Shown here: piece by piece, positions 1-64,000 of the stretch | Numbering within the stretch: the stretch's first letter is position 1 | Layout of the letters: each line of letters begins with the position of its first letter | Source of the DNA: Magallana gigas | Taxonomy: Eukaryota | Length of the DNA stretch: 64,000 nucleotides | Assembly (NCBI RefSeq): GCF_963853765.1 | Contig: NC_088861.1 | Location: forward strand, 21,356,281 to 21,420,280 | Direction: 5' to 3' | Notes under the pieces: generated by a model | What the model was told of the DNA's origin: nothing | Database searches by the model: none | What the model saw: only the letters and a program-made list of their open reading frames with translations | Made by a program: the position numbers and the translations under genes

Positions 1-1860
1 ATCCTCAGGTAGTGTAGATTTTCGTTTGTTCAAATCATGGTCCCCAGGGGTAGGTTTGGGCCACAGTAGGGGGATCAAGTTTTACATAGGAATATATAGA
101 GAAAATCTGTAAACTTTCTTCTCAAAAACTATGTAAAACTTGACCCCCCCCCCTATTGTGGCCCATCCCTACCCCTGGGGACGATGATTTGAACAAACAT
201 GAAACTACACTTCCTGAGGATGCTTCCATTTTAATTTGAGCTTTCCTAACCTGATAATTTTTGAGAAAAAGATTTTAAAGATTTTCTCTATATATTCCTA
301 TGTAAAACTTGATCCCCCTACTGTGGCCCTACCTTACCCCCGGGGACCATGATTTGAACAAACTAGAATCTACACTACCTGAGGATTCTTCCATTTTAAT
401 TTGAGCTTTCCTGGCGTAATCGTTTTTGAGAAGAAAGTTTAAAGATTTTCTCAATATATTCCTATGTAAATCTTGACCCCCCCCCCCTATTGTGGCCCAA
501 CCTTACCCCCGGGGACGATGATTTGAACAAACATGAAACTACACTTCCTGAGGATGCTTCCATTTTAATTTGATCTTTCCTAACCTGATAATTTTTGAGA
601 AGAAGATTTTAAAAATTTTCTCTATATATTCCTATGTAAAACTTGATCCCTCTATTGTGACCCTACCCTATTCTTGGGAACCAAGATTTGAACAAACTTG
701 AAACTACACTTCCTGATGATGCTTTCATTTCAATTTGAGCTTTCCTCCGCTGGTACTTTTTGAGAAGAAGATTTTAAAGATTTTCTCGATATATTTTTAT
801 GTAAAACTTGATCCCCCTACTGTGGCCCAACCCTACCCCCGGGGACCATGATTTGAACAAACTAGAATCTACACTACCTGACGATAATTCCATTTTAATA
901 TGAGCTTTATTGACATGATACTTTTTGAGAAGAAGATTTTAAAGATGTTCTCTATATATTCCTATGTAAATTTTGATCCCCCTACTGTTGCCCTCCCTAA
1001 CCCCCGGGGACCATGATTTGAACAAACTTGAATCTACATTACCTGAGGATACTTCAATTTTAATTTGAGCTTTCCTGACGTAATCGTTTTTGAGAAGAAA
1101 GTTTAAAGATTTTTTCTATATATTCCTATGTAAATCTCCCCCCCCACCTATTATGGCCCAACCCTACCCCCGGGGACCATGATTTGAACAAACTTGAATA
1201 TACACCTCCTGAGGATGCTTCAATTTTAATTTGAGCTTTTCTATTTTAAAGATGTTCTCTATATATTCCTATGTAAAACTTGATCCCTCTATTGTGACCC
1301 TACCCTACCCCCGGGAACCAAGATTTGAACAAACTTAAAACTACACTTCCTGATGATGCTTCCAATTCAATTTGAGCTTTCCTCCCCGGATAATTTTTGA
1401 GAAGAAGATTTTAAAGATTTTCTCTATATATTCCTATGTAAAACTTGATTCCCCTACTGTGGCCCTACCCTACCCCCGGGGACCATGATTTTAACAAACT
1501 AGAATCTACACTACCTGAGGATACTTCCATTTTAATTTGAGCTTTCCTGGCATAATTGTTTTTGAGAAGAAAGTTTAAAGATTTTCTATATATATTCCTA
1601 TGTAAATCTTGCCCCCCCCCCTATTGTGGCCCAACCCTACCCCCGGGGACCATGATTTGAACAAACTTGATACTACACTTCCTGAGGATGCTTCCATTTT
1701 AATTTGAGCTTTCCTAACCTGATACTTTTTGAGAAGAAATTTTAAAGATTTTCTCTATATATTCCTATGTAAAACTTGATTCCTCTATTGTGACCCTACC
1801 CTACCCCCGGGAACCAAGATTTGAACAAACTGCACTGGACAAACCTCTAAGCTTTCTATC
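1..1860. repeat. Tandem satellite array, ~160-bp unit x about 11 (oyster Cg170/HindIII-like family); consensus roughly ttttgagaagaagattttaaagattttctctatatattcctatgtaaaacttgatccccc..ccctacccccggggaccatgatttgaacaaacttgaatctacactacctgaggatgcttccattttaatttgagctttcctgg
   Basis: Direct reading shows about 11 head-to-tail units with 80-90% identity. The same unit recurs at 4190-5160, 24840-25330, 26290-27640, 28380-29060, 41400-41990 and 63780-64000. Some units contain a HindIII site (aagctt). Confidence 0.85.
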
Positions 1861-3573
1861 AAAATGGATAATTTCATGACACTCGGGGAATGAAGGGGTT
1901 TTTACTGCAAGATGTGGCAAAAATACTGTGTTTTTTTGTATATAATGTTTAATAATCTTCTCAAGGTCTACTTACTAATAGAATCTGATTGCACATTTAG
2001 AAAGATGAAAGAATCTGTCAAATTTAAGTAACCAGGAAAGCCTTTTCAACCATTGAGCAAGAGTTCAGTCTTTAAAAAAAGGGGGAGGGGGTACTGAAAC
2101 GGTTAAAAGTGTTATCTTTCATTGCTTGTTTATGAAATAGGTAATTAATGTAAATTGTGTACTTAAGAAGTCCAATGATTAAAAGAGTTTTACATGTATT
2201 TTGTTATATAAAACATAACAAAACAGAAAGTTTTTGTAGATTTTATTAAAATATTTATAGAGAGAGTTGTGGATAGTAAGAAAACTAAAGCTTTGTTGGT
2301 AAAAAATTCCATAGAGTGGTGAATATTGAGTGCAGAAGTGTTGCATAGATATAGAATATCACTTTGTTATATTCTGCAAGATTTGTTTAACATGAGAATT
2401 GGTAGAGAAAAAAGTAAAATAAAACCTGTAGTGATAAGTTGCATGCAAGTGGTAAAGTGTCAAGTTGTTTGTTGTCCGATGCTTGACCAAGTGACATAAC
2501 CTGTTAGAATAGCCAGGTGATTAGATGAAAGTTCCTTGCCAGGTTGCAAGCAAAGACAGTTGACGCTAAAATAACCACCAGACAGGTGGAATATCTATAT
2601 ACCGGTATATATTAATTATATAAAATTTTTTAAAAAGTTTTTTCATTATTCGAAAGTGCACTTGCCAAGTGCCATTTCTACCCCTTTGTCACATTCCCAA
2701 TAAAATTTGGATGATTGCAAGATTTCAGGAAGGGGGGGGGGGGGTGGTCATTAACACATTTAAGATTTTTTTTACTCCAGAATGAAGCTTAATTAAATGC
2801 ATAAATATGAGATTCCTTGACAGGACTGTGTACGCGCTAAAGTACAATGTACTAATGTGATCCTTAAGGTCTGTTGGCCTCTTATTAAGCATGAAATCCA
2901 TGCATTTTTTAATAAAATAAATATGTTTGCTATTATTTGTTTGATTCTTAATTAGGACATGCTATTGTAAATTAACCTTATAAAACTAAGTCAACTTCCT
3001 TAAATAGTACAGAAGTACCATTTATTTAAATTAACTAAACAAGATAAGAGATGCATTTGACGAATGTTTTATTTATTTCAAAATTTATAAATCACAAAAA
3101 TATTCAAAATTTCGCAAGAAAATAAACTAGATAGTGGACGATATGAATGTGTGGAAAATATAACGTATATCTAACATGAAAATGTTTATCAAAATTCTAA
3201 TGAATTTATCAAGATATCAAAGATACAGAAATATTTTGACTATAAATGTAAAGTAAATAGTATTTTAAAATAATCTACAATATTACACTTAAATAATCTC
3301 TTACATATTTTATTTAAACGAGAATGTATAGAATAAATTATTCTGAAAATTATATTTCTTGGTTATGTAATTCAAATATACGTAATAATCTCACAATTGC
3401 AAATGGCAAAGTTGGTTAACTAATTAAAGATAGTGAAAAACATCAAGATACACTTACAAAAACACACTTGAAAGTTAATACTAAGAAATCATTATAATGT
3501 TTCATTCAACACTCTTACAAAACAAAATTGGTGTCAAAGAAACAAATTATTTTTGGATAACTCCTGGGAGAGT

Positions 3574-3681
3574 TTACTGATTTTGTCCTACAAGACCACT
3601 GGCTGTGTCAAACAGATTGACAGGGCTGTTGCCATCAGTGATCAGAACGCTCTCCAATCCAAGGGCTTTCAACATATTTAC
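3574..3681 (-). CDS. MVP: Major vault protein (MVP), terminal coding exon ending in a TAA stop; encodes [35 protein letters not shown]
   Basis: Minus-strand acceptor ttttttttag|GTAAATATG in phase 0. The translation aligns with the human MVP C-terminus ([32 protein letters not shown]) recalled from memory. The stop is the reverse complement of 3574-3576. Confidence 0.7.
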
Positions 3682-3851
3682 CTAAAAAAATAATTGTTAT
3701 TTCAAACACAATTTTGCAGAAGTGATTAACACACATTTCAGTTTATGTCTGTAATAAATGCTTTTCCATGATGAGTTTACATGAACAGCATTTGTAATGG
3801 GAGTCTGATTCTTTTTCAAGTTTACATGGTGTTTAAAATAATTATAAAAAC

Positions 3852-5282
3852 AAGAGGCCCAGGGGCCACATCGCTCACCTGAGCAACAATTGCCTTAATT
3901 CTAAATCAAATTAGCATTTCAGTATCAAAATATCTTGACAACTAAGTACAGTATATCTTACTAAAACAAATTGAAAATCTGCCAATTTTTTCCATCTCTT
4001 TTTTTTTTGGTAAATACCAAGCCCCTTTTGTTATTCTACCTGTAAGAAGATTTTTCTCTATTCCTATGTACCCCCCCCCCCTCCAAAATTTCGTGGCCCC
4101 ACTTTTCTCTCAGGAATCATGGTTTCATCAAACTTAAATCTGCATAACCTGTGCTTTCACACTAAGTACTGAGTTTTGGACCGAAAACTTTCCCAGAATA
4201 TTTTTAAAGATTTTCTCTATATATTCCTATGTAAAAGTTCAAACCGCCATCAAAGCCCTGCCCTATCATTAGGGACTGATTTTGCACACTTGAATTTACA
4301 CTACCCGAGGATGCCTCTACACAAGTTTAAGCTTTTCTGGCCAACTAGTCTTTAAAAAGAAGATTTTTAAAGATTTTCTCTATATATCTATGTAAAAATT
4401 CATCCCCCATTGTGGCCTTACTGTACCCCTGGACTGTTATTTAAACAAACTTGAATCTATACGATCTGGGGATGCTTCAACTCAAATGTGGGCTTTCATG
4501 GCCTAATAGAAGATTTTTAAAGATTTTCTCTATGTATAAAAACTATCCCCCATTGTGGCCCCGCCCTACCCCCAGGTACCATGATTTGAACAGACTTGAA
4601 TCTACATTATCTGAGGATGGTTACACGCCAATTTGAGCTTTCTTGTTTTTGAGAAAAAGATTTTTAAAGATTTCCTCTAAATATTCCTATGTAAAACTTG
4701 ATCCCCCAATTGTGTCCCCACGCTACCCCCGGTGACCATGATTGTAACAAACTTAAAACTACACTATCTGAGGATGCTTCCACTCAAATATAAGCTTTCC
4801 TGGCCTGATAGTTTTTGAGAAGAAGATTTTTAAAGATTTCCTCTATAAATTCCTATGTTAAACTTGATCCCCCCTATTGTGGCCCCACCCTACCCACAGA
4901 GACCATGATTTGAACAAACTTGAATCTACACTACCTGAAGATGCTTCCATTTTAATTTGAGCTTTCCTGGCCTAATAGTTTTTGAGAAGAAGATTTTTGA
5001 AAGATTTTCTCTATATATTCATATGTAAAACTTGACCCTCCCCTGTGGCCCCTCCCTACCCGCGGTGACCATGATTTGAACAAATTTGAATCTACACTAC
5101 CTGAGAATGCCTCAACACAAGTTTAAGCTTTTCAGGCCGAATAGTTTTTGAGAAGAAGATTTTTGAAAAATACCAACAAATTTTCAATAATTTTCCGTGG
5201 CCCTTCATTTAAATAAACTGGAATCCCCTTTACCTAGTGGTGCTTTGTGCCAAATTTGGTTGAAATTTGCCCAGCGGTTCTT

Positions 5283-5313
<31 letters not shown>

Positions 5314-5336
5314 ACGACGACGACAACGACAGACAT

Positions 5337-5373
<37 letters not shown>

Positions 5374-5395
5374 TGGCTCAGGTGACCTAATAATG
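3852..5395 (+). mobile_element. Composite non-autonomous element (Helentron/HINE-like satellite carrier): head 3852-4190, a 160-bp satellite array 4190-5160, and a tail 5160-5395 ending aagctcacttgagcctttggctcaggtgacctaa
   Basis: The same head-array-tail architecture recurs at 25955-27915. Head-only and tail-only copies occur elsewhere. The tail carries a 6-bp-stem hairpin, tgagcc-ttt-ggctca. Confidence 0.6.
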
Positions 5396-5507
5396 GCATT
5401 ACCTTAAATATATATACTTCTAATGTACAGTGTAATGTTGTTTAGCTTTAATGCTTCTTATGGTTCTGAAAACTCCAGAGAAATGAAAAAATTATAATCA
5501 TTTTTAC

Positions 5508-5588
5508 CTGATTTGCTGGACCTGCAGTTGCAATGGCAGCCAATACATTTCCTCCTATAGTTGAAATCATATCCTTAAACTTCTTTAC
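5508..5588 (-). CDS. MVP: MVP exon (81 nt, phase 0) encoding VKKFKDMISTIGGNVLAAIATAGPANQ
   Basis: Acceptor tttaatatag|GTAAAG and donor AATCAG|gtaaaa. It aligns with human [27 protein letters not shown]. Confidence 0.7.
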
Positions 5589-5807
5589 CTATATTAAATG
5601 AATTTGTTGTACCTTCGTTATTGTTTCATGACCATGGTTTAAAGGAATTAAGTTGTCACAAAATGTTATTTGGAATATACATAATAATTCCGTGTAATTG
5701 TTTTCTGCACTTTATTCCTCAAAACCTTCTAATACAATTGATTACAAATTGAAGATTGAAAAATATATGAAATTTATCTTGCTCTATTTTTACTTATTTA
5801 TTCAAAC

Positions 5808-5888
5808 CTCAATATTTGTCATTTCCCTTTCCTTATGAATTTCTAGTCTGTTCATATTTCTCGCATAATCTAGTTCTTGTTTTCGTAG
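5808..5888 (-). CDS. MVP: MVP exon (81 nt, phase 0) encoding LRKQELDYARNMNRLEIHKEREMTNIE
   Basis: Acceptor ttgttctacag|CTACGA and donor ATTGAG|gtttga. It aligns with human [27 protein letters not shown]. Confidence 0.65.
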
Positions 5889-7367
5889 CTGTAGAACAAA
5901 AAGGTTTAACACATAATTTTACAAAATAAAATAGTCAGAGATGTTAAAAATTATATTTGCATAATTCAAAAAGTCTTTCGAGAAAAAAGGCAAAAATAAA
6001 AAACTCATGACACAATTTGCCAATAAATAATTTAATTGAACTTAAGAACACCGTATAACAAATAAAGATATTGAAAACTCCAATTACATGTACATGCATT
6101 CTCTCTCACATTGTTTACTCAGGATTTGAGTGCCAAATTCCGATTGAAGTAAAGTTAAATATCATGAGCTAAATTTTTTTTAAACAACAGTATTCTTCAA
6201 ATGAAAATCTTTCGCCATAACATTTGATATCTTTATTATTCTATGGAATTAGACTTAAACAAAAATAATCGTTTGGTAAAACAGAGGAAATTTAAGTGAA
6301 GATTTTATCTGTTAGTCAATAGTCACATATAATGTTTAAATATTTTCTTTTGGTTTTATCTAGTACCATCTTTTGGATAATTGTGAGGCACATATTGCAT
6401 TTTCACCATTTCAATAAATGGATTTTTCTTTAGGAAAACCTGGTTAAAATGTTTAAAAACTTTGATCATTTACCTTGTATTAATTTCATGCCAGCAAAAT
6501 AAGGACAATATATTTAGTTCATGACTATGAATGTTTTAGTGTTATCATTATTCAGTTTTTGTTAAATTACCGGGTAAATCAAATGTTGGTGGAGTTCGCA
6601 AAATTGATAGAAAAAATTCCGACTGGGATATTTTTTAAAAATTGGTTCTCAAAACCTAACTATAATTCTTGGTATCTAATTAGCCACACTGCCCTTTATT
6701 AACAGTATTTCAATTTTAAAGAGTTAATTTGTATGTAATATTTTCACAATTAAGAAAACCTTAATCACATTGTAAAATTTTAAAGGATTCTTTTTCAATT
6801 ATCAAAAAAATATAATACAAAGGCCATTAACTCAAAAAGTTTTTAGAAGGTTAAAAATAACACTACAAATTTCTATAACATACAACATATGGTATTTCAT
6901 TTTCATCAGTGGGATTTTTTCGCATTCTGAGTAAACGTAATTCTTAAGTACGAAAATGCTATCATTTATTGTATATTTGAAGTTTAAATATTTTTTGACT
7001 AAATATAAGACAAAATATAGTCACTTTGTCTGCTTTTGTATACATGAATTTTTGTATTTTATTTGGTTAAATAAAGTGTACTTGGAAGGATAGTGCCCTC
7101 TGTTGAACTTGTACAAAATAATCTAAAATGCACATTTTTAGGCATTATAATTTTACGAAGTTTATACTGAACACTAAAAGTCTTTTAAGTCAAAAAATGA
7201 GGGGAACGCAATTTAGCTTCTTCTTACCATAGAGATGCGTCACACCAAATGGTAACAATTGGCCTTGTAGTTTTCAAGGAGAAGTTGAAAATGTATTATT
7301 AACGCACAACGCATGACGACGGACGAAGACCAATTGCTAAAATAACCAATTGCTTAAAAAAACGCAC

Positions 7368-7432
7368 CGCTTCCTGTGTGGTTAACTGAGCATTATGCTC
7401 TATTCCTGCTGCTTCTGCCCTCAGTTTTGCAG
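7368..7432 (-). CDS. MVP: MVP exon (65 nt) encoding (A)KLRAEAAGIEHNAQLTTQEA
   Basis: Acceptor ctttatgtcttttatag|CTGCAAAA. The proposed donor GAAGCG|gtgcgt is less certain; the ORF otherwise runs on to a stop. It aligns with human AKLKAQALAIETEAELQRVQK. Confidence 0.55.
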
Positions 7433-7638
7433 CTATAAAAGACATAAAGTCACACGATAGTAAAATGAAGTTTAAACCTTTACAATTTGATATCGATTTA
7501 AATGACAATACAATCATATCTTATTTATCCTATTTTATATGGTAAGAACCTAATAAGTTGTATGAACTTGCGTTCAAACCATTTGTAAGTGTATTAAAAC
7601 CATCATATTTTCTATGAATAAGCTTTGGATGAACTCAC

Positions 7639-7857
7639 CTTCAATCTCGCTCTCACACTCAATGATAATGCGCTCGGCCTGAGCTTGGGCCTCTGCTTTA
7701 GCCTGTCCAGAAGACTCCACTGCAGCAGTGACGGCTTGAAGTTCCAAGAGTTTACATCGTTCTTTTTCAGATTCTTTTTCATTATAGAGTTTTTGCCTCT
7801 CCAATTCACCCCTGGCTATTTGTTCATTTCTGGCTGCCTCATGCGATGCTGCTGCCT
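7639..7857 (-). CDS. MVP: MVP exon (219 nt) encoding [72 protein letters not shown]
   Basis: Acceptor aagttcaatag|AG GCA and donor GATTGAAG|gtgagt. The alignment to human [70 protein letters not shown] is strong. Confidence 0.75.
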
Positions 7858-8100
7858 CTATTGAACTTTAATATCAAAACATAATTGATGCTCTCTATTA
7901 TTTTCTTAATACATAAATCTCTTAATTTTTTTGTTGACACTTTTGTTACGTATATCCATTCCAAACCATAATCAGATATCATCAGTTATTTGCTTTACTG
8001 GGATATGCTAAATCAGTCATCAGCTTCAAATAAACATACGAAAGAAGTTCCTTATAATATTTATGCTGATAAAATACCATTTGGGAGAAATAGAATAAGT

Positions 8101-8448
8101 ATAGAAACAAGAGGCACAGTGGCCACATCGCTCATCTGAGCAACAGTATCTCTAACTCTGATCAAATTAGCATTACAGTCTCAAAATCAAAATATCTTGA
8201 CAAATAAGTACAGTAGATCTTGCTTGAGGGGGGGGGGGGGGGGGTGTCATGATTTTCAAAGCTTTGAATCGACCCGAGAATGCTTAATAAAAGTTTCAGC
8301 TCTCCTGGCAAAATGGGGTTTTTTTACAGACGATTTTAAAAAAATTCTCAAATTTTTCAATAATTCCTAATGATCTTCCCTTGATAAATGTTGTGGTCCT
8401 TTAATTTCACAATTTTGAATCCCCTTTGCCTAAGGATTCTTTGTGCTT

Positions 8449-8482
<34 letters not shown>

Positions 8483-8590
8483 TGTTGAAAATGTGAACAG
8501 TTTGTACAGACACATGGACGACAGACAAGTTTGATCAGAGAAGCTGATTCAGAGAAGCTGATTTGAGTTTTGGTCAAAGGGTCACAATTT
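8101..8590 (+). mobile_element. Short copy of the same composite element: head 8101-8220 and tail 8240-8590, with no satellite array
   Basis: The head is caagaggcacagtggccacatcgctcatctgagcaacag.... The tail contains ggttgaaattggcccagtggttctagagatgttgaaaatgtgaacagtttgtacagacacatggacgacagacaagtttgatcagagaagctga. A G18 tract sits at 8222-8245. Confidence 0.5.
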
Positions 8591-8899
8591 TTACATTTTA
8601 GAATCTTCCCTATACATATCAAAGGCCGGAACGGCCACAAAGGCGTCGAGCTGACGTTTTCTTTAATATAGATATCATAAATTTAAATTTCTGTACCAAT
8701 AGTCGTATATCAAAAAATATCAGAATAAAAATGTTTTGTGTAACTAATAAGTACCAGTTTTTAGTATAACGTGTATAATTATATGAAGAACTAGATCGTT
8801 CTCGTTGCGAGCAACGAGTGGGTCTTCTGTCCGATTTTTGAGTAAATGAGATAAAATCCTTCACTTTTAAGACTATATTGTTAATCAACTCAAAAAATT

Positions 8900-9447
8900 A
8901 GAAAAAAAAATTTTGGCACCCGAAGCTTGAGCCCGGATCGCCTAGGCACATGTCCACGACTCTAACGAATGAGCTATTCGGACTCTTGTTTCAGGACTTT
9001 GATGCTTAATATCTCGGGAACACATCAATTGATTTCAAAACAAATTACATATTCGGAATAAGTAAAAGAGTCTCTATCAACCCGTTAGAAAAATATATAA
9101 AAAGCAAAAAGTTGAAAAAATCGATTTTTTATCTTTCCTTCCGGTGACGACCGGAAGTGACGGTGGACGTTTTTATGACCATGTTGGAACAGGTAAAATT
9201 GATGTCTATCTTCACTGAAAATTTCAGCTCTATATCTTTATTCGTTTTTTGGATCTCTAGCTGACAAAATTGACTTTTAAAAATCGTAAACGGACGATAA
9301 CTTCCGACCGGAAGTGATTATCAAAAAATTGAAAAGGCGGTACAAACTTCAGATGCCGACACATCAACCCTTAAAATTTGAAGAAAATCAAATGAGCCAT
9401 CTTCGAGAAATTGCCTGCACAAAATTTGTAAGACAAAAAAAGAATGA

Positions 9448-9497
<50 letters not shown>

Positions 9498-12400
9498 TTT
9501 AGAAGAAAATATGACATCATCGGCTTTGATTTTCGACAACAAAACATGTTATGGAAAAAAGAGTGAAGTACTAAGGCTTTATTGTATCGCTGTTTATAAG
9601 TCTCTGACATAGCTTTTTTAAATATTTGCATTTCTTCCAATTAAGATAGAAAAGATTAAACTTGTTTACCCCTGGTCCCTAAAAACCTTAATTGGGTAAC
9701 GCAAGAGAAAATCATTATATTGTTAGGATATATAAACGTATTATACCAAATCTAGCTTTATTAACCTTTCATAAAATAGCTCTCATTAAAGGGCTATAGA
9801 TAGAAGATTTTAGAGCTCTTTGATCCCCTAATTTAAGGGGCCAGTCCCTTTTTCCTAATATCAAATGAAATGACATTTAATTCTAAACACATTTTGTCAA
9901 CAAGTGTTTAGAAACTCGTTACCGTTCTGGAGATATATGAGAAAGAAGGTTTTAGGGGCCGATCCCTTATCTCCTTATAGGGGCCGTTTGACGAAATGTT
10001 GAAGGTTGCATACTGTTAAGAACATCATTTTGAACAACTTTTCTTGTGTACTGCATTTCATAATATTTTTCCTTTCTGAGATCTAGGTGATCAAAATTTT
10101 GGACTTTTAGCCCCTAAAAACCCCTAATTACAAAACACATGATAAAATCATTACATTGCTTGAATACATAAATGTAAGATAAACACATTTGCTTCTATAA
10201 CCTTTCACAAAATATCTCTTGGTAAAGGACTACAAATTAAAGACTTTGGAGCCCGTTAGTCCCCTTATTTTAGGGGCCAGCCCCTTTTCCTTGATATCAA
10301 ATGAAAGGTCATTTAATTCTAAACAAATTTTGATCAACAAGTGTTTAGAAATTTGTTACCGTTCTAGAGATATATGAGAAAGAAGGTTTAAGGGGCCGAT
10401 CCCTTAACTCCTTATAGGGTCCGTTTGACGAAATTTTGAAGGTCGCATATTGTGAAGAACATAATTTTAAACAACTTTTCTTCTGTACTGCATTACAAAA
10501 TATTTTTCCTTTCTGAGATATGGGTGATCACAATTTTGGACTTTTGGCCCCTATAAACCCTTAATTACGTAACACATAATAAAATTATTACATTGCTTGG
10601 ATATATAACTGTGAGATAAACATATTTGCTTCTATAACATTTCACAAAATATCTCTCAGTAAACGGCTACAGATGAAAGACTTTTGGGCCCTTTTGTCCC
10701 CTAATTTGAGAATCCAGCCCCTTTTTCTTGATATCACATGAAAGGTCTTGTAAATATAAAAATTTTTTACAATACATGTTTTAACAAAATATTTTTCAGA
10801 AGAGAGATAAACAAAGAAAACCATGAAAAATTATGACTTTTTTTAGTCTCAATTTTCGGGACCAGACTAGCTTTAACGCCTTTTGAGCATGACAAATATG
10901 AATGCCAAATGGCACATCTACAATTTATTGTCTACAATCCCTGAAAGTTTGAACTCAGTATCTTTTACCGTTTAGGAGGAGGTCCCTGGACAAGCCGACC
11001 CTCTGAAAATCGCTAAAACGTCACTATCTTGAGAACGGAAATGACGTCATCAAAATAAAAAAATGTATATTAAGTTTAGATCAATATCAATTTGATCTGA
11101 AAGTTTCATGAAAATCGGCCGAGCCGTTTTTGAGATATCGCGGGCACAAAATTTGTAAGAAAAAAAAAGAAAAATAATAACTAGACTCTTGTTGCTATAG
11201 CAACAAAAAGGTCTTCCGTTCCTCATGTATAAATCTGTACAAAAGATCCATTTCTCTTGTAAACAGAAAATGGATATTATTTATACTAAAAAGGAATTCC
11301 CAAGAAATAAACAAAACAAAAAGACAAAACTTCATTTTGAGTACTTTCTGTGACGACCGGAAGTTACGCCGGATCATACAAAACATAGTAAACATATCTT
11401 CATACATTGCCTTGTATTTCCTCAAATTTTGGATGTTCAAGTTTTTGTTAGTTATAATATCTCGTTAAGAAATGGTTTTTGTCTCGGGACCGGAAAGGAA
11501 CGAACGGAAGTGATTAAGAAATTGAAAATACGTATTTTAGTACATTTACCTATGATAAGTTATTGTTCATCACATTGAGTAATATGCTAAAAAAAAATTC
11601 TAATTTAAAAAAAAAAACCCTTTTATTGCTTTTATTTTATCACTTCGAGTGAAAACCGGAAGTGACGTACGACCAAATGGAACCCGTTAAACACATGTTT
11701 GTTCAAATGTCCATTATCCATAAAAGTTTTCTGTCTTGATCTCTTAAAGTTTCTGAGATCTTGGGGTAGTTTGTTTTTTAAAAAGAAGGCTACCTGAGAT
11801 ATTTGAGATGTCTCAACGGAAGTAGAACTTTTTTGTTTTTTTTCACCATCTGTGGATGACCTCCTGTATTTTTATAACTAAAATGTTACTTCCATGCCAA
11901 ATAACCAACATATTTTTAAAAAATCAGAATTTGGTGTACTTTCTGTGACGACCGGAAGTTACGCCGGATGAAACAAAATAGTGTTAACACGTGTCCATAC
12001 ACAGGTCTATAATCCTACAAAGTTTGGTTGTTGAAGTCGTTACCGTTTTTGAGATCTCGTCGATATAAGGTTTTTTGTCTCGGGACAGGAAACGGACAAA
12101 CGGAAGTGCTTAATGAAATTTAATTTTTTTTTATCTTGTTACTTTCCTATTTTACATTATTATTCATCGAAGTAGCTAAAACTATCAAATAAAAACAGTT
12201 TTATGGATAAACAATTTGATTTGTTTGAACTCTTCCGCTGTGGACCAGAAGTGACGGAAGACAAAATGAAACTGTTTAAACACATCTCCAATCAAATGTC
12301 TATAAGTAGTGAAAGTTTCGTGTCTTAATCACGTACAGTACCTGAGAACTTGCGGGTACAAAATATGTTTTAAAAAAGCTTCCTGAGATAATCGAGATAT

Positions 12401-15400
12401 CTCACCGGAAGTAGATTTTTTTGGTTTATTTTACATTGTATAGATGACATATGAAAGGATCTATACTAATATCTTTATTCTATGGGAGATAAATTAAATA
12501 TGTAAAAACAAAAAAAATTGAAGTGCTTCCGGTGACGACCGGAAGTTACGCCGAACAAAACAAAAATGTTTAAACACATCTCCAACTATAGGTCTATCAT
12601 CCCAGAAAGTTTGGATGTTCAAGTGTTTACCGTTTCTGAGATCTCGTTGGTACAAGCTTTTTCAACGCGGGACAGGAAACGGACGACCGGAAACGATTTT
12701 TGACAAAATGAAAAAAACGCCTCGAGATATTGTCATTTTCTTCCATTCCAGAAAATTTCACATAAATCTATCCAGTCATCTCTGAGAAATCTTGTGGACA
12801 AAAACTGGGAAAAAAATAATAATAACTAGACTCTTGTTGCAAAAGCAACAAAAAGGTCTTCCGTTTTGATATACATGTATCAATTTAACTGTAAGACATT
12901 GCTTCTCTCACATAAAAAAAAGTGGATATGATAATTATTGTGAATGATATATCCAGACGTTACTTACATGTAAAACAACGAGAATGAAAAAAGAAATCAA
13001 TTTCTGAAGTACTTTCTGTGACGACCGGAAGTAACGCCGAACTAAACAAAAATGTTAACCATTTGTACAATCATATGTCAATCTTTCCTCAAAGTTTTGT
13101 TGTTCACGTCTTTGCCAAATCTAAGATCTCTTTGAAACAATATTTTTTGTCTCGGGACCGAAACGGACGAACGAAAGTGATTAATAAAAACAAAAGGTGG
13201 TATTTCTCGTACATTTGCTTAATGTACATCACTGTTTATCAGGCTAGATGAAATTCTAAGAAAGTCAGTTAAACTTGTTAAAAACAGGATTTGTTTGAAC
13301 CCTTCCGGTAAGAACCGGAAGTGACAGTTGACAAAATTAAACCCGTTAAACACATCCCCAATCAAAATTCTATCAATCATGAAAGATTCGTGTCTCAATC
13401 ACTTACAATGACGAAAATCTCGCGGACATCAAATTTGTAAAAAGGAAAGCTGCATAGAGATATTTGAGATATCTCACCGGAAGTAAAATTTATTTGCCAA
13501 TTTAACATTATATAGATGACATATGTGAGATTGTATACTGATATTTTCATTTTATGTAAAATGAATAAAACAAATTTTTGAAGTGCTTCCGGTGACGACC
13601 GGAAGTTACGCCGAACAAAACAAAATAGTGTATACACATGTACATACATAGGTCTATCATCCCACAAAGTTTAATTGTTCAAGTCGTTACCGTTTTTGAG
13701 ATCTCTAGAAATCAAGGTTTTTTGTCTCGGGACAGGAAACGGACAAACGGAAGTGCTCAATGTAAATTGTATTTAATATGTTTTTGTACTTGCCCTTTTT
13801 ACTTAATTTTTCATCGACTTCACTACAAATATCAAAGGAAAACAGTTAAACTGATAAACAGCTTTATTTGTTTGAACTCTTCCTGTGTGGACCGGAAGTA
13901 ACGGAAGACAAAACGAAGTCGGTTAAACACATCCTCAATCAAATGTCTATCATCTATGAAAATTTTGTGCTTTGATCACTTATAGTTTCTGAGATCTCGT
14001 TTGTACAAAATGTGTTTCAAAACAGCTACCTGAGATATTTGAGATATCTCACCGGAAGTAGAATTTTTTCGTTGAGTTAACATCACATAGAGAACCTATG
14101 CATAGATTTATACTTATGTATTTATTTTATGGAAAAGGAATTTTAAGCGAAAAAGTAGTTATTTTTGAAGTGCATCCGGTGACGACCGGAAGTTACGACG
14201 AACAAAACAAAATAGTGTGAACACATCTACAACTATAGGTCTATCATCCCACAAAGTTTGGATGTTCAAGTCTTTACCGTTTCTGAGATCTCGTTGATAC
14301 AAGTTTTTTCAACGCGGGACAGGAAACGGACAAAACGAAAGTGCTCAATCTCAGTTGTATTCAATATTTCTTGTATACTTACCCTTTGTACTTCATTTCT
14401 CATCCAGCAAACTACGAATATCAATGGAAAAGATTTAAACTGATAAACAGTTCGATTTGTTTGAACTCTTTCTGTGTGGACCGGAAGTGACGGAAGACAA
14501 AACGAAACCGGTTAAACACATCTTCAATCAAATGTCTATCATCCCTGAAAGTTTTGTGCTTTGATCACTTATAGTTTCTGAGATCTCGTTTGTACAAAAT
14601 GTGTTTCAAAACAGCTACCTGAGATATTTGAGATATCTCACCGGAAGTAGAATTTTTTGGTTGAGTTAACATTGCATAGATAACCTATGCATAGATTTAT
14701 TCTTATATATTTTTTTTTATGGAAAAGGAATTTTATGCGAAAAAGTAGTTATTTTTGAAGTGCTTCCGGTGCCGACCGGAAGTTACGACGAACAAAACAA
14801 AATAGTTTAAACACATCTACAGCTATGGGTCTATCATCCCACAAAGTTTTGATGTTCAAGTCTTTACCGTTTCTGAGATCTCGTTGATACAAGCTTTTTT
14901 AATGCGGGACAGGAAACGGACGACCGGAAATGATTTTTGACAAAATGAAAAAATCATCTCGAGATATTGTCATTCTCTTTCATTTTAGAAAATTTCACAT
15001 TAATCTATCCAGCCATCTCTAAGAAATCTCCTGGACAAAATCTTGGAAAAAAAAAAAATAATAATAACTAGAGCAAAGCTCGTTGCAAAGCAACGAGTGG
15101 GTCTTCCGTTAATGTCGGAAGTAAAGCTGGAAGTTCCTGTTAGAAGCAGAGCTCTTAAACCAATAACAAGAGTAACTAAAATAAAAAGACGAAAAAAATC
15201 GAATTATTCCTGGTACGACTTAACAAAATCCGAATGATTTTAAGTACGACTTAACAAAAACCTTTCTGATTTCAAGAACGACTTAACAAAAAAATCCGAA
15301 TGTGTCCAAGTACGACTTAACAATTATTTTTGGTACGAGTTAATATTACTTTGAACATTACGCTATTTTTTAAACCAAGGACGCGGAATAAAAATTTCCG

Positions 15401-15770
15401 GAAAAATCAATTTTTAAACCCCGATATCTCTGTAATGCATCGTCCGATTTTAAAACAGCTTTCAGTGTTAGATTCAGCTAAATAAGCTCTACAAAACACA
15501 TATACATTTTTGATTGAATCAGAAAATTCATTTTTTCGAAAAATTTGTTTTACTTCCGGTTTCGACCGGAAGTGATAGATTTTCATTTCGAGCCTTATTA
15601 CAGAGGTAAATCGATCAAATCATAACCATTCAAAATTTCAAGCCTCTATCTTAAAGCGTTTTTGAGAAAAGTCCGATTTGAGGGACGCACACTTGCAAAA
15701 ATCTCTGAAAATTTCATCAAAATCGGTTAAAAACCTTTTGAGTTATGAGGCAAAAAAGGAGTCAGAAGAA
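8900..15770. repeat. Complex hairpin-rich tandem repeat array of ~300-bp related subunits, organised as ~600-bp higher-order repeats from about 12520 to 15060. It carries recurrent palindromes cttccggtgacgaccggaagt and ctcgttgcgagcaacgag...ggtcttccg
   Basis: More than 20 occurrences of the core ccggaagt or acttccgg, for example at 9140, 9300, 11350, 11655, 11950, 12530, 13020, 13310, 13590, 13885, 14180, 14470, 14770 and 15555. Higher-order units starting at about 13560, 14160 and 14760 are about 90% identical. Confidence 0.75.
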
Positions 15771-15779
15771 AAGAAAAAG

Positions 15780-15869
15780 AATAATAATAATAATAAAAAG
15801 AAACAATAGAATAACAAGAGTGTCTTCCGTTGGAAACGGAAGACCCTAATAAAAAACATTACAATCACT

Positions 15870-15907
<38 letters not shown>

Positions 15908-15922
15908 AACATTACAATCTCT

Positions 15923-15974
<52 letters not shown>

Positions 15975-16100
15975 GTACGAAAACAATAAGGTCTTCCGTT
16001 GGAAAACGGAAGACCTTAATAATAAAGAAGAAAAGTGAAAAAGAAACAATAGAATAATAGTAGGGTCTTCCGCTGAAGACGAAAGACCCTAAAAACATAT
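15780..16100. repeat. Minisatellite of ~57-60 bp x 5, each unit holding a perfect 13-bp-stem hairpin aaggtcttccgtt-ggaa-aacggaagacctt
   Basis: Units lie at about 15810, 15870, 15930, 15985 and a diverged unit at 16055. The spacers between units are identical, so this is not a CRISPR array. Confidence 0.8.
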
Positions 16101-17460
16101 GTTAAAATCGTACTTGAGCAGACCTGTGCTCTATAATTCCGAATGCAAAATATAAAGCAAAAATGAGAATATTTTTGATTGTTTGCACATTTGCGAGAAT
16201 TAGGTCATTTGGATGACGTCATAGATAAACAGCGAATGCGCAATGATGACTAAAATCAAGATTAAAGTGAAAGGCGTCCACTGTACATTGATTTATGAAG
16301 ATTTGATTTATATACAGTAATATTTAAAAATTGGTTAAAATTGGGGGTAGATATTTGACCAAACCGCACATAGTCCTTTACATATTAATCTTTATTTTTA
16401 TTCGGCACAGTCTCCAATTAAACTGTAAGCGATAAACTAAAATAATATTTAGTGAATTTTTACACTTTATCGTATTCAGCCGTCATTTCTTGATTAAACA
16501 AACTTATATACTTATGCAATGAGTTGTCAATAATCAGGGAGACACATTTGGGTATTTTGGTGCACAATTTAGTTGAATAAATGGAACAAAAATTTTGTAA
16601 ACATTTCTCTTTTGTATTTCTATGATAAACTTTTAACCCCGCCAGGGGCCCCAGTTTTGGACCGAGGGTCGAGATTTTTACAATTTTGAATCTTCACTAT
16701 ATACAACCTTTTGTGTGGATTTTTCTGGTGCTGTGGTTCTTGAGAAGAAGATTTTTAAACATTTTACCTATGAATTTCTTTGTTAAACTTTGAACCCCGC
16801 CTTGTAAGCCTTGTTGTTTACTGAATAATCCATTAACAAGCTAATTAAAACGGTCGCTTTCCTTACGCAAACCGATGAGCTACCAGTATATGTAACAGTA
16901 CATCTATGACTGTTTGCGTCTCTGAAAATAATTATCGGTAATACTTTCACATTAAGGAAATTGTGAAAATGGTTTCATTGTCCGAATTTTTCATTACAAA
17001 GATCAACATTTTAGAGGCTTTTCCCCTCTTACCTCACAAGTTTAAACAATCGTGAATTATATATATTTTCAATGTGACTTGAAATAGTGCAAATTTGATT
17101 TGTATAAATTTCATATAGTTACCATTCTAGGCTGCGATTCGCGGAAAAAACATGACGCAGAAAAAACCTGATATACGTAATATACATGTACATGTATATA
17201 GCTATCTTTCAGTGGTATAAAAATGCAATGTGATTTAAAGCACAAATGCATGCATATTCTAAACCAAAGTTCATTATCCAAGGAGGCTGTCCGATGAGTG
17301 TTAAGGTGCCTCACTACACCTTGAAATAGTTGAAATAGAAAATTACTTGATTATGATAGAAAGCATGATGGATAAGAAGTATATATGTTTAATAAGCGAA
17401 AAAATGTGCAATTATAGATAAATTATATTTTCAAAAATTTCATTCAGTAAACATGAACAA

Positions 17461-17537
17461 ATTGCCCCAGGAGGATTCGAACTCATGACCTGTGGTTCAC
17501 AATCCAGATACTTTAACCACTAAGCTATGACGATATA
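17461..17537 (-). other. tRNA-like sequence, probably a tRNA-derived SINE head or pseudo-tRNA: minus strand gtcatagcttagtggttaaagtatctggattgtgaaccacaggtcatgagttcgaatcctcctggggc
   Basis: It has a D-loop-like AGTGGTTAAAG and a T-loop-like GGTTCGAATCC, but the acceptor and anticodon stems do not pair properly. Confidence 0.3.
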
Positions 17538-18235
17538 CATCTGAATAGATTGATACAAACAGTTTAACAAACATTTAAATCGCCATCTTGTGACTTATTG
17601 TCTCAAAAAGTATAAGTCTCGGTGTAGTGAAGTACCTCAAACTTCGTCTTACTTTTTCTGCCATTGCGACAATTATATAGTCAAACCGCCTTCTTAGTTA
17701 CCCAGTACTGGAAAGTTCTTTGTATCAAAACTAAAATCGCACATTCCAAAAACGAATTGGTGCATTTTATTTATTCAACATTTGTCAAATCTTAATTTTT
17801 GTCATACTATAATTTAGTTACCGGTATATATATTCACTCTTACATAATAATGCAATTATATCATTTCAATGCAAGAGTATATTTTGATACAAACTACCAC
17901 TGACTTGGATCCGCCAAAGCATGTCCACCACCTTAATCTCATTTTTGCTAATTCGGGTTGGTTTATCAAAATGAATGTAGGTTTTTAATTAATTTTACAA
18001 TAACTACTTATTAGGTAAAATTCAATTAAAGCTTACGGACATAATATGTCCTGTGATGAAATACCAAAGGTGGTCTGTTAGATTTTGCGGTTGCTGGATT
18101 GAATCCGCCAAGTAGTAAATATTTTTTTACTTAATTGAAACATGAAAAGAATAGTATAAACAGATCTTTTCAATAACACTATACATATACTCTATTTACA
18201 CTTCTACTACAGTATTGCCGAGATCAAAGAGATGC

Positions 18236-19100
18236 CACGGACATTATTCTCTATTATACCACGAACGTCATCAGTAAATTATCAGATCAGAAATACCTTT
18301 TTGTCTCCCATTGATCATGAAAGTACAACTTCAAACCATAAAAAGTTTTAAAACCATGTCAATTTCACGTGTTTGTTCCAGTCAAAACGATGTGTATTGC
18401 CTCAAATGTTCATTTTTAAGAGATCAATGCGGCTGTTTCTATGACCTCCCTAGCACTTTTTCACTGCGTGTTTTTAAAATAAAATATATAACGTGTAGTA
18501 GTAATAATCGTAAATTGCCCTTAAAATATTAGGAATATAACTCAAAGGTATTTTATAAATAAGTGAAGAGTATTAAAATCCCAAGAAAAAATTCTGTCGT
18601 CTGCACGTGATTCCTTTGATCGATACACATCACCTCGGCTTTTATATTTCAAAACAACATTCTCAACCTCAGAGCTTATTCTGCAACATTCACGATAACT
18701 CATACTTTATTTCTTAAATATACCACAAATGTCATCAGTAAATTATCAGATCAGAAATACCTACTTTTCTTGCACTGATCATGAAAGTACAACTTCAAAT
18801 TGAAAAAGTTTTAAAACTTTGTCATTTTCAAGTCCTAGTTCCAGTCAAAACGATGTGTATTGCCTCAAATGTTTATTGTTAAAAGATCAATGCGGCTGTT
18901 CCTAGGACCTCCTCCCTAGCACTTTTTCACTGCGTGTTTTTAAATAAAATATGTAACGTGTAGTAGTAATAATCGTATTAAATTGCCCTTAAAATATTAG
19001 GAATATGATTCAAAGATATTTTATAAATAAGTGAAGAGTATTAAAAATCCAAAGAAAATTTCTGTCATCTGCATGTGACTCCTTTGATCAATAGACGACT
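18236..19100 (+). repeat. ~480-bp tandem duplication (copy 1 about 18236-18716, copy 2 about 18716-19100) directly upstream of the SWIM/YqaJ ORF
   Basis: Both copies contain tcatcagtaaattatcagatcagaaatacc...ccagtcaaaacgatgtgtattgcctcaaatg...cactttttcactgcgtgtttttaaa...gtagtagtaataatcgta. Confidence 0.8.
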
Positions 19101-19280
19101 TTTTTCAGTTATTTCCCTGAGTAAAATTTCATCCCGATAGGTGTCGCGGAAAACAGCCGCCATTGTAACCGTGACGCTGGATAAACAAACGCGGTAGCAA
19201 CCATTCCCCGGTAACATAAAATTCTTGCTAGCAAAGTTTTGTTATATGAAACTGTATTATATTTTTCGTTTATGTAAATC

Positions 19281-20735
19281 ATGGATAAGAGTCAATGCAA
19301 AAAAGATACTGATCGAATGATTTCTTCCCAAAAAGACGTCAAAACCGGTGAATGGAAGGATGACATTCGTGAGTGGCCACAAGTAGAATATGGCGATATC
19401 TACAATTATTTGATTTTAAGTAGAGCATGTGACGGCGAAAAAATGAAAAATTACAAATCATTGGACAGTTACAATTATTTTAAAAGCGGTTCTGTCGGGA
19501 AAATTCTTCATTTTGTTATTCACAATACAGTTATTCTGAAATCTGAAGTGCGCCCGTCACAAAAAATAAATTCAGAGTTTCACAATGCATGGGTATTCTG
19601 TGATATGATCGGCACAATTCTAAACGGGGGATGTTCATGTATGGCTGGGAACAGTAAAACGTGCAGTCATGTAGGCGCACTTTTGTGGAAAATTGAGCAT
19701 GCTGTAAGGTTAGGTTTTACGGGAAAATCTTGTACAGATGAGCAGATGCAGTGGAATAGGGGTGCGACAAGAAACCTTGAACCAGGTGTTCTTGAAGAGA
19801 TGGACTTTAAAAAACCTAAATATGGCAGTGAGGTTAACAACAATACTGAAAAACCACAAAATACAAAATCTATCTTCCCAATGTTTGTATCACATCAATC
19901 TTTTAAATATTTTGTGGAAAACTCAGAACTTAAAGAATTATTTCTTTTAGAAAATTCACTTTTAAGTAAATCTATGCACGCAAATATAAACAAATCTCTT
20001 TTCGAATCTTCATCCGAGCCTCGTACTGAGCATACAGGTGAACTATCTTGTGAAAAGTGTTGTGCGTTTTATAACAGGTACATGTACATTAAACTTAATG
20101 ATGCCCAAATTCAATCGTTATCGATGGCAACAATTTCACAAAGTGAATCTGAATTGTGGCACAACAGTAGAAAAATAAGAATAACTGGCAGTAGTGCTCA
20201 CAAGGTTCCCGTTCGTGACACTACAAATAGTGATAACTTCTTAAGAGAACATATGTACCCTTCCTTCACATCAAACAAATTTACTAGACATGGACAAGAA
20301 GGTGAAGAGCCCTGGCTAAGTGTTTCCCCAGATGGAATAGTAACCAATGCTGATGGTTCAAAATGTCTTTTGGAAATTAAATGTCCAATACTTAAGAATG
20401 ATCAAACACTTGACAGCTTATTTACAATTGGTAAATATGATGTTGTGAAATCCTTGCAAAATGGTACATTATATGTTAAGCATAACAGTTCAAGGGGCTA
20501 TTACCTTCAAATGCAGTTAACTTTGCATGTAACACATATGCAGCTGTGCAAACTTGTTATTTGGACAACTAATGAATACAAGGTCATTGATGTACAATAT
20601 GACCAACAGTTTTGTGAAGCAGCTATTTCAAGACTATGTTGTTTTTACTTCAACAAACTTTTACCAAGAGTAGTTGATGACTTTGAATGTGGCAGATTTA
20701 AAATTAGTAAAAAATATGTTAAATTTTCTAACTGA
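19281..20735 (+). CDS. Intronless 484-aa ORF with a SWIM-type zinc finger (GGCSCMAGNSKTCSHVGALLWKIEH, CxCx(n)CxH) and a C-terminal YqaJ-like viral-recombinase / PD-(D/E)XK exonuclease domain (RITGSSAHKV ... VSPDGIV ... LLEIKCP)
   Basis: The full-length ORF is given in the supplied track. Domain calls rest on recalled family motifs. The ORF lies antisense inside an MVP intron and has no predicted introns, so it is probably transposon-derived or domesticated. Confidence 0.6.
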   Translation: MDKSQCKKDTDRMISSQKDVKTGEWKDDIREWPQVEYGDIYNYLILSRACDGEKMKNYKSLDSYNYFKSGSVGKILHFVIHNTVILKSEVRPSQKINSEFHNAWVFCDMIGTILNGGCSCMAGNSKTCSHVGALLWKIEHAVRLGFTGKSCTDEQMQWNRGATRNLEPGVLEEMDFKKPKYGSEVNNNTEKPQNTKSIFPMFVSHQSFKYFVENSELKELFLLENSLLSKSMHANINKSLFESSSEPRTEHTGELSCEKCCAFYNRYMYIKLNDAQIQSLSMATISQSESELWHNSRKIRITGSSAHKVPVRDTTNSDNFLREHMYPSFTSNKFTRHGQEGEEPWLSVSPDGIVTNADGSKCLLEIKCPILKNDQTLDSLFTIGKYDVVKSLQNGTLYVKHNSSRGYYLQMQLTLHVTHMQLCKLVIWTTNEYKVIDVQYDQQFCEAAISRLCCFYFNKLLPRVVDDFECGRFKISKKYVKFSN

Positions 20736-21399
20736 TGCATACACGAGTATACACATGTACATGTAGTTAAATGAAGTTTTTGATGTCTCAGACTTAATGC
20801 TGAAATTATACAGTCAACTATTTTTCAATCTGTGTTAATTATTTATTCCTGAACATGAAGAGTATTCAAAATAAGTTCATTATCACAACATCCTCTTATA
20901 TTCAATTAAACCCAATTACATGTTTAAAAAAATATTTTTGATGAAGAATTTAATTCACATCATATTAATAAAGACTTATAACAATAGTCTTAATTCAATA
21001 TATGGCATTGACTTTGCCTAAAATACATTATTTAGCATTTGTCATATTATGAGCAGATATACTCAAGGAATCATGAACTGGACCTTAATTAGACTGGTAT
21101 ATAAAACCTAATACAAATCTATTATTCATGTTTCAACTTTGTGTCATTTACATCAGTGAAACCTTCAAATATTATCATGCATCATTTACTGTTACATCAC
21201 TGAAACTTTCAAATATCATCTGTCACTCATCATCATCATCTTTAATAAGATCAGATCGCAGATTTACCAATGCAGCACAAACAATCAAGTAGTCACTGAG
21301 TTTCTTTGCAGAGGTAACTGGAACTACCTGACTTAGTATGCGGAACACCTTTATCATAAAGGATATAAGGATTTGCGAATTACTGTGATTTATTTATTA

Positions 21400-22200
21400 T
21401 CTATTAAACATGTGACCTGTTCCAAAAACTTCACCATATCCAGCATCTGAAACCTATGGCTCAGACTCAGCATTCAAGCCTGGCAGGTGCATCAGTATCA
21501 TAAGACGCACCGTACTATTTCAAACTTGCATAGTTAATTAAACTGTAATATGAATGAATCACAGAGGAAGCTTCAGATGCAGAGCTTGATCTCCATTATC
21601 AAGGATGCTAAAAAATATATCTTAGTTATTACAGGTCCTAACTTCACCTCACTTGAAAGGATGGTGTGTCTTATGATACAAATGCACTTGACAGGCATGG
21701 ATGTTGAATCTGATGCTGGAGCAGGTTAAGGTTTTAATTGCTAGTGCCCTCTGATGATGATATCTTAGTTATTACTGGTCTGAACTTCACCAAACTTGCA
21801 TGGAGATGCGTCTTATGTATACTGATGCACCTGACAGGCTTAAATGCTGAATCTGAGCCATAGGTTTCGGATGCTGGATGAAGTTTAGTTTTTTTTGGAA
21901 CAGGTCACATGTTTTATGGAAGTCTGGTGAAGTTAGGACAAGTAATAACTAAGATATAATCATCAGAGGGCACCTGTTTCAAAAACGTTAACCAGCTCTA
22001 AAAACCTTAACCTCCTCCAGCATCCAAAACCTATGCTCAGATTCAGCATTCAAGCCTGTCTGGTGCACAAGTATCATTAGACGCACCATCCATAGAAGTC
22101 CGGTGAAGTTAGGACAAGTAGTAACTAAGATATAATCATCAAAGGGCACCTGTTTCAAAAACTTTAACCAGCTCTAAAAACCTAAAATAAGGTATCTAAC
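21400..22200. repeat. ~140-150-bp satellite units in a mixed inverted and tandem arrangement. Arms 21401-21515 and 21800-21912 are reverse complements. Tandem units run 21912-22200, and reverse-oriented units 21590-21800
   Basis: Unit: catccaaaacctatgctcagattcagcattcaagcctg.c.ggtgca..agtatcat.agacgcaccatc....aagt..ggtgaagttaggacaagta.taactaagatataatcatca.agggcacctgtttcaaaaac.ttaaccagctctaaaaacc. Confidence 0.7.
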
Positions 22201-23404
22201 AGTATTTTTAATATATATTTGCATTTCACATGAAAAAATGTCGTTTACACAAAATCTCCCCCTTAGCCAAGTTGGTAAGGGGGAGATTCTCCCACATAGC
22301 AGCTTTGAATGGTTAACAGGTATGCTAACGCCTCAGTTTTTATATTTCAAAACAATATTTCTCGACCTCAAAGGTTATTCTGCAACATTCACAAAAACTT
22401 GTACTTAATTTCTTAATAAGATCCATTGCATTTTGCTTGAACTTATCACAGTTCAGAGAATCAACTGACATCATGAATTTATGACAAATCAGTTGTTACA
22501 TACACCATTATAAAATCGGTATTTACGTTTAGAAAATACTTTTGGGAGAGCTTGGTACCTAAAGTTATTTTTAGTAACAGATACTTAGCGTCAAAACACA
22601 GGTGTAGGCGAAATAATGGGAATAGGCGCTATACCTCTTTTACACCTAATTTGTCTACATTACAATGATTCATAATTTTCGGAAGTGTAGAAGAAGAATA
22701 AATTATTTTTTCTTTTAAATTGTCAAATTTTGGCTATTTTGGTCCAGCCTAAAGGGTCCCAATGTAGCAAGAGCAATGAAACTTACAGTTTATGTTCATC
22801 TTACCCTCTAACTACATTTGAAAAGAGTTTTCCTTGAATTTAAAAAAACAATTAAATTATGTGACAGAATTCTATGCAGCAATTTTCTGATGACCCTACA
22901 TTTTGCATCAATTCAATTCCTACAGTATGCTAGGAAATGATTGTGAAATGGGAAATCAATTTAATATGGTCTGCTATATATGCACAGAGAAGTGACTCCC
23001 ATAGATGAAGTAAAAGAAGAATTAAAAAAAAAAAGAGTTACACAGTTTTCTAAAACAACCAGGTAATAAAAGATTACAGAGCCCACCCCACATTGTGAGA
23101 ACTATTTGAGACCATTATTATTATATTTATCCAAATCAAAGTGGACTATATATACATGTGTATCATAATATGATGAATGTGAAGAAAAATGTAATGTCTT
23201 GTTATTTTAGTAATACAATAAACAGTTTTATTATTCTATTGGTATCATATAAAGATGTTCTATTTTCTTTACAACTTTGATAATCAAGATCAGGCTCAGA
23301 ATCTGAAGCTTGCTTTATGTATCATATCCACTGTTATATGAAATAAATGCAATTTGTATAGTCAGAAATAGTTGGAATTTACTGATCGTTTGATTTTGAC
23401 ATAC

Positions 23405-23505
23405 TTAGTGGATATCTCTATTGCCAGTTGCACAGATTTACTGAGGCTGTCTCTCATCTTGGCATCCACTGGTTCTATACTCTGAATGTCCATGCTGCTT
23501 AAAAT
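23405..23505 (-). CDS. MVP: MVP exon encoding [34 protein letters not shown]
   Basis: Acceptor tcttattctcag|ATTTTAAGC in phase 0. It aligns with human [38 protein letters not shown]. The 3' boundary is uncertain: the only canonical GT donor (ACTAA|gtatgt) leaves a phase that does not fit the acceptor of the exon at 7857. Confidence 0.55.
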
Positions 23506-48171: not shown

Positions 48172-49781
48172 TGTGCTTTTGTGCAATCATTTTAGAATTA
48201 TAAGAGTTCTATTTGTATGAATTTAATTCATTTATTTTAGATCCATGGTTTTAATAACGATTTCAACACAATGACTATAAGTTTGTAAAGTTCACGATGT
48301 AATAAGATTTTTCGTTAAAATTTCGACACTATTTCACATCAATAAAGTTGTGTTTATTCTAAATGCTTGCAAAAAGTTACCGGCATTATCTCATTCATCT
48401 TTTTAATCAGGTTTTTTTGTACATACATGTATGTGTACCCGGTAAATAATTTCTTATTGCAAGTTAATACTTTGTGAAATTCCCGCATTTATAGAGTTGC
48501 TGAATTGTTCCCCGGATCCACGCACCGATAGTCTTGCGTGTAGTGTTTGTGTACATATCTACAGACAATTTTTTTGTTTGTTAGAGATTAGGAAAAATCA
48601 TTGAACTAACAAAGTATAAGTAAGATAAATTCAGACCATACACACGACGGGTTGTGATGAGTTACCAATCAGGTGTTCGCGGAAAGGTGTGAATAACGGC
48701 ATCTCGAGTACACCTGTTCAGACGTCCAAATGTACACACAGATAGTTGTAAATTCCAATGACACCTAACAAGACAGACAATAACACCTGTTGTGTATAGA
48801 ACCCAAGATGAAAGACAATGCTGTGTATCTGATCAGCTTCCGTACATCGCACGAGTGATTTTTTCATGTGAAATCACGAGGCCATTACCAGCAATACGGA
48901 AATAAAATTGAAAATTATTTTATGAAATGCGGGTATATTTTTAATAAATGTACAATGCTTGAATATAATTTAACAAGTCTAGAGTTTGTACATGTATTTA
49001 TTTATAATCTATAATATAAAAGTGATTTTTTTGTTTATTTATTGCTACATAAATAAATAGCTGACGTCCAAGTTATTCGAGTCACCCGTAATATGGGGTT
49101 GTTATTTACTACAGCACATCAACAGCACATGTTTTTAGAAAAACATGATCTGAAATGTTTTCATTTCTCATTTTTAATTGGTTTAAAGTAAGGCTGTAAA
49201 TTAATTGATAAATCAGAAAGTGTTTACAGATAACAGAAATAAGACGTTTAAGCTCCCGACATTTTAATAGGATCGTCAGTTACAACATCACGTGTGTTTA
49301 GAAAAAAAAACAAGATGAATTCAATTGATTTGAATTTTGATCATATATTAATTGATTATTAAATATTTTTGGTTAATTTATTTCAATTTATTTAAGAACA
49401 AATGAATTAAAAGGTACCCATTTACGTCGAGTTTTCAGATCACAAAAAATTAACTTCACGTTGACAGCCCGGACAATTTTCTGGGTCCGTGCAACATAAG
49501 TCGACATTCTTTTGTTTTTAAATATGAAAAGGATATATATGTTTCAACCCTTGTTTAGCCATAATTTCTTTATTTCTAAACATACTCTATTTCTATCAAC
49601 GTCTCAGGTAACGATATCCACGGAGTAACACAGTGGCCACGGAGTTACACAGGCGAACACGGTGCAACACGGGGCTTTTTCTTGAATTGTCCAATACACA
49701 TACACTGTGTCACACCGTGTGCACGGTGCGACACAGACCGTTTTCCACCGTGTTTTCTACACGTAGGGTGTCGGGATACTC

Positions 49782-50219
49782 GTGAGCTGTACTGTACATT
49801 GTTGTTCCGTTTACGAGAAACGAACTGAATCATTTAGATCGCAGCTTGAATCCGAACCTGATCCTCTGCTGCGTACAACCAAGAAACCTCATAATAGAGT
49901 TTCTGCACAAACAGTCAGTAACTGGATAAAATCTGTTATGTTAGATGCAGGTATCGATACATCAAGATTTCAAGCGCATTCGTGCCGGATGGTCTCTTCA
50001 AGCAAAGCGCATAATACTGGAATACCTTTAGAAGAAATTCTATCAAAAGCAGACTGGTCAAATGCGCGAACATTGAAAACATTTTATTTGCGCAATACTC
50101 CATCTGATATATCTTATACACGTAATGTTTTGAATATGGTGAGTTTGGTAATTTTCGGCTTTAAACATGCATTATTATATCTCACGGATATATTTGAAAT
50201 ATATTTGAAGATTTTGTGA
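49782..50219 (+). pseudogene. C-terminal fragment of the tyrosine recombinase of DIRS-like element 2
   Basis: PHNRVSAQTVSNWIKSVMLDAGIDTSRFQAHSCRMVSSSKAHNTGIPLEEILSKADWSNARTLKTFYLRN is homologous to the YR C-terminus of element 1 (HSTR...Y). Confidence 0.65.
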
Positions 50220-52411
50220 GGGCGCGAAGCGCCCGAAATGAAATATAAATTATATGATAATATTGTAGTGAGATATAATAATGTACTTCCCTCCCACCCT
50301 TGCCCGATTATTTGCTAAGGAGGGTGGTACTGATTTATTGTTTATGTATAAATATTACATTTCACATTACAGTTGGGTTAATTTGTGTCGTATGTGTTGT
50401 AGGAGGATAACTCTGTACCAACAAACGCCACGACGCTCAGTTGAGACAGTCTACAGTTAACTGTGGTTCTACGGCAACAAGAGTGACAGATGAAAAACGA
50501 TCATAGTGAATTGCTAAACATTCCTGACTAAGCAATTTGATGAGAATAATTAATATTTTTTAGATATTATATAAATTCTGTCAAAATTACATTTTGAAGT
50601 TTTCTTTTTATGGCTCGCATTGAAAGTCATTGATTCTATCTATCGAATGGTTAGGGTTTACCTGGGGCATGCGCATCGGGTTTCATTAACCTGAGTGATT
50701 TTTATCTATTTATAGGTAGTCACACTTTAAAGAGCTGTATTTTTATTCTTGAATTGAAGGTCAATGCATTATTATATCTCACTACAATATTATCATAAAT
50801 TTTATATTTCATTTCGGGCGCTTTGCGCCCTCACAAAATCTTCAACTTTAATTATTTGGATTTACCATATAAGTTTCCCAGGCAATGATACTCATTTTTA
50901 ACAGTTTCTAAAAGTAGAAACTACAGCTGCTTTTTGTTACTTTTCTTGAACAAGAGGCCCATGGGACACATCAATCACCTTAGCAGACAATGGCGTACAA
51001 AGGATATTATGTCATATTGCCCCTCGGTAGAAAAAAAAAGATTACAATAAAATGAACTGTATTCAAATTTTACACTTATTTTCCTACACTTAATCTTTGA
51101 CATTGTACCCTTATGAAATACAATTTTTACCAAAAATAAGATCCTATGCAAGATATAAAACTAAATTTTTGGTATGGGTACACTGTTAACTCCAATTCCC
51201 TTTATTTTAGTTCTGCCCCCTCACTTTATAAAATGATCAAATTATATAAGAGAATATGCATATATGTAGGTACATATTTATCTTCAACTACATTGTACTA
51301 GCTAGTTATTGTATTTTATTAAAAAAAAATTCCTACATGTGAAAGTAGAAAATCTCATGGCACTTGAATTAAGAACATTCAAAAATTTGATTGGTCTTCT
51401 GCTTTATAAACGATTGTTGTTTACCAGGCTTGAACTTGTGCGACGTTATATAACCTTGCTCACTTGATCCATGAATACACTTGAAAGAAAAATGTTATCA
51501 TGTGATATGTTAAAGGACTATTACATGTATAGTCAATGCATAGGCGTCGGAACTGGGTTAAGCAAATTCATCTTTGTCAGTTTGACCCGTTTGTCATGTG
51601 TCAACATTCAAACATTCCATTTATTATTTAAAGTCCTGGATACCTTGGAAGATCACTGTTAAACATATTATAAAAATTGTAATATCATATTCAGTGATAC
51701 TGTTGGTAAATCACCGGTATTATGATTGGGAAAACCATTGTGTTTGTAATTAAGTTAAATATATGTAGTACATGTAATTGAATTTCGTCAACGTGTGTGT
51801 GTATGTTGTGTTGTGAATGTGTTTTCTAGGTTTCAAATTTCTTATATCATATAAAAGCATATACAAGCACGAATCCAAGTCTTCGATCGTTATTTCTTTA
51901 CGACCCTGTGACAAATGTACTGTAGTAACAGAATTATGGATTGATGTTGAAGAATAGATTTTGAGACAGTTTGATTTATTAATAACATTTGATAAACAAT
52001 TTGTTCTTTTTAGAAAATATAAAAATAGGGAAATTTATAAAAAAAAATTTTAACTTGGTAATTCTTATTGTGAAGCAATATATTTTTTCTTGTAAATATA
52101 AAAGTAACACTAATCCAAATATACATGAATTAAAAACTGTTATATTATAGAAAGGCTTTTGACCGAAAAATATATGCTAATGAAAAATTGTAGATATAAG
52201 GAATATGAAATCTATAGTGAAAATAAGCTTTAGTGCTGTAGTATAAAAGGATAAATTGTTTCTTTATATAATTGTGTTTTTTCTATTTTGTTTAGAACTG
52301 CAATGGGTTTTTTTAATTTCTTTATCCGCTTTCAAGTATCCATGTAAAACAGGGTCCTATCCCGTGAATATGGTTTAAATATTATATACATATGTAAACA
52401 ATGCCCCTACC

Positions 52412-52414
<3 letters not shown>

Positions 52415-52450
<36 letters not shown>
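52415..52450. repeat. (CT)18 microsatellite
   Basis: Direct reading. Confidence 0.95.
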
Positions 52451-52453
<3 letters not shown>

Positions 52454-54845
52454 ATTTACTTTTACTACACACGAACTGTACAGTATAAAAATATTCAAAT
52501 AGTCAAAAGTTTTCCAATATAATTGTATCAACTAATGTACCAGGTATGTCACATCTGTACATGTATATGTTGTGAAAGTAAAAAATTCAATTAAAGAAAG
52601 ATAAAAAATAAAGTCATCATCAACGTATATGTATGCATGTTGCATACAGAAAGTCGGGAAGGGGTGGCTTTACAGTATTGCAGTGTACTTGACAGTCCGG
52701 TATAGATCAGATTAGTTTATTTTAGGCAAAATGCATCTGTCAGGTAAAATTAAATTTTTAAGTGTGTTAAATCATAGTTTATAAACAATTTTTAATTAAT
52801 CTGTGTACCTGTGTATATTCTGTATTTGTTTGAAATATTTCCTTATTATTTTTCTATCTGTGATTTAACAATTATAGCTGCGTGGATCAAATTACATGCT
52901 TAGCCTGTTGTTGGGCAATATTTCTATCTACAAAGTTGGTCAGTGTTATCATATTACAATGTACTAATAACATGCATTAGATAAGAGTAATCAGGGGATT
53001 GATACCTACAGGGGGGAGTCTGGTATTTATGTTGATTGTTTAGAAGAAGAAGCAATTGTGAAGATGCTTGATTAAGAAGCTATTATTTTCATTCAAATCT
53101 ACTCCTACCTTTACTATTTGTACTGGTGTGCTATTATGGATTAATGCAGTAAGTGTGTATTTGCCGAGGTACATAACTACGTAACTTATGAGATACTTTG
53201 TGAACTGAGTTTTGTGCTTACAAGAAGTCATGGGGCCTAAAAGAGCGTCCCGACCCGCGCCATACAATCCAGACTTGCCAGTGAATTGGACGGCAGCAAG
53301 ACTAAAGGAAGCTTTGGATTCTCGCGGAATCGCATACTCCTCTAACGCACGAAGATCGGCGTTAGTTGGTATGTACAGAGAGTGAAGTCCCAGGTTCTAT
53401 AAAAAGAACTTCGAATGATAGTGCGCGTTCCCATGATCCTTCACACCAAAACATCAATGGCGACTCGAATGATAGGCAATCCCCTGATGCCCTACACCAA
53501 AACAACAATGGCGATCACAGTGTACTAATCGATCTCGAGTCGAAATTATCTTCAACAGTGCAGTCGCTGCAACAAAATGTAGTACATCTTACATCACGAG
53601 TGAACTCGTTGCATGCAACTGCTATAAATCCATCGTCGACTGCAAGGAATAATGATGAACCAGGAAGCCAAACTCCGGCGAATTCAACTACAACCACAAT
53701 GAATCCCGAGTCTTCTTTCACACTGGACACGGCCTTTGCCCTATTTCCGCGGCAGCTGCAGGATCGCCAACACAGGGCCCGGAATTGAAGAGGACGAGAT
53801 TCGGATTCGCAGCAGAATCTCTCCTTCTGGTAGAGACCATCTCGCCTCATCTGTGCCTCCAAATTACATCAGGTAAGGATGTCAATTTAGCATCCTTGTT
53901 AATACCATATTTCTCTCCCCCTGACGAAAAAGATGATAACAAGAAGCCGGATAAACGACTGCAGAAGTTGCTAAACATCGGTGAGTTCATTCAAGCTTTC
54001 GGAAAATACAAAAATATAATGTGTCCGTATATAAGCATATCCCCAAAGAAGACAGGAGTTAGATTTGTACGATAGGGATATCATTGACATGGCTACCGGC
54101 TACACAGGCAATGGGTTCTACGAATATCATCGTCAATTCAGTCTTATGGCCGCTTCACATCTTAAGTATAATAACATTCTCATTGACTAGTCTGTGTGGA
54201 ATAACACTTTATTTTGTAATTTGTTTGCGAATGCCAGACCGCAGTCATGTGCAACCTGCAACAGTACGCTGCACTCTACAGGCTTTTGCCCTATTACCGA
54301 CAAAGTTAGGGATAAGAGAAATGGGGACATGGATTTTTATGGACGTCGGAGAGAATTTCATGAAGGTAGAGAAATATGTAACAACTTCAATGGCTTCAGA
54401 GGCTGTCACATACCTAGATGCAAGAACGCCCACATCTGCATCAGTTGCAGAGGAGACCACTCTTAACACAATTGCAGCTCAAAAAATCCCAGCAGCCCCA
54501 CACAAATGGGGCTTTCAAAAAGATGTAACATCCAGTTTCGATAATAAGTAACAACTCCCATCAACATAGACAGTCTTCAAAATCTTCTACAACATCATCC
54601 CGACACCCAATTTACAGAATATCTTATGAATGGTTTATGTTTTGGCTTTCATACTGGCTTTCAGGATCTTCCAAAGAATTCTCTGGAATGCAAAAATCTA
54701 AAGTCAGCTTCATTAAACTCGGACAGCGTTACAGAGATCGTAAACTAAGAACTAAACCTGGGTTACTTGTATGGTCCATTATGCTATTAGACTATAATTA
54801 AATTATGCGGGAAAGGAGCATCACTTATTAAAACCGACATTACTG

Positions 54846-55635
54846 ATGCCTTCAATATCATGCCTATATCATATGAGTTATGGCCATATCATGGAATTAA
54901 GTGGGATGATAAATACTATTTTTTCAAGCGCCTTGTCTTTGGAAGCAGATCAAGTCCAAAGATCTTTGATGCCCTGTCTTCCGCTGTGTGTTGGATTGCA
55001 GAGAAAAAATACAAGATATCATACCAAATGTGCTGCACCTGTTGGATGACTTCCTAGTTGTGGTCCCACTATTTGATGATGCTCATAAAGTGATGGAGAG
55101 ACTCCTGGGGATACTGGTATTTAGAACCCTCGGGATTCCTCTATCGGAGAAGAAAACCAAAGGACCTTGTACAGAACTAGAATACCTTGGGATAATATTA
55201 GACTCCTGGAACATGGAAGCCAATTTACTGTCGGAGAAGATTGATCATATCTTATCTATCGATAATTCCTTCAAAACACGCAAATCATGTACAAAGAGAG
55301 AATTGCTCAGTTTGCTGGGACATCTCAATTTTGCTTGCAGAGTTGTTCTGCCAGGTCGATCTTTCATTTCTCACCTGATAGCCTCATCAACCACAGAGGA
55401 GCCGCTTCATTTCCATGTCTACTTAGACAGTTTGTGTGGGGACAACGTTGCTATGTGGTCAGATTTCTTAAAAAGCTGGAATGGAGTGTCCTTTTTCATC
55501 GACGATAACATGACAGTCAGGCTGCGGATATGCAGTTGTTTACAGACGCAACCCTTACATCCTTTGGAGGCTTTTACCAAAATAAGTGGTTTCAAGGAGA
55601 TTTCCCTGACAACATTTCCAAGGAAAACACATTGA
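54846..55635 (+). CDS. Reverse transcriptase module of element 3, split across two overlapping frames (54846-55057 and 54988-55635)
   Basis: F..LVFGSRSSP and LDDF motifs. Confidence 0.55.
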
Positions 55636-56255
55636 TGGTTCTTTTTGAGCTATATCCTATCGTTATGGCCTGTCTTCTGTGGGGTGATACTTGGCCAAGG
55701 AAACGCATTCTTTTTCATTGTGACAACCAAACAACTGTTGACATTATTAGGAAAGGATGCTCAAAAGTTACAAGCATAATGAAACTAATGAGAACTTAAA
55801 CCTTTCATGCAGCCTGTAACCATTATATCATTCATGCTGTTCATATTGATGGCGTCAAGAACACTATTGCTGACTCTCTCTCTCATACCAGATGTAGAAG
55901 TTTCGAACCCTGGCACCAGAAGCCGACCTGATGCCAACACCATGCCTGGAACATTCGCAGCTAATGAAGGACTGAGGGAGCAGTTAATAAACCAATTATG
56001 GGATGCATCCTTAAGCAGTTCAACCAAGAGGGCCTACAGTTCAGCGTTACAATGTTTTCTGACATTCATTTCTATGAGTGGAATTGTGTTTTAATCCTAC
56101 TGTCTTCCAATAGTAAATGAAACTTTGCTTAATATGTATTTTGTCACTCATTGTAAATCTGTTTTAAAACTCAAGTATGACACTATCAAATTGTATTTAG
56201 CAGGTTATTTAGTAGGGAATGGTTTTAGTATATTAGAGCAGGTCATGGAGATTTT

Positions 56256-56876
56256 ATGAATAACTTTAACCAGCTACAGTATGTTTTGCGAGGGGTGAAA
56301 AAGTCTCAAAACAATGTCTCTAACAACAGATTACCTATTATTGCCAGTATATTGAAACAACTGTGGCATGAACTTGACAATGGAGCTTTTTCTCCATTTC
56401 TAGATCTGATGTTGAAATGTATGTTCTCCTGTGCCTTTTTTTCGGGTTTTTTAGATGTGGTGAAATTACTTGTAAAAAAGCAAACTCTGTACATTTTCAA
56501 AAAAAATTTTGATGTTAGCTTTGGATGTAATTGTTTTGTCCTGAGGTTGAGAATGTCCAAGACCGATCCATTCTCACACGGTGTTGATATTACAATATTT
56601 GAGAATGATGTTTTCAAACCTGTACATAACATGTGTCTATATATGCAGACCAGAAGATCTTTGTCGTGCTCTCCACATTCACCTTTGTTCATTACGGATG
56701 AATTCAATCATGGACTTATGCATAGAGATAAATTTATTCACCATCTGAGATCCTTACTCATGCGAATTGGCCTGAACGATTCTAGATATGCAGGCCACTC
56801 CTTCAGGATTGGGGCAGCCACAGCTGCAGCCGCAGCAGGCGTTGAAGACTATGTGATTAAAGATCTGGGTAGATAG
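56256..56876 (+). CDS. Tyrosine recombinase ORF of element 3, 206 aa
   Basis: C-terminal GHSFRIGAATAAAAAGVEDYVIKDLGR resembles the HxxR...Y catalytic tail of YR enzymes. Confidence 0.5.
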   Translation: MNNFNQLQYVLRGVKKSQNNVSNNRLPIIASILKQLWHELDNGAFSPFLDLMLKCMFSCAFFSGFLDVVKLLVKKQTLYIFKKNFDVSFGCNCFVLRLRMSKTDPFSHGVDITIFENDVFKPVHNMCLYMQTRRSLSCSPHSPLFITDEFNHGLMHRDKFIHHLRSLLMRIGLNDSRYAGHSFRIGAATAAAAAGVEDYVIKDLGR

Positions 56877-57296
56877 TCTTTTGACTGTTATGTTAGATAT
56901 ATAAGAACTGATCCCGAAGTTCTCAAAGATGCGCAAAGAAAGCTGTGTAACTTTTGACTTCATATATGTGTACCTTTTGTGTGTTTTGTAAACTAAATTA
57001 TTGGTCATATATGGTATGGAAATAGGTATTAATTTTCAAATTCAACCAATCCTTCATCAAACATATCCTTTGGGGTTTCACTCATTACTTCGTTCATTTT
57101 GCATTCATTCCTTGGGAATTTCGCCCCAAGTCTATGTTTTAAATTTTTGTTCGAAGTCTTTAAGGCACTTAGATATATTAATTATACTATTTTTATACTA
57201 TAGGAATTATGCATATGTTGGTTAATGTAGTCTAGTTGTCTAGTAAGTATTTGAATACACCGGTAGTCTGGTTAGTATTGTAGCTTTGAATACAAC

Positions 57297-57720
57297 TTGC
57301 AGTTGGTTTATTCCTTTATGCTCACTGGGACCAGCCCCGAGCGCAATCTGTTCTTGTCTCGAGGCCCGCTGGAGATCAGCCCCGGGTCATGCTTCGTTCT
57401 AATTTATGCTCGCTGGGATCAGCCCCGAGCGCAATCTGTTCTAGTCTTGAGGCCCGCTGGAGATCAGCCCCGGGTATGCTTTGTTCTAATATATGCCCGC
57501 TGGGATCAGCCCCGGGTTATGCTTCATTCTAATTTATGCTCGCTGGGATCAGCCCCGAGCGCAATCTGTTCTAGTCTTGAGGCCCGCTGGAGATCAGCCC
57601 CGGGTATGCTTTGTTCTAATATATGCCCGCTGGGATCAGCCCCGGGTCATGCTCTGTTCTAATTTATGCTCGCTGGGATCAGCCCCGAGCGCAATCTGTT
57701 CGTCTTGAGGCCCGCTGGAG
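57297..57720 (+). repeat. ~60-bp minisatellite in about 7 copies, organised as ~120-bp dimers
   Basis: Unit ccgctgggatcagccccgagcgcaatctgttctagtcttgaggcccgctggagatcagccccgggtatgctttgttctaatatatgc, read directly. The ORFs at 57297-57662 and 57493-57708 are artefacts of the repeat. Confidence 0.85.
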
Positions 57721-58079
57721 ATAAGCCCTGGGCATGGGTTTTGTGTCGTGGGAAGGAATGAGTAGCCCCCAAGCGCCAAACTATTTACATATGTATTTTG
57801 GGTGTTGACAAATATATGTTTATTATTGTTTTATGTATGATTGTATTTCGGTTTGGAGCGTTTGTATTTTTAGCTATACTAAATGTTTGGGTATAAGACC
57901 CAATAAATTTTTTGCTTCCTCTTAACTCTTGTTAATTGTTTATGAACAGATCATTAGTATAGGACTACAACATTGCATCCTCAAATAATTTGATGAAGTG
58001 AAGCCATTAATCATTACCTTTTGATTAAAGTAGAGGTTTATGCATACTAGGTATATTTAGGAAACAATTTAGGAAATTC

Positions 58080-58560
58080 AATTTAAAACAAGAGATGGTT
58101 GTGAAACACTTATGCCCCCCTCCCTGGGAAACATCCACAAAGAAAAGAACGTAAACTGCAAATATTTGGAATTTTTCCAAGTCAAAGGGGCATAACTGTC
58201 GAAAATGGCTCAATCATACCCAATATCGAACTTGACCTAGATATCATCATGATAAACCTGTCTACCAAACTTTATTTCAATATGTTCAACCTCTGCAAAG
58301 AAAATGAGCGGAAACTGCAAATAACTGGAATATTTCTAAGTCCAAGGGCCATAACTCTGTCGAAAATGGCTCGATCGTACCCAATATCGAATTTGACCTA
58401 GATATTAACATGATAAACCTGTCTACCAAATTTCATTTCAATATGTTCATTCTCTGCGAAGAAAATGAGCGGAAACTGCCCTTCTAAGTCCAAGGGCCAT
58501 AACTCTGTTGAAAATGGCTCAATCGAACCCAATATCGGACTTGACCTAGATATCATCATG
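58080..58560 (+). repeat. Tandem ~130-bp repeat x 3 (gtcgaaaatggctcaatc.tacccaatatcgaacttgacctagatatcatcatgataaacctgtctaccaaa.tt.atttcaatatgttca.c.tctgcaaagaaaatgagcggaaactgc...). A related copy lies at 38860-39070
   Basis: Direct reading. Confidence 0.75.
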
Positions 58561-58859
58561 ATTAACCTGTATTAACAATGTACATTGAAATAAAACCCAC
58601 CCATGCCATGCTAATACAATGGAAGCATTATTATAGTGATCAAAATCTATTAGAATCAATCACTCTTACATGTACCTGTAGTCATAAATATGTTTGAATG
58701 CAACTAAAACTATAAGACACTAAAAGCCATCTAGTGTGATGATTCCTGTGTATTGCACTTAAATCTGTAAAATTCAATAAAATCATCAATATTAATGAGT
58801 AAATAAAATATTAAACAAGAATAGAATTCCTGGGTCCCCCGCCGGTCAAGCAGTATACT

Positions 58860-59230
58860 AGTATCGAGTCTATCGACCAAGGCTGATTTAGGAACTTGAC
58901 CAAGGTATTAGTGGTATAAACATTTGGTATAAATTTAATGAAAATCCGTCAAAATTTGTAGGCATGAGAGCGCTTACAAGGTCAATTTTTGGATAAAACG
59001 GAGTCATTATTGTGGTCAAAGTCCCATAACTCCAACAAAAAGTATCAACCAATGCTGAATTTCGAACTTGACCAAGGTAATAGTAGTATAAACATTTGGT
59101 ATAAATTTAATGAAAATCCGTCAAAATTTGTAGGCATGAGAGCGCTTACAAAAAAGTGTGACGGACGGACGCCCGGCATTTCTATGTCCCCGCTCCGCGT
59201 TGTGGCGGGGGACAAATAAAATAGAGGCCA
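58860..59230 (+). repeat. Two ~125-bp tandem units ending in a GC-rich hairpin, gtccccgctccgcgttgtggcgggggac (59185-59212)
   Basis: Direct reading. Units: ...cttgaccaaggta.tagt.gtataaacatttggtataaatttaatgaaaatccgtcaaaatttgtaggcatgagagcgcttacaa. Confidence 0.7.
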
Positions 59231-60479
59231 AAAATTTTTCTACAGGCTTAATTTGAGGCCAGGACAAAATTTGAGAGCAAAAGTCCTCATTCCAAAAAGT
59301 GTTTGTTTTCCAGCTTTTTTGCGTGGACCCTGAGGTCCACGCACAAAATATATAAGCGAGGTTAAACCGGATGCTATGGGGAAAATTCAGCATGAGCTAG
59401 CCTGGTTCCTGTGCGTAATGGGTAGCTCAGGGAACCAGGCAAGCACGCGTTTATCTGAATCGGGATCGGGATTCCATGCCATATGCACACATAAGTTCAA
59501 AGGCGGTAAATGTAAGGTTGTCGGTAAACAGTACAGAAACAAAGAATTCTTTTAAAGAAATGATCGGCTTGTGATATAAACTGTCAGTATTATGAAATAA
59601 GTTAATGTTATGCTGTAACTACAACAGGCATCAAATAGCATAATTTGCAATGTTTTGTTGTTTTCCAAATAACACAAGTAGCTTAACTTTACTTTTATAG
59701 TAGGCGAGGCTAAAGTACTTCCCGATTAAAAATTTTTAAGCACTTAAGTATGATTGAATAATTATGTAACTGTAAATAATAGATGATTGAATAATTATGG
59801 CACTGTATAGAAGTTAAAATTTCAAGAAAAATGCATCAAAATATGAAATTAATTTACACAAAGCTGTCACTGCATAGTTTTATAAAACAAAGTAGTGCGA
59901 AACGTAATGTGTGGGCAAATAGTAGAATTCGCCAAATGCCTGATACTTTACATGCAATCTTCATTAATATAGATCATAATTATTTTAGTAGTATGCACCC
60001 TATAAATTCTGAGATAAAAAGTCAGGGTTATACATTTACGTAATACAACGTACAAATTTAGTGGTTAAAAGTAGGCTGCTAGAGTCGGTGGAATATCTGA
60101 TAATCTTAAGGCTTTCACGTTTTCGTTGGAAACACATGCATATGGTCCACGTATTGCAGTCCTTTTTTAAAGGACAGCAACTTGTCTTACAATAGCTGGT
60201 CACTTTGTTTATAGTTAAAACAACGCAGTCAAATTCCAAACCTCTCCTCCAATGGTAAAATTTTTAAGTTTACAAGTAAAACAAGAGGCAAATTGGCCTT
60301 AACAGTCACCTGCGTAGCATATAACCCATACACAAACTTTTCGAGGAGTCTCATATATGCATCTAACTAATTAAGTTTCATTCTGGAGTAGAAAAATTAT
60401 AAATTTGTAATAACGACCACCTCTCTGCCTGCAATCTTTCAAAAATAACTGTGAAACCTATAATTTTGGCGAAAAACTT

Positions 60480-61500
60480 AAAGATCTGGTCTACAAAACC
60501 ATGAATTCAGTTTTCCTTTCAGGTGTGTGGGAGTAAAGAAGATAATTTTTTAACATTATATGCATCAACACCTCTTAGCGCTCTACATCCATTTCCGCCC
60601 TGCCCTAGAGTCAAAACCCATACTCCAGGGGACATGAAAATTTAAATTTCAGTAGACTAGAACTTCCTGGTAAACGTAATTATAAGTCAGTTTTTTATAC
60701 AGATGTGTGAGAATAAAGAAGAACATTTTAAAACATATGCATTAACACTATATTGCCATATTGCCCCCCCCCCCCCCCATGTTCTAAACCCCTGACCCAA
60801 GGGCCATGAATTTCACAATTGAGGTAGAGGAGTTAGTGGAGTTATATGGGAGTAGAGAAGATTTTCTAAGATTAAACACATTTTTACTATATGGCCATAT
60901 TGGCCCCACCCTTTAGCCTGAACCCCTGACCCAGGGGTCATGCATTTCACAATTTGGTAGAGGGCCTCATGGTCATCATAACCATGCATTTAGTTTTTAA
61001 CAAATATATATGGGAGTAGAGAAGAGATTTTCTAAAAATTAATACATTTTTACTATATGGCCATATCCCCCCCCCCCCCCCCTCGAGCCTGAACCCCTGA
61101 CACAGGGTCATGAATTTCACAATTTAAGTAGAAGGCTTCATGGACATCATAATCATGTATTTAGTTTTTAACAAATATCTTTGGTAGTAGAGAAGAAGAT
61201 TTTCTAAGATTTAATACATTTTTACAATATGGCCATATTGGCCCCACCCTAGAGCCAAAACCCCTGACCCAGGGGCCATGAATTTCACAATTTTGGTTTA
61301 AGGGCTTCATGGACATCATAACTATGTAACCACTTTTTTCCTCACATGTGTGGGAGTAGAGAAGAAGATTTTTGAAAATTTGGCTATTTTTTTGCATATT
61401 TGGCCCCACATGTGGTGCCCTGGGGGTGGTAGAGTCATGAATTTCACAATTTAGATTCCTCTTACCAAAGAGATGCTTCACATAAAACTTACACCAAACA
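60480..61500 (+). repeat. ~180-bp satellite in about 5 units, each with a palindromic core cccctgacccaggggccatgaatttcacaatt.ggtagagggcttcatgg
   Basis: Units at about 60650, 60840, 61020, 61200 and 61380. The core motif is also present as a single copy at 23815-23880. Confidence 0.75.
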
Positions 61501-61917
61501 TGGTAACAATCAGCCTTGTAGTTTTTAAGAAGAAGTTAGAAATGTAAATTGTTAATGCATGACGGCGGACGAAAACGGACAGCAATAGTAAATTCAGGGT
61601 GACCTAAAAAAAATTGAATTTATAAGGAGTCTCTTCTTTTTGCTTGTCCTGATTTCAGATTATTCTGTCCTATTTCCTTTAAAAAACGATGCTACATGCC
61701 TGTACTTAACAACTTTACTGTGCATATATAATGGCAGCAATGCAGAGTTTGAAATTAAAGTTATATTTTTTGTAATGTTAGCGCAATCGTGATAAATCCG
61801 AAATTCCGAATTTACACGCGAGTTGCTGTCTTCTGTGTACCTGTAAGATAAGTCTGTTGGTTTGACGGTGTTATGTTTGGTTGTCAGACATTCAGTGTTA
61901 CCAAATAGAACAGATAC

Positions 61918-61955
<38 letters not shown>

Positions 61956-62019
61956 GAACAATAGGTATGATAAAATCAGCTTAATGGAGTCATAATACAA
62001 ACAATCTGGACAATGTACC

Positions 62020-63374
62020 GTATTTTCCCGACGATAAGTCGGTATTTTTTTTCTCTGAAGCAGAGCACTCGACTTATCGTCTTGATCGACTTGTCAAAGG
62101 CTTGAGGTCAGAAAATTGTGAAAATAGTATTAAAAACCTTGGTTTTAATCATCTTGAGCAGGCTGTGTTATTGAAAATTACGTTGTTGAATTCAATGTTC
62201 ATCTTTAATTATTATCATTTTCACTCATCTGTTGACACTAGAGTACATATTAATAACAGTTATTGAACAATGGTGCATTGTCTTTAATCAATTAAAAGTT
62301 TTACCGTTCCGTTTTTATAAACACATTGTGACATGATTCCATATATCACTATAGTAGGAAGATAATATTGCGCAGAAAAATTGAAACCAAACTTGGATGG
62401 AAAAAAATATTGCAGTAGGTCCGGGGAATGTTTCAAAGTATTATTATCTTATTAGTAAAGAGTTGTTAGTGAAAAGTATAAATAAGAAATATTTTATGGT
62501 CAAAATCAATTTTAAAATACGTAATCGGCAATTATCAACTCTACTGTTTATACGGTAGACTGATCCCGGTTGTGTTAATAATCTTGCTAAGGCTGACATC
62601 TATAGGCCTAAGGCAATTTCACTCCCTGTGTACATAAAGAGTACCGTTATAAGAGTGATTATAGTTCATTAATTAATTATTGTCCAATTCTTTATAAAAA
62701 ATTTATGAAACGTATGTATGTCGTATATAGTCATTATCAAGTCGTACAAATGATCGATCTATTCTAACAGTGTCTCTGTAAAACAATAGCGTGTAACTGT
62801 ATTACTGGATACAAAGTAAACAAGTTTCATCAAATCATAGTAATTGCTAAGCTTTCTGCACTTGAAATCCCCCTTTGAAGTCCGACACGAGACAGGTGCA
62901 TGCCTCTGACACCGGAAATTGTTAAACAAACATTGACCACGCGCCGAGTCAACAGGTGGCTGGTTACGTAATGGCGAATACACTGGCGATGGTTATAGTG
63001 GATAATTATTTTAATGCATGGGAATAAAATATTTCTGTCAAAGTAAGTTTAGTTTTGCATAACACGCGATATCAGGAATTGTTTACAATGCAAGCGACTT
63101 TGTAGATGTTGTCGGTATTTGAAAATATGATGCATAAGTATAAAAAGTAATTGTCTAAATGTTAATCATTAATAATAATTGGTAGCAATATCGGGGACAT
63201 AGTGGTATTATACACTGATAATGTTACTGCAGTTTTATACACCATTTTGAAGCGATAAGTTCGACGTGTCGTGTGAATCGACGTATCGTAGGATTTTGTT
63301 AAAATTTTGGCTAAAAATGAGCAATTCGACGAATCGTCCGCATCGACGATTCGTCGGGAAAATACGGTACAATA
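62020..63374. mobile_element. 1.35-kb non-autonomous TIR element (MITE-like) with terminal inverted repeats taccgtattttcccgacga / tcgtcgggaaaatacggta, inserted into a dispersed repeat
   Basis: TIRs at 62020-62045 and 63349-63374. Sub-terminal tcgacg-type repeats. No transposase ORF. The flanks 61925-62019 and 63375-63500 are contiguous in the paralogous uninterrupted copy at 23921-24130 (ggacaatgta|taataatacatgg), which is consistent with a TA target site. Confidence 0.7.
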
Positions 63375-63506
63375 ATACATGTAGATCCTGTATAAATAAA
63401 ATCCATTTTCCCCCCTGGATATTCTTATGTTTATAGTTATTAGTCCCTTTTCTAATAGGATGATTTTATAATCATATCACATGTTGAGTATTGCAGTTCT
63501 CAAACA

Positions 63507-64000
63507 AGAGGCCCAAGGGCCACATCGCTCACCTGAGCAACAATTGCCTAAATTCTGATCAAATTAGCATTACAGTATCAAAATATCTTGACAACTTAGT
63601 ACAGTAGATCTTTCTTAAAAAATTTGAAAATCTGCCATTTTTTATCCACCTCCTTTTTTTTGGTAAATACCAAGCCCCTTTTGTTGTACCTGTAAGAAGA
63701 TTTTTCTCTATTCCTATATACCCCCCCCCCCATTTCATGGCCCCACTTTTCTCTAGGGAATCATGGTTCAATCAAACTTAAATCTGCAAAACTTTCCCAG
63801 AATATTTTTAAAAATTTTCTCGATATATTCCTATGTAAAACCGCCATCACGGCCCCGCCCTACCACTGCATAGGGACTGTGATTTTGAAAACTTGAATTT
63901 ACACTACCCGATGATGCCTCTACACAAGTTTAAGCTTTTCTGGCCAAATAGTCTTTAAAAAGAAGATTTTTAAAGATTTTCTCTATATATTCCTGTATAA
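63507..64000 (+). mobile_element. Head of another composite satellite-carrier element (63507-63780) and the start of its satellite array, truncated by the window end
   Basis: Head caagaggcccaagggccacatcgctcacctgagcaacaattgcc..., followed by the poly-C tract and ttttctctagggaatcatgg as in the copies at 3852 and 25955. Confidence 0.55.

Follow-up and report, generated by a model that had tools for sequence, protein, structure and literature searches.

Satellite arrays carried by probable non-autonomous Helentron elements in introns of a vault protein gene of Magallana gigas

In a 64,000-nucleotide stretch of the Magallana gigas genome (contig NC_088861.1 of assembly GCF_963853765.1, positions 21,356,281 to 21,420,280; hereafter the window), arrays of a satellite repeat recur between the same two conserved blocks of sequence, which raises the question of whether blocks and array together form a mobile element, and of which kind. 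The original prediction, made from the letters alone, took them for non-autonomous carriers of a Cg170-like oyster satellite of Helentron type. Comparison of the sequences by way of published boxes supports this reading, and the elements of the window are very probably copies of a non-autonomous Helentron (HINE) of the Cg_HINE group 1 or Repbase Helitron-N2_CGi type, carrying a satellite of the Cg170/HindIII family as central tandem repeats.

Eleven non-autonomous Helentron elements of Crassostrea gigas have been described under the name Cg_HINE (PMC7492417; Vojvoda Zeljko et al., 2020). Their left flank consists of a 5′ subterminal inverted repeat (subTIR), a complementary IR 1-12 nt away and a short GTCY-type microsatellite, their centre of satellite-like repeats of 140-180 bp, and their right flank of a 3′ subTIR followed by a palindrome; they insert at T-rich sites (TT) without target-site duplication (PMC7492417). 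Repbase files these elements as "DNA/Helitron" (Helitron-N2_CGi, N2d, N2C).

Copies in the window were mapped by BLAST of the left block (head), the right block (tail) and one monomer, by TRF for the tandem arrays and by comparison of the window with itself, and their features are collected in Table 1. Both of the complete head-array-tail elements that had been predicted are indeed present, with slightly refined limits. Read on the plus strand (3600-5700 and 25250-28050), the left block begins CAAGAGGCCCAGGGGCCACATCGCTCACCTGAGC, the tandem array comes next and the right block ends AAGCTCACTTGAGCCTTTGGCTCAGGTGA. The conservation ascribed to the two blocks holds as well: allowing up to 3 mismatches, a 34-nt motif of the head is present six times, each time on the plus strand (3851, 8108, 23908, 25955, 61923, 63505), and a 29-nt motif of the tail twice exactly (5357, 27881), while none is expected by chance in either case. 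All whole and partial copies mapped by BLAST share one orientation. The microsatellite reads GACG/GACA on the plus strand, so that the canonical orientation of the element is the minus strand, and since the box matches follow the published order on the minus strand without exception, the polarity first given has to be reversed: it is the tail that forms the 5′ end (LF, with Box 1 and the microsatellite) and the head that forms the 3′ end (RF, Box 2).

The boxes queried by BLAST were the conserved boxes of Repbase Helitron-N2_CGi/N2C_CGi (PMC8268682 Table S3). Box 1, the start of the element, matches 42/44 nt (95.5%) in copy 2 and 37/38 (97%) at 5348-5385 in copy 1, with two weaker copies elsewhere; Box 2, the end of the element, matches 38/39 (97.4%) at five places, starting at 3850, 25954, 61922, 63504 and, over 36 nt, 23907; and Box 3, the segment between microsatellite and repeats, matches at 88% over all 156 nt in copy 2 and at 84-88% at four other places. 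Followed along the minus strand, a complete copy opens with a T-run, a 12-13-bp subTIR that pairs with the adjacent IR in a 13-14-bp hairpin, a (GTCY)n run beginning 20-30 nt after this hairpin, and Box 3 of ~156 bp. There follow the array, with 6-9 monomers of ~166 bp each, and a non-repeated stretch of ~340 bp, the array-proximal ~150 bp of which are a decayed monomer; the second subTIR, the palindrome GGCCC-NN-GGGCC, and CTCTTG followed by T come last. In copy 2 the 5′ start thus reads TT-AG-CTCACCTGAGCC-AAA-GGCTCAAGTGAGC, then (GTCY)n, Box 3 and 8.5 monomers, and the 3′ end reads GTTGCTCAGGTGAGCGATGTGGCCCCTGGGCCTCTTG followed by TT. The subTIR pair, GCTCACCTGAGC at the 5′ and GCTCAGGTGAGC at the 3′ end, shows no mismatch over its 12 bp in copy 2 and a single one in copy 1; it lies 3-8 nt from the 5′ end, depending on the T-run, and 22 nt from the 3′ end, and the two ends are otherwise unrelated and asymmetric.

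Two hairpins had been proposed, and both exist as sequences, though not with equal weight. TGAGCC-TTT-GGCTCA is the tip of the 5′ subTIR/IR hairpin, whose stem of 13-14 bp with a 3-nt loop is significantly stable (dG -10 to -12.7 kcal/mol, z -2.4 to -4.7 vs shuffles), whereas GCTCA-CC-TGAGC is the short self-palindromic 3′ subTIR, with a stem of 4-5 bp only and a predicted stability not above that of shuffled sequence. With the head being the 3′ end, the hairpin expected before the 3′ terminus must be sought there, and it is found as GGCCCAGGGGCC, 5 nt from the CTCTTG terminus. This palindrome, GGCCC-NN-GGGCC, is conserved in 13 termini; its stem of 4-5 bp is predicted to be no more stable than shuffled sequence (z about -0.3 to -0.7), and a role for it would be supported by conservation, not by energy.

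Taken together, every HINE substructure listed in PMC7492417 is found here, in the correct order. The subTIRs, the 5′ hairpin with microsatellite and the 3′ palindrome are those by which a HINE is defined by Thomas et al. (2014; PMC4067079), and Box 1 at the start, Box 2 at the end and Box 3 between microsatellite and repeats are those of Cg_HINE group 1 or Helitron-N2_CGi. The central repeats, judged against three example CL1 monomers, are of the Cg170/HindIII family (CL1/CL2, ~166-167 bp) and run in the same orientation as the flanks. No ORF of at least 90 aa was seen on inspection of the element copies, and no autonomous Helentron, with its Rep/helicase, was seen among the large ORFs of the 64-kb window. 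Helentron-derived sequence, all families together, makes up ~31% of the window.

Table 1. Coordinates in the window of the putative HINE copies, their parts and derivatives, other repeat families and major vault protein (MVP) exons.
Feature	Position	Strand	Basis or remark
Complete HINE copy 1, ~1.54 kb	3851-5390	-	In MVP intron between exons 3586-3681 and 5496-5621
Copy 1, 3′ end (RF, Box 2)	3850-3888	-	Box 2 38/39
Copy 1, 3′ subTIR	3873-3884	-	Reads GCTCAGGTGAGC on minus strand
Copy 1, 3′ palindrome	3856-3867	-	Motif coordinates
Copy 1, terminus ...CCTCTTG	3851	-	T-run 3846-3850 (minus strand) comes next
Copy 1, central array, 6 monomers of ~166 bp, Cg170/HindIII-CL1 family	4195-5164	-	TRF, monomer map, CL1 comparison, orthology
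Copy 1, degenerate monomer containing poly-C tract	~4047-4194	-	Monomer map
Copy 1, Box 3, itself a diverged monomer homologue	5196-5310	-	87.8% over 115 nt
Copy 1, (GTCY)n-type microsatellite	5316-5339	-	GACG/GACA on plus strand; motif class as in PMC7492417
Copy 1, 5′ end (LF, Box 1)	5348-5390	-	97% over 38 nt; hairpin dG -10 kcal/mol, z -2.4
Copy 1, IR / 5′ subTIR / terminal AG + TT	5359-5370 / 5376-5387 / 5388-5390	-	Motif coordinates
Complete HINE copy 2, ~1.96 kb	25955-27914	-	LF hairpin dG -12.7 kcal/mol, z -4.6
Copy 2, Box 2	25954-25992	-	Box match
Copy 2, array, ~8.5 monomers	26304-27666	-	TRF
Copy 2, Box 3	27680-27837	-	88% over 156 nt
Copy 2, microsatellite	27843-27870	-	Sequence reading
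Copy 2, Box 1	27870-27913	-	42/44
Copy 2, 12-bp subTIR pair, perfect	25977-25988 and 27900-27911	-	Sequence reading
Composite element, 1.8 kb	23908-25720	-	BLAST, boxes, TRF
Composite, unit U with Box 2-type 3′ end, split by 468-bp insert	23908-24105 plus 24574-24610	-	
Composite, decayed monomers	24800-25360	-	
Composite, Box 3	25414-25522	-	Box match
Composite, two tandem 5′ ends, each Box 1 + microsatellite (weaker Box 1 copies)	25577-25619 and 25674-25716	-	TRF 97-bp x2 repeat
Third full-type copy, 3′ part, cut by window end	63505-64000	-	First monomer 93.6% to first monomers of copies 1 and 2
Third copy, Box 2	63504-63542	-	Box match
Second copy of 236-bp unit U	61923-63504 (61923-62020 plus 63365-63504)	-	Box 2 at 61922-61960; directly adjoins 3′ terminus of third copy
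Unrelated transposon with terminal inverted repeats inside second unit U	62021-63364		
Short derivative, without array, without 5′ subTIR/IR hairpin	8108-8545	-	Box 2 8107-8145, poly-G/C tract, Box 3 8393-8503, microsatellite 8509-8526
Short derivative, without 5′ subTIR	43422-44178	-	Diverged 3′ end 43422-43460, unrelated filler, ~half monomer 43866-43953
Same derivative, remaining parts: Box 3; microsatellite; Box 1 IR half	43976-44109; 44117-44146; 44159-44178	-	
~10 Cg170-like monomers, no element ends in window	129-1831	-	Adjoins inverted monomer at 1-129
Fragment: decayed monomers + array-proximal end of Box 3 (29090-29118)	28396-29124	-	
Fragment: decayed monomers + part of Box 3 (42040-42067)	41424-42068	-	
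Solo diverged Box 2-type 3′ end	50951-50994	-	
Box 4/5-type elements	~8800-16072	-	By eye
171-bp-repeat family	60283-61615	-	By eye
161-bp-repeat family	58088-59215 and 38698-39175	-	By eye
MVP exons	3586-3681, 5496-5621, 5805-5897, 7362-7442, 7577-7867, 23407-23505, 28222-28311, 42337-42390	-	Human probe

Apart from the complete copies, a series of head-only or tail-only pieces had been predicted, and several of these have more to them than a single end. The pieces at 8101-8590 and 43421-44175 are copies as proposed, with narrower or shifted limits, and each of them possesses both ends, the former lacking array and terminal hairpin and the latter retaining about half a monomer. The pieces counted separately at 23921-24130, with the head motif at 23908, and at 25330-25730 are the two ends of one composite element of 1.8 kb. 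The piece placed at 61925 is real, starts at 61923 and is the end of a 236-bp unit that is split by an unrelated transposon of 1.3 kb, and with the partial copy given as 63507-64000 a third full-type copy sets in, which the end of the window truncates; the piece at 50950 stands as a solo, diverged 3′ end. That unit U recurs at 61923-63504, again in direct contact with the 3′ terminus of another copy (63505), suggests elements with two 3′ ends, which read-through, or insertion nested at the same junction, would produce. The BLAST with head, tail and one monomer further added the fragments at 129-1831, 28396-29124 and 41424-42068.

Exons of a host gene run between these copies. With a human major vault protein sequence as the probe, eight exons were located (Table 1), and concatenated they match the major vault protein chains in the PDB over residues 557-850 (E = 4e-74). 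Because the MVP exons are interspersed with the elements, the latter lie in introns of the MVP gene, at least up to 42.4 kb. The best database identity of the MVP exon fragments was 88%, and no identical host exon was found.

Public metagenome contigs were also scanned for the 3′ end of the element, and five contigs matched, while the same scan of viral contigs gave no match. In L006, of which L005 is a mirror, the stretch 3376-4428 is a complete element composed of a T-run, Box 1, the microsatellite, five tandem Box 3-like copies and Box 2 (39/39), followed by TTT. Co-occurrence of head and tail elsewhere, on which the original prediction had staked its reading, is therefore seen in this independent contig. 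In this relative it is Box 3 itself that forms the amplified unit.

The window and the five contigs together provide 13 distinct 3′ termini and five distinct 5′ ends. CCTCTTG closes all 13 of the 3′ termini, with T next in 12 and TT next in 11, all five 5′ ends start with T(2-7)AG, and the similarity between copies stops at the termini. The T-run at the ends and the TT next to the termini, as read from the flanks of few copies, would fit the pattern reported for Helentrons and HINEs in PMC4067079. Inspection of the flanks of complete copies 1 and 2 revealed no direct repeat or target-site duplication around them. In the self-comparison of the window, the alignment of these two copies (3851-5395 vs 25955-27917) extends beyond the left block by no more than 5 bp, indicating that they are separate insertions with unrelated flanks and not a duplicated segment; the flanks of copy 1 are likewise not common to other copies.

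These termini weigh heavily among the other readings of the locus. A non-autonomous canonical Helitron (Helitron1) has 5′-TC and CTRR-3′ ends and a single 3′ hairpin, and inserts between A and T; the Repbase label "DNA/Helitron", the short palindrome near one end and the lack of target-site duplication would all suit it, but the 5′ end here is T(n)AGCTCACC and not TC, the 3′ end is CTCTTG and not CTRR, and subterminal inverted repeats stand at both ends, which canonical Helitrons lack. Moreover, T as the next base in 12/13 3′ termini, together with the T-run that opens the 5′ end, indicates a T/T and not an A/T site. With the wrong termini and with subTIRs present, we consider membership of this class very improbable. 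Just as little speaks for a MITE moved by a cut-and-paste transposase, a class under which similar repeat-carrying elements of bivalves were first described and which would account for short, non-coding elements with inverted repeats near both ends and internal tandem repeats. Such repeats should lie at the very ends and be bordered by a target-site duplication, whereas in the window they are set inward, by 3-8 nt at the 5′ and by 22 nt at the 3′ end, the ends are asymmetric and neither complete copy has a target-site duplication, so this origin, too, seems highly unlikely.

It could also be supposed that no mobile element is involved, and that a satellite array with conserved junctions was spread by local segmental or tandem duplication, as many copies in a single orientation within 64 kb might lead one to think. 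However, similarity ends within a few bases of the termini, the flanks are unrelated and unique host exons separate the copies; furthermore, the same ends have been published as the ends of elements found throughout the C. gigas genome, and they occur in unrelated metagenome contigs. Unrelated flanks and intervening exons rule against duplication, to which we attach scarcely any probability. The ends fit the architecture of a Helentron or HINE and no other transposon class, as had been proposed.

The non-autonomous Helentron being the preferred reading, its array can be regarded as cargo. TRF assigns to the arrays between head and tail, of 6 and ~8.5 units, a period of 165-167 bp, which corrects the 160 bp first given for the satellite. 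Monomers of equal ordinal position in copies 1, 2 and the third copy (63505-) are 92-96% identical, compared to 73-87% within one array, and this position-by-position orthology means that array and element ends were copied together, as one block, and that the array did not arise in place. Copy 2 has ~2.5 extra monomers in the middle of the array relative to copy 1; array length was altered after the block had been copied. All monomers have the same orientation as the flanks. Against three example C. gigas CL1 monomers (PMC7492417 Table S1) the monomers of the window show a mean identity of 77-79% and a maximum of 87%, values above the 70% that served as the clustering threshold in the source study (PMC7492417), and judged by this identity the ~166-bp monomers are members of the Cg170/CL1 family. 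They carry a variant, …CCATTTTAATTTGAGCTTTCC…, that is absent from the part of the CL1 table compared. Monomer strings were not found in the supplements of PMC8268682, and a full-text literature search with subTIR, IR and monomer strings returned chance primer matches only. Box 3 can be aligned to the monomer in collinear order (score 35; shuffles 15.9 +/- 2.4), so that the array is bordered by a decayed monomer.

Elements of this kind are already known, carriage of Cg170/HindIII repeats by oyster elements of Helentron or Helitron type having been published for six oyster species, namely C. gigas (PMC7492417) and five further oysters (PMC11136912). The closest are Cg_HINE_1 and Cg_HINE_2 (PMC7492417, PMC8268682), with which the copies of the window share boxes at 88-97% identity, the order of components, ~166-bp monomers of Cg170 type, a variable number of these monomers, frequent truncated copies and intronic location; there is no structural difference, and the monomers are ~79% (up to 87%) identical to the three CL1 examples. 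By description, CvA, CvE and CvG of Crassostrea virginica are alike in having conserved ends around Cg170/HindIII central repeats, and Helitron-type elements of C. angulata, C. hongkongensis, C. ariakensis and Ostrea edulis are described as having the same design (PMC11136912). Arrays in oysters have been found associated with elements, one-sided or standing alone (PMC11136912). The HINE/DINE-1 elements of mites, mosquitoes and Drosophila (Thomas et al., 2014; PMC4067079) are similar in having subTIRs of 12-15 bp that lie a few bases inside the 5′ terminus with an IR beside them, a microsatellite, central tandem repeats in some cases and a palindrome at the 3′ side, and the variable T-run and TT target known from them would fit the flanks read here; their nucleotide sequences are unrelated, and the 3′ subTIR lies 22 nt from the terminus here vs ~38-60 nt in mite families. 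DTC84 of the clam Donax trunculus, as described (PMC3879986), is likewise a non-autonomous bivalve element with a central satellite-like array, but is described there as a MITE.

From what is known of Helitrons and Helentrons, such copies would owe their movement to an autonomous Helentron, whose Rep/helicase(/endonuclease) protein would act on them in trans. This protein would recognise both ends, nick one strand at the 5′ end and unwind toward the 3′ signal, and the element would be copied by a rolling-circle ("peel-and-paste") route and reinserted into a TT site. The length of the array would then drift by gain and loss of monomers, and copies with two 3′ or two 5′ ends may arise by read-through or nested events. 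We see in the locus a clean textbook case rather than a discovery, that of a probable rolling-circle-type transposon scattered through gene introns with a satellite array as its cargo, in which change of array length after copying is illustrated as well. It also offers a miniature view of several steps proposed for the transition from transposon to satellite, since Box 3 is a decayed monomer, a relative with amplified Box 3 exists, some copies have two 3′ or two 5′ ends, and an array of ~10 monomers at the start of the window has no ends within it.

A separate observation concerns the direction of these insertions. All Helentron-derived insertions of the window, 11-14 in number and of at least four families (Box 1/2 type, Box 4/5 type, 171-bp-repeat and 161-bp-repeat), point one way, sense to the MVP gene: the minus strand, the sense strand of MVP, carries all matches of at least 20 nt to Boxes 1-5, all 3′ termini and, outside retrotransposon ORFs, all GTCY runs. 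For 11-14 independent insertions the two-sided binomial probability is ~0.001 to 0.0001, for a pattern that was noticed post hoc. The bias is not universal, as Box 2 and Box 4 are opposed in one metagenome contig (L003). Polyadenylation or splice signals can be set aside as its cause, since their counts are symmetric between the element strands, and so can target availability, the ratio of T-runs to A-runs in non-repeat DNA being 0.95-1.08 on the gene sense strand. No mention of a sense-orientation bias of HINEs or Helitrons in introns came up in a search of the literature. The orientation may be a local accident, or else a hint of strand-specific integration or retention; that Helentron-derived elements are inserted or retained strand-specifically relative to host transcription, or to fork direction, is a tentative idea which we regard as rather unlikely. 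Integration into transiently single-stranded DNA is known for bacterial HUH transposases. By analogy, the bias would fit integration of a transferred strand into such DNA, which in a transcribed gene could be the non-template strand and at the fork one of the template strands. Were it to be true genome-wide, it would bear on Helentron integration and give a handle on that step, and only then could this, alone among the present results, be of wider interest.

Besides the elements, DIRS-like retrotransposons and a YqaJ/SWIM ORF are present in the window. An exact look-up of the YqaJ/SWIM ORF gave no record, and homologue searches with this ORF, with the concatenated MVP exons and with the DIRS-like RT returned no named protein that was nearly identical. 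For the DIRS-like RT, the best named relatives are from C. gigas (68%) and Saccostrea cucullata (73%).

The non-autonomous Helentrons (HINEs) in the window carry the boxes published for C. gigas. Box 3, the segment lying between the microsatellite and the satellite array (5196-5310 and 27680-27837), is itself homologous to the satellite monomer, though diverged in sequence, and in the complete element of an independent metagenome contig, L006, five tandem Box 3-like units serve as the central repeats and replace the Cg170-type monomers (3457-3962 of that contig). A single Cg170-type monomer at 1-129 is inverted relative to the adjoining array at 129-1831, giving a head-to-head monomer junction at the start of the window, outside the coding region of the host gene.

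Doubling has also been found at the ends of elements. At 25531-25720 the 5′ end is repeated in tandem as two copies of a 97-bp unit, each consisting of a microsatellite and the Box 1 hairpin, and thus one element carries two 5′ ends. At two loci, a 236-bp unit with its own Box 2-type 3′ terminus (23908-24105 plus 24574-24610, and 61923-62020 plus 63365-63504) directly adjoins the 3′ terminus of another HINE, and these loci may represent elements having two 3′ ends, produced by read-through or by nested insertion. The second copy of the unit is split by a 1.34-kb insert (62021-63364) with terminal inverted repeats of about 20 bp (CGTATTTTCCCGACGA...) and GTAC on either side, which is probably a cut-and-paste DNA transposon.

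Other Helentron-derived families are present in the same stretch (see table). The elements carrying boxes 4 and 5 belong to a second Helentron group, corresponding to the Helitron-N3/N4/N28-type boxes of C. gigas, and combine long-period internal repeats with a 5′ hairpin in five-fold tandem, on the minus strand throughout. Two more families are HINE-like, both terminating in CTCTTG followed by T; the one with 171-bp repeats has the motifs GAGAAGAAGATTTT and GGCCCCACCCTA in common with Cg170-type monomers, and the one with 161-bp repeats has the 5′ hairpin GTCCCCCGC...GCGGGGAC, followed by (GTCC)n.

The host of these insertions is the major vault protein (MVP) gene, of which the exons located encode residues about 556-850; the window yielded no exon for the part of the protein before residue 556. 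Its introns here reach 14-15 kb and are packed with repeats. Across the whole window, all Helentron-derived insertions, from at least four families, share a single orientation, sense to the host gene, and none facing the opposite way was found inside the gene within the window. Two candidate causes of this uniformity were considered, the signal content of the elements and the availability of T-runs, and neither accounts for the bias.

Features of the MVP locus and its mobile elements (window positions)
Feature	Positions	Strand or orientation	Remarks
MVP gene exons	3586-3681, 5496-5621, 5805-5897, 7362-7442, 7577-7867, 23407-23505, 28222-28311, 42337-42390	minus	E = 4e-74 vs PDB MVP chains
Ends of Helentron-derived elements	3850, 8107, 8800, 9450, 15089, 23907, 25954, 38698, 43422, 50950, 58088, 60283, 61922, 63504	sense to host gene	
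Box 5 matches	8800-8827, 9450-9491, 15089-15109	minus	
Box 4 hairpins	15797-16072	minus	five in tandem
Internal repeats, second Helentron group	9673-10768, 11165-15110	minus	437 bp; about 590 bp
HINE-like family, 171-bp repeats	60283-61615		
HINE-like family, 161-bp repeats	58088-59215, 38698-39175		
DIRS-like retrotransposon 1	30290-34238	minus	tyrosine recombinase
DIRS-like retrotransposon 2	44514-50791	plus	tyrosine recombinase
DIRS-like retrotransposon 3	53366-56876	plus	tyrosine recombinase

Three DIRS-like retrotransposons, with reverse transcriptase (RT), Dam-like and phage-integrase domains, were also identified, the second being delimited by 173-bp inverted repeats of 95% identity (44514-44686 and 50619-50791). 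Close to the first is a 158-bp direct repeat (34648-34805 and 37101-37258; 98% identity, 2.4 kb apart), and this pair may be the terminal repeats of another element. An intact 484-aa ORF with a YqaJ-like recombinase domain lies at 19281-20735 on the plus strand; its closest relative, at 93% identity, is in the sequencing-run assembly SRR25336277, and the nearest named one is from Mytilus (46%). Finally, 57315-57736 is a G+C-rich stretch in which a 43-bp unit (GCCCGCTGGGATCAGCCCCGGGTCATGC...) is repeated in tandem, with a higher-order period of 130 bp at 95% identity.

Follow-up and report, generated by a model that had tools for sequence, protein, structure and literature searches.

Inside an intron of the MVP gene of Magallana gigas, on the opposite strand, lies a single open reading frame that joins a zinc-finger-like region to an exonuclease domain. 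Is it the core of a new kind of mobile element, a gene captured by the host, or part of a transposon of a kind already described? The window analysed here, that is, the whole stretch of 64,000 nucleotides, points to the last answer. With a probability of about 0.9, positions 19093-22246 are an internally rearranged, non-autonomous copy of the ISL2EU group of PHIS/Harbinger-like cut-and-paste DNA transposons. The frame is ORF2 of such an element, its accessory nuclease gene; the kind of element is already known, and the copy in the window is decaying and non-autonomous. Its placement in ISL2EU follows the domain architecture of its relatives rather than a DDE-core phylogeny against reference transposases, and no full-length reference was recovered for the exact family.

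A sequence-only reading had placed the frame antisense in an MVP intron and described it as 484 aa without interruption, and both descriptions hold. The intron, of ~15.5 kb, is delimited by collinear minus-strand exons (23505-23407 and 7867-7706) that were located by tblastn with a human MVP sequence, and the database proteins matching the second of these exons are named major vault protein-like. The host exons and the parts of the frame are:

23407-23505, minus strand: MVP exon upstream of the intron (tblastn aa 634-666, E=1.5e-8; collinear with the other exons)
7706-7867, minus strand: MVP exon downstream of the intron (tblastn aa 667-720, E=6.5e-12)
19281-20735, plus strand: ISL2EU ORF2, an N-terminal SWIM-like zinc-finger region followed by a lambda-exonuclease/YqaJ-type nuclease; open, damaged
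19632-19670, plus strand: CxCx7CxH motif, a SWIM-type candidate zinc finger (C118, C120, C128, H130)
20133-20690, plus strand: nuclease domain with motifs WHxSRKxRITGS, SPDG, EIK and YYLQMQ and the Pfam YqaJ match
20302-20303, plus strand: site of a 72-bp in-frame deletion (P0001 residues 341-364, 24 aa, missing; also seen in the pairwise alignment with sister copy L001)

The YqaJ-type domain that had been read from the letters is recovered by Pfam PF09588 at 31.8 bits against a cut-off of 22 (E=2e-7), and the GSSAHK, SPDG and EIKCP motifs are all found in the window ORF. Its match spans only profile positions 84-149 of 150, i.e. half, while all 11 homologues match the same profile, the best with E=1e-21. 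Eight residues (D351, E365, K367, R297, R300, I301, T302 and S304 in window numbering) are invariant in the alignment of homologues (A1), and the window ORF keeps both the catalytic D...ExK and the N-terminal R...ITxS motif of lambda-exonuclease/YqaJ nucleases. A profile search with ORF2 reaches 2499 cluster representatives at E<=1e-30, and the ORF2 profile matches lambda exonuclease, LHK-Exo and mimivirus R354 with E=9e-9 to 4e-13. In Foldseek, the intact homologue P0001, all 506 aa of which are covered when it serves as the tblastn query, resembles lambda exonuclease and LHK-Exo with TM 0.65-0.73 and E about 1e-8.

The SWIM finger stands as a motif and not as a Pfam domain. C118, C120, C128 and H130 are invariant in the 11 homologues (A1), and two ORF2 homologues carry the UniRef label 'SWIM-type domain-containing protein'. 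The SWIM fold is a beta-hairpin followed by a helix, and the predicted topology of ORF2 fits it: in the AlphaFold model the CxC ends a beta-hairpin (strands 101-108 and 113-118) and the CxH begins helix 129-143, so that the alignment and the predicted structure together place the CxCxnCxH signature in a beta-beta-alpha context. The Pfam SWIM profile (PF04434) has no match in the window ORF at E<=10 and weak sub-threshold matches in 3 of the 11 homologues (best E=0.062).

The frame had also been called intact; it is open and damaged. Seventy-two bp (24 aa) of the nuclease core are deleted and 6 bp have been inserted. The lost segment, flanked by TGAA microhomology, is present in every homologue in A1, includes the nearly invariant G358, and comprises, in the structural model, strand 353-355 and the latter half of core helix 331-349, both predicted with pLDDT >90. 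The complete nuclease core fold, a core helix bearing the conserved Glu followed by the first core strand, is found in P0001 and is lacking in the window ORF; any protein produced from this frame would very probably have no nuclease activity. Between the window ORF2 and a 99%-identical copy there are ~12-13 nonsynonymous and 3 synonymous substitutions, a pattern that looks neutral.

What surrounds the frame becomes clear from its relatives. The ISL2EU passages of three articles (PMC4482050, PMC4122938, PMC9179366) describe elements of ~4.8 kb from animal hosts, with a DDE/HTH/THAP transposase, a YqaJ-exonuclease ORF, terminal inverted repeats and a 2-bp AT target-site duplication. Among the relatives recovered here, a transposase adjoins ORF2 in the sister copies L001 and L010, in the Mytilus copy L007 and in L011. 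In L007, ORF2 (10001-11503, plus strand) converges with a 561-aa THAP + HTH_Tnp_4 + DDE_Tnp_4 protein (12620-14305, minus strand), and inverted repeats ATAGACAC(G/A)TTTTT at 9851 and 14339 delimit an element of 4489 bp; L011 agrees with it in gene order, and its 15-bp inverted repeats are perfect. Full-length relatives measure ~4.5 kb, are bounded by short terminal inverted repeats and carry two genes that converge. Relatives from Mytilus and from sequencing-read contigs have the terminus and the adjacent transposase in common, and their flanks differ. The copy in the window, ~19093-22246 or 3154 bp, consists outside ORF2 of:

19093-19125, plus strand: left terminal inverted repeat and conserved terminal block (AGACGACTTTTTTCAGTTATTTCCC...), its junction shared by copies
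21223-21353, minus strand: transposase remnant, the stop codon and last 42 codons of a DDE_Tnp_4 transposase
21354-22190, unstranded: dispersed repeat, rich in inverted repeats and unrelated to the transposon (inverted and direct repeats I1-I11, D4, D6, D7)
22191-22246, minus strand: right subterminal segment and right terminal inverted repeat, reverse complement (T)AAACGACATTTTTTCATG

Window 19091-21353 is matched by L001 at 98-99% identity; beyond it L001 goes on into the transposase and the window departs, the similarity with both L001 and L010 breaking off abruptly at 21353. The remnant matches Mytilus transposase aa 517-558 (tblastn, E=1.7e-9) and is 99% identical to L001, in which the minus-strand ORF runs on as HTH_Tnp_4 + DDE_Tnp_4 (E=6e-48). 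Since a remnant is left here, and the gene runs further in L001 and has all three domains in L007, the family has a transposase that the window copy has lost, and no transposase-like sequence beyond the 42 codons was found in the 64-kb window. The sequence in its place had been described as an inverted-repeat satellite block downstream of the ORF. The block is real (~21395-22190), and it lies inside the element, where it replaces the transposase gene; the dispersed repeat has no similarity to L001 or L010, and a related second copy lies at 40555-41090. The replacement may have come about by insertion followed by deletion, or as filler DNA after aborted gap repair.

Where does the element end? 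The sequence-only reading took ~90-bp direct repeats as its boundaries, and the element in fact ends, at 19093 and at 22246, in short inverted repeats. The motif ACGAC(N0-2)TTTTTTCA has just two matches in the window, at 19095-19107 (plus) and 22231-22244 (minus), against a chance expectation of 0.02, and the right end can be aligned with the left as terminal inverted repeats, for which the published range is 6-259 bp. On the left, the conserved terminus joins seven different upstream flanks among eight copies (window, L001, L002, L003, L004, L006, L007 and L008; L003 and L004 share 7 nt directly upstream and may be one locus), which speaks for mobility, and the terminal block is conserved across families. 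The segment ~22191-22245 is called the right end because of the inverted terminal motif and the reconstruction of the empty site. The insertion site itself is laid out as follows, without strand:

18247-18710: tandem unit copy 1 (direct-repeat families D1-D3, D8 and D9, spacings 463-468; BLAST and global alignments)
18618-18631: paralogous empty site GATCG-ATA-CACATC, inside tandem copy 1
18711-19092: left part of tandem copy 2, 87.6% identical to 18247-18628, cut off by the transposon
19091-19093: left target-site duplication (2 bp), AT at 19091-92 or TA at 19092-93
22246-22248: right target-site duplication (2 bp), TA at 22246-47, or, if an AT has mutated, the AC at 22247-48
22252-22327: extra 76-nt segment outside the transposon (76-column gap in the global alignment; missing from copy 1)
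22328-22416: right part of tandem copy 2, formerly read as the second 90-bp repeat; aligns to 18629-18717, continuing the left part

The upstream tandem duplication that had been noticed earlier is confirmed, with a unit of ~464-468 bp (18247-18710 and 18711-19093, 83-95% identity), and the transposon landed in the second copy of this ~466-bp duplication, with a 2-bp duplication of its own. Homology to copy 1 ends at 19092/19093, CACA at 22248-22251 carries on the empty-site sequence of copy 1, and excision of 19093-22246 in silico restores that sequence. Compared with the empty site, the left and right flanks overlap by 2 bp, a length in keeping with the published duplication, in the register TA/TA or, with one mutation, AT/AC; AT borders both element ends in L007 and L011. 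The extra 76 nt include a 36-nt palindrome at 22253-22288. The supposed direct repeats exist as similar sequences (85 nt, 18633-18717 and 22331-22416, 86% identical), and what they represent is the two halves of a split target.

How do the other readings fare against this evidence? That an element of a novel kind is moved by its own SWIM-YqaJ nuclease between ~90-bp direct repeats could appeal to an ORF that encodes a nuclease and is multi-copy, and to repeats that do flank it on both sides, yet those repeats are contiguous parts of one interrupted 466-bp tandem copy. Comparison of flanks, which the sequence-only reading had itself proposed, refutes this candidate: sister copies lack the 90-bp repeats, and the sequences directly beyond the ATAGAC... 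terminus vary from one to the other. Complete relatives have a DDE transposase and inverted terminal repeats, and ISL2EU mobility relies on the THAP-HTH-DDE transposase, the ORF adjoining ORF2 in sister copies; a nuclease-driven element has next to no chance of being the right description. What stands of that reading is that the frame is transposon-derived and multi-copy, with near-identical copies at other loci, and encodes a SWIM-like finger together with a YqaJ-type nuclease. The same near-identical copies weigh against a domesticated or captured single-copy host gene nested in the MVP intron. Its 484 open, intronless codons and its preserved catalytic D, E and K motifs would suit a functional gene, but 24 aa invariantly present in homologues are missing from the nuclease core, a nonsynonymous to synonymous ratio of ~4:1 fits neutrality, the frame sits between transposon termini beside a transposase remnant, and its exact protein is absent from the gene-call collection. 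Capture by the host is accordingly very unlikely.

An autonomous, currently active ISL2EU copy would be expected to have both termini, as this one does, and to be close to other copies, from which it diverges by 0.9%. Because the window copy is so close to them, its family was recently active; furthermore, five contigs encode an identical P0002 protein, and their left flanks are of at least three, probably four, kinds. Autonomy of the window copy itself is refuted by the loss of its transposase, reduced to 42 codons with no other in the 64-kb window, and ORF2 is damaged as well, which leaves activity of this copy highly improbable. The preferred reading remains a decaying ISL2EU copy, which should be unable to move by itself and would be mobilised solely by transposase given in trans by a full-length copy, an event made conceivable by the survival of both termini. 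Damaged, without its transposase and lodged in an MVP intron, it is therefore ordinary genomic debris.

In intact elements, by analogy with the Myb-like ORF2 of Harbinger, ORF2 probably serves as an accessory factor of the transposase. The zinc-finger region at its N-terminus would be the part that binds DNA or the transposase, and its nuclease would resect 5' strands at excision double-strand breaks, a resection that would steer how the donor gap is repaired or how the excised ends are processed. A far more speculative proposal, to which we give only a slim chance, is that ISL2EU ORF2 is generally a self-encoded end-resection nuclease that links cut-and-paste excision with homology-directed refilling at the donor site, and that the truncated SWIM-nuclease is still made, for example as a dominant-negative regulator titrating transposase or element ends or as an early case of host co-option. 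If true, such a truncated protein acting on the family would account for an ORF2 that stays open without a transposase.

Among the closest known systems, ISL2EU (of PIF/Harbinger-ISL2EU-Spy, or PHIS) agrees with the complete relatives in the THAP-HTH-DDE_Tnp_4 transposase and YqaJ-exonuclease ORF, the short terminal inverted repeats, the 2-bp duplication in an A/T context, the full length of ~4.5 kb and the animal host. In the window copy, by contrast, the transposase is lost, the interior contains foreign repeat DNA and part of the nuclease core is deleted; the inverted repeats of this copy start with AG/GA instead of the 'usual' GG. The bases flanking its duplication also depart from the target preference A|AT|T given in the published ISL2EU passages (A conserved on the 5' side of the duplication, T on the 3' side), which is a tendency and not a definition; in a small sample of eight left junctions, AT is preceded by T six times and by A twice. 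The SWIM-like CxCxnCxH finger goes unmentioned in the ISL2EU passages of PMC4482050, PMC4122938 and PMC9179366, and the term SWIM occurs 0 times in the last of these.

PIF/Harbinger elements share the DDE transposase superfamily and the same two-gene logic, in which, as summarised in PMC9179366, the Myb/SANT-like accessory ORF2 binds element ends and imports the transposase. Here, in contrast, the accessory protein combines a zinc finger with a lambda-exonuclease-type nuclease, and the duplication is 2 bp instead of the 3-bp TWA. Lambda exonuclease (Red alpha), Bacillus YqaJ, LHK-Exo and mimivirus R354 have the same fold as that predicted for the C-terminal domain of intact ORF2, together with the motif set WHxxR...ITxS, G..xE, SPDG, ExK and YxxQxQ. 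Unlike them, ORF2 is eukaryotic, transposon-borne and fused to a ~250-aa domain with a zinc finger; no partner gene for an annealing protein of the Red beta or YqaK type was seen in the element, and the core is truncated in the window copy. With the SWIM fingers of MULE transposases, FAR1/FHY3 and ZSWIM proteins, ORF2 shares the invariant CxCx7CxH spacing, although its homologues stay below the Pfam SWIM threshold and the window protein has no match, and its finger precedes a nuclease instead of following a transposase core.

The only long open reading frame of the region (19281-20735, plus strand, 484 aa) is the second gene (ORF2) of a known transposon, present here in decayed form. The possibility had been raised that it marked an uncharacterised element carrying its own nuclease, but the architecture matches the ISL2EU group of the PHIS superfamily. 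In the published descriptions, ISL2EU elements combine a DDE/HTH/THAP transposase with an ORF containing a YqaJ exonuclease domain, whose role is given as not known; they are ~4.8 kb long, have inverted repeats of 6-259 bp and a 2-bp AT duplication, and occur in animal hosts (PMC4482050; also PMC4122938, PMC9179366). The element kind, the two-gene architecture and the YqaJ ORF are all already published. The ISL2EU descriptions in PMC4482050, PMC4122938 and PMC9179366 make no mention of two features reported here, namely an invariant SWIM-like CxCx7CxH finger in ORF2 and ~35 nt of terminal conservation across ORF2 families.

The ORF lies in a host gene. In a tblastn search with a human major vault protein (MVP) sequence, residues 634-666 matched 23505-23407 and residues 667-720 matched 7867-7706, collinear on the minus strand, and a database search with the 7867-7706 exon returned two sponge proteins named major vault protein-like and otherwise only unnamed fragments. 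The ORF is therefore antisense within an MVP intron of ~15.5 kb, as the sequence-only reading had placed it. The exact window protein was not found in a gene-position index. The transposon copy and its surroundings are arranged as follows.

18711-19092: left part of repeat copy 2, equal to 18247-18628 of copy 1
19095-19107, plus strand: left inverted repeat, ACGAC N0-2 TTTTTTCA
21223-21353, minus strand: transposase remnant, last 42 codons only
~21395-22190, within ~840 bp after 21353: unrelated, inverted-repeat-rich dispersed repeat; another copy lies at 40555-41090
22231-22244, minus strand: right inverted repeat, ACGAC N0-2 TTTTTTCA
22328-22416: right part of repeat copy 2, equal to 18629-18717 of copy 1

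Relatives show what the window copy has lost. Similarity of the window to two contigs with sister copies (L001 and L010) ends at 21353, and this position was considered as the right end of the unit; it was rejected because the flank of L001 turned out to contain the transposase gene. Beyond the equivalent position on its right, L001 encodes, in the opposite orientation, 238 aa of the C-terminus of an HTH_Tnp_4 and DDE_Tnp_4 protein. The transposase shares 90% identity with a protein of Ostrea edulis, which makes an oyster the likely source, and its family has 1595 hits. A complete element is present at a Mytilus chromosome locus (L007).

10001-11503, plus strand: ORF2, converging with the transposase
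12620-14305, minus strand: transposase of 561 aa with THAP, HTH_Tnp_4 and DDE_Tnp_4
9851 and 14339: inverted repeats, delimiting an element of 4489 bp

The same gene order is found in a metagenome contig (L011) with perfect 15-bp inverted repeats ATTCACAACTTGCGC, which were located by BLAST of its two ends; a regular-expression search of this contig for the conserved terminus found none. The two-gene architecture of L001, L007 and L011 agrees with the published one of ISL2EU elements. At 2097-6104 of L011, the ORF2 coding sequence is in two parts (2139-3095 for aa 16-333, 5580-6086 for aa 328-501), separated by ~2.5 kb with long inverted repeats, which is probably a nested insertion. A terminus-like motif at 7100 of an Ostrea edulis locus (L009) was rejected, as its position falls inside the transposase of that locus, after one of the THAP and DDE parts and before the other, with no ORF2 nearby.

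In the window copy, one copy of the dispersed repeat lies within the ISL2EU element in place of the transposase. The inverted-repeat block that had been noticed is real (~21400-22190). Both copies of the dispersed repeat contain inverted and direct sub-units of ~95-180 bp, with 75-85% identity between the copies. For the terminal motif ACGAC N0-2 TTTTTTCA there are exactly two matches in the 64 kb of the window against 0.02 expected, and these matches are the left and right inverted repeats of an element extending over ~19093-22246 (3154 bp). The right repeat has a 1-nt insertion and was detected by the gapped pattern only; ungapped searches for the inverted left terminus (23-mer with <=3 mismatches, 17-mer with <=2 mismatches) gave no match. 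One conserved junction, ATA(G/C)AC(G/A)(A/C)(C/G)TTTTTTCA(G/A)TTA, is shared by the window copy, the sister copies L001, L002, L003, L004 and L006, and the Mytilus copies L007 and L008. Outside 19091-21353 the L001 flanks are wholly unlike the window, and upstream flanks differ among L002, L003, L004, L006, L007 and L008. The conserved junction with differing flanks is the end of a mobile element, of which the terminal ~35 nt are kept across ORF2 families just ~45% identical to each other. In addition, the motif GCCGCCATT(G/A)(T/C)A is kept upstream of ORF2, ~60-70 nt in from the left terminus, in otherwise diverged ISL2EU families (window 19140-19175, L003 about 95-130, L007 about 9915-9935); it might serve as a promoter element or be bound by the transposase.

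The insertion site accounts for the direct repeats. The tandem duplication seen upstream is real (period 463-468 bp, identity 83-95%), and copy 2 of the 466-bp unit is split in two around the transposon. The flanking direct repeats (85 nt, 18633-18717 and 22331-22416) are real too, but they are an interrupted target and not element ends; L001 and other copies have differing flanks. Joining the sequence left of 19093 to that right of 22246 gives GATC(A/G)ATACAC, which recreates copy 1 at 18618-18628, so that copy 1 represents a paralogous empty site. There is a 2-bp overlap between the two flanks, which reads as TA/TA, or as AT/AC with one mutation in the published register. Between the right end of the transposon and the rest of copy 2 there are 76 extra nt at 22252-22327, which include a near-perfect palindrome of 36 nt, AAATCTCCCCCTTAGCCAAGTTGGTAAGGGGGAGATT; this segment is absent from the paralogous repeat copy and may represent a footprint of repair or a small hairpin element.

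The ORF had been described as intact, with SWIM and YqaJ domains. YqaJ is the sole significant Pfam family (PF09588, score 31.8 bits, cut-off 22), with a match spanning just profile positions 84-149 of 150. The Pfam SWIM profile did not match the window ORF and was weak in 3 of 11 homologues (best E=0.062). C118, C120, C128 and H130 of the CxCx7CxH motif are all invariant across the ORF2 family. This family comprises 2499 cluster representatives at E<=1e-30, with further relatives in Mytilus, Mercenaria and fishes. The nearest proteins have 506 aa: P0001, encoded by L001 and representing 56 member sequences, is 93-98% identical to the window protein, and P0002 is 80% identical. Intactness was not borne out, as the window protein has two additional residues and lacks 24 residues between GQEG and EEPWLSVSPDG that are present in every homologue. 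At the DNA level (19091-21353, 98-99% identity to L001), the window carries a 72-bp deletion bordered by TGAA microhomology and a 6-bp insertion. In an AlphaFold model of intact P0001 (pLDDT 85-96 across the nuclease domain), the deleted residues 341-364 make up the latter half of core helix 331-349 together with the next strand. Both in fold (TM 0.65-0.73, E about 1e-8) and in profile (E=9e-9 to 4e-13), the domain resembles lambda exonuclease and LHK-Exo. Given this core deletion, the ORF is open yet very probably encodes a broken nuclease. There are 20 substitutions relative to L001, 16 of them inside the ORF, where 12-13 codon changes are nonsynonymous and 3 synonymous, a pattern that, on codon counts, is as expected from neutral decay.

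The 506-aa P0002 sequence is identical on five contigs (L002-L006) from five sequencing runs, with at least three, probably four, kinds of left flank; L003 and L004 may be a single locus, as the 7 nt adjoining them upstream are the same. The identical sequences suggest that a sister family, ~80% identical to the window copy, went through a very recent burst.

Other repeats occur in the window. Satellite arrays with a unit of ~165-167 bp (consensus ...CCCCCATTGTGGCCCCACCCTACCCCCGGGGACCATGATTTGAACAAACTTGAATCTACACT...) are found at 129-1831, 4195-5164, 26304-27666 and 60843-61380, including MVP introns, and may resemble the ~166-bp satellite of oysters (Cg170 / BIV160 type), which non-autonomous Helentron-like elements carry. 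A plus-strand cluster of long ORFs (53000-57000, up to 221 aa), in which Pfam scans gave only a weak RVT_1 match (E=0.0027, 54791-55054), is probably a degraded retroelement. A short tandem array at 15822-16051, with periods of 53 and 63, is organised around the palindrome GTCTTCCGTTGGAAACGGAAGAC. Of the arrays at 57315-57736 and 9762-10747, one has a period of 43/87/130 bp (GCCCGCTGGGATCAGCCCCGGG...) and the other a period of 437 bp (2.3 copies, 86% identity).

The comparisons show that an ISL2EU element inserted into a tandem repeat inside an intron, that its transposase gene was lost and that its ORF2 was damaged. The window copy would be non-autonomous, and because both termini survive it could at best be mobilised in trans; the sample from which L001 came contains full-length relatives, and the family appears young (0.9% divergence). 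The copy carries little weight beyond annotation, being a good case of a plausible novel nuclease element proving to be a decayed known transposon, and of direct repeats around an element being merely a split target. For annotation, SWIM-plus-YqaJ ORFs across mollusc and fish genomes, often named 'uncharacterized protein', are ISL2EU ORF2. The biological question touched is what a YqaJ-type nuclease does for its transposon, which the damaged copy cannot answer and for which intact P0001, P0002 and the Mytilus element are suited. Putatively, ORF2 of intact elements would contribute 5'-to-3' resection of the lambda-exonuclease type at excision breaks. By analogy, it would most likely also be an accessory factor of the transposase, comparable to the Myb-like ORF2 of Harbinger, which in the summary given in PMC9179366 binds the ends and imports the transposase.

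Follow-up and report, generated by a model that had tools for sequence, protein, structure and literature searches.

Ngaro elements are defined in the literature by split direct repeats in the arrangement A1-[ORFs]-B1A2-B2. The founding member of the group, DrNgaro1 of Danio rerio, has a gag-like ORF, RT and RNase H (RT/RH) and a tyrosine recombinase (YR), and amphibian Ngaro elements have been reported to possess a fourth ORF encoding an SGNH hydrolase. Bivalve Ngaro-like elements are also on record, namely DIRS-6_CGi and DIRS-7_CGi of Crassostrea gigas in Repbase. We analyzed 64,000 nucleotides of Magallana gigas DNA (GCF_963853765.1 NC_088861.1:21356281-21420280), the whole of which is called the window here, and consider it about 90% probable that ~52830-57950 on its plus strand is one nonfunctional copy of a Ngaro-superfamily element, representing a lineage of bivalve elements with zebrafish Ngaro1 as its sister, with a tandem array as an integral part of its terminal repeat B. 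This copy, element 3, is a new member of an already known Ngaro kind (table 1).

A sequence-only reading had recognized element 3 as a third YR-retroelement family with the RT-RNase H-YR order of elements 1 and 2 but a distinct sequence. Our comparison agrees and refines this: both elements 1 and 2 are DIRS1-like, a superfamily other than the Ngaro superfamily of element 3, and a further fragment at 36.7 kb (36728-36874, E 6e-12) is PAT-like; over RT/RH, element 3 shares only ~23% identity with the other two elements. The accompanying term hotspot is appropriate as a count within the window, with four YR-element pieces in 28 kb including the PAT-like one. The motifs then quoted were found in place, that is NWTAARLKEALDSRGIAYSSNARRSALV at 53284-53367, a Cys/His ORF at 54194-54466, FGSRSSP and (H)LLDDF at 54860-55060, and GHSFRIGAATAAAAAGV at 56793-56843. 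The extent originally given, 53230-57720, missed the A1 repeat with the 5' untranslated leader (~52830-53229) and the tail of B (57721 to ~57950).

Table 1. Features of element 3, in positions counted from the first nucleotide of the window
Feature	Position	Strand	Basis
A1, 5' terminal repeat	52830-53075	+	Saccostrea A1 match; boundaries approximate, end placed by weak similarity
5' untranslated leader, A1 to ORF1 ATG	53076-53229	+	Alignment with Saccostrea and Ostrea elements
ORF1, gag-like pseudogene	53230-54541	+	Conceptual translation across frames
Predicted HeH/SAP-like helix pair, ORF1 N-terminus	53290-53373	+	Pfam HeH below gathering score; AlphaFold
CCHC - CCCH - CCHC zinc-finger cluster of ORF1	54248-54475	+	Conserved Cys/His spacing
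ORF2, RT/RNase H pseudogene	54548-55972	+	RVT_1; Ngaro1_DR and DrNgaro1 similarity
RT core with HLLDDF box	~54794-55200	+	RVT_1
RNase H	55518-55928	+	43% identity to DrNgaro1 RH
ORF3, tyrosine recombinase pseudogene	55918-56954	+	Homologues with PF00589
Block 1, conserved 3'UTR segment CTTTGGGGTTTCACTCATTAC	57060-57092	+	Complementary to block 3
B, 3' terminal repeat, single copy	57099-57950	+	Saccostrea B1 anchors; 3' end 57846-57952, weak similarity
Tandem array within B	57315-57736	+	TRF; ~10 stem-loop modules
Block 3, GGAATGAGTAGCCCCCAAGCGCC	57752-57784	+	Complementary to block 1

Conceptual translation of element 3 yielded, from 5' to 3' on the plus strand, a gag-like ORF1, then RT/RNase H and then YR. 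The element has no DDE integrase. The ATG of ORF1 aligns with that of the Saccostrea and Ostrea relatives, and the ORF also contains a coiled-coil stretch and a conserved core. Its Cys/His-rich segment, noted before, proved to be a zinc-finger cluster whose spacing is conserved in alignment with the L006, Pecten and Mytilus ORF1 sequences. The SAP-like helix pair suggested for the N-terminus is plausible as a structural prediction: AlphaFold placed helices at residues 22-31 and 38-49 (pLDDT 70-79), and Pfam HeH/LEM matched at E 6.8e-4 with 19.7 bits, below the gathering score of 28.9, as did HeH in three of the four family members possessing this N-terminus. Foldseek found no significant match to the predicted N-terminus.

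Domain searches bore out the RT and YR identities. The window RT passes the Pfam RVT_1 gathering score (32.1 bits vs. 29.6) and is 48% identical to the Ngaro1_DR RT. The RNase H stretch matches the DrNgaro1 RH domain at E 5e-28, and the Pfam search of the window returned no RNase H family match. Intact ORF2 in relatives is 522 aa long, with RVT_1 as its sole domain match, and a PDB sequence search with an intact ORF2 found nothing. ORF3 combines an N-terminal SAM-like domain with a catalytic domain carrying GHSFRIGAAT ... RYIR; its YR stretch has 511 homologues, many of them precomputed as PF00589, PF13495 or PF02899, and itself matches PF00589 (Phage_integrase) weakly (E 0.16). The RH stretch, ending at ~55928, abuts the YR stretch, which begins at 55918-56074. 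A Crypton, which has a YR without RT, was rejected, as RT/RH lies directly upstream of the YR on the same strand.

The window copy is decayed, with several frameshifts and at least 12 in-frame stops spread over all three ORFs. Nine stops fall within the tblastn HSP of ORF1, and ORF3 contains both stops and frameshifts. Against Logan contig L002, which is 92% identical to the window ORF2 at the DNA level, the window RT shows a gap, a 179-bp deletion at 54780/54781 that removed the RT fingers.

Based on RT and YR similarity, element 3 is a member of the Ngaro superfamily (order DIRS), and not of DIRS1, PAT or VIPER. We compared it with reference RT and YR sets taken from PMC6681497 (suppl. 16 and 18, respectively), thereby making the comparison with DIRS, Ngaro, PAT and VIPER that had been proposed, through an RT tree and, for the YR, BLASTP. 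Ngaro1_DR was the top BLASTP match of the family RTs (47-53% identity), and all eight best matches were Ngaro-like. A neighbor-joining (NJ) distance tree of this short domain (176 columns, 200 bootstraps, references copied from the supplementary alignment) joined the family to Ngaro1_DR with 98% bootstrap support and all Ngaro elements to the family with 98.5%. The top YR matches of the window copy and four relatives were DIRS32_ACar, DIRS22_NV and DIRS6_CGi, all Ngaro-like, with the window YR 41% identical to DIRS32_ACar (E 1e-18). VIPER/TATE was rejected, having its own RT clade with 100% support and being absent from the significant RT and YR BLASTP matches. A DIRS1-like or PAT-like identity was rejected as well, as the element 3 RT falls outside both clades of the tree and no methyltransferase domain was detected by Pfam in the window element or its relatives.

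That element 3 is DIRS1-like or PAT-like and looks different merely through decay is highly improbable and already contradicted by these results. Its module order and general YR motifs (HSxRxGxAT) are those of such elements, and DIRS1-like elements lie nearby, but its RT and YR match Ngaro references best. Element 1 has a Dam-like methyltransferase stretch, in a 689-aa ORF (E 8e-4), and inverted terminal repeats at ~29905-30173 and 34441-34508, whereas element 3 has neither: the longest inverted repeat flanking it was 29 nt, at 76% complementarity. In the relatives, we found no inverted pairs, and the split repeats of intact copies are direct.

The split direct repeats typical of Ngaro had been named as a feature to look for, and this check was decisive, with a different outcome for the window copy and its relatives. 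No second copy of A or B of element 3 was found across the entire window, so the defining Ngaro feature rests on the relatives, where it is perfect in intact copies. Intact family members are ~6.4-6.7 kb long and arranged as A1 - ORF1 - ORF2 - ORF3 - B1 A2 - short spacer - B2. The Pecten element (L001) has an A of 331 bp (738-1068 and 5718-6048) and a B of 256 bp (5468-5723 and 7177-7432), both 100% identical between copies; Saccostrea (L005) has an A of 249 bp at 100% and a B of 815 bp at 99.9%, and Ostrea (L008) an A of 260 bp at 100% and a B of 840 bp at 99.9%. The two B copies of the Mytilus element (L003), in which A1 is truncated, match over 733 bp at 98%. For the window copy, positions 52976-53023 match the interior of Saccostrea A1 (L005 7732-7779; 84%, E 1e-8), and its start motif TTGAAATATTT lines up with TTGAAATTTGATT and TTGATATTTAATG, with which A1 begins in Ostrea and Saccostrea, respectively. 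The single B opens with a small palindrome, ATTCCTTGGGAAT, at 57105-57117 and has Saccostrea B1 anchors at 57068-57127 and 57753-57781.

We interpret the lack of A2 and of a second B in the window copy as a secondary loss, most likely caused by an exchange between B1 and B2. Such an event would have an evident substrate in identical direct repeats of 0.8 kb, and recombination-derived Ngaro derivatives have been described in Cafeteria. It is rather unlikely that a 3' truncation, by deletion or by insertion of a downstream repeat, removed them instead. Another repeat family does start by 58087 (58087-58124 matches 38855-38892 at 92%), and the end of the window B could be placed only to within 57846-57952. 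The window B nevertheless seems to reach a terminus resembling the TGTATAAA end of its relatives, as a clean B1 x B2 exchange would yield.

According to the published DIRS/Ngaro model, a terminally incomplete transcript of element 3 would be reverse transcribed, with the internal B1/A2 junction serving as the template that restores the B2/A1 junction of a circular cDNA. The YR of the element would then recombine this circle with genomic DNA, and no target-site duplication would arise. Reading by eye the sequences that flank the copies in Pecten, Saccostrea and Ostrea, we saw no duplication larger than one to three bases shared at the junction. Recombination between B1 and B2 would also have removed the internal junction needed for a further round of replication.

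The sequence following ORF3 had been described as a separate 60-bp minisatellite behind the element. Its period is in fact 43-44 bp (9.5 copies), with a higher-order unit of 130 bp (2.9 copies, 95% identical) according to TRF, and sequence comparison places it within the element, as a built-in component of the B repeat. Each module consists of a core, GG(G/AG)ATCAGCCC, flanked by complementary 5-nt arms. Nine of the 12 core matches in the window fall in the array (0.32 expected by chance), and homologous arrays built on this core are found in both B1 and B2 of the relatives, with 18 exact cores in Saccostrea and 12 in Ostrea. Mytilus and Pecten relatives have other palindromic units at the equivalent position (fold z-scores -4.4 and -3.5). 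An independent satellite adjoining element 3 by chance is very improbable. Short satellites are abundant in bivalve genomes, more tandem arrays occur close downstream at 58138-58570 and 60843-61380, and the Pecten and Mytilus relatives adjoin unrelated satellites. Against this, the 11-nt core is confined to arrays within B1 and B2 in the Saccostrea and Ostrea relatives, and the window array lies between the two anchors homologous to Saccostrea B.

The core GGGATCAGCCC is invariant in every unit, while the 5-nt arms vary among units with complementarity kept. Arm pairs include GCTCG/CGAGC, GCCCG/CGGGT, GCCTG/CAGGC, ACTCC/GGAGT, GCCTT/AAGGC and CCTCT/AGAGG, with ACCCG/CGGGT and GCTCC/GGAGC added by Ostrea. 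Cognate arms form at least four of five pairs in all 21 window and Saccostrea units and all five in 57%, compared with 0.8% of noncognate combinations reaching five. Concerted evolution in a tandem array can mimic within-species conservation.

A second conserved feature is a complementarity of 20-25 nt between blocks 1 and 3, which bracket the array. Block 1, conserved in four species, is part of a 60-bp segment matching Saccostrea at 90% identity (E 6e-19); block 3 is 93% identical to Saccostrea 12688-12717 and includes GAGTAGCCCC, invariant across four species. Within B, block 1 pairs best with block 3 in all five species (-25 to -34 kcal/mol; -24.9 kcal/mol in the window).

The hairpin array is a candidate cis-element. 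We tentatively propose that the B repeat of the bivalve Ngaro1 lineage may hold a conserved, previously undescribed cis-module, comprising the array of hairpins with an invariant core and covarying stems and the 20-25-nt closing pairing. With lower confidence, we suggest that it would fold in sense-strand RNA or plus-strand cDNA and act as a signal recognized by a protein of the element; this could be Gag, whose zinc fingers would read it during packaging, or else the YR or Gag when the substrate for recombination is assembled.

Inverted-repeat core sites, along with repeated accessory sites, are common targets of tyrosine recombinases such as Cre, FLP and lambda Int. The array units could, in keeping with this, be dyad-symmetric double-stranded DNA sites bound by the YR or by a host factor, or lack any function, a reading that we find doubtful. 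It draws on the folding of the window units, which is no better than that of shuffled sequences (z -0.3 to -1.0), so the structural argument rests on covariation and not on energy. Arms that vary between units yet stay complementary around an invariant asymmetric core are, however, expected of a stem with a recognized loop and not of a base-specific double-stranded half-site. Furthermore, the sense strand invariably carries the core, and G.T(U) replaces a pair in five of the six window units with GCCCG arms, which is tolerable on the plus strand only.

Among described elements, DrNgaro1 resembles element 3 in having a gag-like ORF, RT/RH and YR and no methyltransferase. The two are RT-tree sisters (98% bootstrap), the family being 47-53% identical to DrNgaro1 in RT and 43-45% in RH, with an HLLDDFL box and an SSPKIFD..S.A.CWI motif in common, and the A1-[ORFs]-B1A2-B2 termini are present in relatives of the window element. 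Unlike DrNgaro1, element 3 has a host in the phylum Mollusca, and it lacks the fourth ORF of amphibian Ngaro. DIRS-6_CGi and DIRS-7_CGi share the superfamily clade with element 3 (98.5% bootstrap), but their RT identity to it is only 31-35%, and they belong to another Ngaro sub-clade together with sea-urchin, Xenopus and Anolis elements, whereas element 3 groups with Ngaro1_DR. DIRS1-like elements, among them DIRS-8_NV and the two other elements of the window (1 and 2), also belong to the YR retrotransposons and encode gag, RT/RH and YR, and a circular cDNA intermediate integrated by the YR is presumed for both; unlike element 3, they combine inverted terminal repeats and an internal complementary region with a Dam-like methyltransferase domain.

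For the array, the nearest likenesses are functional analogies only, with no sequence relationship. Integron attC sites and retroviral packaging (psi) stem-loops are, like the proposed hairpins of the array, short hairpins whose stems vary yet remain complementary and whose unpaired bases are conserved; attC sites are read as folded single strands by a tyrosine recombinase, and psi stem-loops by zinc-knuckle Gag/NC proteins. The array differs from both in being tandem and in lying in a retrotransposon terminal repeat. If our tentative proposal is correct, the module would be the counterpart of retroviral psi hairpins or integron attC hairpins.

The window is eukaryotic, AT-rich DNA (G+C ~35%) with exclusively bivalve protein matches, and element 3, a decayed tyrosine-recombinase (YR) retrotransposon, encodes in it a gag-like protein, RT/RNase H (RH) and a YR spread over three plus-strand frames. 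Each motif quoted in the sequence-only reading, which took this region for a third YR-retroelement family, was found at its given position. The RTs of element 3 and four relatives are 47–53% identical to that of Ngaro1_DR, and the best eight matches in the comparison with reference RTs are all Ngaro-like. A neighbour-joining RT tree (176 columns, 200 bootstraps) unites the element 3 family with Ngaro1_DR at 98% support, within a Ngaro clade supported at 98.5%; the reference YRs closest to that of element 3 are also Ngaro-like. The RT and YR of elements 1 and 2, the other YR elements of the window, both group with DIRS1-like references, and their RT/RH regions share ~23% identity with element 3. 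Element 1 has a weak Dam-like methyltransferase match and inverted terminal repeats, neither of which was found in element 3 (Pfam and repeat search, respectively). Since the published definition of Ngaro comprises the lack of a methyltransferase domain and split direct repeats in the order A1-[ORFs]-B1A2B2, element 3 is assigned to Ngaro, a superfamily other than that of its neighbours. The feature is real but ordinary, a defunct copy that represents a new family inside this known superfamily, and the earlier interpretation holds except for the period and status of the adjoining repeat.

Searches with reference sets (tblastn) recovered four YR-retroelement pieces between 30 and 57 kb, the number counted from sequence alone, and members of three superfamilies (DIRS1-like, PAT-like and Ngaro) are neighbours in a 28-kb stretch. 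Element 1 seems to be a DIRS1-like element that is almost intact, with three long ORFs, for gag (353 aa), RT/RH plus a Dam-like methyltransferase (689 aa) and YR (402 aa). GC skew is unusually high around the PAT-like fragment (+0.18 to +0.35 at 35-38 kb). An intact 484-aa ORF encodes a YqaJ-like recombinase/exonuclease domain (31.8 bits against PF09588, gathering score 22) and probably belongs to another mobile element. Two tandem arrays and a 38-bp segment that recurs 19 kb away are unrelated repeat families bounding element 3 at its 3' side.

The RT of element 3 scores 32.1 bits against Pfam RVT_1, above the gathering score of 29.6. Its YR matches Phage_integrase weakly (E 0.16); the same stretch has 511 homologues, including hits from the hemichordates Saccoglossus and Ptychodera, many of the 511 carrying precomputed PF00589, PF13495 or PF02899, and the intact relatives have better Pfam YR scores than element 3 itself. 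Pfam search found no RNase H family in element 3; the zebrafish Ngaro1 RH domain, taken from a published RH alignment (PMC6681497 supplements), nevertheless matches its RH region at 43% identity (E 5e-28). A PDB sequence search with an intact ORF2 returned zero matches. Decay is evident in several frame changes, at least 12 in-frame stops and a 179-bp deletion, seen against a 92%-identical Logan contig, that removed the RT fingers; the nearest DNA is in Logan run SRR14492801 (92% identity). Element 3 cannot move on its own because it has neither functional ORFs nor a B1|A2 junction. A host gene or domesticated YR was rejected, the stops and frameshifts being too many and the structure that of a repeat family.

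The conceptual ORF1 of element 3 was aligned with those of its relatives from Pecten, Mytilus and a Logan contig that has all three ORFs intact (L006). The conserved N-terminus (MGPKR..YNP.LPENWT.A.LK..L...GI....NA.R..LV) is followed by a coiled-coil stretch, a core region and three zinc-binding motifs (C-x2-C-x4-H-x4-C, C-x8-C-x4-C-x3-H and C-x2-C-x3-H-x4-C), and two Mytilus homologues bear the UniRef name 'C3H1-type domain-containing'. A SAP-like helix pair had been proposed for the N-terminus. Structure prediction gives two helices separated by a 6-residue linker, Pfam HeH/LEM matches below threshold in three of the four members possessing this region, and Foldseek found nothing significant for a 51-aa model of the N-terminus; the helix pair is thus plausible, short of established.

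The split direct repeats typical of Ngaro, suggested earlier as a check, are absent from the element 3 copy and present in its intact relatives. Around element 3, a repeat search, blastn (word size 7) and Smith-Waterman alignment found no split direct or inverted repeats above shuffles, and searching the whole window with A and B segments revealed no second copy of either; a single AT-rich 33-bp match between the two ends (79%) is borderline. Because this copy has no split direct repeats, the loci of intact relatives were examined. In all four (Pecten, Saccostrea, Ostrea and Mytilus L003) B1 directly adjoins A2, the classical Ngaro arrangement; intact terminal repeats were not found at Mytilus L004 and Argopecten L009, and both loci were left out. 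Direct alignment of the non-coding ends of element 3 to the Pecten element gave marginal scores, and the closer Saccostrea element was required. Three anchors to the latter, together with a start motif that matches how A1 begins in the oyster elements, therefore delimit element 3 (see table), which has a single A and a single B. Recombination between B1 and B2, with A2 thereby deleted, is the simplest explanation of the single-B state, 3' truncation being the alternative.

Coordinates of features in the window and at the loci of relatives
Sequence	Feature	Position	Strand	Details
Window	GGGATCGGCCC, two copies	9956-9966; 10393-10403	-	437 bp apart
Window	YqaJ-like ORF	19281-20735	+	
Window	Element 1	29854-34508	-	DIRS1-like; long ORFs, ITRs
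Window	Element 1 inverted terminal repeats	29905-29969 and 30131-30173 vs 34441-34508		
Window	Element 1 internal inverted repeat	29854-29941 / 30052-30139		88 nt, perfect
Window	PAT-like fragment	36728-36874	+	41% identity across 49 aa to DIRS1_CGi, a PAT-like reference (E 6e-12)
Window	Element 2	44.6-50.2 kb		DIRS1-like, decayed
Window	Element 3	~52830-57950	+	Ngaro
Window	A1 start motif	52830		TTGAAATATTT
Window	33-bp match	52833-52865 vs 57810-57842		
Window	Anchor within A1	52976-53023		84%, E 1e-8
Window	Element 3 coding region	53230-56955	+	
Window	RT fingers deletion	54780/54781		
Window	RH region	55518-55928		
Window	Block 1	57060-57092		
Window	Anchor, 3'UTR end and B start	57068-57127		90%, E 6e-19
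Window	B-start palindrome	57105-57117		ATTCCTTGGGAAT
Window	Tandem array	57315-57736		
Window	Block 3	57752-57784		GAGTAGCCCC
Window	Anchor within B	57753-57781		93%
Window	38-bp segment	58087-58124; 38855-38892		92% identity
Window	Downstream arrays	58138-58570; 60843-61380		periods 161 and 171 bp, ~3 copies each
Pecten maximus L001	A1; A2	738-1068; 5718-6048		100%
Pecten maximus L001	B1; B2	5468-5723; 7177-7432		100%
Pecten maximus L001	B-start palindrome	5478-5493		GAATTCCAGGGAATTC
Pecten maximus L001	C-rich motif	6049-6060		
Pecten maximus L001	38-bp satellite	1-737; 7433-11341		
Mytilus edulis L003	A1; A2			A1 truncated, A2 present
Mytilus edulis L003	B1; B2	10668-11393; 11718-12449		98%
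Mytilus edulis L003	B-start palindrome	10682-10696		AATTTCGGGGAAATT
Mytilus edulis L003	C-rich motif	11643-11655		
Mytilus edulis L003	366-bp tandem repeat	4945-5932		
Mytilus edulis L003	880-bp direct repeats	4072-4949 = 12436-13312		98%
Saccostrea cucullata L005	A1; A2	7578-7826; 12846-13094		100%
Saccostrea cucullata L005	B1; B2	12033-12847; 13144-13958		99.9%
Saccostrea cucullata L005	B-start palindrome	12045-12060		ATTCCTGGGGAAT
Saccostrea cucullata L005	C-rich motif	13095-13110		
Ostrea edulis L008	Element copy	7578-11935		perfect A and B repeats
Ostrea edulis L008	A1; A2	7578-7837; 10727-10986		100%
Ostrea edulis L008	B1; B2	9891-10729; 11096-11935		99.9%
Ostrea edulis L008	C-rich motif	10987-11000		
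Ostrea edulis L008	35-bp duplication	11060-11129		

The relatives show further features. B opens with a small conserved palindrome, in element 3 as in the relatives, and the Ostrea copy has a duplicate of a 35-bp stretch that includes it immediately before B2. Identity between A1 and A2 stops exactly ahead of a conserved C-rich motif, CCCACCC(A/G/T)CC, in all four intact relatives; this motif may be a site of priming or strand transfer. The Pecten copy sits within a satellite running on both sides, and the Mytilus copy is bracketed by long direct repeats, with a tandem repeat replacing most of A1. The Ostrea copy, which falls within the extent of a gene model carrying FAD-oxidase domains, has a body of ~2 kb encoding a 582-aa protein with YR and without RT, and is an internally deleted and presumably non-autonomous derivative.

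The tandem array of element 3, in the B repeat, is the sole aspect of the element beyond routine annotation. It had been described as a 60-bp minisatellite following the element; TRF gives a period of 43–44 bp (9.5 copies) with a higher-order unit of 130 bp (2.9 copies, 95% identical), and the array is not a separate feature, since it lies between the two B anchors and hence inside B. The Saccostrea and Ostrea relatives have arrays at the equivalent relative position in both B1 and B2, and units from all three species share an invariant 11-nt core, GGGATCAGCCC. Exact cores number 18 at the Saccostrea locus and 12 at the Ostrea locus, always on the sense strand, and 9 of the 12 window matches with at most one mismatch fall in the array (0.32 expected for the entire window). 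Two minus-strand copies of a one-mismatch variant, GGGATCGGCCC, lie far from element 3 and are probably unrelated to the array.

The 5-nt arms beside each core vary in sequence between units and keep their complementarity: GCTCG/CGAGC and GCCCG/CGGGT in the window; GCCTG/CAGGC, ACTCC/GGAGT, GCCTT/AAGGC and CCTCT/AGAGG in Saccostrea; and ACCCG/CGGGT and GCTCC/GGAGC in Ostrea. Cognate arms pair at four or more of five positions in 21/21 window and Saccostrea units and at all five in 57%, a level reached by just 0.8% of non-cognate combinations. A G.T(U) substitutes for a pair in five of the six window units with GCCCG arms, and is tolerated solely on the plus strand. As the window units have no folding advantage over shuffles (z -0.3 to -1.0), the case for structure is one of covariation, not energy. 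At the equivalent place, arrays built from other small palindromes occur in the Mytilus and Pecten relatives (GCTGCTGGTATCCACCGCAGC within B in Mytilus, CCCTGTTCCAGGG and AACCTGTTCCAGGTT immediately 5' of B2 in Pecten), with fold z-scores of -4.4 and -3.5, respectively. The array is bracketed by a 3'UTR segment immediately 5' of B (block 1) and a complementary invariant segment within B (block 3). In all five species block 1 forms a better duplex with block 3 than with any other part of B (-25 to -34 kcal/mol). Rfam returned no family for 52500-58200 at E <= 1, and a full-text literature search found no account of arrays like these in a Ngaro element, which is weak negative evidence.

For annotation, the whole span of element 3 should be masked as a single decayed Ngaro element including its internal array, and not as genes plus a separate satellite. 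We infer, with a probability of roughly one in three, that the array, as hairpins, and its bracketing stem are a cis-acting signal in sense RNA or plus-strand cDNA, which would be read by the Gag zinc fingers or the YR. To our knowledge, almost nothing is known of the cis-acting sequences of YR retrotransposons apart from the DIRS-1 internal complementary region (ICR), and the array and bracketing complementarity in B of five bivalve species provide concrete, testable candidates for mobile-element biology. By the published model, reverse transcription of a terminally incomplete transcript would be followed by rebuilding of its ends into a circular cDNA, with the internal junction as template, and the YR would then integrate this circle. 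In DIRS-1, for which a marked-element retrotransposition assay has been used, the ICR takes the part of the internal junction and was shown by experiment to be essential; its Ngaro counterpart would be the B1|A2 junction.

Follow-up and report, generated by a model that had tools for sequence, protein, structure and literature searches.

The segment at positions 62018-63367 is very probably (roughly 0.88, in our estimate) a non-autonomous class II DNA transposon of the cut-and-paste, terminal inverted repeat (TIR) type, inserted into a dispersed repeat. A TIR search and BLAST revealed a single copy of it in the window, i.e., the whole 64-kb stretch of DNA that was analysed. The TIRs, the exact breakpoints, a net gain of 2 nt at the insertion site, subterminal repeats and the absence of coding capacity were observed directly. 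The element is a new, or at least unrecognised, member of the ordinary non-autonomous TIR transposons, which are routine for bivalve genomes. It is worth little beyond annotation, and no question of transposition mechanism is challenged or opened by it.

Ends of the element and its empty site

The first-pass annotation had proposed a TIR-bounded insertion of 1.35 kb at 62020-63374. The insertion itself was confirmed, while its coordinates proved to be off by 4-5 nt. The features that define it are as follows.

62018-63367, + strand (orientation arbitrary): element core, 1350 bp, non-coding, with no counterpart in the paralogous copy at 23904-24105
62016-62017: left TA copy of the target-site duplication (a single TA in the paralog, at 24001-24002)
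63368-63369: right TA copy of the target-site duplication (the same single TA in the paralog, at 24001-24002)
62016-62034, + strand: left TIR, TA-CCGTATTTTCCCGACGA, a 17-nt core plus TA
63351-63369, - strand: right TIR, the perfect reverse complement of the left TIR
61919-62015, + strand: left part of the interrupted host repeat, beginning with the 45-nt head AACAAGAGGCCCATGGGCCACATCGCTCACCTGAG; 91.8% identical to 23904-24000
63370-63470, + strand: right part of the interrupted host repeat; 63371-63470 is 82.9% identical to 24004-24105
23904-24105, + strand: uninterrupted ("empty") paralogous copy of the host repeat, with the insertion point at the TA at 24001-24002

The perfect TIRs of about 19 bp reported earlier were recovered at 62016-62034 and 63351-63369. 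The TIR, TACCGTATTTTCCCGACGA, is 19 nt long without a mismatch, and both copies sit exactly at the breakpoints defined by the paralog. When the 64 kb was searched for this sequence with up to three mismatches allowed, two matches were found, one at each end of the element (0.01 expected); two matches were reached in none of 100 shuffles of the window. A repeat finder reported inverted-repeat arms of 28 nt at 89% identity. Two bases of each arm are flank, and the inverted repeat of the element itself is therefore 26 nt long, with three mismatches.

The ends were fixed by comparing the filled site with the second copy of the host repeat, which is a paralog (13% divergence) and not an ortholog. 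BLAST of the flanks against the window matched 61919-62015 to 23904-24000 (91.8%) and 63371-63470 to 24004-24105 (82.9%); since these matches adjoin at 24000/24004, the two flanks abut in the second copy. The flanks had been predicted to align with 23921-24130, and they were indeed collinear and contiguous with that region, but the similarity stops at 63470/24105, not at 63500/24130. After in-silico excision of the element together with one TA, a single continuous HSP was obtained against 23904-24105 (86.8% over 205 columns). All removal registers around the junction were scanned by alignment with free end gaps. A gap-free alignment to the paralog was obtained only when exactly 1352 nt (1350 + 2) were removed, while removing 1350 nt (neither TA) or 1354 nt (both TAs) cost a 2-nt gap. 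We conclude that the insertion brought 1350 nt plus a second TA. The left junction of the filled site reads ...ctggacaatg-TA-CCGTATTTT..., the right junction ...AAAATACGG-TA-caataatacatgt..., and the empty site ...ctggacaatg-TA-taataatacatgg...; the filled and empty sites differ by a C/T substitution directly 3' of the TA.

A TA target, suggested by the first reading of the sequence, agrees with the TA on both sides of the element and the single TA of the empty site, with some ambiguity of register. The junction falls in a GTAC palindrome, in which five registers are equally good, and for this reason one copy does not separate a TA duplication, a 3-bp duplication of GTA or TAC, and a duplication-free T^A insertion. 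The inverted repeat is symmetric in two of the five registers, namely a TA duplication around a CCG...CGG core, and an A...T-tipped element inserted at T^A with no duplication; the 3-bp GTA and TAC registers shift the TIR by one base and make it asymmetric. Of these readings, a TA duplication is the simplest and the conventional one.

A dispersed repeat was interrupted by the insertion. Eight copies of its 45-nt head, AACAAGAGGCCCATGGGCCACATCGCTCACCTGAG, which includes the perfect palindrome GGCCCATGGGCC, are present, all on the + strand:

3847-3890, 8105-8148, 23904-23946 and 25953-25994, + strand: ~45-nt head copies (BLAST)
43422-43460, 50949-50991, 61919-61962 and 63499-63544, + strand: ~45-nt head copies (BLAST)

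The insertion thus lies nested within repetitive sequence, and no gene is interrupted by it. The heads were seen to precede at least two different bodies of ~200 bp, A-type at 23904 and 61919 and B-type at 3848, 25953 and 63499, the B-type bodies being ~90% alike. The arrangement of head and body looks like a Helentron/HINE flank (cf. PMC7492417). The paralogy of the filled and empty loci extends further upstream, where a partial satellite monomer at 23817-23875 matches monomers at 60785-61316. Between monomer and repeat head, the filled locus has ~445 extra bases (61475-61918 versus 23899-23904), in which no obvious TIR or target-site duplication was seen; they may stem from a second indel or from another variant of the repeat.

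Internal repeats and coding capacity

Repeated motifs and inverted arms were found near both ends of the element.

62068-62100, + strand: left copy of a 33-nt subterminal unit, comprising two TCGAC subunits in 17-nt phase
63260-63292, + strand: first right copy of the 33-nt unit (repeat finder, TCGAC positions)
63325-63357, + strand: second right copy of the 33-nt unit (repeat finder, TCGAC positions)
62030-62081, + strand: left subterminal hairpin, in which GACGATAAGTCG (62030-62041) pairs with CGACTTATCGTC (62070-62081)
63327-63356, + strand: right subterminal hairpin, in which CGACGAATCGTC (63327-63338) pairs with GACGATTCGTCG (63345-63356)

The tcgacg-rich subterminal repeats described in the first-pass annotation are specific to the element. 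With at most one mismatch allowed, the window contains six occurrences of the 13-nt motif TCGACKWWTCGTC (0.21 expected in 64 kb), and all six lie within the first 66 or the last 92 nt of the element. The six TCGAC cores are all on the + strand, in the same orientation, and form three pairs (62069 and 62086; 63261 and 63278; 63326 and 63343), the members of each pair being 17 nt apart. Both hairpins have a perfect 12-bp stem, which starts 14 nt from the element end on the left and ends 13 nt from it on the right. The innermost part of each TIR forms one arm of a stem, and its partner is the nearest 33-nt unit. As DNA, the left end folds at -13.1 kcal/mol (z = -3.05 versus shuffles), while the right-end 130 nt, for which the stem is also predicted, folds no better than chance (z = -1.65; 10 of 200 shuffles match it). 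A TIR accompanied by several subterminal sites is the layout expected of transposase-binding sites.

The ends of the element contain 7-9 CpG per 100 nt, against 1-4 across most of the interior. No tandem array was detected within 62016-63369 with TRF. The interior is AT-rich apart from a stretch at 62816-63015 with a GC content of 0.40-0.45 and nine CpG in 200 nt (up to six per 100 nt), which includes the palindrome TTACGTAA. No signal was obtained for this stretch in Pfam or Rfam; conceivably it is a captured fragment or what remains of a promoter.

The earlier statement that the element has no ORF with transposase features was borne out. Its longest ORF is 74 aa and its longest stop-to-stop frame 82 codons, and a comparison of its ten longest frames with Pfam, at E values up to 1, gave no credible match; the sole listed match was Ge1_WD40 (E = 0.032; 13.6 bits versus a cutoff of 29.5). 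A phmmer search with the 82-aa left-end frame returned no match among 1.84 billion representatives, and a homology search with the right-end 72-aa ORF gave no candidate. Used as exact-match proxies for further copies, the 72-aa and 74-aa ORFs were not on record. Nothing in the whole window reached the gathering level in Rfam; at E <= 1, two sub-threshold chance matches to bacterial sRNAs fell inside the element. The window contains no tRNAs.

Searches of viral, metagenome and prokaryote collections with the terminal sequences gave chance matches, and neither a second copy nor an autonomous partner turned up. The 17-mer CCGTATTTTCCCGACGA had four single matches in viral_contigs, all in GC-rich phage contigs and without a TA or an inverted partner, and the 19-mer had four single chance matches in JGI metagenome contigs. 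For TACCGTATTTTCCSGAC, two matches were found in viral_contigs and 83 in prokaryotic genome_contigs, all of them single or direct and none extending beyond ~24 nt. Two ENA loci of related bivalves, reached via the reverse transcriptase (RT) of a DIRS-like retroelement in the window and belonging to a different genome (GC 39%), contained no copy of the element. Literature searches for the TIR, host-repeat head and satellite strings returned primer coincidences or nothing. Putative teleost repeats that would start with ...CCGTATTTTCCGGACTATAAGTCGC... and continue with an inverted GCGACTTATAGTCC would mirror the tip and hairpin of the element; the resemblance carries no weight.

Superfamily assignment and alternative origins

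The element most likely belongs to the IS630/Tc1/mariner (ITm) superfamily, at somewhat better than even odds, because TA duplications define this superfamily and bivalves have no richer DDE superfamily. Bivalve genomes abound in class II elements and MITEs, and TcMar is the largest curated DDE group there, with 332 of 762 families (PMC10294476). ITm elements are defined by TIRs and a TA duplication, and subterminal repeats occur in some of them (bioRxiv 10.1101/656579). The element shares with bivalve non-autonomous ITm elements (e.g., the Mariner-N families of Crassostrea gigas) short TIRs, a TA on both sides versus one in the empty site, repeated internal motifs that resemble binding sites, the lack of a transposase, and a host clade dominated by TcMar. 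It differs from them in the CCG tip of its TIR, and its link to an ITm transposase is putative. The tips of classic Tc1, mariner and pogo elements, usually of the CAGT or YYAGG type, also differ from the CCG... of the element. It is longer, at 1350 bp, than classical Stowaway-like MITEs, which are commonly below ~800 bp; a Stowaway-like MITE was rejected on size, and "non-autonomous element" is the better term.

In the proposed mechanism, a transposase encoded elsewhere would bind the 17-19-nt TIRs, and probably also the phased 13-nt TCGACKWWTCGTC motifs, excise the element and integrate it at a TA dinucleotide, which gap repair of the staggered cut would then duplicate. Both the mobilisation in trans and the enzyme class and superfamily are what we infer. 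Perfect TIRs between host flanks that have diverged by 8-17% indicate that the insertion postdates the duplication of the host repeat.

One further ORF of the window was taken into account in the assignment:

19281-20735, + strand: uninterrupted ORF of 484 aa with a C-terminal YqaJ-like exonuclease domain (Pfam E = 2e-7)

Among other cut-and-paste origins, we consider it unlikely that the element is a non-autonomous TIR transposon of another superfamily with a 2-3-bp duplication, either CMC (2 bp in the Mirage type, 3 bp in the CACTA type), which is the chief competitor of ITm, or another group with 3-bp duplications. CACTA-like elements typically carry many subterminal repeats, and the element, with its many short, phased repeats that lie in both orientations near both ends, resembles the non-autonomous members of CMC (CACTA/Mirage/Chapaev) in this respect; a CCG tip is, moreover, atypical for ITm. 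The CMC tip consensus is of the CAC(T/A) type, however, while the element begins with CCGTA, not CAC... As for the junction, CMC duplications are 2-4 bp long (PMC4482050), a range that includes the one seen here, and the GTA and TAC registers are as compatible with the empty site as TA is. Yet in the 3-bp registers the TIR is off by one base, whereas in the TA register it is perfectly symmetric, and a TA duplication fits ITm better. CMC elements are also rare in bivalves, with two of 762 curated families versus 332 for TcMar (PMC10294476). Membership in the ISL2EU/PHIS superfamily appears highly improbable. ISL2EU elements occur in molluscs, make a 2-bp duplication and carry a YqaJ protein as a second ORF in autonomous copies; in ISL2EU, as in some further DNA transposons, a YqaJ ORF stands beside the transposase (PMC4482050), and the window has such an ORF at 19281-20735. 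Their duplication is, however, AT within A-AT-T (PMC4482050), while the site here is G-TA-T(C), in full caatg-TA-t(c)aataat, and ISL2EU was rejected on this account. Outside the element, no sequence like its TIR was found in the window, the surroundings of the YqaJ ORF included, and no link between element and ORF was seen. The other PHIS groups duplicate TWA, ANT, CWG or TNA, or insert without duplication between AAA and TTT, and none of these fits. It is rather improbable, though less so than ISL2EU, that the element is the first sighting of an uncatalogued bivalve lineage with a non-Tc1/mariner transposase that inserts at TA (or at T^A, without duplication); its marks could be the CCGTATTTTCC tip, the 12-bp hairpin inside each TIR and the 17-nt-phased, unidirectional TCGAC repeats.

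Two further readings dispense with a cut-and-paste insertion at 62018. A rolling-circle origin as a Helentron-derived non-autonomous element (HINE) would suit the surroundings, as the window is rich in HINE-type context (~166-bp arrays and palindrome-bearing flanks). Oysters have abundant HINEs, in which short inverted repeats stand beside complementary repeats and palindromes (PMC7492417). The inverted repeat of the element, paired with a complementary hairpin partner nearby, loosely recalls the Cg_HINE layout of subTIR plus IR and subTIR plus palindrome (PMC7492417). HINEs, however, make no target-site duplication and target TT within oligo-T; their 3' subTIR is followed by a palindrome, and central tandem arrays are usual (PMC7492417). 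The element shows a net gain of 2 nt at TA and has neither a central tandem array nor a microsatellite. Its inverted repeats are truly terminal, with both hairpins inside them, and host sequence resumes at once. A HINE/Helentron origin was rejected by the junction, both in the duplication and TT target and in the subterminal position of the repeats, and can hardly be credited for the element; Cg_HINE/Helentron-type elements probably form the host sequence that received the insertion. In the other reading, the host repeat originally contained the 1.35 kb, and the copy at 24001 lost it by deletion or transposon excision. Comparison of paralogs alone gives no polarity, and the empty site reads TATA, conceivably two retained TAs followed by a 2-nt loss; this retained-TATA version costs an extra 2-nt gap, however, compared with a single substitution under the insertion model. 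Since a perfect TIR lies at the breakpoints to the base, the segment is a TIR element under either polarity. Against ancestry of the 1.35 kb also speaks the absence of anything like the element from the three B-type units and from the remaining six copies of the 45-nt head, as do the perfect TIRs, which make the element look younger than the duplication of its 8-17% diverged flanks. A deletion in the paralog was rejected on the junction evidence and is, overall, very improbable.

The insertion of a non-autonomous TIR transposon that we favour is a clean case of nested transposition, in which a DNA transposon has entered a repeat associated with satellites or Helentrons. Curation of non-autonomous class II elements in bivalve repeat libraries is still poor (PMC10294476). 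Since the paralogous empty site fixes the ends of this copy to the base, it makes a good seed for a family consensus in such a library.

Satellite arrays and other elements of the window

The window is eukaryotic DNA, with a GC content of 34.9% and a CpG observed/expected ratio of 0.68. Apart from the element and its host repeat, it contains satellite arrays and retroelements. The arrays with a period of ~166 bp, and one related to them, were located with TRF.

129-1831: ~166-bp-period array, monomer CCCCCATTGTGGCCCCACCCTACCCCCGGGGACCATGATTTGAACAAACTTGAA...
4195-5164: ~166-bp-period array of the same monomer
26304-27666: ~166-bp-period array of the same monomer
60843-61380: related array with a 171-bp period

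By monomer length and dispersed short-array organisation, the ~166-bp arrays appear to match the HINE-borne oyster Cg170/HindIII satellite (PMC7492417). A ~166-bp satellite array was seen within ~150 bp after the B-type units at 3848 and 25953; the unit at 63499 runs towards the end of the window.

The retroelements are DIRS-like, with RT, a Dam-like domain and a tyrosine recombinase.

~29850-34510, - strand: DIRS-like retrotransposon, apparently intact
33177-34238, - strand: gag-like ORF of this retrotransposon
31099-33168, - strand: its RT, with a weak match to a Dam-like methyltransferase
30290-31498, - strand: its tyrosine recombinase
44617-50219, + strand: further cluster of retroelement-like ORFs
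53366-56876, + strand: further cluster of retroelement-like ORFs

The host is a bivalve: among named relatives, the RT is closest to sequences of the oysters Saccostrea cucullata (73%) and Crassostrea gigas (68%), with Mytilus and Pinctada next (~50%). At the DNA level, the retrotransposon at ~29850-34510 is ~70% identical to an ENA bivalve contig. The two + strand clusters are probably degenerate copies of the DIRS/Ngaro type; their scanned ORFs gave no RT or recombinase match in Pfam at E <= 0.001. A fragmented RT/RNase H-like series was noted at 46183-47308, and a resemblance to tyrosine recombinase was seen at the C-termini of the ORFs at 49782-50219 and 56256-56876. A GC-rich tandem array lies at 57315-57736, with nested periods of 43, 88 and 130 bp (GCCCGCTGGGATCAGCCCCGGGTCATGC...), in which the 130-bp unit repeats at 95% identity.
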